Shown: one piece after another, positions 1 to 64,000 of the stretch | Position numbering within the stretch: the stretch's first letter is position 1 | How the letters are laid out: the number at the start of each line of letters is the position of its first letter | DNA from: Malacoraja senta | Taxonomy: Eukaryota | Reading direction: 5' to 3' | Assembly (NCBI GenBank): GCA_038087875.1 | Contig: CM075988.1 | Coordinates: 15,626,001-15,690,000, forward strand | Length of the DNA: 64,000 bases | Translations under genes and position numbers: made by a program | The notes under the pieces: generated by a model | The model's database searches: none | The model's input: the letters and a program-made list of their open reading frames with translations, nothing else | Told to the model about the DNA's origin: nothing

Positions 1-399
1 CATCTCAAAATCAATTCCCTTTTCTTGATTAATCCATGTTTCAGATATTGCGATGACATTGAATGGTTGTGAAAATTTTTGTAAATACTCTTTAATACTA
101 TTGAAATTCGTATAGAGGCTCCTGCTATTAAAGTGGATAATAGATAATTTGCCTTTTGTATTAATATTCTGATTATACTGCTCCTCTGTGTAGTAGCAGC
201 AGATATTTTTGTCGTTAGAATTAAAGTAAAAATTATTGTCCGGGTCTATATCGTATTCCAAATCCTGTAAATTGTGATCGGTATATTCGAATGGTTGTAA
301 CTTCGGTTGTTCCTTTTCGCTTATTATTTTAGTTACTTGACTTCCATTTCCAGATGTTAATGGCTGAATTCCTTCAGTGTTTTCCCGTTTTATGATCAT
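1..399 (-). CDS. LINE ORF2 N-terminus (APE-type endonuclease), L2/Crack-like, running off the left edge of the window
   Basis: Open frame from ATG at 399 to the window edge: MIIKRENTEG...LEYDIDPDNNFYF...LSIIHFNSRSLYTNFNSIKEYLQKFSQPFNVIAISETWIN. The HFNSRSL and IAISETW motifs are typical of APE endonucleases. The start overlaps the ORF1 stop as ATGA (399-396). Confidence 0.85.
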   Translation of the reverse strand, partial: MIIKRENTEGIQPLTSGNGSQVTKIISEKEQPKLQPFEYTDHNLQDLEYDIDPDNNFYFNSNDKNICCYYTEEQYNQNINTKGKLSIIHFNSRSLYTNFNSIKEYLQKFSQPFNVIAISETWINQEKGIDFEM

Positions 400-1025
400 T
401 GGTATTTGTCCAGGTCTGCAATATCTCTGATGACCAGCACTTTGGCTTCCTCTGGTGTTCCATTTAATTTAATAAAGATTTTACAGTTTGCAGTCCAGGT
501 ATTTAATATTTTTTTTTGTTTCTTAAGGTATCGTGCTTGTCGGGCTATATCGGCATTTCGTTTTGTTAGGTGCTCATTCATGTATACTTTTGTTCCCTTC
601 AGCTTTCTTCCTTGTTTTAGGAGACTGACTTTATATTTCCTGCTTACAAACCTTATTATGATGGCAGGTTTGTCATCACTATTTTTAACATCTTTCGATT
701 TTTTCCTGGGCAGTGGGTGACAAGCCTCGATGTTATCGCAGTCTACTTGTATACCTTTCGACTGCAGGAAGGCCGCCACCTGTTGCTCCGTGGAGCTTGT
801 GTCCATTTCCCCGGGCTCCCCCCCGTTTTCGTCAGTCACCGCCCGTGCGTATGACCGGGGCTTTATACTGAGCCCGGTAATGATGATGTTGTTCTCTCTG
901 GTGTACTGCTCCAGATCTGCAACTCTGCCCTCCAGGAACACCAGTCGCCGGTCCTTTTCGGCGCTCTGGATCCGAAGATCCCTTACCTCCGCCACGAGGT
1001 CGAGGATGGCTTTCTGCTGTTTTTT
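396..1025 (-). mobile_element. 5'-truncated LINE ORF1 (coiled-coil plus RRM-like, Transposase_22/L1TD1-like), inserted just upstream of the apoA-IV copy 1 promoter
   Basis: Translation contains DLEQYTRENNIIITGL, IEACHPLP, PAIIIRF, VYMNEHLT and TWTANCKIF. The sequence left of 1026 is absent from the equivalent position in repeat copies 2 and 3. Confidence 0.85.
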
Positions 1026-1138
1026 GACTGAGTTGAGACTTGAATGGATTTTGCCCTCTCGTGATTGAGTTGGAGTCATATTTAAGGCAGCAGTTCAGAG
1101 TGACAGTGTTGTTGGAAGCTCCACGTTCTCGTGGCATT

Positions 1139-1265
1139 CAGGGAAAGTCCATGAGTCGAACACAAGTGTGCCAGTTTGTTATCAGCCATTGATAAGGTGC
1201 CCTTATATAGAGTGAGCGCGAGTTGGCTGACACACAGAGCTTCAGGAGGAGCATATCTGAGACAG
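1139..1265 (+). promoter_or_regulatory. apoA-IV copy 1 proximal promoter and non-coding exon 1 (repeated at +8148 and +16296)
   Basis: HNF4-like CAGGGAAAGTCCA at 1139-1151, paired GATA sites TTATCA 1179-1184 and TGATAA 1190-1195, TATATAGA 1204-1211, donor ACAG|GTAAGA at 1265/1266, acceptor TTTTTATGTAG| at 1864/1865. Confidence 0.7.
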
Positions 1266-1905
1266 GTAAGAGGAGCCCTGAGGCTCACATTGCTCCAACC
1301 CAGGCAGCCTGCTTGCTTATCCTTCCAGCGACTATCTCTGTGGACCGCTGAGTGTTGAGGCAACTGGTCAAGGCAAAGCCGTGGGATTAAGAGTATGGTT
1401 TTCTATTTTCAGTAATGTTACAGGCTATAATTGCAGCTTGGCAGGCTGCATTCAGCGAAGATATTTTCCCAGGCTGAAATCTTTAGGATCGGTGGTAGAG
1501 TTTCAGAATGAGGGATGGGCCATTTAGGACTGAGATAAGAAAGGATTTTGTCACTTAAAGGTTGGTAAGTCTTTGGAATTCTTTACCTTGGAGAACTGTG
1601 GAAGCTCAGTCACTGAGTTCATTCAAAATAGGGATGGATAGATTTCTGGATGTTCAAAGTTTCGGGCGATATGAGGATAGTAAAATGATGCCTAGAAGGT
1701 GAGCCTTAATCTTAATGGCAGGGCATGCTCCAAGGGCTGGGCGGTCCACTCCTGCTCTGTTTTCTTGTGTTCTTTTTAATGGAGTTCGGAAGGAGACAAT
1801 TATGCACACCGTATTTTCAATGAGAATTTAAACCCTGGACTAACTGATCTTTATTTTTATGTAGGTTTTCTGCAAAGGGAGAGCAAACAGTTGGAGAACT
1901 CCGCT

Positions 1906-4900
1906 ATGTTTCCCAAGGCAATCCTCCTGCTTCTTGCCGCAGTCTTGGTCCAAGGTATCAGCTTCAAATATTCCTCATTCCCTCTTTTCTTGCACTTAGA
2001 CTGTGATTGGGATTTTGTTATCTTCAAGCATTCTTTCTTGAAGAAGTTCAGATCAGAATTCTTTCTTCAAGAATTAAGTTCAGATCAGACTTTTGGAGCC
2101 CCATGCATTGTCCTTTCTTCCACACATTAGTGTGCTGGGTGAAGCTTGCTTCCTCTCCATTATGATTTTGTGTTAAGCCCAGTTTCCATATATTTAAAGA
2201 CAAGGGATTTTACCCTTGAATCACGCAGCAGTATTTCCAGTAAAGAACACTGGTTCTCACCAGGGTCTGGTGAAGTCTTGTAGCCCATCTGTCGTGTAAT
2301 TTTAGTTTAGGTTAGTTTAGTGACGGGAACAGGGCCTTCGGCCCACTGAGTCCGCGCCGACCAGCAATCCCCGCACACTAACACTATCCTATACAAAGTA
2401 GGGACAATTTACAATTATACCAAGCCAGTTAAACTACAAACATGTATATCTTTGGCATGTGGGAGAAAACCTGAGCACCTGAAGAAAGCCCATGCAGGTC
2501 ATGGGGAGAACATACAAACTCCATGCAGACAGCACCCGTAGTCAGGATCGAATCCGGGCCTCTGGAGTTATAAGGCAACAGCTCTACCAGTACCCCACCG
2601 TGCCGCACATATGAGGAGTGGATGCAGGAAAAGTTCCTCTCGTGTTCCCGTTCTGATTATCTCATTCTTTCTTCCTCACAGACTGTCGGGCTGAGTACAA
2701 TAGAGATCAGGTTCGTGAAGTCTTCTGGAATTACATCAACCAATTGGCCGAGGAAGCCAGGGATAGTGTAGAACTGATTCAAAGCTCAGAAGTCAGCCAG
2801 CAACTCAAGTGAGTATTGGGGATTTGTTAGGGGCAATTGGAAAAGTTCAACCTCTTTACCCCAGGAAGAATTAAAGAGCCAGGAAAAAATTGTAAACAGT
2901 AACTTTGTAACATTGTGAGAAGTTCTTTCTATTTTCCAGATTATGAACCTCACCAACATTATTGTCCATCCCTAATTGTTGATAGGCTAATTTAAGAAGT
3001 CAGTGAGATCTCAACTATGGACCAACAAGGACTTTAGTGAAGCAGCTGGGTCTTTATGACAATCCACTCACCAGTAACAACACTTATATTTTTAATTCCA
3101 AATTTATTTAACCACTAAAATTTAAATGCTTTTCAGTGCAAAATGAATTCAGAAGCTCAGTCTTCATGGATTTGTTAGACCAGCAGCCTAACAACTGTGC
3201 CATATTATTAAGCAATGTTAATGAAGGGGTTTGTTAATGAACAGGAATGAGATAAAAGAATAAAAGAAGGGGCGTATCCCATTGGGGATGGTCGAACAGA
3301 TAAGAAGGGACTTGTCCCAAAACCTCACCCATTCCTTCTATCCAGAGACGCTGCCTGTCCCGCTGAGTTACATTCAGCATTTTGTGTCTATCTCAGGTAA
3401 ACAAAACCTGCTTCTACAAAAGAACTGATCAATCTCTATCTCTGTGGGTGGAAAGTGCAGGTACAAATAGGGGAATGAAATGAATAGGTTCAGCTGGAAA
3501 TATTAATACAGATACAGTTATAGGAATGGCATTTGTGAATGCAGGCACTGGCGCAGGTTAATTCATTTACTTTGAATTGCTAGTTTAGTTTCTAAACCCT
3601 AAGAGTATATAACCTTTGCAGTGTTAATCATCCCCTCAGTAATCTCTCTAAAACGTTATTACCTTACTACTTGTAGAGTTTTACCAATCAATGTGAATGC
3701 CTTTCCACAATCAGATAACATAAAGCACAGAAGACCATTCAACTCATTGTGCTTCACTACACCCTTTATTTTCCTCTCAAATTGTACCAATTACGAAAGG
3801 ACAGAATAAATGAAAGACTTTGGGAGAATCCTAACCTCTCTTCCCAATAAACATGCTGAGTTAACCTGAAAAGATTTCCTGATCCAAATGTCCTTTCGTT
3901 CCCTGAGCTCTGCTTCCCTCTGTAAAACATCTGTTTCAGTCACAGACTTACGCTGAGCTCTGTCTTAATGTATCTCTTCTCTGTAACAAGTTTAACAAAC
4001 AATTGTCTCTCTTTTGCAGTCATCTTATCGAGGAGAATCTGCAGAACGTCAATAACTATGCTGAGGATCTCCGACAGAAGTTGACTCCTTTAACAGATGG
4101 TCTTCGTGAGAAGATGACAGTAGACATTGACAGCCTTCACCAGCAGATAAAAGAACAGCTGGAAGACCTGAAAGACAAACTTTCTCCCTTTGCTGATGGA
4201 GTCCATCAAAAGATTAGCAATAACATTGAAGAATTTCATCAGAGGTTGGCACCTTACACTGAAGAACTTAGCCAACAGCTGAAGAAGAATGCGGAGGAAC
4301 TTAGGCAGAGGTTGACTCCCTTCACTGAAGAGCTTCAGGCCAAACTGGAAGTGAGCGCAGAGAACCTGAGGGAAGTCCTGACTCCCTACGCTGAAGAGCT
4401 CCAGATGAAGATCGATGCAAATATGGACAACATCAAGCAGAATGTGGCTGCCAAAGCTGAAGAATTTCGCTCCAGGTTTGATGAGAATGTCCAGGAGCTG
4501 CGCAGTAGCTTGGCTCCCTACACCGAAGATGTCCAACTGAAGATGAACCAACAGATTGCAGAAATGACCCGGAGGGTGGTGCCTTATGCCGAGATGCTCC
4601 AGACAAAGGTCAACGAGCACGTGGAAGATCTGAACCAAAAGCTGAACCCTTACATCGCCGAACTGAAAGTAAAACTTAACGAGACCGTGGGAAGCATGGA
4701 CCAGAACCTGGCCCCATACATCGAAAATCTCAACACCAACATCAACCAGAGAATCGAGGAGTTCCATCAGAATGTGGCCCCCTACACTGAGCAGCTGAAC
4801 AAGATCATCAGTCAGAATGTGAGGGAGATGCAAGAGGGACTTGCCCTGAATGGAGGCAACGTTCTGCAGGATCTTCAGAACAAGCTCACAACTGTATTTG

Positions 4901-4929
4901 ACGACTTCTGGCAGAATCTGAAGACCTAA
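1906..4929 (+). CDS. apoa4: Apolipoprotein A-IV-like, copy 1; coding exons 1906-1954, 2682-2808, 4020-4929; 361 aa
   Basis: Signal peptide MFPKAILLLLAAVLVQ (49 nt, phase 1), a 127-nt exon DCRAEYNRDQVREVFWNYINQLAEEARDSVELIQSSEVSQQL (phase 2), and a large last exon of proline-punctuated 22-mer amphipathic repeats closely resembling apoA-IV. GT-AG at all junctions; AATAAA at 5104-5109. Confidence 0.93.
2301..2606 (-). mobile_element. tRNA-derived V-SINE (HE1-like) in apoA-IV intron 2; paralogous copies at ~10449-10754 and ~18597-18902
   Basis: Minus strand begins GCGGCACGGTGG..GGTAGAGCTGTTGCC..GGATTCGATCC (A and B boxes), followed by a V-domain-like core and a (CTAAA)n tail. Confidence 0.85.
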
Positions 4930-5653
4930 TTGAGAAGTAGAAAGTGACTCACTCAATCCATGTGTCAGGACAATGGGTCTTCTTGGAGCACTGAAAACAA
5001 GATGCATAAATATAACTAGGCTCAATCTATTTATTTTTTTGCTGAGAGGAATATATTAAAATCATTGATTACAATTCCAGAGTGTGAAATGTAAAATACC
5101 TGCAATAAAACTTTGAATCATCTTTCAGCTAATAATGTTCCATGATTTATTTCATATTCAGATTAGCTTATTGTAATACACAATGGGGTGCGACGAAAGT
5201 TCTTGTTTACATGAAGCCCACAAAGCAAACAGGATACCTACAGTAAAGATTCATACAGCATTAAATACCACCAGTGCAAAACATTAGAAAGGTGAAAGAA
5301 TGTAGTGCAAAATCAGAATAGCACAAAATAATATTAAAATATAAGAAGGGAATGGGGTGTGAAGAGGAGGGTTTTTTCAGGGGGACGTGCAGCAGTGGGA
5401 AAGAAGCTGGTGTTAATCTGGGATTTCTGAACTATCCAGTTCCTTTGAAAGGAATGTCCAGGGTGACAAGTGTCCTTGATGATACTTGCAGCCTTCCCGA
5501 TGCAAAGCACAGGGAGATTGACTGGATGGAGGGAAGTTGTGTGACTGTGATGGACCAGGCTGTGATGGACCAGGCTGTAACTAGGCTGTGTTCAACCACT
5601 CTCTGCGGGGTCAGGTGGGCAAGAACAGAACAGTTGTCATATTCGGCTGAATC

Positions 5654-5841
5654 TTAGAAACATAGAAACATAGAAAATAGGTGCAGGAGGAGGCCATTCG
5701 GCCCTTCGAGCCAGCACCGCCATTCATTGTGATCATGGCTGATCGTCCCCAATCAATAACCCGTACCTGCCTTCTCCCCATATCCCTTGATTCCACTAGC
5801 TCCTAGAGCTCTATCTAACTCCCGCTTAAATCCACCCAGTG
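5654..5841 (-). mobile_element. CR1/HER1-like LINE 3' end with (TTTCTATG)n tail, nested in the Rex1 fragment and present in all three units
   Basis: Reverse complement matches the 3' end of the CR1 at ~43900-44070 (GGCTCGAAGGGCCGAATGGCCT..CCTGCACCTATTTTCTATG). Confidence 0.85.
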
Positions 5842-6243
5842 ATGGACCGGGCTGTCAGACTACTTTCTATAGCACATCTGCAGAAGTTAGAGGTAATCTT
5901 TGTGGATATTACAAATCCTCTCTGATGCCTAGGAATGTAAATACACTGAAACGCTTTATTGATTACCTCATCGGTGTGAAGGGACCTGGCTAGGTTGCGT
6001 GTGATATGGATACCTAGAAAAATGAAGCTGTTGAATATTTCTGCAGCAACTCAATTACAGAGGTCATGGTTATGTTCACCATTCGCTTCCTTGGGTCTAC
6101 AACCAACTCTTTCATCTTGCTAACGTTAAGGGCCAGGTTATTGTCCTGACATGATAACATTAGGGTCTTGATCTTTTTGCTATACTTTGTCTCACTGTTA
6201 TTGTAAGTCCAGCCAACAACAGTGATATTGGTGTTGTAGGTAG

Positions 6244-6460
6244 GCACAAAAAGCTGGAGTTACTCAGTGGGTCAGGCAGCATTGCAGGAGAAATGTGACA
6301 TTTTGGGTTGGGACCTTTTTTTAGAGGTCTGAAGAAGGGTCCCAACCCTAAATGTCACCAATTCCTTTTCTCCTGTGATGCTGCCTGACCCGTTGAGTTC
6401 CTCCAGTTTTTTGTGTCTATCTTCGGTTTAAACCAGCATCTACAGTTCTTCCCTACACAT
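6244..6460. mobile_element. Penelope-derived inverted-repeat fragment with a degenerate hammerhead core (also ~14391-14607 and ~22524-22740)
   Basis: Two arms of the GCTGGAGTxACTCAGxGGGTCAGGCAGCAT repeat in opposite orientation, with central CTGAAGA-AGGGTCCCAACCC-TAAATGTC. Confidence 0.65.
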
Positions 6461-7869
6461 ATCGTTGTTGCACTTGACTACACAATCATGGGTGTACAAG
6501 ATACAAGATACAAGGTACATTTATTTGTCACATGTGCCAGTTGGCACAGTGAAATGTGTGGTCACCATACAGCCATACAATATAAATAAAGAACACAACA
6601 CACAAGGAGTAGAGCATGGCATTTAGCCCACAACCCTGAGGGCTCCAGTGTTGAGGGCCAGGGTGGAGGATATGTTATGCGATCAATTCTCATTGACTGA
6701 GGTCCACTGGTCAAGAAGTCTAGAAGCCAGTTGCAGATGGAGGCCCCAAGGCCAAGGTCTAGAGGTTTAAGGATGAGCTTATTCCGTCTTTTATGCCTTT
6801 TTCATAGCAATAATAATCCAATGCACTATATTAAATGTGACATCTAGTGTAGTAAAAACCTTGGTTGAATGTGCTCATGTGTAAGTCTACAAATGCTAAA
6901 TCTCAGAGGATCCCACAGTTACAGAGATGTGCAGATTCTTCCATTCAATGATCTAGTCCTCAATTGCATCTCTTGGCTTTGGCTCCAGGTACCAGATTTA
7001 CAGCTTTAGACAATTATTGTGGGCACTGGATTAAAATAGTAATCTAATATTTGACGGCTTCAGTGAGAAGGATGTGAAATACCCTATGACGTATCATCTC
7101 TTGGATTTAGAATCCAAGTACCAGCTTTATAGCTTTAGACAATTATTTGGGGCACTGTATTAAAGTGGACACCTAATATTTGACTGCCTCAGTGAGAATG
7201 TCAAATACCCTATGAGATATCAAAAGACTAAGTATCAATGTAGAGGTGTTCAAATCTATTTCTGCTAAAAGAATAGTTCTCCTGGAGAGTAAATGTACTT
7301 ATTCTGCTTGCTGTCCCCTCCTCCCAATACTTTATTATATTGTTAACTGAGAAAAGCTATCACCATCTGCTTCAAATATGTATTAAACACTTCCTGTGCA
7401 TTATCACAGTTTAATATTTTAATATATACAGCCTGCCATTCTCCTCTAGCACCTTTTGTAGTAACGATTCCCCGCTCACTTACTCTGTACTCAGTGCAAT
7501 AGTTTTCCGATTTCCCAAACTCATTCAGTCGCACTTGCTGTAGCCTTGCCTTTACCCCAAATATGTGTGAGCCACCTGACATTGTACTAGCAGCCAGTGG
7601 CACAATTAGCAGAGCTACTGCCTTACCTGTAGCGGCAGGGGCCACATGCGTATGTGTAATGTTTGCACGTTCTCCCTGTAACCGCATGAGATACCTCCAG
7701 GTGCTCCAATTTCCTCCCTATCCCCAAAAGATGCAGGTTGGTAGGTTATTTGTCTACTGCAAGTTACCTCTTGTGTGTAGGTGAGTGGTAGAAACTGGGG
7801 AAGGTTGATGAGAAAATGGGTGAATTAAAAACATGAGATTAGGTAGGATTAGCGTACATTGATGAGCTT

Positions 7870-8189
7870 TTTAGTTTACTTTAGAGATACAGCGTGGAGT
7901 CAGCCCCGACGACCCACTGAGTCCACACCGACCAGCGATCCCCGCACATTAACACTACCCTACACACACTGGGGACAATTTTACATTTATACATTTATAC
8001 CAAGCCATTTAAACTATAAACCTGTATGTCTTTGGAATGTAGGTGGAAACCAAAAGGTCTCGGAGAAAACCCACACAGGTCACGGGGAGGTCGTACAAAC
8101 TCCGTATGGGCAAGCACCCGGTGTCATGATCGAACCCGGGTTTCTGGCATTGTAAGGCAGTAGCTCTACCGCTACGCCACCGTGCTGCC
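7870..8189 (-). mobile_element. V-SINE (HE1-like); paralogous copy ~16017-16336
   Basis: Same family as 2301-2606; the B-box GGGTTCGATC is on the minus strand. Confidence 0.85.
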
Positions 8190-10053
8190 ATCTGCAAGGA
8201 TTCAGAGGGCTAAAGGCTAGTTTCTGTGCTATCTGTCTCTGTGACTATGATAAAGAAGAGGCTTCCAGTGATGATTTACCCTTGCGCAGCTATTTCTACA
8301 TATGCTACAAATGCTATGCCAAAAACACTGTGTCCTTAAGAATAAGGAATTGGCTTATGTGAACATACTCCTCTGGATAGTTTTGATGGTCTTAGCAAAT
8401 TTTCGACAGCTCAAATGAGGTAAAATAGAATCCTTCCTCTTAGGAGGGGGATTGTTTGGCTCATCATGTGTAGGAAGGAACTGCAGATGCTGGTTTATGC
8501 AGAAGATAGACACAAAATGCTGGAGTAACTCAGTGGGTAAGACAGCATCTCTGGAGAAAACGAATAGTGACCTTTCGGGTCAGAACCCTTCTTCGGACTC
8601 ATCATGTTTGTTTAAAGGAATTAATTACTCCATCCATATACTTTCCCCAGGTCAATTTGTTTCCTCTCATCCAATTTACGTAGGGAATTAATGTCTACTT
8701 CCACCCTCTCTCAGGGTACATTCCAGATCATGGCTACTCATTGTGTAATGATCCCCACATCTCCCCTCTGCTTCCTTTGCCGACTACCTCAAATCCTCAG
8801 GGTGCTGTGTGGGAAGGAATTGCAGATGCCGGTTTAAACCGAAGATAAGCACAAAATGCTGGGGTAACTCAATGGGACAGGCAGCATCTCTGGAGAGAAG
8901 GAATGGGTGATGTTTCAGGTCGATTTACTCCAGCATTTTGTGTCTGCCATTGGGTACTGCCTTCTTGCCAATGGAAACGTTTCCATTAAAAACACTTCGT
9001 AGTAAGTCCATAGAACAATCAAAATCTTATAGATGTTAAAATTGAAGCTGTACAATCACTGTATTGTGTCATATGCCGTTGGTTATTTTTTTGTACATTT
9101 GATTCTAACAAATTTATTTAAAAATAAATAAAAAATAAATAAAAATTATAGATGCAATAAATCATGGCCTTTGGACTGAGTTGAGACTTGAATGGATTTT
9201 GCCCTCTCGTGATTGAGTTGGAGTCATATTTAAGGCAGCAGTTCAGAGTGACAGTGTTGTTGGAAGCTCCACGTTCTCGTGGCATTCAGGGAAAGTCCAT
9301 GAGTCGAACACAAGTGTGCCAGTTTGTTATCAGCCATTGATAAGGTGCCCTTATATAGAGTGAGCGCGAGTTGGCTGACACACAGAACTTCAGGAGGAGC
9401 ATATCTGAGACAGGTAAGAGGAGCCCTGAGGCTCACATTGCTCCAACCCAGGCAGCCTGCTTGCTTATCCTTCCAGCGACTATCTCTGTGGACCGCTGAG
9501 TGTTGAGGCAACTGGTCAAGGCAAAGCCGTGGGATTAAGAGTATGGTTTTCTATTTTCAGTAATGTTACAGGTTATAATTGCAGCTTGGCAGGCTGCATT
9601 CAGCGAAGATATTTTCCCAGGCTGAAATCTTTAGGATTGGTGGTAGAGTTTCAGAATGAGGGATGGGCCATTTAGGACTGAGATAAGAAAGGATTTTGTC
9701 ACTTAAAGGTTGGTAAGTCTTTGGAATTCTTTACCTTGGAGAACTGTGGAAGCTCAGTCACTGAGTTCATTCAAAATAGGGATGGATAGATTTCTGGATG
9801 TTCAAAGTTTCGGGCCATATGAGGATAGTAAAATGATGCCTAGAAGGTGAGCCTTAATCTTAATGGCAGGGCATGCTCCAAGGGCTGGGCGGTCCACTCC
9901 TGCTCTGTTTTCTTGTGTTCTTTTTAATGGAGTTCGGAAGGAGACAATTATGCACACCGTATTTTCAATGAGAATTTAAACCCTGGACTAACTGATCTTT
10001 ATTTTTATGTAGGTTTTCTGCAAAGGGAGAGCAAACAGTTGGAGAACTCCGCT

Positions 10054-13000
10054 ATGTTTCCCAAGGCAATCCTCCTGCTTCTTGCCGCAGTCTTGGTCCA
10101 AGGTATCAGCTTCAAATATTCCTCATTCCCTCTTTTCTTGCACTTTGACTGTGATTGGGATTTTGTTATCTTCAAGCATTCTTTCTTGAAGAAGTTCAGA
10201 TCAGAATTCTTTCTTCAAGAATTAAGTTCAGATCAGACGTTTGGAGCCCCATGCATTGTCCTTTCTTCCACACATTAGTTTGCTGGGTGAAGCTTGCTTC
10301 CTCTCCATTCTGATTTTGTGTTAAGCCCAGTTTCCATATATTTAAAGACAAGGGATTTTACCCTTGAATCACGCAGCAGTATTTCCAGTAAAGAACACTG
10401 GTTCTCACCAGGATCTGGTGAAGTCTTGTAGCCCATCTGTCGTGTAATTTTAGTTTAGGTTAGTTTAGTGACGGGAACAGGGCCTTCGGCCCACTGAGTC
10501 CGCGCCGACCAGCGATCCCCGCACACTAACACTATCCTATACAAAGTAGGGACAATTTACAATTATACCAAGCCAGTTAACCTACAAACCTGTATATCTT
10601 TGGCATGTGGGAGAAAACCTGAGCACCTGAAGAAAGCACATGCAGGTCATGGGGAGAACATACAAACTCCATGCAGACAGCACCCGTAGTCAGGATCGAA
10701 TCCGGGCCTCTGGAGTTGTAAGGCAACAGCTCTACCACTACCCCACCGTGCCGCACATATGAGGAGTGGATGCAGGGAAAGTTCCTCTCGTGTTCCCGTT
10801 CTGATTATCTCATTCTTTCTTCCTCACAGACTGTCGGGCTGAGTACAATAGAGATCAGGTTCGTGAAGTCTTCTGGAATTACATCAACCAATTGGCCGAG
10901 GAAGCCAGGGATAGTGTAGAACTGATTCAAAGCTCAGAAGTCAGCCAGCAACTCAAGTGAGTATTGGGGATTTGTTAGGGGCAATTGGAAAAGTTCAACC
11001 TCTTTACCCCAGGAAGAATTAAAGAGCCAGGAAAAAATTGTAAACAGTAACTTTGTAACATTGTGAGAAGTTCTTTCTATTTTCCAGATTATGAACCTCA
11101 CCAACATTATTGTCCATCCCTAATTGTTGATAGGCTAATTTAAGAAGTCAGTGAGATCTCAACTATGGACCAACAAGGACATTAGTGAAGCAGCTGGGTC
11201 TTTATGACAATCCACTCACCAGTAACAACACTTATATTTTTAATACCAAATTTATTTAACCACTAAAATTTAAATGCTTTTCAGTGCGAAATGAATTCAG
11301 AAGCTCAGTCTTCATGGATTTGTTAGACCAGCAGCCTAACAACTGTGCCATATTATTAAGCAATGTTAATGAAGGGGTTTGTTAATGAACAGGAATGTGA
11401 TAAAAGAATAAAAGAAGGGGCGTATCCCATTGGGGATGGTAGAACAGATAAGAAGGGTCTTGTCCCAAAACCTCACCCATTCCTTCAATCCAGAGACGCT
11501 GCCTGTCCCGCTGAGTTACTTCAGCATTTTGTGTCTATCTCAGGTAAACAAAACCTGCTTCTACAAAAGAACTGATCAATCTCTATCTCTGTGGGTGGAA
11601 AGTGCAGGTACAAATAGGGGAATGAAATGAATAGGTTCAGCTGGAAATATTAATACAGATACAGTTGTAGGAATGGCATTTGTGAATGCAGGCACTGGCG
11701 CAGGTTAATTCATTTACTTTGAATTGCTAGTTTAGTTTCTAAACCCTAAGAGTATATAATCTTTGCAGTGTTAATCATCCCCTCAGTAATCTCTCTAAAA
11801 CGTTATTACCTTACTACTTGTAGAGTTTTACCAATCAATGTGAATGCCTTTCCACAATCAGATAACATAAAGCACAGAAGACCATTCAACTCATTGTGCT
11901 TGACTACACTCTTTATTTTCCTCTCAAATTGTACCAATTACGAAAGGACAGAATAAATGAAAGACTTTGGGAGAATCCTAACCTCTCTTCCCAATAAACA
12001 TGCTGAGTTAACCTGAAAAGATTTCCTGATCCAAATGTCCTTTCGTTCCCTGAGCTCTGCTTCCCTCTGTAAAACATCTGTTTCAGTCACAGACTTACGC
12101 TGAGCTCTGTCTTAATGTATCTCTTCTCTGTAACAAGTTTAACAAACAATTGTCTCTCTTTTGCAGTCATCTTATCGAGGAGAATCTGCAGAACGTCAAT
12201 AACTATGCTGAGGATCTCCGACAGAAGTTGACTCCTTTAACAGATGGTCTTCGTGAGAAGACGACAGTAGACATTGACAGCCTTCACCAGCAGATAAAAG
12301 AACAGCTGGAAGACCTGAAAGACAAACTTTCTCCCTTTGCTGATGGAGTCCATCAGAAGATTAGCAATAACATTGAAAAATTTCATCAGAGGTTGGCACC
12401 TTACACTGAAGAACTTAGCCAACAGCTGAAGAAGAATGCGGAGGAACTTAGGCAGAGGTTGACTCCCTTCACTGAAGAGCTTCAGGCCAAACTGGAAGTG
12501 AGCGCAGAGAACCTGAGGGAAGTCCTGACTCCCTACGCTGAAGAGCTCCAGATGAAGATCGATGCAAATATGGACAACATCAAGCAGAATGTGGCTGCCA
12601 AAGCTGAAGAATTTCGCTCCAGGTTTGATGAGAATGTCCAGGAGCTGCGCAGTAGCTTGGCTCCCTACACCGAAGATGTCCAGCTGAAGATGAACCAACA
12701 GATTGCAGAAATGACCCGGAGGGTGGTGCCTTTTGCCGAGACGCTCCAGACAAAGGTCAACGAGCACGTGGAAGATCTGAACCAAAAGCTGAACCCTTAC
12801 ATCGCCGAACTGAAAGTAAAACTTAACGAGACCGTGGGAAGCATGGACCAGAACCTGGCCCCATACATCGAAAATCTCAACACCAACATCAACCAGAGAA
12901 TCGAGGAGATCCATCAGAATGTGGCCCCCTACACTGAGCAGCTGAACAAGATCATCAGTCAGAATGTGAGGGAGATGCAAGAGGGACTTGCCCTGAATGG

Positions 13001-13076
13001 AGGCAACGTTCTGCAGGATCTTCAGAACAAGCTCACAACTGTATTTGACGACTTCTGGCAGAATCTGAAGACCTAA
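10054..13076 (+). CDS. apoa4: Apolipoprotein A-IV-like, copy 2; coding exons 10054-10102, 10830-10956, 12167-13076; 361 aa
   Basis: Same exon structure and splice sites as copy 1, with intact frame. Amino-acid differences from copy 1 include M>T, E>K, Y>F, M>T and F>I. Confidence 0.93.
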
Positions 13077-16000
13077 TTGAGAAGTAGACAGTGACTCACT
13101 CAATCCATGTGTCAGGACAATGGGTCTTCTTGGAGCACAGAAAACAAGATGCATAAATATAACTAGGCTCAATCTATTTATTTTTTTGCTGAGAGGAATA
13201 TATTAAAATCATTGATTACAATTCCAGAGTGTGAAATGTAAAATACCTGCAATAAAACTTTGAATCATCTTTCAGCTAATAATGTTCCATGATTTATTTC
13301 ATATTCAGATTAGCTTATTGTAATACACAATGGGGTGCGACGAAAGTTCTTGTTTACATGAAGCCCACAAAGCAAACAGTATACCTACAGTAAAGATTCA
13401 TACAGCATTAAATACCACAAGTGCAAAACATTAGAAAGGTGAAAGAATGTAGTGCAAAATCAGAATAGCACAAAATAATATTAAAATATAAGAAGGGAAT
13501 GGGGTGTGAAGAGGAGGTTTTTTTCAGGGGGACGTGCAGCAGTGGGAAAGAAGCTGGTGTTAATCTGGGATTTCTGAACTATCCAGTTCCTTTGAAAGGA
13601 ATGTCCAGGGTGACAAGTGTCCTTGATGATACTTGCAGCCTTCCCGATGCAAAGCACAGGGAGATTGACTGGATGGAGGGAAGTTGTGTGACTGTGATGG
13701 ACCAGGCTGTGATGGACCAGGCTGTAACTAGGCTGTGTTCAACCACTCTCTGCGGGGTCAGGTGGGCAAGAACAGAACAGTTGTCATATTCGGCTGAATC
13801 TTAGAAACATAGAAACATAGAAAATAGGTGCAGGAGGAGGCCATTCGGCCCTTCGAGCCAGCACCGCCATTCATTGTGATCATGGCTGATCGTCCCCAAT
13901 CAATAACCCATACCTGCCTTCTCCCCATATCCCTTGATTCCACTAGCTCCTAGAGCTCTATCTAACTCCCGCTTAAATCCACCCAGTGATGGACCGGGCT
14001 GTCAGACTACTTTCTATAGCACATCTGCAGAAGTTAGAGGTAATCTTTGTGGATATTACAAATCCTCTCTGATGCCTAGGAATGTAAATACACTGAAACG
14101 CTTTATTGATTACCTCATCGGTGTGAAGGGACCTGGCTAGGTTGCGTGTGATATGGATACCTAGAAAAATGAAGCTGTTGAATATTTCTGCAGCAACTCA
14201 ATTACAGAGGTCATGGTTATGTTCACCATTCGCTTCCTTGGGTCTACAACCAACTCTTTCATCTTGCTAACGTTAAGGGCCAGGTTATTGTCCTGACATG
14301 ATAACATTAGGTTCTTGATCTTTTTGCTATACTTTGTCTCACTGTTATTGTAAGTCCAGCCAACAACAGTGATATTGGTGTTGTAGGTAGGCACAAAAAG
14401 CTGGAGTTACTCAGTGGGTCAGGCAGCATTGCAGGAGAAATGTGACATTTCGGGTTGGGACCTTTTTTTAGAGGTCTGAAGAAGGGTCCCAACCCTAAAT
14501 GTCACCAATTCCTTTTCTCCTGTGATGCTGCCTGATCCGTTGAGTTACTCCAGTTTTTTGTGTCTATCTTCGGTTTAAACCAGCATCTACAGTTCCTCCC
14601 TACACATATCGTTGTTGCACTTGACTACACAATCATGCGTGTACAAGATACAAGATACAAGATACATTTATTTGTCACATGTGCCAGTTGGCTCAGTGAA
14701 ATGTGTGGTCACCATACAGCCATACAATAAAAATAAAGAACACAACACACAAGGAGTAGAGCATGGCATTTAGCCCACAACCCTGAGGGCTCCAGTGTTG
14801 AGGGCCAGGGTGGAGGATATGTTATGCGATCAATTCTCATTGACTGAGGTCCACTGGTCAAGAAGTCTAGAAGCCAGTTGCAGATGGAGGCCCCAAGGCC
14901 AAGGTCTAGAGGTTTAAGGATGAGCTTATTCCGTCTTTTATGCCTTTTTCATAGCAATAATAATCCAATGCACTATATTAAATGTGACATCTAGTGTAGT
15001 AAAAACCTTGGTTGAATGTGCTCATGTGTAAGTCTACAAATGCTAAATCTCAGAGGATCCCACAGTTACAGAGATGTGCAGATTCTTCCATTCAATGATC
15101 TAGTCCTCAATTGCATCTCTTGGCTTTGGCTCCAGGTACCAGATTTACAGCTTTAGACAATTATTGTGGGCACTGGATTAAAATAGTAATCCAATATTTG
15201 ACGGCTTCAGTGAGAAGGATGTGAAATACCCTATGACGTATCATCTCTTGGATTTAGAATCCAAGTACCAGCTTTATAGCTTTAGACAATTATTTGGGGC
15301 ACTGTATTAAAGTGGACACCTAATATTTGACTGCCTCAGTGAGGATGTCAAATACCCTATGAGATATCAAAAGACTAAGTATCAATGTAGAGGTGTTCAA
15401 ATCTATTTCTGCTAAAAGAATAGTTCTCCTGGAGAGTAAATGTACTTATTCTGCTTGCTGTCCCCTCCTCCCAATACTTTATTATATTGTTAACTGAGAA
15501 AAGCTATCACCATCTGCTTCAAATATGTATTAAACACTTCCTGTGCGTTATCATAGTTTAATATTCTAATATATACAGCCTGCCATTCTCCTCTAGCACC
15601 TTTTGTAGTAACGATTCCCCGCTCACTTACTCTGTACTCAGTGCAATAGTTTTCCGATTTCCCAAACTCATTCAGTCTCACTTGCTGTAGCCTTGCCTTT
15701 ACCCCAAATATGTGTGAGCCACCTGACATTGTACTAGCAGCAAGTGGCACAATTAGCAGAGCTACTGCCTTACCTGTAGCGGCAGGGGCCACATGCGTAT
15801 GTGTAAAGTTTGCACGTTCTCCCTGTAACCGCATGAGTTACCTCCAGGTGCTCCAATTTCCTCCCTATCCCCAAAAGATGCAGGTTGGTAGGTTATTTGT
15901 CTACTGCAAGTTACCTCTTGTGTGTAGGTGAGTGGTAGAAACTGATTAAGGTTGATGAGAAAATGGGTGAATTAAAAACATGAGATTAGGTAGGATTAGC

Positions 16001-18201
16001 GTACATTGATGAGCTTTTTAGTTTACTTTAGAGATACAGCGTGGAAACAGCCCCGACGACCCACTGAGTCCACACCGACCAGCGATCCCCGCACATTAAC
16101 ACTACCCCACACACACTGGGGACAATTTTACATTTATACATTTATACCAAGCCATTTAAACTATAAACCTGTATGTTTTTGGAATGTAGGTGGAAACCAA
16201 AAGGTCTCGGAGAAAACCCACACAGGTCACGGGGAGGTCGTACAAACTCCGTATGGGCAAGCACCCGGCGTCATGATCGAACCCGGGTTTCTGGCATTTT
16301 AAGGCGGTAGCTCTACCGCTACGCCACCGTGCTGCCATCTGCAAGGATTCAGAGGGCTAAAGGGCTAGTTTCTGTGCTATCTGTCTCTGGGACTATGATA
16401 AAGAAGAGGCTTCCAGTGATGATTTACCCTTGCACAGCTATTTCTACATATGCTACAAATGCTATGCCAAAAACACTGTGTCCTTAAGAATAAGGAATTG
16501 GCTTATGTGAACATACTCCTCTGGATAGTTTTGATGGTCTTAGCAAATTTTCGACAGCTCAAATGAGGTAAAATAGAATCCTTCCTCTTAGGAGGGGGAT
16601 TGTTTGGCTCATTATGTGTAGGAAGGAACTGCAGATGCTGGTTTATGCAGAAGATAGACACAAAATGCTGGAGTAACTCAGTGGGTCAGACAGCATCTCT
16701 GGAGAAAACGAATAGTGACCTTTCCGGTCAGAACCCTTCTTCGGACTCATCATGTTTGTTTAAAGGAATTAATTCCTCATTCCATATTCTTTCCCCAGGT
16801 CAATTTGTTTCCTCTCATCCAATTTACGTAGGTAATTTATGTCTACTTCCACCCTCTCTCAGGGTACATTCCAGATCATGGCTACTCATTGTGTAATGAT
16901 CCTCACATCTCCCCTCTGCTTCCTTTGCCGACTACCTCAAATCCTCTGGGTGCTGTGTGGGAAGGAACTGCAGATGCCGGTTTAAACCGAAGATAAACAC
17001 AAAATGCTGGGGTAACTCAACGGGACAGGCAGCATCTCTGGAGAGAAGGAATGGGTGATGTTTCAGGTCGATTTACTCCAGCATTTTGTGTCTGCCATTG
17101 GGTACTGCCTTCTTGCCAATGGAAACGTTTCCATTAAAAACACTTCGTAGTAAGTCCATAGAACAATCAAAATCTTATAGATGTTAAAATTGAAGCTGTA
17201 CAATAACTGTATTGTTTCATATGCCGTTGGTTATCTTTTTGTACATTTGCTTCTAACAAATTTATTTAAAAATAAATAAAAAATAAATAAAAATTATAGA
17301 TGCAATAAATCATGGCCTTTGGACTGAGTTGAGACTTGAATGGATTTTGCCCTCTCGTGATTGAGTTGGAGTCATATTTAAGGCAGCAGTTCAGAGTGAC
17401 AGTGTTGTTGGAAGCTCCACGTTCTCGTGGCATTCAGGGAAAGTCCATGAGTCGAACACAAGTGTGCCAGTTTGTTATCAGCCATTGATAAGGTGCCCTT
17501 ATATAGAGTGAGCGCGAGTTGGCTGACACACAGAGCTTCAGGAGGAGCATATCTGAGACAGGTAAGAGGAGCCCTGAGGCTTACATTGCTCCAACCCAGG
17601 CAGCCTGCTTGCTTATCCTTCCAGCGACTATCTCTGTGGACCGCTGAGTGTTGAGGCAACTGGTCAAGGCAAAGCCGTGGGATTAAGAGTGTGGTTTTCT
17701 ATTTTCAGTAATGTTACAGGCTATAATTGCAGCTTGGCAGGCTGCATTCAGCGAAGATATTTTCCCAGGCTGAAATCTTTAGGATCGGTGGTAGAGTTTC
17801 AGAATGAGGGATGGGCCATTTAGGACTGAGATAAGAAAGGAATTTGTCACTTAAAGGTTGGTAAGTCTTTGGAATTCTTTACCTTGGAGAACTGTGGAAG
17901 CTCAGTCACTGAGTTCATTCAAAATAGGGATGGATAGATTTCTGGATGTTCAAAGTTTCGGGCGATATGAGGATAGTAAAATGATGCCTAGAAGGTGAGC
18001 CTTAATCTTAATGGCAGGGCATGCTCCAAGGGCTGGGCGGTCCACTCCTGCTCTGTTTTCTTGTGTTCTTTTTAATGGAATTCGGAAGGAGACAATTATG
18101 CACACCGTATTTTCAATGAGAATTTAAACCCTGGACTAACTGATCTTTATTTTTATGTAGGTTTTCTGCAAAGGGAGAGCAAACAGTTGGAGAACTCCGC
18201 T

Positions 18202-21200
18202 ATGTTTCCCAAGGCAATCCTCCTGCTTCTTGCCGCAGTCTTGGTCCAAGGTATCAGCTTCAAATATTCCTCATTCCCTCTTTTCTTGCACTTAGACTGT
18301 GATTGGGATTTTGTTATCTTCAAGCATTCTTTCTTGAAGAAGTTCAGATCAGAATTCTTTCTTCAAGAATTAAGTTCAGATCAGACTTTTGGAGCCCCAT
18401 GCATTGTCCTTTCTTCCACACATTAGTGTGCTGGGTGAAGCTTGCTTCCTCTCCATTCTGATTTTGTGTTAAGCCCAGTTTCCATATATTTAAAGACAAG
18501 GGATTTTACCCTTGAATCACGCAGCAGTATTTCCAGTAAAGAACACTGGTTCTCACCAGGGTCTGGTGAAGTCTTGTAGCCCATCTGTCGTGTAATTTTA
18601 GTTTAGGTTAGTTTAATGACGGGAACAGGGCCTTCGGCCCACTGAGTCCGCGCCGACCAGCGATCCCCGCACACTAACACTATCCTATACAAAGTAGGGA
18701 CAATTTACAATTATACCAAGCCAGTTAACCTACAAACCTGTATATCTTTGGCATGTGGGAGAAAACCTGAGCACCTGAAGAAAGCCCATGCAGGTCATGG
18801 GGAGAACATACAAACTCCATGCAGACAGCACCCGTAGTCAGGATCGAATCCGGGCCTCTGGAGTTGTAGGGCAACAGCTCTACCACTACCCCACCATGCC
18901 GCACTTATGAGGAGTGGATGCAGGAAAAGTTCCTCTCGTGTTCCCGTTCTGATTATCTCATTCTTTCTTCCTCACAGACTGTCGGGCTGAGTACAATAGA
19001 GATCAGGTTCGTGAAGTCTTCTGGAATTACATCAACCAATTGGCCGAGGAAGCCAGGGATAGTGTAGAACTGATTCAAAGCTCAGAAGTCAGCCAGCAAC
19101 TCAAGTGAGTATTGGGGATTTGTTAGGGGCAATTGGAAAAGTTCAACCTCTTTACCCCAGGAAGAATTAAAGAGGCAGGAAAAAATTGTAACATTGTGAG
19201 AAGTTCTTTCTATTTTCCAGATTATGAACCTCACCAACATTATTGTCCATCCCTAATTGTTGATAGGCTAATTTAAGAAGTCAGTGAGATCTCAACTATG
19301 GACCAACAAGGACATTAGTGAAGCAGCTGGGTCTTTATGACAATCCACTCACCAGTAACAACACTTATATTTTTAATTCCAAATTTATTTAACCACTAAA
19401 ATTTAAATGCTTTTCAGTGCGAAATGAATTCAGAAGCTCAATCTTCATGGATTTGTTAGACCAGCAGCCTAACAACTGTGCCATATTATTAAGCAATGTT
19501 AATGAAGGGGTTTGTTAATGAACAGGAATGAGATAAAAGAATAAAAGAAGGGGCGTATCCCATTGGGGATGGTAGAACAGATAAGAAGGGTCTTGTCCCA
19601 AAACCTCACCCATTCCTTCTATCCAGAGACGCTGCCTGTCCCGCTGAGTTACTTCAGCATTTTGTGTCTATCTCAGGTAAACAAAACCTGCTTCTACAAA
19701 AGAACTGATCAATCTCTATCTCTGTGGGTGGAAAGTGCAGGTACAAATAGGGGAATGAAATGAATAGGTTCAGCTGGAAATATTAATACAGATACAGTTA
19801 TAGGAATGGCATTTGTGAATGCAGGCACTGGCGCAGGTTAATTCATTTACTTTGAATTGCTAGTTTAGTTTCTAAACCCTAAGAGTATATAACCTTTGCA
19901 GTGTTAATCATCCCCTCAGTAATCACTCTAAAACATTATTACCTTACTACTTGTAGAGTTTTACCAATCAATGTGAATGCCTTTCCACAATCAGATAACA
20001 TAAAGCACAGAAGACCATTCAACTCATTGTGCTTGACTACACTCTTTATTTTCCTCTCAAATTGTACCAATTACGAAAGGACAGAATAAATGAAAGACTT
20101 TGGGAGAATCCTAACCTCTCTTCCCAATAAACACGCTGAGTTAACCTAAAAAGATTTCCTGATCCAAATGTCCTTTCGTTCCCTGAGCTCTGCTGCCCTC
20201 TGTAAAACATCTGTTTCAGTCACAGACTTATGCTGAGCTCTGTCTTAATGCATCTCTTCTCGGTAACAAGTTTAACAAACAATTGTCTCTCTTTTGCAGT
20301 CATCATATCGAGGAGAATCTGCAGAACGTCAATAACTATGCTGAGGATCTCCGACAGAAGTTGACTCCTTTAACAGATGGTCTTCGTGAGAAGATGACAG
20401 TAGACATTGACAGCCTTCACCAGCAGATAAAAGAACAGCTGGAAGACCTGAAAGACAAACTTTCTCCCTTTGCTGATGGAGTCCATCAGAAGATTAGCAA
20501 TAACATTGAAAAATTTCATCAGAGGTTGGCACCTTACGCAGAAGAACTTAGCCAACAGCTGAAGAAGAATGCGGAGGAACTTAGGCAGAGGTTGACTCCC
20601 TTCACTGAAGAGCTTCAGGCCAAACTGGAAGTGAGCGCAGAGAATCTGTGGGAAGTCCTGACTCCCTACGCTGAAGAGCTCCAGATGAAGATCGATGCAA
20701 ATATGGACAACATCAAGCAGAATGTGGCTGCCAAAGCTGAAGAATTTCGCTCCAGGTTTGATGAGAATGTCCAGGAGCTGCGCAGTAGCTTGGCTCCCTA
20801 CACCGAAGATGTCCAGCTGAAGATGAACCAACAGATTGCAGAAATGACCCGGAGGGTGGTGCCTTATGCCGAGATGCTCCAGACAAAGGTCAATGAGCAC
20901 GTGGAAGATCTGAACCAAAAGCTGAACCCTTACATCGCCGAACTGAAAGTAAAACTTAACGAGACCGTGGGAAGCATGGACCAGAACCTGGCCCCGTACA
21001 TCGAAAATCTCAACACCAACATCAACCAGAGAATCGAGGAGTTCCATCAGAATGTGGCCCCCTACACTGAGCAGCTGAACAAGATCATCAGTCAGAATGT
21101 GAGGGAGATGCTAGAGGGACTTGCCCTGAATGGAAGCAACTTTCAGCAGGATCTTCAGAACAAGGTCACAACTGTATGGGACGACTTCTGGCAGAATCTG

Positions 21201-21227
21201 AAGAACGAATTGAGAAGTAGAAAGTGA
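18202..21227 (+). CDS. apoa4: Apolipoprotein A-IV-like, copy 3; coding exons 18202-18250, 18978-19104, 20300-21227; 367 aa with extended C-terminus
   Basis: Same structure as copies 1 and 2. It ends ...NGSNFQQDLQNKVTTVWDDFWQNLKNELRSRK*, with GAA where copies 1 and 2 have TAA. Confidence 0.93.
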
Positions 21228-23052
21228 CTCACTCAATCCATGTGTCAGGACAATGCGTCTTCTTGGAGCACAGAAAACAAGATGCATAAATATAACTAGG
21301 CTCAATCTATTAATTTTTTGCTGAGAGGAATATATTAAAATCATTGATTACAATTCCAGAGTGTGAAATGTAAAATACCTGCAATAAAACTTTGAATCAT
21401 CTTTCAGCTAATAATGTTCCATGATTTATTTCATATTCAGATTAGCTTATTGATATACACAATGGGGTGCGACGAAAGTTCTTGTTTACATGAAGCCCAC
21501 AAAGCAAACAGTATACCTACAGTAAAGATTCATACAGCATTAAATACCACAAGTGCAAAACATTAGAAAGGTGAAAGAATGTAGTGCAAAATCAGAATAG
21601 CACAAAATAATATTAAAATATAAGAAGGGAATGGGGTGTGAAGAGGAGGGTTTTTTTCAGGGGGACGTGCAGCAGTGGGAAAGAAGCTGGTGTTAATCTG
21701 GGATTTCTGAACTATCCAGTTCCTTTGAAAGGAATGTCCAGGGTGACAAGTGTCCTTGATGATACTTGCAGCCTTCCCGATGCAAAGCACAGGGAGATTG
21801 ACTGGATGGAGGGAAGTTGTGTGACTGTGATGGACCAGGCTGTGATGGACCAGGCTGTAACTAGGCTGTGTTCAACCACTCTCTGCGGGGTCAGGTGGGC
21901 AAGAACAGAACAGTTGTCATATTCGGCTGAATCTTAGAAACATAGAAACATAGAAAATAGGTGCAGGAGGAGGCCATTCGGCCCTTCGAGCCAGCACCGC
22001 CATTCATTGTGATCATGGCTGATCGTCCCCAATCAATAACCCGTACCTGCTTTATCCCCATATCCCTTGATTCCTCTAGCTCCTAGAGCTCTATCTAACT
22101 CCCGCTTAAATCCACCCAGTGATGGACCAGGCTGTCAGACTACTTTCTATAGCACATCTGCAGAAGTTAGAGGTAATCTTTGTGGATATTACAAATCCTC
22201 TCTGATTCCTAGGAATGTAAATACACTGAAACGCTTTATTGATTACCTCATCGGTGTGAAGGGACCTGGCTAGGTTGCGTGTGATATGGATACCTAGAAA
22301 AATGAAGTTGTTCAATATTTCTGCAGCAACTCAATTACAGAGGTCATGGTTATGTTCACCATTCACTTCCTTGGGTCTACAACTAACTCTTTCATCTTGC
22401 TAACGTTAAGGGCCAGGTTATTGTCCTGACATGATAACATTAGGTTCTTGATCTTTTTGCTATATTTTGTCTCACTGTTATTGTAAGTCCAGCCAACAAC
22501 AGTGATATTGGTGTTGTAGGTAGGCACAAAAAGCTGGAGTTACTCAGTGGGTCAGGCAGCATTGCAGGAGAAATGTGACGTTTCGGGTTGGGACCTTTTT
22601 TTAGAGGTCTGAAGAAGGGTCCCAACCCTAAATGTCACCAATTCCTTTTCTCCTGTGATGCTGCCTGACCCGTTGTGTTACACCAGTTTTTTGTGTCTAT
22701 CTTCGGTTTAAACCAGCATCTACAGTTCCTCCCTACACATATCGTTGTTGCACTTGACTACACAATCATGGGTGTACAAGGAGTAGAGCATGGCATTTAG
22801 CCCACAACCCTGAGGGCTCCAGTGTTGAGGGCCAGGGTGGAGGAAATGTTATGCGATCAATTCTCATTGACTGAGGTCCACTGGTCAAGAAGTCTAGAAG
22901 CCAGTTGCAGATGGAGGCCCCAAGGCCAAGGTCTAGAGGTTTAAGGATGAGCTTATTCCGTATTGTGATGTTGAATGCTGAGCTGTAGCCAATGAGTATC
23001 ATCCTGACATAGGTGTTCTTCTTGTGTCGGAAGGAACTGTAGATGCTGGTTT

Positions 23053-23545
23053 AATAATAATAATAATAATAGATTTTATTTATATAGCGCTTTTCAGGAC
23101 TCAAAGTCGCTTTACATTGAGAGTCAAGAATAAACAAAACAAAATAGAGCAGTAAGACAGAGATGCAAAGGGGAGGGGAGCATGGAACTAAGGGTATGCA
23201 GAGGTGAAGAGATGGGTCTTGAGGCGGGCCTGGAAGATGGTGAGGGACTCAGAATTTCGGACCAGTTGTGGGAGGGAATTCCAGAGCCTGGGAGCTGCCC
23301 TGGAGAAGGCTCTGCCTCCAAAAGTGCAGAGGTTTGATTTCAGAGTGGAGAGGAGACCAGCTGATGTGGATCTGAGGGACCGTGAGGGTTGGCAGGGGGA
23401 GAGGAGGTCAGTGAGATAAGGGGGGTCCAAGTTGTTGAGGGCTTTGTAGGTGAGGACCAGGATTTTGTAGGTGATCCGGTGGGAAATGGAAGCCAGTGAA
23501 GTTCTTTGAGAACTGGGGTGATGTGGTGCCAGGATTTGGTGTGGG
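23053..23545 (-). mobile_element. L2-clade LINE 3' fragment with (TTA)n tail
   Basis: Translation RITYKILVLTYKALNNLDPPYLTDLL..SRSLRS..GGRAFSRAAPRLWNSLP..FQARLKTHLF is the canonical L2 ORF2 C-terminus. Confidence 0.9.
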
Positions 23546-24451
23546 TAAACCGAAGATAGACACAGAAAGCTGGAGTAACTCAACGGGTCAGGCAGCGTCT
23601 CTGGAGAAAAGGAATAGGTGACGTTTTGGGTTGAGACACTTCTTCAGACTATCTTAGGGGTTCTTATTGTCAAGGTGATCTCGGGCTGAATGTAATGCCA
23701 GGGCGATATTGTCCTCCGTGAATCTACTTTGTCCTGTACACCAATTGCAAAGGGTCCAGATGATCTGGCAGAACTGTGGCAGCATCACTGGGCACAGAGC
23801 AACTGACAATACAGAGATGGGAGTTGGAAACTGCTGTGGGGGAGGATGCGTAAGTGGGACATGCACCCTGACGTCCCATTCAGGAGTGCAAACTGACCAC
23901 AAAAACACTGCCTGTAAGTCAGCCAATGCAAAACTGCTGTGGGCAGTTACTGCACTGAAGCTCATTCGTGAAGACCCCAGAATTGTGAGCAGGATGGGAC
24001 AGTTGTCATCTTGCCGCCCCATGCAGGTATTCAGTTATGATATGAAGAGGCGGTCACCATTTCCCGTGCTACTGCCACCCATTTGCGTTATTAACAGATG
24101 CCGCCATCATGGGCAAGTGTGCTACTGTTTGGCATCGAGCCGTTGGATGGAATCCTGAAATGGCCATGCCCAAATAGTTTTTGTCCCTGCAACACAAGAT
24201 ATGCCACCCTGTGTGCACGTACCTTGAAGCCCTCGTGCATGTGCTCCAAGCTGTACTTGGAATGATCCCAGTGACTTATCTCAGCCTGTCTCTGGTGCTG
24301 AAGAAAACTTTACAACATACCACAAAGATCGGGAAAGGCAATCAAGCTTCATTTAATACCATCGAATACTGTGGTCATGGGGAACAGTTAAATTAGATTG
24401 TTCACCGAACAACAATTCATGTGATCTTTTATTCAGTAACCCATAACCCTC

Positions 24452-24535
24452 AGTCTGAGGAAGGGTCTCGACCAGAAACGTCACCTATTCCTTTTCTCCA
24501 TAGATGCTGCCTGACCTGCCGAGTAAGTCCTGCTT
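24452..24535 (+). mobile_element. Penelope-derived fragment with a hammerhead ribozyme core motif
   Basis: CTGAGGA (24455-24461), then AGGGTCTCGACCA, GAAA (24475-24478) and C-GTC, followed by the family sequence ACCTATTCCTTTTCTCCA. Confidence 0.6.
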
Positions 24536-25895
24536 TATGTGCCTGTCACAGGTTTCACAAAGAAACGTCAGCATCAGAGACACTTCAGCATCCCTCTGTT
24601 ATCCACAGCTGTAAATCATGCAGCTCCCAGAAATATACACTCGTGCTTGGATCTCTTCAACCAACCCTCATGGGCCAGTCCAGCATCAGCATGCTCCAGG
24701 AACGATGTTATGGCAGTATTGTCCTCCCCAGCCTACAGAATGCCACCCACATTCAGCACAACTTCCTTCATTCTCACCCCAGTATCACACACTGCATGGA
24801 GTTTATTCGCACAGCAGGGGTTCAGCCGGCAACATTGCCGTCCCCTCCTTTGCTCTGAATCTGTCACACGTTGATTGTCGACTGGTTAAACCAGGGGTAT
24901 CTGCAGCACAACGTGTCACTCAGTGATATGTCCCTCCTTGGCTATGCACACATCACAGCTAGAAGGCGTTCAGGTGTCTACCAAGTCTCACAGAGTGAGG
25001 GGAAACTCCTTGCAAGAGTGGAGTTTGTTTGACTCCCATGCCTCAAAAGGCATGACCAGAATATGCTGAATCAACTTCCTGCATCCAGCATTGGCTTTAA
25101 TTCCCAACATTGCCTGTTATTCACATTATAGCCTTTAACAAGTATCTGTACACTGTGGATGATTCAGTTGTAATCTTGTGTTGTCTTTCTGACTGGTTAG
25201 CATGCAACAAAATCTTTTCATTGTACCTCGGTACATGTGTCATTAGACTAAACACAACTAAAGATATTAACTCTATTATCTGCACCAATACAAGCCGGGG
25301 ACTCGAAATGCTGAAGTAACTCAGTAGGCCAGAGTAACTCGGCAGGTCTGGCAACATCTCTGGGGAAAATAGATAGGGGACAAGATCGCCAGCTGTCTTT
25401 GCACTTTGATCCGCATGACGTGCCAGTTTCATCTGAAACGTTTGCAAAAATGTTACACTGTGGAAACAAGCAGGGTATAAAGGTCGCTGAGATCAGTGAG
25501 CTCATTAGATAGTGTTCCCTTCCTAATGGGCAGCAGACAGCCTGATGCACACTACAAATCCTCTTTACACTGCATGTTTATTAAATACAAGTAATAAATG
25601 AAAGATGAATTAGCTCTGAAATACTTTAAATGCTGGAATCATTCAGCAGATCAGCTAACAACTATAGAAAGGGGAACAAAGACCCTTTGTCAGAACTGGG
25701 AAGAAGAGAAGACAAGTTTGTTTTGATCTAAATTAGTGCAAACAATTACAGATGGCATCCTTGCTGCAGAAATGCCGAGGAGAGGGTTATTAGACCTTTA
25801 CGTGCAGTACAGAGTGTAGGTCACAGAGGACTGTGGTGCTGTGACCAGTTGTAGTAAGACGTGTGTGGCTGCAATGGAAACCTGAGCCTCTGACT

Positions 25896-26440
25896 GAATC
25901 AGAATCAGAATCACACTTTATTCGCCAAGTATGTTTTGCAACATACGAGGAATTTCATTGGCCAGGGCAGTCATACAATTAAAAGCAACAGACTCAAAAG
26001 CACATTTTAACATGAACATCCACCACAGTGACCTACACATTCCTCACTGTGACGGAAGGCGAAATAAAGTTCAAGTCCTTCCTTTTGTTCTTCATCGGTC
26101 GGGGGCCTCGAGCCTTCCGTTGACGGTCTTGACTCCCATAGCCGGCGGCGTTCGGGCCCTCCGCATCGAGGAGATCTGCTCCCGCATCGGGGGAATGTCA
26201 GCTCCCCCGCGCCGGGCGATCGAACCTCGCGTCGGGGCTGGTGAACTTTCCGGATGTATTCAAGAGTGAGTTGGATATAGCTCTTAGGGCTAACGGAATC
26301 AAGGGATATGGGGAGACAGCAGGAATGGGGGACTGATTCTGGATGATCAGCCCATGATCATATTGAATGGCGGTGCTGGCTCGAAGGGCCGAATGGCCTA
26401 CTCCTGCACCTATTTTCTATGTCTATGTGTATGTCTATGA
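25896..26440. mobile_element. GC-rich non-LTR 3' fragment (minus strand, (GATTCT)n tail, ~25896-26250) abutting a CR1 3' end (plus strand, ~26251-26440)
   Basis: (GAATCA)n followed by CTTTATT on the plus strand is a minus-strand tail with poly(A) signal. The downstream segment matches the CR1 3' end at ~43900-44070. Confidence 0.65.
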
Positions 26441-29400
26441 CATCCCTTGCAAGGGAGGAGTAATTTCCTGCTCTGACAAAGGGGGTAATTCACACAGGTC
26501 ACACAGTGGGTTGGAAAGGAATGACTGTAATGTGGATGAGGGTACTAGTATGTACTGAAAAGAGCAGTTACCAACGCCCACACCATGATGGCACCCTGCA
26601 GCCTGACAACCAACTGTACACCATGATTCTGGTCTCCAACAAGTTTCATTGTCATGTGTGTAATGTCCAGCTAAACCCATCCATGGTTCCATCCATTGCC
26701 TGCTCAATTTGTGTTCCTTCATCAAACACCTCTTAAAAGATAGACACAAAATGCTGGAGTAACTCAGCGGGTGAGACCTTTTAAAAGATTATGTACACAA
26801 TGTCAATACCTCATCAATCTTCTCTGTGTGTCTGTCAATAGTTCCAATCTTTTGTGCCCAGCCGACCATATTAGCAACAAATGATTTTGGTGTAATGAAT
26901 TATTTATTCTAAATGTTATATGAAAATGTGAATATCACCCTCTGCAGCAAATGCACAAAGATGGAGCCCTCTAATGGAACTCACTGCTGATTCCCATCCA
27001 GCTGAAACATCCCCATGAAACATACAACATGGAACAGGCCCTTCAGTTCACCAGGTCTTTGCCAGCCATCAGTTACCCATTTACATTAATTCTATATTAA
27101 TCACCATTTTTTCCTGCTCATATTCTTATCCATTCAAGTTGTCCTTAATTCTAACTTGTTGTTTCCATCAACAGATAGTTTTGAATCCAATTTGCTGCTC
27201 TTCCCTTAATCTCAAACAGTGACTTCTGTACAGGTATTTTCTGAAAGTCATTCACTCACAGCCATTTCATCCCTCAGTCCTTCTTATCTATTACTTCTTT
27301 TGAGCTGTTGGTCAGGTTTGTTAAACAATATCATCCTTTCCTCAACCTATATAATTAGTTAGTAAAAAATTTGAAGCATCAACATTACCCTTATGACAGA
27401 AGTTCAGCAAAATGTTTTTTATTGTCCAGATCAATTCTACTTGAATTTTTATTTCGGTCATTCTCCAATTCTCTGGCATACATCTTTCTGAAATACAGTT
27501 TCTTGAACTGGATGTGGAAATGGATTATGTGCAGCAGATGAGTTTAGTTGAACTTGGCATCATGTTCAGCAAGGACATTGTGGCCCGAATGGCATGTTCC
27601 TATGTGTATGTTCTATATTGTACGTTTAAGGTCCACCTTCCTCTTTCTCCCCCGATACCTTGGGATACATCTCCTCACGTGCACAACATTTTTTCCAGCA
27701 AAGCTTAAATTATCTCACTCACATCCTGATGAATGGTCATTGACCTGAAACTATAACTCTACTTCTCTCTTCCCGCACACACTGCCTGACCTGCTGGGTA
27801 TTTCCAGCATTTTGTTTTCACTTCAATTTTCCACCAACTGCACCATCCTGATTTTCAGTGATTCCCTTCTGTCTTGGATCCACATGCACTCATTAAGGAC
27901 TCTGCTTGAGAAAGGTATGTGGCACAGATTTTCAAAATTCTATTCCCCTTTCTCCATATACACCCTCCCTGGCCATAAATGTGTACTTCATGAACTTTCC
28001 TCTGACCATAATGTTGTCATTCCTGCCTATTTCCCTTATCTGGTTGCAAGCTCCCTCTGTGTGTTTTCCACTCAGAGCCCCTGCATAAAATTACTTCCTC
28101 CCCTAAATTCACCAATGCCACCATTCCTCTGGTCTTATTGATTGTGCAGCACTCTGACCTGAATCACGAGAGAGAAACACGTCAGGGATTTGAAAGCATA
28201 ATCAATATATAGACTTCAGAGTGACACTGAAGAAATGTTGTTTAAATGGACTTTAAACCAAAGCCTCATCTGCCCATTCACCTGATCACCAAAAATACCA
28301 TAACCTTATTCAAAGGGTAATTTCATGAAATCACTATCTACTGTGGATTGAACAGTATTATCAAATCACTTATATTAGTGCTGTGTCTAAATTCTGCATT
28401 GCAACACTTCAAAACATTAATTGTTGTAAAGTATTTGGGGGGGGGGGGGGGCTGTAGAGTGCTATATAAATGCAAGCCTCTCCTTAAAAGATTACATTAG
28501 GATGGACTGGAATTTGCACCGAAACTTTATTCACATTGTCAACACTGTGTGAAGCTGACAGCTACTTCAGAAGTCTCCATGAGGCTGTTAAATACAGATA
28601 TCAAAAATGCTGTCAATGAAACTCTTTTACAGAAGACAACAAACTATTTAATCCACGTACGATTGCTGACTCAATGTACACTTCAGCCAGTTTTGCACAT
28701 TGCTCACAATAAAAACTGTTGCAAACGATGTCCTCTTGAAAGAGGCACCACTGTTTTTAAGGAGATAAAATTGTTTTTGAACCACACCTGCCCCCTAAAG
28801 ACCTAAGTTTAGAAGTGTGGGTACTTATATTTCTGTAAAATAACATTTGCAACCTTTAGAATTTTAAAATTAAAATTTTCCCCTCATATTGTTCTTGATG
28901 TAGACCATTTGCCCTTTGAATCAATGTCTTTCCCATATCAATCCCATTATCCATTCCTCCACTGTAAACTCATCTCTCTCACACGACCATTAGTTTCAAC
29001 CTGCTTCATTGACTTCCACTATGTGTAATTAATGGCAACCAATTAATCTACCACTCTGCACAGCTTTGGGATATGGGAGGAAATTGGAGCACCCAAGGAA
29101 AATCTATGTGACCACTGGGAGAATGGATACAGTCCACACAGACGCAACAAAGTTCAAGACTGAACCCAGGTTGTTGGAGCCCTGAGGCTGCAACACTACC
29201 CATGACACCATTGTGCCGTCCCCTTTAACGAGATTCCAGATTTGTAATTCACACCATTCGTTTCCCTTTAAAGTTTTTTTGTCTAATAACTTATGTCTAA
29301 AAGAAAAATACTGCAAACGTTGAAGTAAAATGTAAAACGTTGCAGAACTTGTGAAGGGAGAGTTAACATTTCATGACGTTTACGACGTGTGATTAGTTTC

Positions 29401-29949
29401 AAACCCAAGCTTCTTTCCAAGCTGAAGGTTTTCCTAAATTTAACTTGTAATTGTTTAGTAACTTTATACAGTTGTAGTTTGTCTACTTGCTCATTACTAT
29501 GTCAATTTCCTTGCTTGTTTCCTTCCTTTTGAAAGGGAAATTTTGAAACTTACTGCAGGACCTCAATGGCAAGGATAATAATTTTAGAATACTTAAACTC
29601 AAGGTTACTCGAGATCAGAATTGCAGCTGCATATCAGAATGGATATCACAGAGAGTTACAAGACTGATGGAGATTGCAGAGATACAGAAGAGGGAGTTCA
29701 GCAATCCACATTCTACAAATCAGGCTCAAAAATTGTAATTAATGACTCCAGAATCAATTCTTTCCCCCAAATAAATGAATTGGAAAGGTGATAAAAGGCT
29801 TTTAACAACGTCAAGGAATTTTGAGTTTCAAAGCAATTCCACAGTTCAGGGATGTCGTTTGGCTATGCACTTTTCTAGTTTCCTTTGAGTTCTCTAATTG
29901 CTGGTGGTGAAAGATCTGCCATAGCTGAAGGCTGAGACTAAAAATTATG

Positions 29950-30223
29950 CTGATTGACGTTTGTACATGGGGGGAATTATCTTTTGAGCGTTCTCCTCAA
30001 TTTTGTTGTCCTTTTTGTAGCCACCGCTGAAGTGAACAATCGGTTCTACCTACTGTTTGATGTTGATGCTGAGATCTTTGTTGTACAACTCCAGATTTTG
30101 TTTTCAAGCATTTAACAGTCGTAAGATTTGCTTTCAGTTTGTTGGTTAGTTACCGATGTAAGGGACCACCTTTTGGATCACAAGTCTCTCTCTCTCTCCC
30201 TCATCCTTACCTCTGTACTCGAA
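29950..30223 (-). pseudogene. Decayed continuation of apoA-IV-type repeats downstream of the stop codon
   Basis: Shifted frames read IQKVVPYIGN / LTNKLKANLTTV / KQNLELYNKDLSINIKQ*VE, which aligns with NQKLNPYIAELKVKLNETV..DQNLAPYIENLNTNINQRIEE of the intact copies. Confidence 0.65.
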
Positions 30224-33200
30224 TTATTTGACACAAGCTTTCAGGGCCATTTCGCTGGACATTTGGCTCACCTTTCTAAAACTATCTTTGAGAATAGGAG
30301 TCAACTTGCTGAGCAGCTCCTCGAGGACCTGGTCAAGTTTGTCAGTGTTCCCCCCCTCATGGCCTGACGCACTCTGGTTGTCCATGTCTTCCGTGATTTT
30401 CTTTTGCAGTTGCGGAAAGAATGGTCCCAGCACATCCCTCACCTCCTTAGTGTTGTCCGTGTTGTTCGGAAGGTCCTTGTTGTTGGGATTCCATATCTGC
30501 CCCTGATGTTTGTTGCTGTTGTTGTGTTGAGGGCTGGGTTTCTCGGCAATGGGCGTCAGCCTTTGTGTAAGTGCTTCGACATTCTGGCTCATCGTCAGAC
30601 GCACGTTCTCAATGGCAGCTGACAGCCTGTCACTCAGGTCGCCCAGCTGCTGCGCAAACTGCTGCTGAATAGCATCTGTTCTCTCCGACATCTTTGTTTC
30701 AAAGTTGTCTCTGAGGAGAGCCAGACTCGGGTTGTACGGTGTGATGCTGGGGGAAGCAACAAGAAAAGGAAAGGAGATGAGTTTCAAAGTTTGCTTTGCT
30801 TGAAAGTTTCCTAGTGACTGGATACTTAGAGTCATAGGGTCATAGAGGGTGGTACGTGTATGGATCGAGCTTCCAGAGGAGGTAGTTGAGGCAGGTACTG
30901 TCGCAATGTTTAAGAAACATTTAGACAGGTACATGGATAAGACAAGTTTAAAGGGATATGGGGCAAATGCAGGCAGGTGGAACTAGTGTAGATGGGACAT
31001 TCTGGCCGGTGTGGGCAGGTTGAGCCGAAGGACCTGTTTTCACCTTGTATGACTATGAACTGGATACTTAGTGAAGATTCAGAACATAGCGGAGAGTGAG
31101 ATCACCCTAACATCCTCGCAGTTAGTGCCTGTGGTGGGAATTTGGTGATGGATACATATATACATGGGAAATATGTTCAAGAAGGAACTGCAGATGCTGG
31201 AAAATCGAAGGTAGACAAAAATGCTGGAGAAACTCAGCGGGTGCGGCAGCATCTATGGAGCGAAGGAAATAGACAACGTTTCGGGCCGAAACCCTTCTAC
31301 ATGGGAAATATAGCTGGAGTAGGTCAATTGGCTCTTCAGGCCATGACCACAATCATGACTGATAACCCATCTCAATGACAAATTCCTGCTATCTCTTTGG
31401 ACCACTTAAAGTTTTTTGTGTCTAGAAATGGTGCAGCGGTAATGTTGCTGCCTGACAGAGTTAGGTTTGATCCTAACTATGGGTGCATTTTGAATGGAAT
31501 TTGTACGGTCTCCCAATGACCACGTGGGTTTTCTCTGGGTGCTCTGGTTTCATCCCACATTCCAAAGATGTGCAGGTTTGTAGGTTAGTCAAGTCAAGTC
31601 AAGTCACATTTATTTATATAGCACAATTAAAAAACAACTCTCGTTGGCCAAAGTGCTTTACATTTGTTATAAGAATAATATAAACAAACAAACTACATAC
31701 ATATATACATATAACCCTTGCTCAGAGGACGTCAAGAAAGGCTTGGGATTATAGATACGTTTTTAGTCTTGACTTAAAGGAGTCGATGGAGGGGGCAGTT
31801 CTGATGGGAAGGTTAATTGGCTTCTGTAAAAAATTTCCCCAGTGTGTAAGATAGAACTAGTGTAGGGGTGATCGTATGCGGACTTGATGGGCCAAAGGGC
31901 TGTATCTTCAAACTAAACTAAATATAAACACCAAGTGCTTGAATAACTCAGCGGGTCAGCTGAGTCTATCTTTGGTATAAACCAGCAAATGCGATTTCTT
32001 ATATTCTACATTCTAAACTAAATTAATCTCCTACTTAAATATATTTACCTCCTTAATATATATTTAGTAACTTTAGTGACTTAACTTTCATTGTCTTTTG
32101 TGGTAGAGAATTCCACAGGTTCACTAACCTCTAGAGGAAAACGTTCTCCTCCTTACCATCCTAAATGTCTGAACTCGTTCCCTAACACTGTGACAGAATT
32201 TTCTATTTTTCAATGAGATATGTTTTTATTCTTCTAAACTCCAGTGAACATAATTGACCCAAATTCTCCTCAGGCGAGAACCCTGCCATCTGGGGTACGG
32301 TCTGGCGAATCTTTGTACCAAGTTCTTCCCTTTCATAGGCAAGGAAACTAAAATTGCACACAATATTCTACTGTAATTATACCAAAGGTTTGTATAATAG
32401 CAGCAAGGCATTGTTTCTCCTGTACTCAAAACCTCTCGCGATGGCCGATGTACCATTTGCCTTCTTAACTGCTTGCTTCACTGGCATGATTGCTTCGAGC
32501 AACTGGTATGTGAGAGAATAAATATGCTATTGTACATCAACATTATCATTTAAGCAATAATCTGCCTTTGTATTTTTTGTACCAAAGAGGATAACTTCAC
32601 ACCATCTACGTAGACACAAGGAACTACAGATGCTGATTTTCAAACATAGACACAAAGTCGAAATGTCACCTATCCATGTTCCCGCAGAGATGCTGCCTGT
32701 CCCGCTGAGTTACTTTCTATCCTCTTTTCACACTATCTATGTTTTACGACATTTCCTAAGTATGTCCACTCACTCAACTTGTCTAAATTGTTTTGAAACG
32801 TTTTAGCACCTTTCTCATAGCTCACAATCCCACTCAGTTTCATGTTGCTGGCAGACTCAGACTCACCCAACTCCCTGATCCAAATCACAAATATATATTG
32901 TGAATACTTGGGGTACAAGGCAGCATGGTGGCACAGTGGGAGAGTTGCTGCCTTACAGCGCCAGAGTCCCGGGTTCGATCCCAACAATGGGTACTGTCTG
33001 TATGGAGTATTACGTTCTCCCTGTGACCACGTGGGTTTTCTCCGAGATCTTCGGTTTCTTTCCACACTCCAAAGATGTACAGGTTTGTAGGTTAATTAGC
33101 TTGGTATAATTTGTCCCTAGTATGTGTAGGATAGTGTTAATGTGTCCGGGTCGCTGGTTGGTGCGGACTCGGTGGGCCGAAGGACCTGTTTCTGCGCTGT

Positions 33201-36200
33201 ATCTCTAAACTAAACTGAACTAAACTAAACAGACACTGTTCCTTGCTATGCCACTTCTGAATCCTACTCTTTGCTGCCTGCCTGTGAGACAATTTTCAAT
33301 CTGTGCTAGTACATTGCCCTCAATCCAGTGTAGTTGCCACTTACATGGAACTTTATCAGAGGCCATAAAAAAATCCAAACACACCACATCTGCTGGATAC
33401 TCTACCAGTTGCAGCCTCAAAACACTTCAGTAAATTTGTCATACATGATTTCTTTATCATAAATCCCTGATACCTTTGTTAATCCTAGCTGAGTTGCTGA
33501 GAACTTTGGGATATAAGGCAAAACATTAAGACTGAGATGAGGGAACATTTTTGCACTGATTTTGTGAAATTCACTACTATGTAGGCATGTTACAATACTT
33601 ACCTTCAGCGGCACTGCAATTCTGCCACTGGCCATGTGCGCGATTTGGGCGCCTTTAAGGGGGGGGCGGGGTTAAAACGCGGGTTTCTCCTACCTTGTCG
33701 TTGGAGTACAAGCGTTTGCTGAAAAATCGTTCCTATGGGCGTTTTGTGTATTTTTTATTTTTATTAAATCGACAATGTCAGCGCTGGAATTATTTTAAAA
33801 TCAGCTTCTGAAGCCGTCAACGCCGACAACGGGGACGGATTTCACACACGGGACAGGTAAACGAAAGTAGTTTATTTTAATGTATATAGGTGCTTCTTAA
33901 GAAGCCTTTAATTCACATTTTTTAATGCGAAACGGTGATTCTTTTCCCCGAACTAACGGCAGTATTTTTCATGCCGATACGGGGTTAAATTCACCGCAGA
34001 TCAACTTTCCAAATGATCGCATTCCAGAAAACCTCACTCGCAAGATTATTTAAATGGCCATTAATTTACAGGTATTAAACATTAAATTCCTTCCATTTGG
34101 CCTGTAAATCCATGACAATGAGATTTAAAAATTATGTTATATTGTGAATTCTTGTGTGAATGTTATTTCAACACTTAGGCTATTTAAAAATGTAAATCTA
34201 TTCTTAAGAAATTGATAGATGTTTAGATCTAGTAATTGAATTTTGTAATTAGCTACAATTAGGTAACTAACTAATTATATGCTTTAATTTCATGTCATCT
34301 AAGTAAGATTGTTTCATATTTGTTTCAGAATGCTTCAATCTATAATAACTGAAAATTTCTTTCAGTTCTCTTAATTTTTAAGAAAGTTATGGGCTTTTGA
34401 CTGTCCTCAATCACAGCTTTTGTGTTAAGTCAATGGAAAAGCGATAGGGAACAAAATGCTAATTTCCGAGTATGAAAATGGCCATAACGTTTTTAATACT
34501 GAAGATATGAAAGTGAATTAGGTGTCAAATTAAACTTGTTTTTATGCTTTATCTGATGGGATAAATTGCAGACTTTATTTTTTTAATCTCAAAATTTTGT
34601 AACATTGCTATACTATGGGTAGGGTAGATCACTGAATTTATTTAAGAAGGATATGGATTCACTTTTCAACACAATCGGCTAATAGTGGGTATGGGAAGAG
34701 AGTGGGAATATGGTGTTGAGACAGGAGATGAATCATAATAGTATTGAATGACAGAGAAAGCACAAGGGGCCTAATGGCCTACTCCAACAAATACCCATTA
34801 ACCTAACAACCATTTGCAGATCATTGCCTTCCACTCAATAACGGAAGTTGGCTCAATCCAGTCACTTTGCAAAGTCTGATCAATTTTTGTAGGTCGACCA
34901 ATTTAGATTTGATATGCCAACTTTTCAATTACATTTTCTTATTCAATATTTTTGCCATTTCTTTTGACAGGGTCCCAGCCCATACTAATAACCCCACTTC
35001 ACACCTGGTACTCACAGGTGTCGCTGGTCAACATTTGAACCATGGATCAGGTCTGCACCATCTTTGGCGTCGTTCTTCAATTCCTTGATGCATTCAGTCA
35101 AAGCATTTAGTAACTGATCTTCTTCATGGGCCAAAGAGCCTTTGGAGAGGAAGGAAATGGGAGGATTAGAGCAGGAGCAAATTTAAAAAAAATCGATATG
35201 ATTTAAACAGTCTGATATTATACAGCCTGATGAAGGGTCTCTAACCGAAACGTCACCTATGCCTTTTCTCCAGAGATGCTGAGTTACACCAGCATTCTGC
35301 GTCTAAATATATCAATAGTTTACTTCATGGACGTGGTTTGTTCTAGGTTAAGAATTTGCCCTGATAACAGAGACAAAGCCCTTTGCTTTACAAGGCTGTT
35401 TGTGTGTTAACATCATAGCATCAGTAATTCTGTACTTGTTCTATAATTCTGTATCTTAGCTACCGGACTGTCACATGCAGGTTACCTGAAGGTGTATTGA
35501 GAACAATTAATCTTCAGTGGAAGAGTTAACCACGCAGTATTATACTGATCACTTGCTAAATACCCATCTACTACATAACTGCTCGCTTAATAACTACCTG
35601 TTGTACACCCAACTGCTGTACTCCCAACTGTATTTACGTGTTAATTTAATACCAGGCAGCTGCACACGCACTTGTTATTTACTCAGTAACAGCCTATCTA
35701 GGACCAGTCTGTTGAACACTTGCCTGTTGTATATTGCCTGTTTAATCCCACCACTTATACTTACCTGTGTCACACCAATTTATGACTCGCCCACCTGTTA
35801 TATACCCCAGTTCATTTAACAATGACCAAATCCTCCTCTCATTCACCTACTCTTTGTTTTGCATCCATCTGTTATAAACTTGCCTGTTAAAGAATAACCA
35901 CTTGTACTTTTTCCAATGTACACACCAAGTTATTAAATACAAGCTCTCTGTACAACTGTCCGTGATACATTTTCCGGTCGTGTGCCTGGCTTGATGCATG
36001 ATACTGAAGGAGATCAAACTGATATCAGGGTTAGCTCGGTGCATTGAAGATGAAAAGATGGGCTCAGTAATTGCAATTGGGTATTGGAATACGGTGAAGA
36101 TGTGTGCTGAGTTTGTACCATTCTCAGAACCATTTCCTAATGGTTCTAAGAATGGTACAAAAACCTATCTTTAGATCAGGCACCACACCAAATAATCAGA

Positions 36201-36266
36201 GGAAAATTAAAGATACCAACCCGAGATTGTGAGGATGATTGAAATCACAGTTGTCTTGATTATCAT
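30224..36266 (-). CDS. Divergent apoA-IV-like apolipoprotein; coding exons 36266-36221, 35139-35016, 30746-30224; 230 aa (may be decaying)
   Basis: Kozak CCACCATG, signal-like MIIKTTVISIILTISG (phase 1), a 124-nt exon SLAHEEDQLLNALTECIKELKNDAKDGADLIHGSNVDQRHL (phase 2) aligning to apoA-IV exon 3, and a last exon with apo repeats (MSQNVEALTQRLTP, VRDVLGPF, LLSKLTP). GT-AG sites and phases splice into one open frame. Confidence 0.8.
31175..31297 (-). mobile_element. Penelope-derived fragment flanked by a 14-bp direct repeat
   Basis: TACATGGGAAATAT at 31161-31174 and 31298-31311. Similar fragments with 15-bp direct repeats occur at 41118-41202 (TGGACATAATTCAAA) and ~61252-61458 (TTAGGATAGCTTTGT). 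Confidence 0.7.
31428..31922 (+). mobile_element. V-SINE split by an antisense L2-type 3'-end insertion (~31588-31809)
   Basis: The SINE halves resume across the insert; AGGTTA is duplicated at 31582-31587 and 31810-31815; a (TTGAC)n tail lies on the minus strand. Confidence 0.7.
32919..33230 (+). mobile_element. V-SINE (HE1-like) inserted into an old minus-strand CR1 fragment (~32050-33500)
   Basis: GGCAGCATGGTGGCACAGTGG..GGGTTCGATCC boxes and a (CTAAA)n tail. Flanks translate to CR1 RT motifs (DVVCLDFFMASDKVP, IENCLTGRQQRVG). Confidence 0.85.
33582..34610. mobile_element. Non-autonomous DNA transposon with hAT-like TAG...CTA termini
   Basis: Imperfect TIRs TAGGCATGTTACAA and TTGTAACATTGCTA; direct repeat TACTATG at 33575-33581 and 34611-34617; no ORF. 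Confidence 0.75.
35227..35305 (+). mobile_element. Penelope-derived fragment with a canonical hammerhead core
   Basis: CTGATGA (35227-35233), AGGGTCTCTAACC, GAAA (35247-35250), C-GTC, then ACCTAT. Confidence 0.6.
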
Positions 36267-36600
36267 GGTGGATGTTTCGAGGTACGATCTATCTCTGAAT
36301 GGAAGCGAAAACCTGAGATTTACTCATATTTAACTTCTAAAATGCTATGCAAATTTATTTTGGTCTCTTTATGGTTTCAGACTATAGTTACTCATTTACA
36401 CTTTGATGTTTTTGACCTGGATAATGAGAATTTGTTGACCGTTCAATGTAATCCATAACCATTTGGACTGATATAAGTATCAGTAGCAAAGTCACTGGAG
36501 GAAAACAACTCTCTCTCCTAAAGTTGTCCAACACATTTAACGTTGACTTTGGTTGAATACATTCCAGATCCGCACATAACCCCAACAGGCAAAACCTCAC

Positions 36601-36654
36601 TCATTCACTCAGACTATAGAATCCAATGGACCAACTCCTCTTGCTAACTTTAAA
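36601..36654 (-). promoter_or_regulatory. Candidate TATA-like element and non-coding exon 1 of the minus-strand apolipoprotein gene
   Basis: TTTAAA at ~36654-36649 and a donor-like GA|GTGAGG at 36601/36600, about 300 nt upstream of the candidate exon 2 acceptors (36294 or 36312). Confidence 0.35.
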
Positions 36655-36774
36655 CTTCCAATCTGCTTGTAACATTTGGTGCAGCTATCTTTCTAGGTAT
36701 GGAAACCCTGCCCATTTCCGGAGTAGCAGCAGCGTGACTCTTGGCAGGAGAACAATCTCCCTCAGCTCAGATCA

Positions 36775-37330
36775 TGAGTTCATGTCATAGGAGCAGAAGT
36801 TGGCCCATTCGGCCCATCGAGTCTACACCACCATTCAGTCATGGCTGATCTATCTTTCCCTCACAACCTCATTCTCCTGACTTCTCCCCAGAACCTTTGA
36901 CACCCTTACTAATCAAGAACCTGTCAATCTCCACTTTAAAAATACCCAATGACTTCCACCACTGTCTGTGGCAGTGAATTACATAGATTCACCACCTTCA
37001 GACTAAAGAAATTCCTCCTCATTTCCTTTCCAAAGGTACGTCCTTTTATTTTGAGGCTGCACCCTCTAGTCCTAGAATCTCCCACGTGGAAACATCTTCT
37101 CCACATCCACTCTATCCAAGCCTTTCACTATACGGGAAATTTCAATGAGGTCCTTTCTCATCCTTCGAAACTCTTGCGAGTACATGCCATCAAACGCTCA
37201 TCATACATTAAGCCAATCATCCCTGGGATCATTTGGGCACATCTCTCCTCAGATATTGGGCCCAAAACTGCTCACAATAATCCAAATACAGTCTGACCAG
37301 TGCCTCATGAAGCCTCAACATAACATCCAT
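36775..37330 (-). mobile_element. CR1 LINE 3' fragment, degenerate
   Basis: Reverse complement resembles the 3' ORF2 and tail region of the CR1 at ~43500-44070. Confidence 0.75.
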
Positions 37331-38294
37331 GTTTTTATTTTCATCCTGTGATTATATTGTTCCTTCCGGGGCTCTGTATCTCACTTAAACTCTCACCCAA
37401 AATCATAGCATCTACTTCAGAGGATCCGGTCTCCACACACTGGACCAACTCTGATGAAGCCTCAACATAACATGTTAAGAAGAGGGTAAGAAGCTTCAAA
37501 AACTCAGCGCCAATGACCCTAATTATGGCACCTACTCTTCTCCAGGGCCAAGCACTGCCTTAACTCAGCTTCTCTCACTGCTCATCCAAACCCTGCATGC
37601 CACTGAGAGCAAACAACTCTCGATGTCTGCCAACTATCTGATATTGCGAAGAAGGAATTATTTAAAAGAGTTCTTGTTCAGGTTACAATGTAATATTAAT
37701 GAGCAATCCCAGGCAGATTTTTTCAAAGGTACTGTAGTTATTTTTGAGTTATCGTAATTACTACTTGGCCCTGTGGCAGCTTAGATTTAACCCAGGAGAT
37801 CATTTTTAGTATCAATTTTCCTCTAGGCTTGCATTTTTTAAACAGCCATGGAAATTTTTTTATTTTATTTTAAAGGAGTCGCACTGGAATATTTTTGCAG
37901 TGTAGTCGCCACTGGAAATATAACAGCCAACTTGCAAATTGAAATTTACCACAGACATAATGGTTGCAGAACAGAAATTGACACTAAGTAGAAATCTCAA
38001 AATCGGGTTGTAATTCCTTTGTGTTCAGCTGAGAAGCCAGAGAGAGGCTTCATTTCACACCATTGTATTGGTGACTGAGCACTCATGCTGCAAACTGGCC
38101 GATCAAGGATGATGCAGATACATCCAGACTTCTGTACAGATAATCAGCCACAGGTTAATTAGATTAACAAAATGGACAGTGGCAACAATGTGATTTATTC
38201 TCAATCATCGTTGTGTTTCGCCGTTGTGGACAAGTAGAGAAAAGACTGATTGATTGAATTGGACTGTTCATATCATTGACTGCATGGACTGTTA

Positions 38295-38611
38295 AGGGCC
38301 TGTCCCACTGTACGAGGTAATTCAAGAGCTCTCCCGAGTTTAAAAAAAAATCAAACTCATGGTAAGCACGTAGAATGTACGTAGCGGGTACGTCGGAGCT
38401 CGGGACGTCTCTTAGCAGCTCATAACGCTAACAGCAGGTACTCGGGAAATGCGGTAAGCTCGTGAAGACTCGTGAAGATTTTTCAACATGTTGAAAAATG
38501 TCCACAAGAGCCCCGAGTACCTACAAGCGGCTATTACCGTAATTCTCCGAGTTCGAATCAGGGGAAACTCGGGAGAACACTTGAATTACCTCGTACAGTG
38601 GGACAGGCCCT
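38295..38611. mobile_element. PIF/Harbinger-type MITE
   Basis: Long TIR AGGGCCTGTCCCACTGTACGAGGTAATTCAAG with its reverse complement at the right end; 3-bp TTA target duplication at 38292-38294 and 38612-38614. Confidence 0.88.
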
Positions 38612-39170
38612 TTAACTAGATCCAACCCGGCAATCTAGTCAATGAAGTCCAAGCCTTTGAAGTGGAAAGTTGGAGATTCAAATCTAACTACAGGTGAAAT
38701 CCATCTCGTCTTAGAAATATCTTCTGAAACATGGACATTTGAGCGCTGAAATAGCAAAAGGTCAACAGAAGGCAAAATAAATCTTTCAAGGATATTCTCA
38801 GAGTTTCTCTGAACAATTGTGATGCTCTCACAAAGTCATGGTCTAATGTCATGGGAATCTTACCCATGACCATTCAATGATACATGATGCTGAGAACCTC
38901 AAGATATTTGACTGCGAGCATGTATTTATCCACAAAAAAAAGGAAAAATGAGCACACCACCTCCCATACCACCCTCAAGCCGGTCCCATAGGTACCTTCT
39001 GCCATAGAATCTGTGAATGAAATCAATGAATCCAGGCATCAATGAAATAGAGGGAAAGCAACTTAGCCTTGACCCGAGGGATTGCCTAAGAAGGAGAGGG
39101 CACATGGAGAGCCAGTGTTCCCTACATCCTGGCTTACTGAAATTAACATTCTCTTACTAACCAGTCTCCT

Positions 39171-39497
39171 TTAGTTTATTTTTATGTTTAGTTTAGAGAT
39201 ACAGCACGGAAACAGGCCCTTCGGCCCACCGGGTCCGCGCCGACCAGTGATCCCCGCACATTAACACCATCCCACACCCACAAGGGCCAATTTTTTACAT
39301 TTCCCAAGCCAATTAACCTACAAACCTGTACGTCTTTGGAGTGTGGGAGGAAACCAAAAATCTCGGAGAAAACCCACGCAGGTCACGGGGAGAACGTACA
39401 AACTCCGTACGGACAGCACCCGTCGTCGGGATCGAACCCGGGTCTCCGGCGCTGCATTCGCCGTAAGGCAGCCACTCTACCGCTGCGCCACCGTGAC
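39171..39497 (-). mobile_element. V-SINE (HE1-like), young CpG-rich copy
   Basis: Full A and B boxes, core and tail on the minus strand; CpGs retained. Confidence 0.88.
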
Positions 39498-40586
39498 TGC
39501 CCTCAACCTCTGGTTAAGGCAACCCACACACCCTCCATCCTGAGAGTGGTATTGTTCACCCTAGTCGCCAGCCAGTGATAGAAAACCTCATTTAGATTCT
39601 GAAAGACCAAGACATGCTTATCCACTGACAGAATTCTTGGATGAGGTTAATGAGACCAAGCCTACTTGGAATGCCCTCCCCCTCTGCAATAAAGCTATTG
39701 CACAGTAGCCTTGTGCTTGTGTATTGTGAAATCAGAATCCTATTCTATGCAAACTGTGCAGTGATGACATTTCTCTCCCCCCCTCTCTCCCATTCCTCTT
39801 CCACCTCTTTATCCTCATCATCCTGCTCTAACCCCTTCTCTCTCCTACTCCAATGGTTTCCTTGTCTTCTGTCCTCTGTTTCTCTATCCTCTCCTTCCCT
39901 TCCTGCCCCTCTCCCTTTGCTGTATTCTCTACCTGGGCTCTCCCCTCCCTCTTCTGATGCCTCTATCCACCTCTCCCCTTCATAGCCCTGGCTCTCTTGC
40001 CTCCTTCATGTTTTTCTCGTTTTGCTAATATTATAATGTTAGGGGAATAATATGTTTTTCTACTTCAGAAAGGCAATGGTTTCAGTGGAAAAATAGCGCA
40101 GCCTGTGCCAATCTGCGTCATGTTGAAACTACAGAATCATCCTCTCCTGATTCTCAATAATATTCCGATGTAAAGTTCATTTAACTTCTCTGAACTGCAG
40201 GCAATTGGAAGTTAAAGGGGAGTTAAATGAATGAAAATATTGCAACTCTTTTTCTGTATTTGCGTACTCCTAGGGACACTCTCGTAGAAATATTACACTC
40301 TCGGTGACACAGTTACATGGGCAGATTACAAGACGCTTCACAGGACAGATACACCCACAGAGACACACACTCACAGATAGACACTGACAGACACACATAG
40401 AGACAACACTTCAAGGGAACAGTCAAAGAGAACACACTCTCAACTGAAACATTCACACAGTCACGCTCACAAAGGACATGCTCAAAGAAAGAGACTCATA
40501 GTCATTATTGCTCATTATGTTGGATTCTCACAAACAAATCCAAACATATTCTTACAAAGGGATGTGAATACTTTCAGACACACACT

Positions 40587-40589
<3 letters not shown>

Positions 40590-40646
<57 letters not shown>
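40590..40646. repeat. (CT)n microsatellite
   Basis: Uninterrupted CT dinucleotide run. Confidence 0.95.
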
Positions 40647-40649
<3 letters not shown>

Positions 40650-41889
40650 CTCACACATAGATGCATTATTTGGGGATTAATCTGTTGTTTAAAGTCCAAT
40701 GTTGTGCTTGCAATAGCGTGACTGTTAGTTAACCAAACACAAAGTGTGCTATGCATGTTTATAGAGTTAGAAACACAAAGGCATAATCAAAGTTCACATC
40801 CTGGAACAGAATGGTTCATTTCACCAGTCTCACAGCAAGTTCAATGAATTTCATGACTACATAATGGTTGATATAGGGCCAATAATTAGAACATTTTGAT
40901 CAGAGAGTACCAGTGTTAATTATGCTAGAGTTTTTAAAAACAATCTTACAGCAGTAAAATGAAGAAACTCAGAATTACTTTAAATGTGTTAAAATGTGGA
41001 AAGATATAGAAGATTTCATAGACAGGTTATTTCTCCTCCTTCAATCAGTCACCTATACACTGTAGGTGCTGGTGTAGAGCAGTTGGTCCAGGGACACCCA
41101 AATGGACATAATTCAAAGGGTTTCGGCCCAAAACGTTGCCTATTTCCTTCGCTCCATAGATGCTGCTGCACCCGCTAAGTTTCTCCAGCATTTTTGTGTA
41201 CCTGGACATAATTCAAATGTTACCCTAGTTCATAATAACATTACAGTCACTCCTGCTCTGGTCTTTACAATATTGGCTTACATTTCAAATGGATCGCTGG
41301 TGGAACTTGACCGCAATTAAGACAATTAAGACTCAAACCCAACTGTAGACTTCCTATACAGATTGAAGGATTCGGTTTAAATTGGACCATCCTCTTCAGC
41401 ATGACTCAGTCCTGTGGACCGAGGGGAGGAGACGTTTTCAGGGGTCCACTGTCAAAATAGTTTGTATTTCTTAATTGATTCATCATTCCATCCCACAATG
41501 TATCCGTCATTGTCATCTTCTTACAGTGAGTTTGGGTGTTGCGGGCAATCTATAACAGTTCAATGAGGGAGGAGGAGCTTGGCAAATATTTGTGGCCAAT
41601 TCCAACCTTGCCCAGGTTCTCAATTATCAGCCGAACAGGGAGAGAGAATGGTGGAAATACTCAACATTTGTGACCAGTTCTGATAAAAAAGATTATTGAC
41701 TTGAAATATGAACTTAATTTCTCTCCTCAGCTTCTGTGTACTTCTGGCATTTTCTATTTCTATCTGAGATTTCAAGCTTCATCTACTCATCTACTATGGC
41801 TCATGTTGTGCAGCCACATCATTGATTCCAAATGCAGAATTTAATTCACAAGAATAGCGTTTTTTTCCGACAATTAAGGGATAATGCAT

Positions 41890-44088
41890 TATTGGCCAAG
41901 ATTGACTGGCAATTAGTTCTAAAAGGGTTGACGGTGGATATGCAATGGAAGGCATTTAAAGACTGCATGGATGAACTACAAAAATTGTTCATCCCAGTTT
42001 GGCAAAAGAATAAATCAAGGAAGGTAGTGCATCCGTGGATAACAAGGGAAATCAGGGATAGTATCAAAGCAAAAGATGATGCGTACAAATTAGCCAGAAA
42101 AAGCAGCATACCAGAGGACTGGGAGAAATTCAGAGACCAGCAGAGGAGGACAAAGGGCTTAATTAGGAAAGGAAAAATAGATTATGAAAGGAAACTGGCA
42201 GGGAACATAAAAACTGACTGCAAAAGTTTTTATAGATATGTGAAGAGAAAGAGATTAGTTAAATCAAATGTAGGTCCCTTGCAGTCAGAAACAGGTGAAT
42301 TGATCATGGGGAACAAGGATATGGCAGACCAATTGAATAACTACTTTGGTTCCGTCTTCACTAAGGAAGACATAAATAATCTGCCGGAAATAGCAGGGGG
42401 CCGCGGGTCAAAGGAAATGGAGGAACTGAGTGAAATCCAGGTTAGTCGGGAAGTGGTGTTGGGTAAATTGAATGGATTAAAGGCTGATAAATCACCAGGG
42501 CCAGATAGGCTGCATCCCAGAGTACTTAAGGAAGTAGCTCCAGAAATAGTGGATGCATTAGTGATAATTTTTCAAAACTCTTTAGATTCTGGAGTAGTTC
42601 CTGAGGATTGGAGGGTAGCAAACGTAACCCCACTTTTTAAGAAGGGAGGGAGAGAGAAAACGGGGAATTACAGACCAGTTAGTCTAACATCGGTAGTGGG
42701 GAAACTGCTAGAGTCAGTTATTAAAGATGGGATAGCAGCACATTTGGAAAGTGGTGAAATCATTGGACAAAGTCAGCATGGATTTACGAAAGGTAAATCG
42801 TGTCTGACGAATCTTATAGAATTTTTCGAGGATGTAACTAGTAGAGTGGATAGGGGAGAACCAGTGGATGTGTTGTATCTGGACTTTCAGAAGGCTTTCG
42901 ACAAGGTACCACATAAGAGATTAGGATACAAACTTAAATCACACGGTATTGGGGGTTCAGTATTGATGTGGATAGAGAACTGGCTGGCAAACAGGAAGCA
43001 AAGAGTAGGAGTAAACGGGTCCTTTTCACAATGGCAGGCAGTGACTAGTGGGGTACCGCAAGGCTCAGTGCTGGGACCCCAGCTATTTACAATTTATATT
43101 AATGATCTGGACGAGGGAATTGAAAGCAACATCTCCAAGTTTGCGGATGACACTAAGCTGGGGGGCAGTGTTAGCTGTGAGGAGGATGCTAGGAGACTGC
43201 AAGGTGACTTGGATAGGCTGGGTGAGTGGGCAAATGTTTGGCAGATGCAGTATAATGTGGATAAATGTGAGGTTATCCACTTTGGTAGCAAAAACGGGAA
43301 GGCAGACTATTATCTAAATGGTGGCCGATTAGGAAATGGGGAGATGCAGCGAGACCTGGGTGTCATGGTACACCAGTCATTGAAAGTAGGCATGCAGGTG
43401 CAGCAGGCAGTGAAGAAAGCGAATGGTATGTTGGCCTTCATAGCAAGAGGATTTGAGTATAGGAGCAGGGAGGTTCTACTGCAGTTGTACAGGGTCTTGG
43501 TGAGACCACACCTGGAGTATTGCGTACAGTTTTGGTCTCCAAATCTGAGGAAGGACATTATAGCCATAGAGGGAGTGCAGAGAAGGTTCACCAGACTGAT
43601 TCCTGGGATGTCAGGACTTTCATATGAAGAAAGACTGGATAGACTTGGCTTATACTCGCTAGAATTTAGGAGATTGAGAGGGGATCTTATAGAAACGTAC
43701 AAAATTATTATGGGGTTGGACAGGCTAGATGCAGGAAGATTGTTCCCGATGTTGGGGAAGTCCAGGACAAGGGGTCACAGCTTAAGGATAAGGGGGAAAT
43801 CCTTTAAGACCGAGATGAGGAAAAACTTTTTCACACAGAGAGTGGTGAATCTCTGGAACTCTCTGCCACAGAGGGTAGTTGAGGCCAGTTCATTGGCTAT
43901 ATTTAAGAGGGAATTAGATTTGGCCCTTGTGGCTAAAGGGATCAGGGGGTATGGAGAGAAGGCAGGTACGGGATACTGAGTTGGATGATCAGCCATGATC
44001 GTATTGAATGGCGGTGCAGGCTCGAAGGGCCGAATGGCCTACTCCTGCACCTATTTTCTATGTATCTATGTATCTATGTATCTATGTA
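41890..44088 (+). mobile_element. 5'-truncated CR1/HER1-like LINE with an uninterrupted RT frame (ORF 41832-43979) and (TATCTATG)n tail
   Basis: KSPGPDRLHPRVLKE, GNYRPVSLTS, YLDFQKAFDKVPH, SGVPQGSVLGP, KFADDTKL and RPHLEYCVQFWSP; no stops over ~700 codons, so probably young. The first ~20 codons of the ORF are host sequence. Confidence 0.95.
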
Positions 44089-44179
44089 TTTGAGATCATT
44101 TCGATGATGTGCTATTATATGATGATGTGTTATTATAATCAAGAGTTTCTATTTTTAAATAATACAACCTCAGCACATT

Positions 44180-45128
44180 TTGATTTGGATGAGAATGTAC
44201 AAGGCATGATTAATAAGTTTTGGCAGATGATACTAAAGTGGGTGGTATCATAGATGGCTAAGATGGTTATCAAGAATCACAGCAGGATCTTGTTCAGGGG
44301 CAAGTGGGCTGAGGAATGATTAATGCAGTTTAATGCAGATAAGTGCGAGGTATTGCATTTTGGGAAGCCAAGCCAGGGAAGTCCATTCACAGTGAATGGC
44401 AGGGCCCTGGGGAATGTGGTAGAGCAGAGGGATCTACAAGTGCAGGGACATAGTTCCTTGAAAGTGGCATCATACGTAGATAGGATGGTCAAGAAGACTT
44501 TCAGTACATTGTCCTTCATTAGTCAGGGTACTGAGTATAGAAGTTGGGATGTTATGTTACAGTTGTACATGATCCTGGTGAGGCTGGATTTGAAGTATTG
44601 TATTCAGTTGTGGTCATCCTGCTATAGGAAGGAAATTGTTAAAATGGAAAGAGTGCAGAGATTTATGAGAATGATGCCAGGTCGAGGGCCTGAGATATAC
44701 AGAGAGGTTGGACAGGTTAGGAATTTATTCTTTGGAGCATGGGAGGATGAGGGGTGATCTTATAGAGGTGTATACGATCTTGGGGGGAATAGATAGGGTA
44801 GAGGCACAGAGTATTTTACCCAGTGTAGGGGAATCGAGAACAAGAGGACAAATGTTGAAAGTGAGAGGGGAAAGATTTGATAAGAACCTAAGGGGCGACT
44901 TTTTCCACACAGAAGGTGGTGGGTATGTGGAACGAGCTGGCTGAGGAGGTAGTTGAGGCAGGTACTATGACATGTTTAAAGGTCATTTGGACAGGTCCAT
45001 GGAGAAAAGGTTCAGAGAGATATGAAACGTGAGCAGATATGACTAGTGTCGATGGGGCATCTTGTTCAGCATGGGCAAGTTGGGCCGAAGGAACTGCTTC
45101 CATGCTGTATAACACTTTGACTATGACT
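44180..45128 (+). mobile_element. Older CR1 LINE 3' fragment
   Basis: Frameshifted MQFNADKCEVLHFG..., RGDLIEVY... and a (TATGAC)-like tail. Confidence 0.85.
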
Positions 45129-48100
45129 GTTTCTATCTTGGTGTCATCTAGTTGTTACACCCATTCCTTCAACACCTCAGCCTTTGCATCTCACCTCACT
45201 CTCCAAGACCCTTTACAGGCAGAATAACTCTCCTTCAACCAGTGGGTTATCTCACACTGATATCGGAGAGGTTAGTAAAACTGTAACCAAAAGTAAATAT
45301 TGTTCCAAGTAGCCTACAAATATCTGTGAACTCAGGTGACAGCTCATACCACCAAATTGATGACTGTGGAGCAAATTTATCATCTGTGCAAAGTCCAAGG
45401 ATATGTGTTATGTTTTGTGAAGAAACTTTAAATGACAAAGTTCAGCAAAAACCGGAGGCCAACTCATCACCTGATGATTCAGCGATATACTGATCGCTGT
45501 CCAGAAAAATAAGGATTTTTTCACTGCTCTTTCTGGGGTCCAGGTTATGTCGTGATCAACAACAACCTTATCCAATTGGCATTCCTGTTTGTAAACCTCA
45601 CTGATAGAATGGGTCAGACTGGGTTTCCCAGAAGAGCCTTATCACATCTCCCGGCCCCAGAAGGAGTTAGCAAGTAACATTTGAAGATTGGAATCTTGCT
45701 AGGTTTCTTTGGTTCCCTAGATGAAGGACACTTCTGACACCAATTGAATTATTACTAACTGGGGCCTCCACGTTGGTCTGTGGTCTGTGAAGAACAGTGC
45801 CACAGTGAGTGATGAATTCATATTGTGTGTCCGTGGAAGGTCATCTGGTTGATTTCAAACTAAGTTTTTCCAGTTTGTTTTAGTTTGCTCTTACCATGAC
45901 TCACCCAAACCTGTGCTTCCAGCTCTCCTTCCATCAGGATCATTTTGGGATCCTGATATTTGCAACTCAGTCATGGAGACCACAAAGATCCCAGGCTAAA
46001 ACAAGCAGTGGTATGAAGTTGTGTGTGTGGTAAGGAGGTAAGGAGGTTATCAGGTAAGGAGCAAGTCTCAGTTGTGAAATGCCACTTTCTAATACCCACC
46101 AATACTGACTGTGTGGAAAGGAGATGAAATAAGAATAACCGCTCGATTCACAATGACCAGTTCTCCAAATTTCCACCCATTCAACTACACCAATCCAATA
46201 TCTAGCTCTCCAATTTATACCTATTTGATTTAGGCGATCTGCTCGTTTTTGTTTTTGTTTAATTATCATATTTCAATATCTAGGCATTACTGAAAAGGTC
46301 AGCATGTATTACCATGACTACTCCAATTACCTTTGCTGGTGGTCAGATACCTCCTTAAGCCACAATGGTCATTGTATGATACTGCCGTGTAGGATGTTCC
46401 AGGAATTTGAACCACTAACAATGAAGGGCCAGCAATACATTTCTGAATCAACATGGTGTGCAACTTGAAGGGGAACCTGCTGGTGGTCATGTGACCCTGT
46501 ACCTGGTCCACTTGTTCTTCCTGCCGTAGAGGTCACAGGTTTAGGAAGTAGTCTGGGAGAGTACATGCATTTTATAGATAGCATACACCGCAGCCATTGT
46601 GTGCCAATGCTCAGGATGTTAATGTGGAGCTAATCATGGAGACTGCTTTGCCCTGGATGCTGTTGAACTTCTTGAGAGTTGTTAGTCCTGCACAAATCCA
46701 GGCAAATGGAGTCTATTCCTTCACACGCCTAACTTGTGCTTTGAAGATGATGGACCTCCAACATCCAGAACCATCTTCTCATATGAGCCATGACCCCAAC
46801 CCTTCTTCCCTTGATACCTAGTGATCTCAGTTTTACAGCACTCCTTGATGCCACATATTAAACAACAGTTGCTCTTACTGCTGGAAATCGCTTTAGTTCT
46901 GGGATATAACTAAAACGTTTACTTACCTTGCTGCCACCCAACATGGTACTAAGACTTTAAGACCCATGTTGTCTCAGGAGTTTCCATTTAATAAATGCCC
47001 ACAATATGGCCGAGGTTGCACTGCAAAGCTCCTGAAAGAGGATTTCATGGACGACAATGCCATTACATGTTCCTGAAGCGAATATTGTGTTGCAGTTATA
47101 ATCTGCAATAGTGTCCAGTCAAATTCTTATCTGGTGTGATTTGACCATAAATTGCCACATATTGCTCACACTTTTCAATCACAGACCACTGAAAAAATCA
47201 GGACTCAGCAATCTGATTTCTGGTGAGAGGGTTTCATAGCACAGGTAATCAATCATTGTGAGCTCCAATAAAACATTACCACTTTATGCAGTCTATTATG
47301 AATGAAAATCACTGGCTGTGTAAAATTAAATCTCGTTTCCCCTCTGGCATTTTCAATTATCTTAAATGTAATTTCCAGCTAACTTTGTCGTTCTGTATTT
47401 ATCACTTAACTTAAAAGTCCAATGCCCACCCTCAGTACGTTAACATCGTCAACACAATAGATTCAAGATTCAAGTGAGTTTATTGTCATGTGTCCCTGAT
47501 AGGACAATGAAATTCTTGCTTTGCTTCAGCACAACAGAACATAGTAGGCATGACTACAGAACAGATCAGTGTGTCCATATACCATTATATAAATATATAC
47601 ACACACGAATAAATAAAATAAATAGCATTTGTTATTAAAGTTAAGAATGGAAACCACATCATAAAAAAAGGATATCATATCACATTTGACAATAGTTGTA
47701 CTGGATTAAATGCTGGAACATATAATGATTAATTAATCTTAAATAAAAATGAAGAAATAAAGGAGAAAATAAGAAAGAAGAATGAATGTTTAGGCCAAAG
47801 GTCCTTTGTCCTTGTCCTTTCATGCACGTTGCACATTGTCTTTTCACGCTAATTGCATCTAAATCTTGAAACTCCACGATCAACATTGTGAATGTGCCTC
47901 ACCAGAAAGATTGCGTTGAAGAAGGAAGTTCACCACCACTTTCTCAAGGACAATTATGGGTGGGCAATAAATACTAGTATGAAAAATTATGAGAGGCATA
48001 GATAGGGTAGACAGTCAGAACCTTTCTCCCAGGGTCGAGATGTCCAACAGTAGGGGGCATAGTTATATTGTGCGGGGCAAGTTTACGCAGAGGCCTAGAA

Positions 48101-48795
48101 CATATTGCCAAGGGTGGTGGTGGTGGTGGAGGCAGTTAGTGGCCTTTAAGAGGCTTTTAGATAGACACATGGAAGTGCAAAGAATAGAGGGATATGAATC
48201 ATGCACATGCAGATGAGGTCAGTTTAACTTGGCATCATGTTTGGCACAAACATTGTGGGCCAAAGGGCCTGTTCCTGTGGTGTACTGTTCTGCATTCTAA
48301 TACTGGCCATGCCAATGATATCCCCTACCTGAGAATTGAGAAATGGCAAAACAATAATATTTGTTTCTCAATTTCTTGATAAAATTATAAAACAAAAATG
48401 TTCTGATTAAAGCCCTGAACGTTTATATTAGTCTCTGTGCATCCATACTGTTTTTTTATTGGGACCATTCCAGGAGTTAATTGTCCTTTCTGTGAGAAAT
48501 GGTTTCCTTCACTCACTCCAATAATTTGGCTTTAAATTCAAGATTATGTTTCCTTTTTTCTGAAAAGCACCCTCCCCAAACCCCACTTCAGCTGCCAGAA
48601 AAAAATAGGCTTTATCAACTCGAGTGTAGATTTATTCCAAAATATTAATATAAATGAGAATGCATCAAGGTTATGCGATCAGGGCAACTTAACGCAACAC
48701 TTTATGCAAGACATGCAGTACAGCATAGGTGACTTGGGTATAGATGTATTGATTTCACCTTGAGGTACACATGCTGCTGGATCAGCAGAGATGCC

Positions 48796-48962
48796 AGCGA
48801 ACTTTCAAAATTCTTGACCTAAAGTTCGCTCATGACACAAGAGCAAGCACCCATTGATCATTAGTCAACAGAATTTACCTATCTTAACCCAATCATACGT
48901 GTGTGTATATATACCTGGGCAACTTGTTTCACAGAAGCTCAAAGAAACTTGCACAGTTTGAG
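48796..48962 (+). promoter_or_regulatory. Putative promoter and non-coding exon 1 of the small apolipoprotein gene
   Basis: Inverted 10-mer AGCGAACTTT / AAAGTTCGCT (48796-48830) around TGACCT, CCAAT 48889-48893, TATATATA 48906-48913, and a strong donor GAG|GTAAGA at 48962/48963, mirroring the apoA-IV exon 1 layout. Confidence 0.6.
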
Positions 48963-50504
48963 GTAAGAGTTGCTTCTTTCTGCTTCACGGGCCAAGATGA
49001 GAGGTGTTATTTGAATCAACACACTTACTTATTATTTAGTCAATATTTTAATTCCATTTAAAAAATAGAGAATATGTGAATCACTGAGATTATTTGTGGT
49101 TACTCCTAACTGGAAATGTAACCATGTTTAGAAATGTCTATTAAAAGAGAGAAGAGAGAAATGAAAGGAAACAGAAAAAAATAACCCAAAGGGAACAACG
49201 TTGAAATATTGTGGCATTGACTAGTTTTATCAGCAGTTTTTGAAAACTAAAATTACAAAAAAAACAAATATGAATTACACACTTGATTTCAAGATGTGAT
49301 TCTGGTTTGGATCTGAATCTTCCATGTGATTCTATCTGTGCAGCGTCCCGATCTCTCACAGAAGTTTTAATAACTCAGACTTCATTCTATTAAACCAGAG
49401 GAAGAAATGTAGGTGTAGAGGGAAGGAACTTTAGGTTACAATGTCAACAGCTGGAGTTACGATAGACCAAAATATGTTGGCAAAATTAGGTGATTTGCAT
49501 TGGAGAGATTTTAAATTCTGCAATGCCTGTTGTTACAGCTTTACATGGATACATTTCTAGACCTTTTACTTTGTGCATTGCAAGAAATATATATAACAAA
49601 TTATCAATCAGCTTTCCATCTCCTCCCTTAGAATTTGTATTGAAACCAGGATTATAAAATCAGGTAGAGATTTCTTATCAGGTGACCCTTCTTATGTTAT
49701 ACCACAAATTCAAGCTTGTTCACTGTCCACAAGTCTTTGCGTATCTATACGCAAAAATGTACATGTCCATTGATATATGTCTACTTTCTTGCATTGGCAG
49801 CATGGCTATTCAAGGATCAATTGTCCCTGGAGCTTAAAAGCTAGGAATACTAAAAGGCTCCATTCAACTTATTTTCTCTTCTCATTGTTAATGTGTGGAC
49901 ATGGGTTCAAACGTATAGACTTAGATGTCTCCAAAGCATCTAAAAGCGATAACGTGCTTTTTTAATGTACGGTTTCTGTTCTAGAAAACTCAACCGCTCA
50001 TTGTTGCACTACATGGCTATTTAGGGGTTGATAACTAGATATCGAGACTTAGCAATGTTGGTGTTGGTCAAAAATCTGGTGATAACAAGCTTGCCCTTTT
50101 GCAAAATAGTTTCAGGAACCTTTTACCTGCACCATCGAGGACCGAGGGCTTCTCAATGTAACTTCTTACCATCCAGCTCTGTGGCAGTCTCTCAGTACAG
50201 CAGTGGAGTAGCAGTCTAATTTTTTATTGGTAAATCTCTGACTCAAAGCAAACAATCAACCAACTAAGCCATGGCGGACATTTACCTACCTGTTAATTTT
50301 ACCATCTTACACTCTTTAACTATTTTGACTTCTCTAAAAATTGGGTACATGCTGCCTCTGGCTCTCAGTTCCCACATCCCTGTTGTCACTTTAGAATCAT
50401 TTTAGTCAATAACATTTACTTTTATCTGAATTAGATCCAATGGCAGAAAAATCTCAACGTTCATCGAGAGAAACAATTTTTGTATTTTCTGGATGCATTT
50501 CAAG

Positions 50505-50747
50505 GTAGCACAGTGGTGTTGTGGTGGAGCTGCTGCCTTACAGCGCCAGACACTCGGGTTCGATTCTGACAATGGAGTTTGTACATTCTCCCTGTGAGCC
50601 TGTGGGGCTTCACCGGGTGCTCCGGTTTCTTCCCACATTCCAAAAACGTAGGTTAATTGGTCACGGTAAAATTATAAATTGTCCTTTAGAGAGTAGGATA
50701 ATAGTGTACAGGGCCTGTTTCCGTGCTGTATCTATAAAGTCTAAAAC
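50505..50747 (+). mobile_element. Internally deleted V-SINE
   Basis: GGTAGCACAGTGG..GCTGCCTTACAGCGCCAGA..GGGTTCGATTC followed by the family core. Confidence 0.75.
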
Positions 50748-51439
50748 TGATCGGCCCATGCTGATAATTTAGCTAACCTCAGGTCAGCCTAGGGAGGTGT
50801 GCAATCAGCCAGAATTAATGCTGATTATTTCTGCTATAGTTTAGTTAAGAAATACAGCATGGAAACAGGTTCAAAATTATTAAATAATGCGATAGAATGC
50901 TTCAAGTACAGAATAAAATGTTTTTAAATATATATATATATATAATCTATATGTTTTTAAATCAGTTTTAAATTCATATGGCTCTCATTGGAAGAAGTGG
51001 TGGTGCTATTTGAGATTACTTTGACCCATTTTTGAACAATGTCGGAAACCAAGGCGAGAATGGAAATGAGAGAGATAATTTAAAGGTTTGGCTCATGCTT
51101 GAGGAGTGAATGGAAATGTCACCGTATCCACTTTTGCCATCACAAGTGCAGAGATCAAAGTCCACCAATCCATTGCGTAATATTGTTTGCAGTTGAGTAA
51201 CTTAGTTTTCCTCTGGAGTAAAGTGCTATAAAGACAATTCCAGAGCAGCTTCCAGTCATTCTGGAAATTTGACCAACAATTAAACAGCCGACTTTCGCGG
51301 TTTATTCCAATCTCTTGCGACTTTCGCGGACTTTCGTGCTTATGACAGCCTAGTGCTTATTCACTAACTCAACAACATTGTTAACTAACTGCAACTTATC
51401 TAATTCAATCCAGAAAACAGAAAGGTGAAAATAATCAAA

Positions 51440-54400
51440 ATGAAGATTCAAATCACAGCTCTGGTTCTTTTGGTTGCAACACTGGCTGGTATGTATATGA
51501 TTCTTAGGGACACATAGGCCTGCAGATGCTGGAATCTTGTGCAAAATACAAACAGCTGGAGGAACTTAGCAGCTCAAGCAACATCTGTAGAGGGAAATAT
51601 ACAGACAATGTTTCAGGTCGGGACACGTCTAGCCCCACTTTTCCCCTCATCTCCTTCTATCAGTTAGCTCCCCTCTACTTCTCCACTCTGAAGGGTCCTG
51701 ACCCAAAACATTGTCTGACCAGTTCCCTCCACAGATGCTGCCTGACTCACTTAGGTCCTCCTGCAGTTTGTTTTTGTATACGACTCGTATATTCCTCAGA
51801 GATAAAGATAACAAATTGCATTATTTCCTCAGGTACTTATTATCTAAAATGAAAAACTTTGAGCACTGGGGAATGAAACTGTGTCCACCTTTTATACCCA
51901 ATTAGCTCGGAACTCTTGTCAATTCTGCATAGCTCAGTTTAGAAATGAGAGTCCCTCCGCACTGCCTTATCAAACTCTCCCACAGCAGTTAAAGCTGAAG
52001 CTTGACTGCACTCCTAGCAAACATTTCCTTTTCCATTAATAACAATTTCAATGAAAAAAAAAATGTTGGGAGTTCCATTAGTTCAATATTATTTACTAAT
52101 AAGAGATTGTTTGCTCCCATCCAAAGTCCCATCTTCATACACTCTGAAATACTATAACTTGGGGATTAATTTGAGTCACTGTCAAATAACGGCATTTTGG
52201 AGCCGGAGCTATTAGTACTCATCCTTATTCTTCCATAACCTGAATTACCTGTCATTGTTAAAATCATCCCTTTTATCATGGTGAGACAATTGGCTAAGAT
52301 AAAATATCGTTTGAATGGAGTTTGGATTTTTGCTGTATCTCCTGACTTAGTTTGTATATTTTCATACTTTGACATGCACAGGCATTATCTTTTTTAGATG
52401 CTCAGTTCTAATCTCTGTATCTTCCATCTCTAATTTACAGCATGTGATGCTGCCCCTGTGGAAGAAACCAGTCCCACACTTGGGCCTATTGATACTATAA
52501 AACAATATGCACAGCAACTGGTTGAGACTGTAAGATATTATCTTGAAGATCTGGGTACCAATCACATTATTCAATTCGGCAGGTAATGACAACATTTTTA
52601 TGATGTTAAAGAAGTTAGTATAAAAGCAGCATCTGATGGCAACTGTGAAGAGAAATCTTCATGTAACTGATTTTATAATTCTGTGGGCGGCGCGACTTTC
52701 GTCTGCAGCGGCCTCTGCAGTCCGTCTGTCTTTTTATTATTTTTGTCTTGTTTTTATGTAGTTTTTTATTATTTTTTTTTGTCGGGGTATGTGTGTGGGG
52801 GGGGGGAGGTGGGGGTGGGGGTGGGGGTGGGGGTGGGGGGGGGGAACTTTGAAATCTTTCCGCTGCACGGGAGACCCGACCTTTTCTTTGTCGGGTCTCC
52901 GTTGTCGTTGGGGCTGGGCAACGTGGAGCGGCCTCCAGCAGGAACGACCTGGGGCTCCAGTTGCGGAGCTGCGGACTACTCACCGTCGCGGGGCTGGCCG
53001 AGTCCGGAGCGGGTGGAGCTGTGGTGGAGACAATCGCTGCTGCTACCCGACCGCCGGAGATTCGGAGGCTACAACCGCGGGTCTGGCGGACGGCAACACC
53101 GTAAGCCCGCGGGTCCCCTGGTGGGAGACCGCTTTTCGGGGCTTCCGCAGCGGCGACTTCTCCCGCCCGAATTGCGGGGTTGAAGAGCACCTGGAGCGGG
53201 GCTTTACATCGTCCCCCCGCGCGGCTTGGAATGGCCACCGGACTTTGCGGGCGCACGCCGGGGCTCTAACACCAAGACCCGGTGCGCAACCTTGCATCAC
53301 CCGGCGTGGCTTTAATGGCTGCGGGACAATCACCATCGCCCGCCGGGGGCTTTGACTTTGACTCTGACATCGGGGGGGGGAGTGCAGTGGAGAGATACGT
53401 GTTTTTGCCTTCCATCACAGCGCTGTGATGGATGTATGTGTAAATTGTGTTGTGTCTCAGGTCTTCTTCGTTTTGTATTGTATGGCTGCAGAAACGACAT
53501 TTCGTTTGGACCTCAAGGGGTCCAAATGACAAATTTGTCCAAAAAGACAAATAAATTGAATTGAAATTGAAATTGAATTGAATAATTCTGTACTGCTCAA
53601 GTAATTAATAGCAGGTTATCTAAAGAGCGAAGCTTTTGTCAGGCGCAAGTTGTGAAAGAACACTCACGATGCGTAGAGAATGTAGAGAAACAAGTTTATT
53701 TATTAGCAAGTCTGCAGAGTTGGGTGTCTCCCCTGTCAAGACACACCGAGGATCGGGATGACTTCCATCTTTATACATTTAATGTGTATCATTGTCACAC
53801 CCTCATCCCTCCCCATTGTGCTTCTTCCAATCATAACATAAAGCCCACATTCCCACGAGAACGTCCTGGAACGTCCACCCGACGTCAAAGACACCTCCCA
53901 TATCATGCATCGCATGTGCATTTAAATGAGACATCTTGTCATAGTGGGTGTGTGTACATATTCATGTAAGTTCATTGCCCATGCGCACTGAGTGTTTCTT
54001 CTGACCTTTACCCTAGTTCTATGCTGGGCTGTTGCTATCTTCTCTGTTCTCATCCTTGAAAAGTCACCATTTGTACTTGTCCTTTACTCCCCTTATTCTC
54101 CGTTCTATACTCCCTACTATACTCCCTACTAGACAATGGGTTCTTGTCTAAATCAACTATACCTATTAACCCATTCCTCACAATCCACACTTTTACTTTT
54201 GCTACTGCAATCTTTGATTTAGACTATCTGCCCCTTCTCTAATGCTAGCAGCAGAATCTTCGCCTCCTTATCTTCCTCTCGCTGGTCATACTGTGTTTTA
54301 AATTCGATAGACAGGGAGGTGAGACCTGCTAGGGCTCTCGACACTGACCCATCAGGAGCAGTGTTGTTGGGGATGAAGGTGCAACATTGTTCCTCAAACA

Positions 54401-57400
54401 TTACACACACCCCTCCCTTCTCAGCCAGTAGCATGTCTAAGGCCATGCGATTTTGCCACGCCATTAGGCTGGTATCTGTTAGTTGTTCCGCTAATCCTTC
54501 AACTGCATCTCGAGTGTAATTTATAAAGCGTTGTTGATTGTAGTATAGGTAGTTGATCCAGTCCACATTTTTATTAAGTGTGGACCACCAGAAGAGTATG
54601 GACTCAAAGCCCGCAGCTATCTGGTTTCTGGCTTTGAATTAATCGGGTACCCCTCTTGGCACCCCTATCGCATCTATATATATATGTGTGTGTCGAATGA
54701 TCCTCTCACCCCTCTCTTCTGTCGTCGGCTTCCTTCATTGAGTTCTACAGCATGTTCTACTGCTATGGTGAAGGGCATCATCAGTTGTGTGAGGGTACAG
54801 GTTCCCGTCCATGACCCTGGTAACCGGGGCCACAGGGTATTCTCCCCGCACCACCACCAGACATCGGCTCTACTGACTATCTGCTTTCTCAGCCAGGAGC
54901 TTTTGAACAGTGGCCCCTGTTCCTCAGCCGTTATGTTATACGTCTGATTGCAGTTCAGCACCTTCCCCATTTCCTGTCCATCTGGGTTATATCTGGTATA
55001 GCACTCAAATCCCTCCTCCCCAAGGGGAGTTCTAAATGGAGGAGGTTGTGGGTCTGTCCTTCGGCCCTTTTTATTGTTGTTGCTAGCCGGGAATAGGTAA
55101 TGATAACTCTGGCAGGTCGCATCCTTTGGTAGGATGGGATTCGTGAATAGCTGTAGTATACATGGCATAGCCCCAGGTGTCCTATCCCAATTCAAGGAAA
55201 ATGGTTCTGGAACCAGCTGAGGCTTAGCTCCGGCACAGGCGTAGCAATTGGTGTGTTGCATACTCCTGGCCGTGTACATCATCCAGGCAAGCCAGGTGTT
55301 GGCTCCCTTTCCTCCTGTAGGTATTCCCTCCTCATATAATTGCCTTAATTCTGTTTCTCCTGCTACTATCATTATCTTCAAATCCTTAGGCTCATTCTCC
55401 CTGTTCTATCTGCACATCCTTTCACTTTCCTGCATTTGAACACTTTGTATGCTTACATAGTTGGGTAACCACCCAACACACGACCCATCAACACGAAATC
55501 TTCATTTTTCCCGCGGGTTCTTGTTAAATATTAAAGTCAATGGTTCCTCTCCTTTGCGCACAGTCCACGGGCTGATATTGTTTGGTGGGGCCTCCACAGG
55601 ACCCTTAAATCGGCTTGCGTGTGTCCACCCTTTTTCTTTTGTTCGTACTGCTGTCTCGGTGATTAGTAACACCAGGTAGGGTCCAGTCCACTTAGGTTGC
55701 AGCTTTTCTTCCTTCCATGATGTTACAAGATCCCAGTCCCCCGCTTTCACAGAATGGATTGGAAGTCGAGATGGGGACTCTGTGCCAGCAGCCCCTTGGT
55801 TCTTAATTCTGTAATAGAACGAGATACTGCCAGTAAATAGTTCCTTAGGAATACATCATTCCCTTGTATTTGTTGGGACCCCTTCTATCGTTCCTAAATA
55901 ATAAAGACCTAACTTGTTCAACCTTTCTCTGTGTCTTAGTTGCTGAAACCCGGTCAACATTCTAATTGATCTCCTCTGTACTCTCTCTATTTTGTTGACA
56001 TCCTTCCTATAATTATACCTACCAAAATTATACACCATACTCCACAATTGACCTCACCAATACCTTGTACAATTTAACATTACAACCCAACTTCTATACA
56101 CAATGCTCTGATTTATAAAGGCCAACACACCAAAATCTTTCTTTACCATCCTATCTTCATGAAATTCCACCTTCAGGGAACCATGCACAGTTATTCCAAG
56201 ATCCCTCTATTCAACTTCATTCCTCAATTCACAATCATTTACCATGTACATTCAATTTTGATTTGTCCTGCCAAGATGTATCATCTCATACTTATCAACA
56301 TTAAACCCATCTGTCATGTTTCAACCCATTCTTCCAAATGACCTAAATCTCTCTGTACACTTTTTAAAATCTACTTCATTATTCACAACACCCCCCATCT
56401 TAGTATCATCTACATACTTATTCATCTATTTTACCACACCAACATCCAGATTATTGATTCACATGACAAACAACAGTGGACCCAACACACATCCCGAGGT
56501 ACCCTTCTAGTCACTTACCTCCAACCTGACAAACATCCATCCACCATTGCTCTCTGACATCTCCCATACAGCCTATTTTTAATCCATCTTGCTATTCCTT
56601 ACTAACCCTTCTTAACCAACCTTATTTCCTTATTGAACCTTGTCAAAGGCCTTACTGAAGTTCATCTAGTCAACATCCATCACTTTACCCTCATCAATTT
56701 CCCTAATAACCTTTTTTAAAAAATTCAAGATTAGTCAAACATCACAATCACAAATCCATGCTAATTCTTCCTAATCCTACCCTATTCTTATATATTGTCT
56801 TAAGTATGCTTTCCATTATTTTGCCCACCACTGATGTCAAACAACGTTCTTGTTCAAACTCTACTCTTTTCTCACATCTCTTGTCCTCCTGTTCACTTAC
56901 CTCAGGGCTATTATCTATTCATACCTGCGGGACAGCCCTCAGGTATTATTGAATTGGTACCAGGTATATCAACCTTCTACCTGAACATCGGTCGGTAGTT
57001 TAGAAAACTCATACATACACCTTGTCTTCAGGTTTAAAGGGTCCTTCCTCCTGGTCCACCTCCAACAGCTTTTACTTTTCCTGTTCATAAATAGACTTGT
57101 ATATTAAACAAATCTTATTTATATTAACCTTCAATGTTCCATTTATTCTTTCCACCATGCCTGTGACTGCAGGTGTTACATACCCAAATGTGTATTTTAC
57201 TCTAAGGGTCTCTATCGCCAACTTAGCTACTCCCTAAATGAAAACAATCCGTTGTCAAAGCTGATTTCTGTAGGTCTACCAAACCTCTTAATTACCTTAT
57301 TCATCATAAACGACACTACAGGGCTTATACCTAATCTAGTCTGAACTATATCCTGCCTTTTCCCGAGGTTATCATACTCTGTCCTACATTCTGAAGTATT

Positions 57401-60273
57401 TTTTTTTTTAAATCTCTCTCTCTCTCTCTTACATCGCTTGTTACTTATGGAACAATATCAACAAATCCTCCTTTAAATCCCTTTCTCTCTTGGGGACCCC
57501 AGTCCTGTTAGGGCTTATATCCAGATTAATTTCACTCCTGATAGGACTTTTTGAGGAAACGTACCCCAAAGACATTCATTATTGGCATGTAATTCTCTGG
57601 CCCTGCTTGGTTCCATCATAGGACTCACTTAGGTCCATTGTTTATTGACAACAATTGCTCCTGCTGGTTTGCAAGTCTTTTTCCTATCTTTGCGATATTT
57701 CTCGACCGCAGAGACCAACTGTTCGCTGAATCTGCTTGACTTTAAGAAGAATGACATCCACCACAGTAGTTCATAATATAATGTTCATCAATCAACTCTC
57801 CACCTTTTCAGCTGGTTTTCCAGATAGGCTGCTGGATTACATTGTCTGAGGGCCTGCCATGCCCTCTGCCTGTTCATAAATATAATGTTCATCAATCAAC
57901 ACTCCACCTTTTCAGCTGGTTTTCCAGATAGGCTATTTGCCTTTCCTTCTGTATCTCCCATTGTTCCTTGGGGTTCCTCTTAAGTGGGTAACATTGTCTG
58001 AGGGTCTGCCATACCCTCTGCCTGACTGTGTCAAACAGTATGCCATTGCTTGTTACATTGTTCGCATCAGTTTATACCATCCATCTTCAGTAGTTCTGTC
58101 ACTTTAGTGGTTCCTATCACTTTTACCAACAGTGCCTTCAAATCTTCCATGATCAATAATCGTCCCACGTTCTCCTCCTCCAAAGCCCTAATCCATTTCC
58201 TCCCCCATCAGGGATATAGGGTGAGGTATTTTTTAGCCCTTTCAGTTTATGGGTGCCCCAAGGGATAATCCGTGTCTGTCCTTCTCTTTTCTCTTTAAAG
58301 CAGTCTCATCACTTTATCCCAATGCTTCCAACTTTAATCCTTTCTGGTATGCCTTCTTTCTAATTCTAAACTCAATTTCTTGCTTCTCAAATATTCTAGC
58401 CTCCTTGCAAAAATCTTCCACTGACTCCTCCTGCTTTACTTTCACGCCTGTCGTTTTTCTACTTCTGTTATCTTCTAACTGCCTCTCTCTCCTTTCTTTC
58501 TAAACTTGAATGTTTACCAATTAACTTATTTCCAATTATTTCAATCCATATTCACCACTATTTTAAATGTCCAATTCCTAGCACTAGTAACAATTTTCCA
58601 AATTATCTTTACTGACTAGAAATCTAAAAGTATCAGAAAAACCAAAAGCTGGTTTCACAACTTCCCCTTCTTACGAGGATACAAACATTAATCGTTATCT
58701 TACAGCTGTTCGGCGCCTTTCACCATGACCTGATTTATTTAAAGGAACATACACCTACCTCCAGTGAACATTTTTGATTTTAATAAAACTTACTTACTTA
58801 CTCTTATACAATAAACAAAATAATTATCACAAATATAAACTTCCTCTTTCATTCCAAACCGGTTTTTACACACAAATCACATTCGTTCCATTCTTACTTC
58901 AATAAATGCAACATCTTTTACATGTATTAAAACTCAATATAACAGAATCAAATCATTTTTGTCTTCCAATTCCCTGGGTATTTCTCTGCCCCCAGAGGCT
59001 CAGCATTCGCCCCAACGGACTATCAGGCAGAATGCTGGGGTCGGGCTTACCGCCCTTCCCCTCCCTTGTGGGCTTTCCGTTTTCATTGCCCATCCTCCCG
59101 ATCGGAATTCCCCCCGATCTATTTTCCCGCCTTTCCTGCCTTGCCCGTACAGACCCCTGAATTCTTCAGGGCGGTATCCACAAGGTCTTATCAATCGCCC
59201 GAGTAGTACTTAATTGTCAGTTTTCTTACCCGGGTCTTGTGCACAAGAATCACTCGATTTGGCTCCTTCGCGAATTTCCCCCGATCTTCCTCCGGATCGG
59301 AACTCCCACTTGTTTCTCTAATCTCTGGTCCTGGATATCACTCGCTCAAACTGCTGACGACAATCTAGGGGTCTGGGACCGTTGAAATCAATGGGGTGCA
59401 CCGTCCCTTCTTCCGTATACTGTCGCCAGCTGGCCGGAGTGGGGATCCCGAGGACGAGCCCCCAAGCTGTCAGGCGCAAGTTGTGAAAGAACACTCACGA
59501 TGCGTAGAGAATGTAGAGAAACAAGTTTATTTATTAGCAAGTCTGCAGAGTTGGGTGTCTCCCCTGTCAAGACACACCGAGGATCGGGATGACTTCCATC
59601 TTTATACATTTAATGTGTATCATTGTCACACCCTCATCCCTCCCCATTGTGCTTCTTCCAATCATAACATAAAGCCCACATTCCCACGAGAACGTCCTGG
59701 AACGTCCACCCGACGTCAAAGACACCTCCCATATCATGCATCGCATGTGCATTTAAATGAGACATCTTGTCATAGTGGGTGTGTGTACATATTCATGTAA
59801 GTTCATTGCCCATGCGCACTGAGTGTTTCTTCTGACCTTTACCCTAGTTCTATGCTGGGCTGTTGCTATCTTCTCTGTTCTCATCCTTGAAAAGTCACCA
59901 TTTGTACTTGTCCTTTACTCCCCTTATTCTCCGTTCTATACTCCCTACTATACTCCCTACTAGACAATGGGTTCTTGTCTAAATCAACTATACCTATTAA
60001 CCCATTCCTCACACTTTGCCTTCAGTTTCTTCAAATACATTCAAGAAGGGTTAGAGATGTAAAGTAAATCTCCCTCTTATGTTCACAACAAATATTCCGA
60101 ACATCACGGATATATCCATACGGTCCCTTGTATATTGCAATAATAATTGACTTTTATTTTTCAGGGACTGGATTTCGACTCTAATAGATAAGTTGCCTGA
60201 ATTAATGCAAGCTAAACGAGAGGAACTATCTCAGGCATTTCAGCAGCTTACTGGACAAGATAGTGAACAATAA
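51440..60273 (+). CDS. Small exchangeable apolipoprotein (apoC-III/apoC-I-like); coding exons 51440-51488, 52441-52582, 60165-60273; 99 aa
   Basis: MKIQITALVLLVATLA|ACDAAPVEETSPTLGPIDTIKQYAQQLVETVRYYLEDLGTNHIIQFG|RDWISTLIDKLPELMQAKREELSQAFQQLTGQDSEQ*. Signal peptide, intron phases 1 and 2 as in apo genes, GT-AG sites with pyrimidine tracts, amphipathic helices, R|xW at the exon 3/4 junction as in apoC-I and apoC-III, and AATAAA at 60319-60324. Confidence 0.82.
52685..53581 (+). mobile_element. GC/CpG-rich non-autonomous non-LTR element with a Rex1-type stem-loop and (ATTGAA)n tail
   Basis: 10-bp TSD ATAATTCTGT at 52675-52684 and 53582-53591; 3' stem-loop TTTGGACCTC..GGGGTCCAAA, AATAAA and a tandem tail; internal (GGGGGT)n tract. 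Confidence 0.75.
53637..54182 (-). repeat. 3' LTR (546 bp)
   Basis: No difference seen by eye from 59468-60013; preceded on the minus strand by the purine-rich AAAAGTAAAAGTGTGGAT (PPT-like). Confidence 0.95.
54219..55440 (-). pseudogene. env: Retroviral env relic (gamma-type TM, HERV-I/P(b)-like)
   Basis: CYAC (CxxC) in SU, furin site RQKR, DAIGVPRGVPD*FKARNQIAAGFESILFWW, immunosuppressive domain QNRMALDMLLAEKGGVC and CX6CC. There is an (AT)n frameshift at ~54675-54685, an in-frame TAA at ~54640, and no membrane anchor. Confidence 0.9.
55502..55900 (-). pseudogene. pol: Integrase C-terminus (GPY/F domain), HERV-I-like
   Basis: VFLRNYLLAVSRSITELRTKGLLAQSP..SVKAGDWDLVTSWKEEKLQPKWTGPYLVLLITETAVRTKEKGWTHASRFK. 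Confidence 0.85.
55901..56840 (-). mobile_element. CR1 RT fragment inside the ERV, in the same sense as the provirus
   Basis: YRKDVNKIERVQRRSIRMLTGFQQLRHRERLNKLGLY and other decayed CR1 RT motifs; no 3' tail or TSD visible. Confidence 0.8.
56930..57300 (-). pseudogene. pol: Second, deleted integrase core and C-terminus (fish ERV1/epsilon-like)
   Basis: KVIKRFGRPTEISFDNG..GMVERINGTLKVNINKIC..GPFKPEDKVYV*VF..PTDVQVEG*YTWY. Confidence 0.7.
59445..59464 (-). other. Primer-binding site, tRNA-Pro-like
   Basis: TGGGGGCTCGTCC-TC-GGGAT, 3 nt inside the 5' LTR; this equals the Pro PBS TGGGGGCTCGTCCGGGAT with a 2-nt insertion. Confidence 0.85.
59468..60013 (-). repeat. 5' LTR (546 bp)
   Basis: Direct repeat of 53637-54182, with TATAAA and AATAAA on the minus strand. 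Confidence 0.95.
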
Positions 60274-60424
60274 AAGTTCATTATTTGTATTCTGTGACAT
60301 TTATGCTTTACTCAAAAAAATAAAAGTCTGAAAATTCCACGGCTTTCTAATTTGTATGGGCGGCAGAGTGGTGTAACAGTTGTAGAAAAAGGTCGTGACT
60401 GTCTACCCTATCCTTGCCTCGCAT

Positions 60425-60625
60425 AATTTTATGTAACTCTATTGGGACCCCCCCCGCAACTCCGGTATTCCAGAGAAAACAATCCAAATCTGTTCAGCCT
60501 CTTCCTGTAGCTCATATCCCTTAATCCGGACATCATTCTGGTATCCTTCTCCAAAGCCTCCACATGCTTCCTGTAATGGGGTGACCAGAACTGCATGCAA
60601 TACTCCAATTGCAGCCAAACCAAAT
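60425..60625 (-). mobile_element. CR1 fragment
   Basis: LQLEYCMQFWSPHYRKHVEALE..RLNRFGLFSLE. Confidence 0.8.
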
Positions 60626-62983
60626 AATAATTGAAACATAAATGTAAATCCAAGTTTAGTGGATGGTAACTCTTGAGACAAGTATCCAACACTGAGCACC
60701 AATTATAAAGATGGAATTTAATCCACCGTCCTAGCAAATCTACATGATTGAGCGTTTTCTCTGAGTGGAAATCATTTGGGGCATGTTAAAACAAGACCTT
60801 TCCCGATGCAATGGAAAATGGACCAATTAACGTCAATTTACCGATGGGTAGGAAAGAAGTTAGCCAGGGAGCAAACCTGGTGATGTGTGCAAGAATATTA
60901 TTTGTACTAGTAAAGCTTTCAGAGTGTCAGTGTGCTTTTTAAATGAGGGTATCGTTCAAATGTAGACTGATTCTGCCCTTATCCACCATCCAAATATATC
61001 TTACAGAAGGTCATTGAACATGGCCAGTGAACCATGATTACTTTCCACCCCAGAAGTAAAATGCTAACTGTGGTGCCCGTACTACATTGGAACTGATATC
61101 CTCTCAGCACCCGAATGAATTCATTTAATGTGTAGGAGTTTCACTCAATAACTTAAAAACCCATATGTATTGTATGTTGTTAAAAAAATAAGAATAATAA
61201 AAAGGTTTAAACAAGAAAGTATTTAGAAGCAGTGTTTAGGATAGCTTTGTTTAAGAAGGAACTGCTGATGCTGGAAAATCAAAGGTAGACAAAAATGCTG
61301 GAGAAACTCAGCGGGTGAGGCAGCATCTTTGGAGCGAAGGAAATAGGCAATGTTTCAGGTTGAAACCCTTCTTCATGTCGGAAATGGTCCAGGTGTATTT
61401 GAGTGCCAGATGGAAGTTAGTGTCGGAAATGGTCCAGGTGTATAATTTAGGTTAATGGTTAGGATAGCTTTGTATATTTTCCCATTCATGTCTCATGTAG
61501 ATTATTTTATGTTATTATTAAATTTACTTCCACCATTGTCTTCACACCAGCTCATATTTCACAGTATTATTTTTGTTTTCCTCATTTCCACAAATCATCC
61601 CCATACCTTCTTTAATGATAACAGCCACTGTTAATCAACTCACTTGAGGCAACTGAAGTATTTTATCATGATAATACTTTATTGTCACATGTACTTGGTA
61701 CAGTGAAATTCTTTGTTTTGCACACAATACACAGAGTATGCAAAGAGTTGCCACGTATAGGGCGCTGACAAAGTTACAAAAGTATTCAATACAGCCCGAT
61801 GGTCCCTCTTCGGTCTCGGTCATCACCATTCTAACAGATTTCTTGCGCAATATTATTCACACGGAATCAAAGTATGAAACGGAATTTTGAATAAGCTGAA
61901 ATGTGGCCTGGTCATAGGCACAATAGCCAAGATGGGACTTAATCGCACTTTTTATTAAAGCAAAGGTGGAGGCTCTAGTTTATGCATAATCAGTATTGAG
62001 TTATTATGTCTGCCAATATTTTGTGCTTAAATCTCTGAAGTTGGGCTTGAATCCACCATCCTTCTGGCTCGGAGATTAAAGTGCTACCACAGAACCAAGA
62101 CTGTCACCTAAATTGACAGAGGGCTAGGGTAGGCTGGAGATTAATACTTTTTCTCAACTCCTAAACCCACTTGCTGCAAGTGAGATTCTCTAAGATCAGT
62201 CATAGGTACCTTGCTATTGGCTATTATTCCCCTAAACTACCAGCAATTTCATCACAACTTTCCTCCATTAAAAAACACGTGTTGTCATCCTTCATAGTTG
62301 CTCATCTCTGAGTATCTGTCGTTCAATAAATGAACTTCCTGAACCACTTCATTAGATTTCAGACAGCATCACATTGCAGTGTCAGTTATTGTCTATTCTG
62401 TTTAAAAAAAAAATTGAAACATGATCAATTCATTTAACATTATCAATTAATCTGTGCATCAAATTCCTCAAAACAAAAGACACGATTAGAATTACTGAAT
62501 GTAGCAATGATCAAGGTATAAGGAAGCAGAATGGCAATTGTTAATCGGTGGAGAAGGAATGGTCCTGGAGTAATTTTCACACTTGTACACAGGTTGCCAT
62601 TTCACTGCAAGACGAAGAAGTGCCCAAGCGACTCCTGAAGTGAGAAGATCCTTTGTCAAGTGACTCTTCCATAAATTGAATTGAAAGTCCCCTGAAGAAC
62701 TGATCAACGGATGCAATGTTTCAAGTGCAATCCATATAAAAACACTTTACAGCTGAACAAGGTCCTCCACGAGCAGGAAAGTGGTTCCTTTGCTTTGGCC
62801 AACTTAATAGCTACTGTTCATCTGTAAGACAGTTAGTTCAATTAACAAATTGAATTTAAAAATAGCTTTAAGTTGTTAAAATTAAGTGAGAAGATGGAAA
62901 ATATAGGTTTGTCTTATTTTGATGCAGCAAGCAGGAATACAAAGAACCACCCTGACATCAGCAGCCCAGGTCATCCAACTTCA

Positions 62984-63914
62984 TTACTCTTCATTGAAGT
63001 CTCCTTCCTCTACTTGTCTTTCATACACGAAAAGATCAGCCATGTCCTCGTCCATATGTTCACTCATTTCTGTCAGGATCACATTGAGCGCCTGTTCAAG
63101 ATAAACAGAGGACAATCATTAATTCAATGGTGCCTCACTGACAATCTCACTGCAGGGTGGTGGACAGTGTTACACCATAGAATTCTTATTTTCTCCTCAT
63201 AACATTCAATGCACATACAACGTCAAAAAGCCCGTAGCGTGTCAGGAGGCACAAGAGACTGCAGATGTTGGAATCTGGAGCAAAAATCAAACCGCTGAAG
63301 GAACTCAGTGGGTCAGGCAGTATTTGTAGGCGGAAACAGAGAGATAATGCTTTGGTTTCACACTGAAGGGTTCCGACCTAAAATGTTGTCAATCCACAGA
63401 TGCTGCCCAGCACAATAAGCTTCTTAGCGGTTTGTTGTTACTTTAACTTGTCAAGCCAGTTCAAAGTGACTATGTGTCCATGTATAATCAGGGTGGGAAC
63501 TGAACTAAGTCTGGAGTAGATTATTGGAAATCCGGTTTGAAGCTCGAGGGATTTTTATTGTAAATAACTTGTGCTGTATTTGTTCTAAGGGTATTTGGGG
63601 ACGTAGTGTTGAGCAGCTAGCTTGTTGCTGCTAATGGATGCTGGAAGAGCAAATTGTTTTTTTTTTAATCCCCTGCCTTGATAATTGTAAAAATAATAAA
63701 TGAAAATTATTATTGAGAAAAATAATGGCTTTACAGAAGGGGATTGATATAAAATCCCAAAAGGAATTACTGGGAATCAGTTGTAAAAAATATGGACTCA
63801 CCACATCAGTAAAAGCCTTCACATGGTAATCCTTCAGTGCCACATTGTCAATGGTTGTACAATTGTAATGGCTAATGCTGAGGTACTGGTCCAAAAGGAT
63901 GTCAAGCATTGAAC
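62984..63914 (-). CDS. Last two coding exons of an unidentified gene (63914-63802, 63091-62984); the 5' part lies beyond the window
   Basis: Acceptor CCTTTTTCAG|, a 113-nt exon SMLDILLDQYLSISHYNCTTIDNVALKDYHVKAFTDV, donor |GTGAGT (phase 0), acceptor TTTATCTTGAACAG|, then ALNVILTEMSEHMDEDMADLFVYERQVEEGDFNEE*. Phases match and the frame is open. Confidence 0.7.
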
Positions 63915-64000
63915 CTGAAAAAGGATGAGGTAACTCTTCTCAGCTATCAACCAGCAAAGAAAGATCCTGTGACAAAATAAACGAAACATTCATTGCGAAC

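Follow-up and report, generated by a model that had tools for sequence, protein, structure and literature searches.

Clustered nonsynonymous divergence at the C-terminus of tandem apoA-IV-like gene copies, and local diversifying selection as a candidate explanation

In human apoA-IV, the N- and C-termini are joined by a clasp through F334/F335. Domain 333-376 of the human protein is described as restraining cholesterol efflux, C-terminal variants as altering lipid affinity, and C-terminal EQQQ repeats as a feature of mammalian apoA-IV (PMC6523623), for whose gene, APOA4, three exons and the loss of the first intron are reported in mammals (PMC6854765, PMC6523623). Several apoA-IV paralogues are known from one fish, the zebrafish, in which apoa4b.1/2/3 all occur in plasma; these are independent duplicates, and the available text reports no C-terminal island in them (PMC4829857). 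Outside this family, HMA4 of Arabidopsis halleri is likewise described as having three tandem copies, patchy homogenisation and a C-terminal nonsynonymous excess, although that case involves a long disordered domain and population data, whereas ours involves 33 codons of predicted helix in the sequence of one array (10.1101/2025.10.29.685298). Rapid divergence of C-termini among tandem duplicates has been described before; the island described here is a modest further example of it and establishes no new mechanism. A search of a limited open-access literature gave no publication on this locus, or on selection acting on the apoA-IV copies of cartilaginous fishes. The zebrafish apoa4b duplicates are far older than the copies studied here.

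The window, a stretch of 64 kb, contains three head-to-tail apoA-IV-like gene copies, in units that are 98-99% identical (Table 1); its repeat content points to a cartilaginous fish as the probable source. Each copy has three coding exons with canonical splice sites, a TATA-like box, a poly(A) signal and an ORF, of 361, 361 and 367 aa respectively. The copies have the layout of the exchangeable apolipoproteins A1/A4/E, with a signal-peptide exon, a short third exon and a long last exon of amphipathic helical repeats, the last exon scoring 244 and 253 bits on PF01442 against a gathering cut-off of 90. The best solved-structure match is human apoA-IV (E 1.7e-51, vs 3.9e-24 for apoA-I and 6.7e-9 for apoE), which is colinear over the last exon (PDB 9HX4, 3S84), residue 352 aligning with chain F355 (mature F335). 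In a tree of 31 rows (most of them unnamed, midpoint root), a 20-row clade supported at 100/97 includes alligator apoA-IV, and the window proteins group at 96/98 with four unnamed proteins, the fork to tetrapod apoA-IV not being resolved by this tree. The gene belongs to the apoA-IV/apoA-V group rather than to the apoA-I type. We call the copies apoA-IV-like because of the unsettled fork, the four predicted exons and the missing EQQQ tail. Unlike human apoA-IV, and unlike what is expected of a strict APOA4 orthologue, every copy has an exon 1 predicted to be non-coding and lacks the EQQQ repeats; a further contrast with human apoA-IV is that the window proteins end 9-15 residues past residue 352 and are encoded by three tandem copies.

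A search of the protein collection found no close named orthologue, its 12 matches all lying at 25-38% identity; the best representative sequence reached 41%. The C-terminal region was matched by 0 of 24 candidates, and the exact window protein sequences were absent from this collection. Four apoA-V-type or non-mammalian apoA-IV-like proteins (P0006 of Erpetoichthys, P0009 of Gopherus, and the unnamed P0024 and P0037, which we take to be apoA-V-type) share the terminal motif D-L-x-x-K/R-L-x-x-hydrophobic-W, with an end 0-4 residues past it in 13 of the 24 homologues scored, and resemble copies 1 and 2 in length and copy 3 in its W352, at 25-35% identity to the window proteins and with no paralogue-level detail. 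Besides the array, only one other apolipoprotein gene was seen in the window, a divergent fourth gene that faces the array on the minus strand (36268-30225; PF01442 E 8.8e-13, below the gathering score), with a signal-peptide exon at ~36268-36220, a second at ~35130-35015 and a last exon at ~30746-30225, these limits being set by eye.

Table 1. Positions in the window of the tandem units, their gene parts and the divergence island.
Feature	Position	Strand	Remarks
Tandem unit 1	1022..9169	+	Intact 361-aa ORF
Unit 1 exons	1906-1954, 2682-2808, 4020-4929	+	Island counterpart 4832-4927
Tandem unit 2	9170..17317	+	Intact 361-aa ORF
Unit 2 exons	10054-10102, 10830-10956, 12167-13076	+	Island counterpart 12979-13074
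Tandem unit 3	17318..22964	+	Terminal, shorter; mosaic, change point near 19900-20100
Copy 3 TATA-like box and predicted non-coding exon 1, GT donor at its end	17500..17561	+	Predicted from sequence only
Same TATA-like box and predicted exon 1 in copies 1 and 2	1204-1265, 9352-9413	+	Predicted likewise
Portion of copy 3 exon 2 that encodes the signal peptide	18202..18250	+	Protein identical across the three copies
Copy 3 coding exon 3	18978..19104	+	Protein identical across the three copies
Copy 3 last coding exon	20300..21227	+	PF01442, 244 bits
Divergence island in copy 3 last exon	21112..21207	+	Codons 330-362; differs from copies 1/2 at 9 nt
Terminal amphipathic helix, residues 343-360	21150..21203	+	Homologous to last helix of A1/A4/A5-type apolipoproteins
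Read-through extension of copy 3, ELRSRK*	21207..21227	+	TAA>GAA; net +2 charge
Copy 3 polyadenylation signal, AATAAA	21383..21388	+	Sequence motif

The island comprises nine nucleotide changes in eight codons, including the loss of the stop, and no synonymous change: from copies 1/2 to copy 3, Q330L (21112), G338S (21135), V340F (21141), L341Q (21145), L348V (21165), F352W (21178-9), T361N (21205) and stop>E (21207). All nine had been listed in the initial annotation, and each was found at its position. Across 5646 gap-free columns of the aligned units, we identified 53 copy-3-specific, 24 copy-1-specific and 23 copy-2-specific sites, with nine of the 53 falling within these 96 nt (permutation p=0.00025 for sites over the whole unit). 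Merging copy-3-specific sites within 3 nt of one another left 48 events, seven of them in the island (p=0.005; multi-scale adjusted 0.023), and with the 3' half alone as background p was 0.0013 (sites) and 0.023 (events). The remainder of the unit had been described as differing only at scattered sites, which is inexact: with the island excluded, the copy-3-specific sites are uneven and overdispersed (index 2.0, p=0.003), the best neutral cluster lying at the end of intron 3, where 7 sites occupy 175 nt (p=0.06). The background is patchy but has no spike of equal density, its maximum being 4 copy-3-specific sites per 96 nt. Specific sites of copies 3, 1 and 2 are distributed in a star-like manner in the 5' half of the unit (12/13/15), whereas copy 3 is the divergent one in the 3' half (41/11/8). 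Copy 3 additionally has a 15-nt deletion at 19185 and a 106-nt deletion at 22775, and is without the 2.4-kb spacer found after copies 1 and 2. The coding changes specific to copy 2 are all nonsynonymous (4/4; M91T, Y248F, M251T and F307I, at 12262-12909). Thus, the island is a real and statistically unusual difference, in a segment picked after the data had been seen and with small numbers.

We compared the array with contigs of four of 24 listed public sequencing runs, X1 (organism A) and X3, X6 and X13 (organisms B, C and E). The last three differ from the window by 2.6-3.6% in the exon and by 5.8-7.3% in the 3' UTR; 40 of the 94 differing places were listed, the remaining five island sites being read indirectly. 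At 21112, 21135 and 21165, every contig of X3, X6 and X13 carries the copy-1/2 letter, as do all those of X3 and X6 at 21141, where 183 of 243 depth units in X13 also carry it. Since the relatives carry the copy-1/2 letters, L330, S338 and V348 arose in copy 3, and so most likely did F340, although it may predate the species, as 60 of the 243 X13 depth units lack the copy-1/2 letter. Record 10 of X13 (21087-21147) has four differences, all at listed sites, so that 21145 matches copy 3, and the two differences of record 14 (21153-21200) are likewise at listed sites, so that 21178-9 match copy 3 as well; in X3, X6 and X13 the listed sites exhaust the A>T counts, and only one G>T occurs in X6. 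The ancestral states are therefore Q341 and W352, with L341 and F352 arising in the ancestor of copies 1 and 2, in agreement with a family alignment in which W is the commonest residue at 352 (21/55). The same alignment has L as the commonest residue at 348 (33/55), R/K at 330 (15/21) and E at 341 (9/21). Polarity is shown at seven of the nine island bases. As to the stop, X13 and part of X3 have a sense codon in place of copy 3's own stop, and of the 24 homologues scored (62 tried) 13 end 0-4 residues beyond the terminal helix; judged on these sequences, the early stop is probably ancestral, with T361N and the stop loss new in copy 3. Changes are found on both the copy-3 and the copy-1/2 side, and the island is therefore a two-sided divergence and not a peculiarity of copy 3, contrary to the framing in the title of the initial annotation, which had placed the substitutions in copy 3.

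The island offers ~71-77 nonsynonymous and 22-29 synonymous sites, giving a dN of ~0.12 (9/71-77) and a dS of 0; taken alone, the zero synonymous count is weak (p=0.04-0.10 for nine sites, 0.09-0.17 for seven events). In non-coding DNA of the same half, copy 3 diverges from copies 1/2 by 0.015-0.017, island dN being ~7-8-fold higher, and at this flank rate the probability of at least nine nonsynonymous and no synonymous changes is ~1e-6, or ~1e-4 for seven events, for a single window whose choice is uncorrected. Against the 3' UTR divergence to the three related organisms (0.058-0.073), island dN is ~2-fold higher, and the nonsynonymous count alone gives p 0.05-0.19. The ratio of nonsynonymous (N) to synonymous (S) changes, 9N:0S, differs from that of the remaining coding sequence in Fisher tests, whether this is counted as 3N:4S (p=0.019) or as 8N:6S over all copies (p=0.048). 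With 8N:6S among copies, 9N:11S among listed sites and an omega of ~0.3-0.5, the rest of the coding sequence shows purifying selection; at the listed sites, the island differs from it at p=0.022 (Fisher). Further differences to the related organisms in this segment, among the places listed, are G332R, N346T and D354N, all nonsynonymous; X13 contig ends hint at third-position variants near 21125 and 21143, beyond the listed places, which would make this count of outgroup differences incomplete.

An AlphaFold model of the last exon is all-helical (mean pLDDT 78), with one long helix over the island (pLDDT ~70); the model leaves out the N-terminal 40 mature residues and is mute on N-C contact. 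HMMER aligned V351/W352 with chain residues F354/F355 (mature 334/335) of human apoA-IV, across a 7-residue gap before the last helix that leaves the register partly uncertain; one MAFFT run put tetrapod apoA-IV 11 residues off, while the HMMER register is backed by P0050 and P0087 when scored without gaps. Of the changes, those at 341, 348 and 352 are located on the hydrophobic face and that at 340 at its edge; no proline or charge enters this face over residues 339-361, and amphipathy is preserved (moment 0.46 vs 0.52). In the hinge, the family proline at 335 (P in 12/20 homologues) has been lost, which fits low constraint there.

We infer that selection caused the clustered changes. The best single explanation, with about an even chance of being correct, is diversifying selection acting locally on the terminal amphipathic helix in both lineages; besides the clustering and the rates, it is supported by the independent alteration of one short segment in two lineages, and by an ORF, splice sites, a TATA-like box and a poly(A) signal being retained in all three copies. 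The positive selection proposed in the initial annotation was thus placed in the right region and remains the leading explanation, with the amendments that both isoforms have changed and that relaxed constraint is a serious rival. Under diversifying selection, an apoA-IV-like gene would have been recently duplicated in tandem and its last 33 codons (hinge and terminal helix) would then have diversified, copy 3 gaining L330, S338, F340, V348 and probably N361 with the six-residue basic tail, and the ancestor of copies 1 and 2 gaining L341 and F352. Going by homology only, the terminal helix would set lipid affinity and self-association; the swaps, which are mostly hydrophobic for hydrophobic and keep amphipathy, would have retuned binding instead of abolishing it, and the outcome, again by homology, would be two isoforms with different lipid-binding kinetics. 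If selection is the true cause, the array would hold a natural isoform pair that is 96% identical over the last exon and differs mainly in the presumed lipid-gating helix, and would give a very early snapshot of paralogue divergence. W vs F at the match of human F335, together with the presence or absence of the basic tail, would then allow the model of C-terminal control to be tested in a distant vertebrate.

The main rival, possible but tentative, is relaxed constraint on an older tract, in which the tip tolerates most substitutions and the rest of copy 3 was overwritten by crossing-over or conversion, or the tract came from a since-lost paralogue. Copy 3 is indeed mosaic (change point p=0.03), and we identified in X3, X6 and X13 a second paralogue class, which has the exon in common with the window type and diverges in its flanks at ~20283 and ~21255, with a different intron and 3' UTR and at a depth above that of the window-type flank. 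Loose ends near 20283 and 21255 were not found in X1, and the 3' flank of the second class had 0 matches in the 64-kb window with up to 3 mismatches allowed. The relatives seem to homogenise the last exon between old paralogues (exon-limited concerted evolution), and the array of organism A was apparently rebuilt by whole-unit duplication, the second class being lost or replaced there. This class is a possible donor of an older tract, with no positive sign of having been one. A minus-strand frame of 232 codons (396-1094; no Pfam match), which presumably resembles LINE ORF1, crosses the left edge of unit 1 and is cut at the unit 2 and 3 junctions, suggesting that unit 1 keeps the original left flank.

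At a species-level age (d=0.065) and an omega of 1, the probability of at least nine nonsynonymous and no synonymous changes is 0.006-0.016 for sites, and that of at least seven and none is 0.03-0.06 for events, which is tolerable for a window taken from a large scan. The segment also looks fast between organisms, and the C-terminal nonsynonymous excess of tandem HMA4 is itself read, in the part of the source available, as possibly reflecting low constraint (10.1101/2025.10.29.685298). Against this, an older tract requires both maximal age and a full loss of constraint on a helix whose L348 and W352 are, among 55 homologues, the residues most often found at their positions (33 and 21), no synonymous difference marks the tract, L330, S338 and V348 were in none of the outgroup contigs compared, and the window holds no donor. 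A selected island shielded from conversion is expected to show raised divergence at linked synonymous and non-coding sites. We found 0 synonymous differences at ~22-29 sites, a comparison of low power with ~1.8 expected at maximal age. The suggestion that conversion homogenised everything except the island gains no positive support, as no synonymous site in the island has diverged and copy-3 alleles at three sites are absent from the outgroup contigs examined; it keeps some room from a probability of zero synonymous changes of ~0.17 at species-level age. For an ectopic donor or template switch, the longest perfect match elsewhere in the window that spans a copy-3 variant is only 6-8 nt, and 6-11 nt for the copy-1 form.

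Chance clustering of mutations is unlikely, although error-prone repair or template switching could have given nearby transversions, with the lack of synonymous changes as luck. Such an origin would accord with two tandem or near-tandem changes (21178-9; 21205/21207) and with the excess of transversions (8/9 within the island vs 21/44 outside, p=0.03), and merging of neighbours weakens the scan to p=0.005-0.02; however, the changes lie on two different lineages, for which one event is insufficient, and no template was found locally or window-wide (matches of 6-8 nt). We consider it rather improbable that the last-exon body is homogenised clade-wide between paralogues, even those whose flanks are unrelated, and the terminal helix repeatedly diversified by an outside partner (a blood parasite, microbe or receptor) and not by lipid chemistry. 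The two-sided change would fit such a hypervariable tip, as would the densely branching contigs of organisms C and E at 21087-21213, a pattern that bubble removal can bias; a link to parasites would be pure analogy.

In X1, one contig of 156 nt (depth 6.8) matches the copy-3 island without any difference, and a separate one of 140 nt (depth 17.9) has all nine alternative letters. Consensus error, which the initial annotation had named as a possible refutation, is very unlikely because the first contig reproduces the island letter for letter. X1 behaves as DNA, as its contigs run through the intron; it is possibly the source sample of the window, and is therefore evidence for the existence of the sequence but not for its fixation in the species. 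Its depths fit three or four haplotype classes, at least three haplotypes being present, and the island could be a heterozygous or segregating allele instead of a fixed paralogue difference. An assembly artefact, whether consensus errors or alleles assembled as tandem copies, is highly improbable: the 98-99% identity of the units and depths in X1 that permit a heterozygous allele would allow it, but the island and its nine alternatives stand in separate contigs among at least three haplotypes, and Q341 and W352 of copy 3 match related organisms, unlike errors. We gave no weight to the absence of copy-3 alleles on either side of the island in X1, as contigs drop minor variants, and did not count the word share of X2 (0.66; expected ~0.70 without the island and 0.79-0.82 with it; 0.74 in X1) as evidence.

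Finally, we identified mobile-element sequences elsewhere in the window. An uninterrupted LINE reverse-transcriptase frame of 717 codons is present at 41826-43979 (PF00078, E 3e-32). At 53637-60013, two identical 546-nt direct repeats (53637-54182 and 59468-60013) flank minus-strand ORF pieces, one of which matches the retroviral envelope family PF00429 (E 6e-9), and this region has the features of a very young LTR element, with a putative env-like region split over two frames.

Follow-up and report, generated by a model that had tools for sequence, protein, structure and literature searches.

The skate Malacoraja senta carries a four-exon gene whose sequence identifies it as a real gene for a short exchangeable apolipoprotein of 99 aa, with expression that is predicted. 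We consider this gene to be an orthologue of apoC-III, at a probability of roughly 60%, and file it as a likely positional orthologue rather than a proven member of that family. The case for apoC-III is based on the chromosomal position of the gene, its head-to-head apoA-IV-like neighbour, its acidic 79-aa chain and its rank in the ESM Atlas. The gene of the little skate, Leucoraja erinacea, is already in RefSeq. Thus, the gene is less hidden than the sequence-only reading had it, although RefSeq labels its product an uncharacterized protein.

Gene structure

The window, by which we mean the entire 64-kb stretch of DNA analysed, contains the following elements of the small gene:

48906–48913, + strand: TATA-like box, TATATATA, where a short dinucleotide repeat ends; putative promoter element
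48935–48962, + strand: putative non-coding exon 1 (start approximate), with a strong donor after 48962
51414–51488, + strand: exon 2, phase 1; acceptor AG ends at 51413, in agreement with little-skate isoforms
52441–52582, + strand: exon 3, 142 nt, phase 2; contains the first amphipathic helix and the site, after residue 20, at which cleavage is predicted
60165–60340, + strand: exon 4 (end approximate), with 109 coding nt, stop at 60271–60273, 3′ UTR and AATAAA at 60319–60324

The coding exons, all on the + strand, are 51440–51488 (49 nt), 52441–52582 (142 nt) and 60165–60273 (109 nt), and sum to 300 nt, or 99 codons and a stop. Splice-site reading of the sequence gave GT-AG ends and intron phases of 1 and 2, matching the phases of the local apoA-IV genes. 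Exon 2 contains 26 nt 5′ of the ATG at 51440, followed by 49 coding nt for most of the signal peptide; its 5′ part, as read here, agrees with the longer little-skate isoforms of LOC129712369. The three short coding exons proposed from sequence alone therefore stand, with an intact frame, and the TATA box at 48906, the donor of the putative non-coding exon after 48962 and the poly(A) signal at 60319 are present in the sequence. The gene fits the layout of the exchangeable apolipoprotein (APOA/C/E) family: four exons, with the signal peptide in exon 2, a common block in exon 3 and a variable exon 4 (PMC6854765).

A search of public runs with exon 4 listed no RNA run for Malacoraja senta, which says nothing about expression. 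The two runs that matched are DNA, since their contigs cover introns, and so display no splice junctions. Separately, DR1/HNF4-like matches between the small gene and its head-to-head neighbour were seen only with two mismatches, in a scan without a control.

Skate relatives and rate of evolution

A 99-aa protein, P0001, is encoded without interruption on a 1,505-nt public contig and aligned with the predicted protein over its full length without gaps (69/99 identical). The little-skate protein XP_055516707.1 was identical at 67 of 99 positions, with one gap. Because the predicted protein aligns over its full length with both, the gene is beyond chance.

Identity with the little-skate protein was unevenly distributed: 24/52 within residues 27–78 and 43/47 outside them. 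Moreover, all seven coding differences listed between this gene and a near-identical genome alter residues. By these comparisons, the central helices of the protein are evolving very fast. Evolution this rapid, and with changes at the amino-acid level, means that a BLAST search with a human query would miss the gene. A profile search for relatives returned skate proteins alone (2 of 184 candidates), with none from shark, chimaera, coelacanth or amphibian, and exon 3 by itself gave no scored match among longer proteins. The text of the elephant-shark cDNA paper, whose supplements may list short apolipoproteins, holds no apolipoprotein passage.

Protein features

The predicted protein comprises a 20-aa signal peptide with a hydrophobic stretch at residues 5–16 and, following a presumed cleavage after residue 20, a 79-aa amphipathic chain of pI 4.4 and net charge −7. 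Of 2000 shuffles, one attained the mean hydrophobic moment of residues 33–92, and 15 of the 16 hydrophobic-face positions remain hydrophobic across all three skate proteins. The structure model of P0001 was all helix, at low confidence (pLDDT 57). The signal peptide, the amphipathy and the full-length skate relatives bear out the earlier assignment to the small apolipoproteins.

The predicted mature length equals that of human apoC-III, which has 79 residues, several C-terminal tryptophans and Thr74 (PMC7399058); the skate protein has a single tryptophan, and a threonine at mature position 73. The mature chain of apoC-I has 57 aa and, by description, none of the apolipoproteins is more basic. 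The lipase-activating motif of apoC-II, Tyr63/Ile66/Asp69/Gln70 (PMC8301479), was absent from the three skate proteins checked.

A young retrovirus in intron 3

The sequence-only reading had the gene split by an endogenous retrovirus (ERV), which the identical LTRs, the target-site duplication and the Pfam matches to env and the integrase C terminus substantiate:

53637–60013, − strand (antisense to the gene): ERV in intron 3, defined by LTRs, target-site duplication and Pfam matches

Its LTRs are two identical 546-bp copies (53637–54182 and 59468–60013), flanked by a 4-bp duplication; the element is young. Pfam matches placed env frames at 54222–54638 and 54677–55405 and an integrase C-terminal piece at 55505–55855; the upstream frames scanned gave no Pfam match, and the longest minus-strand frame is 243 aa. 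The primer-binding site near 59452–59464 is presumably that for tRNA-Pro. The element is probably absent from the near-identical genome. It is a recent passenger, which takes intron 3 from ~1.2 kb to its present 7.6 kb.

Its effect on this allele merits consideration. The ERV ends 151 nt upstream of the exon-4 acceptor, contains four AATAAA hexamers on the sense strand, and lies in a species with no RNA run listed, so that the gene might be real in skates and yet silenced or mis-spliced here, whatever its identity. We consider this improbable given the antisense orientation, the restriction of the LTR polyadenylation hexamers to the minus strand, and the intact reading frame and splice sites.

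Neighbouring apolipoprotein genes

Two further features of the window are as follows:

30224–36266, − strand: divergent apoA-IV-like gene, 230 aa; coding exons 36266–36221, 35139–35016 and 30746–30224
1906–21227, + strand: three tandem canonical apoA-IV genes of 361, 361 and 367 aa, with ATG at 1906, 10054 and 18202

The canonical copies have coding exons of 49/127/910–928 nt in 8.15-kb units that are ~98.5% identical, and their best PDB match was apoA-IV (184 bits, vs 99 for apoA-I). The 230-aa product also matched apoA-IV best (36 bits; apoA-I 18, apoE 11) and is identical to Amblyraja radiata XP_032905635.1 at 218 of 230 positions. We rejected the idea that this neighbour is a fresh pseudogene, as Amblyraja radiata and P0005 share its 230-aa frame and its stop. 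The small gene is indeed head-to-head with a minus-strand apoA-IV-like gene, as had been noted, but that gene is short and divergent and the three full-length copies share the strand of the small gene. A scan of the 64-kb window found no apolipoprotein exon 3 beyond these five genes, and the 3.7 kb between the small gene and the window end showed no apoA-I exon; an apoC-III gene is flanked by apoA-IV in head-to-head and by apoA-I in tail-to-tail orientation. Of 5760 candidates in an apoA-IV profile search, five were returned, none of them a little-skate apoA-IV or apoA-I.

Family identity from sequence

Sequence comparison by itself does not name this apolipoprotein. With E values of up to 10 allowed, the Pfam Apo-CIII profile (PF05778) was listed for none of three skate relatives. 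ApoC-I (PF04691) matched all three (E 4.6e-4 to 2.1e-3), at 18.3–20.4 bits against a curated cut-off of 28.3 bits. ApoA-II matched P0001 alone (residues 5–95, E 0.031), at 15.2 bits against a cut-off of 27. The weak tilt of the profiles towards apoC-I runs against the original proposal. Nevertheless, the missing Apo-CIII match should be read cautiously because that profile appears to be built on amniote sequences and HMMER filters drop weak matches. Exons 3 and 4 of the window, scanned singly, matched no Pfam family.

In three PDB searches, human apoC-I came up with E values between 1.4e-4 and 8e-4, whereas apoC-III, apoA-II and apoA-IV did not appear; exon 3 alone had no PDB match. The R|DW junction between exons 3 and 4 had been offered as a sign of apoC-III; in P0001 and LOC129712369, the two distinct relatives from skates, it reads R-E-W, the human apoC-I motif, and the sign is weak. 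An R-(D/E)-W junction is missing from the local apoA-IV copies. When the three mature chains were compared with local apoA-IV, 20, 1 and 4 of 500 shuffles reached the score. In the language-model features of the ESM Atlas, the apoC-III cluster ranked top for both skate relatives (0.92 and 0.91), with a lead of just 0.01–0.02 over the next family; ApoA-II scored 0.89–0.90, and the top five families were short apolipoproteins throughout.

Chromosomal position

Of the human 11q23-24 genes for which little-skate coordinates were found, all five (Pafah1b2, Sorl1, Gramd1b, Siae and Rnf214) are on chromosome Leri_32C, as is Ercc1, a human 19q13 gene. Leri_38C carries Clptm1, which in human adjoins the APOE/C1/C4/C2 cluster, and Leri_24C carries Tomm40l, which in human adjoins APOA2. 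LOC129712369 lies on a sequence of 26,912,430 bp, the exact end coordinate of Leri_32C in the supplement of the skate genome paper (PMC10115646). Apoa4-1 (LE04042) falls, by gene id, among the 11q23-24-type genes of Leri_32C. Neither apoA-I, ZPR1 and SIK3 nor the place of the cluster on Leri_32C was found, and the synteny is at the level of the chromosome. At that level, the synteny favours apoC-III.

In zebrafish, the apoA-IV genes show synteny with human APOE, and fishes and coelacanth have clusters that contain apoA-IV together with apoE (PMC4348566). Linkage to apoA-IV, another ground on which apoC-III had been proposed, is therefore not diagnostic by itself in fishes. The apoC-III candidacy holds and is favoured by chromosomal synteny, its original arguments from junction and linkage being weak.

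Alternative identities

Against apoC-III stand the lack of an Apo-CIII profile or PDB match, the single tryptophan, the narrow Atlas margin and Ercc1 on Leri_32C. A short lipoprotein-binding protein born within the cluster in skates or cartilaginous fishes, for instance when a local apoA-IV copy was truncated, and orthologous to no apoC, would account for the skate-only relatives, the 49-nt first coding exon shared with local apoA-IV, and the shuffle results; the 230-aa neighbour illustrates that this cluster yields divergent, shortened copies. We think such an origin unlikely: the best sequence matches are to apoC-I, PDB apoA-IV is unlisted for the small protein, the R-(D/E)-W junction is missing in local apoA-IV, all five top Atlas families are short apolipoproteins, and fast evolution itself explains why no shark relative was reached.

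Somewhat less probable is that the gene is orthologous to apoC-I, has a lengthened last exon and was retained in or moved to the apoA-IV cluster, a situation likened to that of the teleost apoA-IV genes in the APOE cluster. Wherever a Pfam or PDB search brought up a member of the family, apoC-I was the best profile match, and R-E-W, Ercc1 on Leri_32C and the shared apoA-IV/apoE clusters of fishes and coelacanth (PMC4348566) point the same way. However, Leri_32C is an 11q23-24-type chromosome with Clptm1 elsewhere, the 79-aa acidic chain differs from the 57-aa basic apoC-I, and the apoC-I scores fall short of the family cut-off and are such as sister paralogues would give. Orthology to apoA-II, which is a structural protein of HDL, would fit the comparable length and agrees with the P0001 profile match and the Atlas score, but we give it very little weight: the profile matched one relative in three, PDB returned no apoA-II, and Tomm40l, the neighbour of human APOA2, maps to Leri_24C.

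Proposed role and origin

As an apoC-III orthologue, the protein would be made in liver and intestine, secreted, and coat triglyceride-rich lipoproteins through its amphipathic helices. It would crowd lipoprotein lipase off the particle surface and slow the breakdown of these lipoproteins; we infer this by analogy, since apoC-I and apoC-III both inhibit the lipase. ApoC-III and apoC-I may be copies of one short ancestral gene, produced by the early vertebrate genome duplications, with the skate protein retaining ancestral apoC-I-like sequence features. More speculatively, and with doubts that outweigh our confidence, apoC-III would date from the first jawed vertebrates as the genome-duplication sister of apoC-I, reversing the published long-to-short history, and the skate helices would be under strong diversifying selection, with a second role as target or decoy in a host–pathogen race on the lipoprotein surface.

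A published survey held that apoC-III arose only in land animals. A conserved short apolipoprotein of any kind in skate contradicts the first point of that survey. If it is apoC-III, a drug target that is also a major regulator of triglycerides would have arisen at the base of the jawed vertebrates, and its absence from teleosts would be a loss. The skate protein also offers a concrete means of asking if inhibition of the lipase is older than the origin reported for its activator, apoC-II.

Comparison with known systems

Little-skate LOC129712369 (XP_055516705–7) is the same gene, colinear at 67/99 identity, but only 24/52 identical in residues 27–78; its RefSeq product is unnamed and its function undescribed. 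Lamprey LAL1 is a short apolipoprotein that has been placed close to the APOC group, with linkage to tom40 (PMC7431520). It is likewise of an early vertebrate lineage, and its tom40 linkage differs from the apoA-IV-type linkage of the skate gene.

ApoC-I (PDB 6DVU, 1IOJ) is the best sequence match, ungapped over residues 29–78, and shares R-E-W with the skate relatives. The skate protein differs in that it has some 20 residues more, is acidic, scores under the family cut-off and is encoded away from the Clptm1 chromosome. Human APOC3 (11q23.3) has coding exons of about 55/124/121 nt, vs 49/142/109 here. The skate protein differs from apoC-III in its one tryptophan and the missing Pfam and PDB matches, and the locus in its same-strand canonical apoA-IV copies, with no apoA-I neighbour seen in the 3.7 kb downstream. 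The two share a mature chain of 79 aa (predicted in skate), amphipathic helices, four exons, an adjacent apoA-IV-type gene, an 11q23-type chromosome and the top Atlas family.

Identification and structure of the small gene

The candidate gene and the element within it comprise the following features.

Features of the small apolipoprotein gene (window positions)
48906, plus: TATA-like box, from sequence
after 48962, plus: donor site of exon 1, from sequence
51440-51488, plus: coding exon (49 nt), GT-AG, phase 1
52441-52582, plus: coding exon (142 nt), GT-AG, phase 2
53637-60013, antisense to the gene: endogenous retrovirus with identical LTRs, a 4-bp duplication, and env and integrase remnants
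60165-60273, plus: last coding exon (109 nt); the three coding exons spliced give 99 aa
60319, plus: AATAAA, from sequence

The exons, splice phases and 99-aa product proposed in the sequence-only reading were recovered at the same coordinates, its TATA-like box, exon-1 donor and poly(A) signal were located, and the retrovirus said to split the gene was borne out by its LTRs, duplication and coding remnants. The layout is that of the exchangeable apolipoprotein family, as set out in the available text of PMC6854765.

Using exon 3 as the query against 1.84 billion representatives (E up to 0.001), a single match was obtained: P0001, a 99-aa protein in an uninterrupted frame on a 1,505-nt public contig. 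The predicted protein was identical to P0001 at 69 of 99 residues, in an alignment covering all 99 positions and both coding junctions. A subsequent profile search found LOC129712369, the little-skate RefSeq orthologue (67/99 identical; three isoforms, labelled 'uncharacterized'). Judged from the full-length alignment and the RefSeq model, the gene is real and is spliced as predicted in skates. No RNA runs of Malacoraja senta were among the runs listed. The head-to-head neighbour was identical to an Amblyraja radiata protein at 218 of 230 residues, so by this comparison the DNA is that of a skate.

Protein properties and family assignment

Residues 5-16 of the protein are hydrophobic, and signal cleavage is predicted following residue 20 from the small residues at −3/−1. 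The chain left by this cleavage has 79 aa, a pI of 4.4 and a net charge of −7. The amphipathic value of residues 33-92 was matched by 1 of 2000 shuffles, and a low-confidence structure model of P0001 contained helices at 32-56, 63-71 and 74-97.

Profile scoring did not bear out the proposed apoC-III identity: Pfam ApoC-I was listed for all three skate relatives, at 18-20 bits versus a cut-off of 28.3, ApoA-II for one of the three, and Apo-CIII for none. Three PDB searches returned human apoC-I and none of apoC-III, apoA-II or apoC-II; PDB entries exist for the latter three. In the ESM Atlas, apoC-III clusters ranked first for both queries, by margins too small for a decision (P0001: C-III 0.92, C-II 0.90, A-II 0.90, C-I 0.88; P0004: C-III 0.91, C-I 0.90, A-II 0.89). 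The R-D-W junction noted in the sequence-only reading was present in the window protein, but both relatives carry R-E-W, as does human apoC-I in the PDB match; the human apoC-III junction is R-G-W. A motif check found no apoC-II activation motif in the skate proteins. By sequence alone, the protein is a short apolipoprotein of apoC type, and nothing finer.

Genomic position

On its plus strand, the window holds three full-length apoA-IV genes in tandem, and the small gene lies head-to-head with a 230-aa divergent apoA-IV-like gene, 12.6 kb away. Thus, the claimed minus-strand neighbour exists, but it is divergent, and the full-length copies are on the other strand. In fishes, apoA-IV linkage is not decisive: the zebrafish apoA-IV genes show synteny with human APOE, and in coelacanth apoE and apoA-IV share one cluster (available text of PMC4348566). 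The chromosome is more informative.

LOC129712369 sits on a 26,912,430-bp sequence, and the end of little-skate chromosome Leri_32C is exactly 26,912,430 in SI Table 8 of the genome paper, whose supplement file 2 was searched by term for gene positions (PMC10115646, parts available). Among the matches listed, all five human-11q23-24 genes with coordinates were on Leri_32C: Pafah1b2, Sorl1, Gramd1b, Siae and Rnf214. Pknox2 and Bace1 appeared as gene ids only, and Zpr1, Sik3, Bud13, Sidt2, Pcsk7, Cep164 and Dscaml1 were not among these matches. The id of Apoa4-1 (LE04042) falls among those of 11q23-24 genes; of the 15 other rows in LE0401x-LE0406x, eight are 11q23-24 genes, and the remainder listed were two Robo paralogues, three other paralogue labels and two unknown. 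Among the 19q13 genes sought, Clptm1 was on Leri_38C and Ercc1 on Leri_32C, the latter counting against a clean 11q23-24/19q13 split. Nectin2, Relb, Clasrp and Tomm40 proper were not among the matches listed; Tomm40l was on Leri_24C.

At the level of whole chromosomes, the proposed synteny check came out in part for apoC-III, with the orthologue on an 11q23-24-type chromosome (5/5 genes) but Ercc1 there also. Since APOC3 is the one short apolipoprotein gene in the human cluster at 11q23 (cluster positions from the available text of PMC6854765), we put the probability that the gene is an apoC-III orthologue at about 0.6.

The intronic retrovirus

The retrovirus is very young, non-autonomous and of class-I type, with many related copies in X1 and X2, two DNA runs from one study (organism A) whose contigs were compared with the window. 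On the minus strand, its open frames reach 243 aa at most, and Pfam matched none of the upstream retroviral frames scanned. In the exon-4 contigs of both runs, the fit begins at 60014 after 51 preceding letters that did not align to the LTR, which suggests an empty insertion site, its joint lying outside the rows listed. The element at 53637-60013 is probably absent at this site in X1 and X2; it is a young passenger and no part of the gene's design.

Rapid evolution

Residues 27-78 were identical at 24 of 52 positions to each of P0001 and LOC129712369, versus 45/47 and 43/47, respectively, in the flanks. The head-to-head neighbour shares 95% of its residues with the Amblyraja orthologue and 90% with P0005; these species pairs differ from those of the small-gene comparison. 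Compared with the window, X1 contigs (records 1-7) had 8 differences over 2486 mostly non-coding positions, and X2 contigs (records 9-14) had 36 over 2377. In coding exon 4, both runs had the same seven listed differences (within 60166-60222), all of which change the residue. For these seven, Fisher P was 5e-4 when set against the non-coding sites of the X1 exon-4 contig and 0.03 against the adjacent intron alone, taking unplaced differences on the exon-4 contig (1/11 in X1, 5/15 in X2) as non-coding; the absence of silent changes by itself was not significant (P 0.18). When P0001 and P0004 are used to set the direction of change, the window carries the derived state at four of these seven sites and organism A at two; the remaining site differs in all four sequences. 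At the hydrophobic face, 15 of 16 positions remain hydrophobic.

Exon 3 had an exact match in one X2 contig, at half depth. Diversifying selection on the gene is likely. A very recent paralogue might instead lie behind the exon-4 differences. A cationic antimicrobial peptide is disfavoured because the protein is acidic.

Proposed function and novelty

Lipase displacement is a mechanism that Larsson reportedly set out in 2013. By analogy (available text of PMC7399058 and PMC8301479), liver and gut would make and secrete the small protein, its helices would embed in the surface of both HDL and triglyceride-rich particles, and lipolysis would slow. Cartilaginous fish are reported to lack apoC-II and apoE (PMC6854765), which would make displacement of the lipase itself the plausible route. 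That paper was the only relevant one in a full-text search, over literature with few subscription journals, on cartilaginous-fish or coelacanth proteins of apoC-III or apoC type; the literature searched did not mention LOC129712369. The gene adds a member, likely apoC-III, to an established family and contradicts a published apolipoprotein history.

Neighbouring elements

Between the head-to-head genes, a 717-aa open frame (41826-43979) encodes a CR1-type LINE reverse transcriptase (Pfam RVT_1). A 232-aa frame at 399-1094, minus, is akin to a retroelement ORF1/FP-like protein, with weak Pfam hits only. At 62495-63115, minus, two exon-like stretches have acceptor sites and stops in every frame, with no match in Pfam or PDB.

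The conserved apoA-IV-like neighbour (36266-30224, minus) corresponds to LOC116991269 of Amblyraja, labelled uncharacterized; the middle of the protein is rich in Asn and His and helix-breaking. Beyond its stop, weak similarity to apoA-IV runs on to 30044, which suggests an old truncation. Four shark species have divergent 306-327-aa apoA-IV-like proteins (P0006-P0009; two labelled uncharacterized), 30-38% identical to window apoA-IV; by these sequences, sharks too carry odd apoA-IV paralogues. The stretch 1022-22780 holds three 8.15-kb units in tandem that are about 98.5% identical, with an intact four-exon apoA-IV gene in each and a longer C-terminus in the third. They represent a recent triplication or, in part, an assembly effect, and zebrafish apoA-IVb.1-3 provide a parallel to this tandem arrangement.
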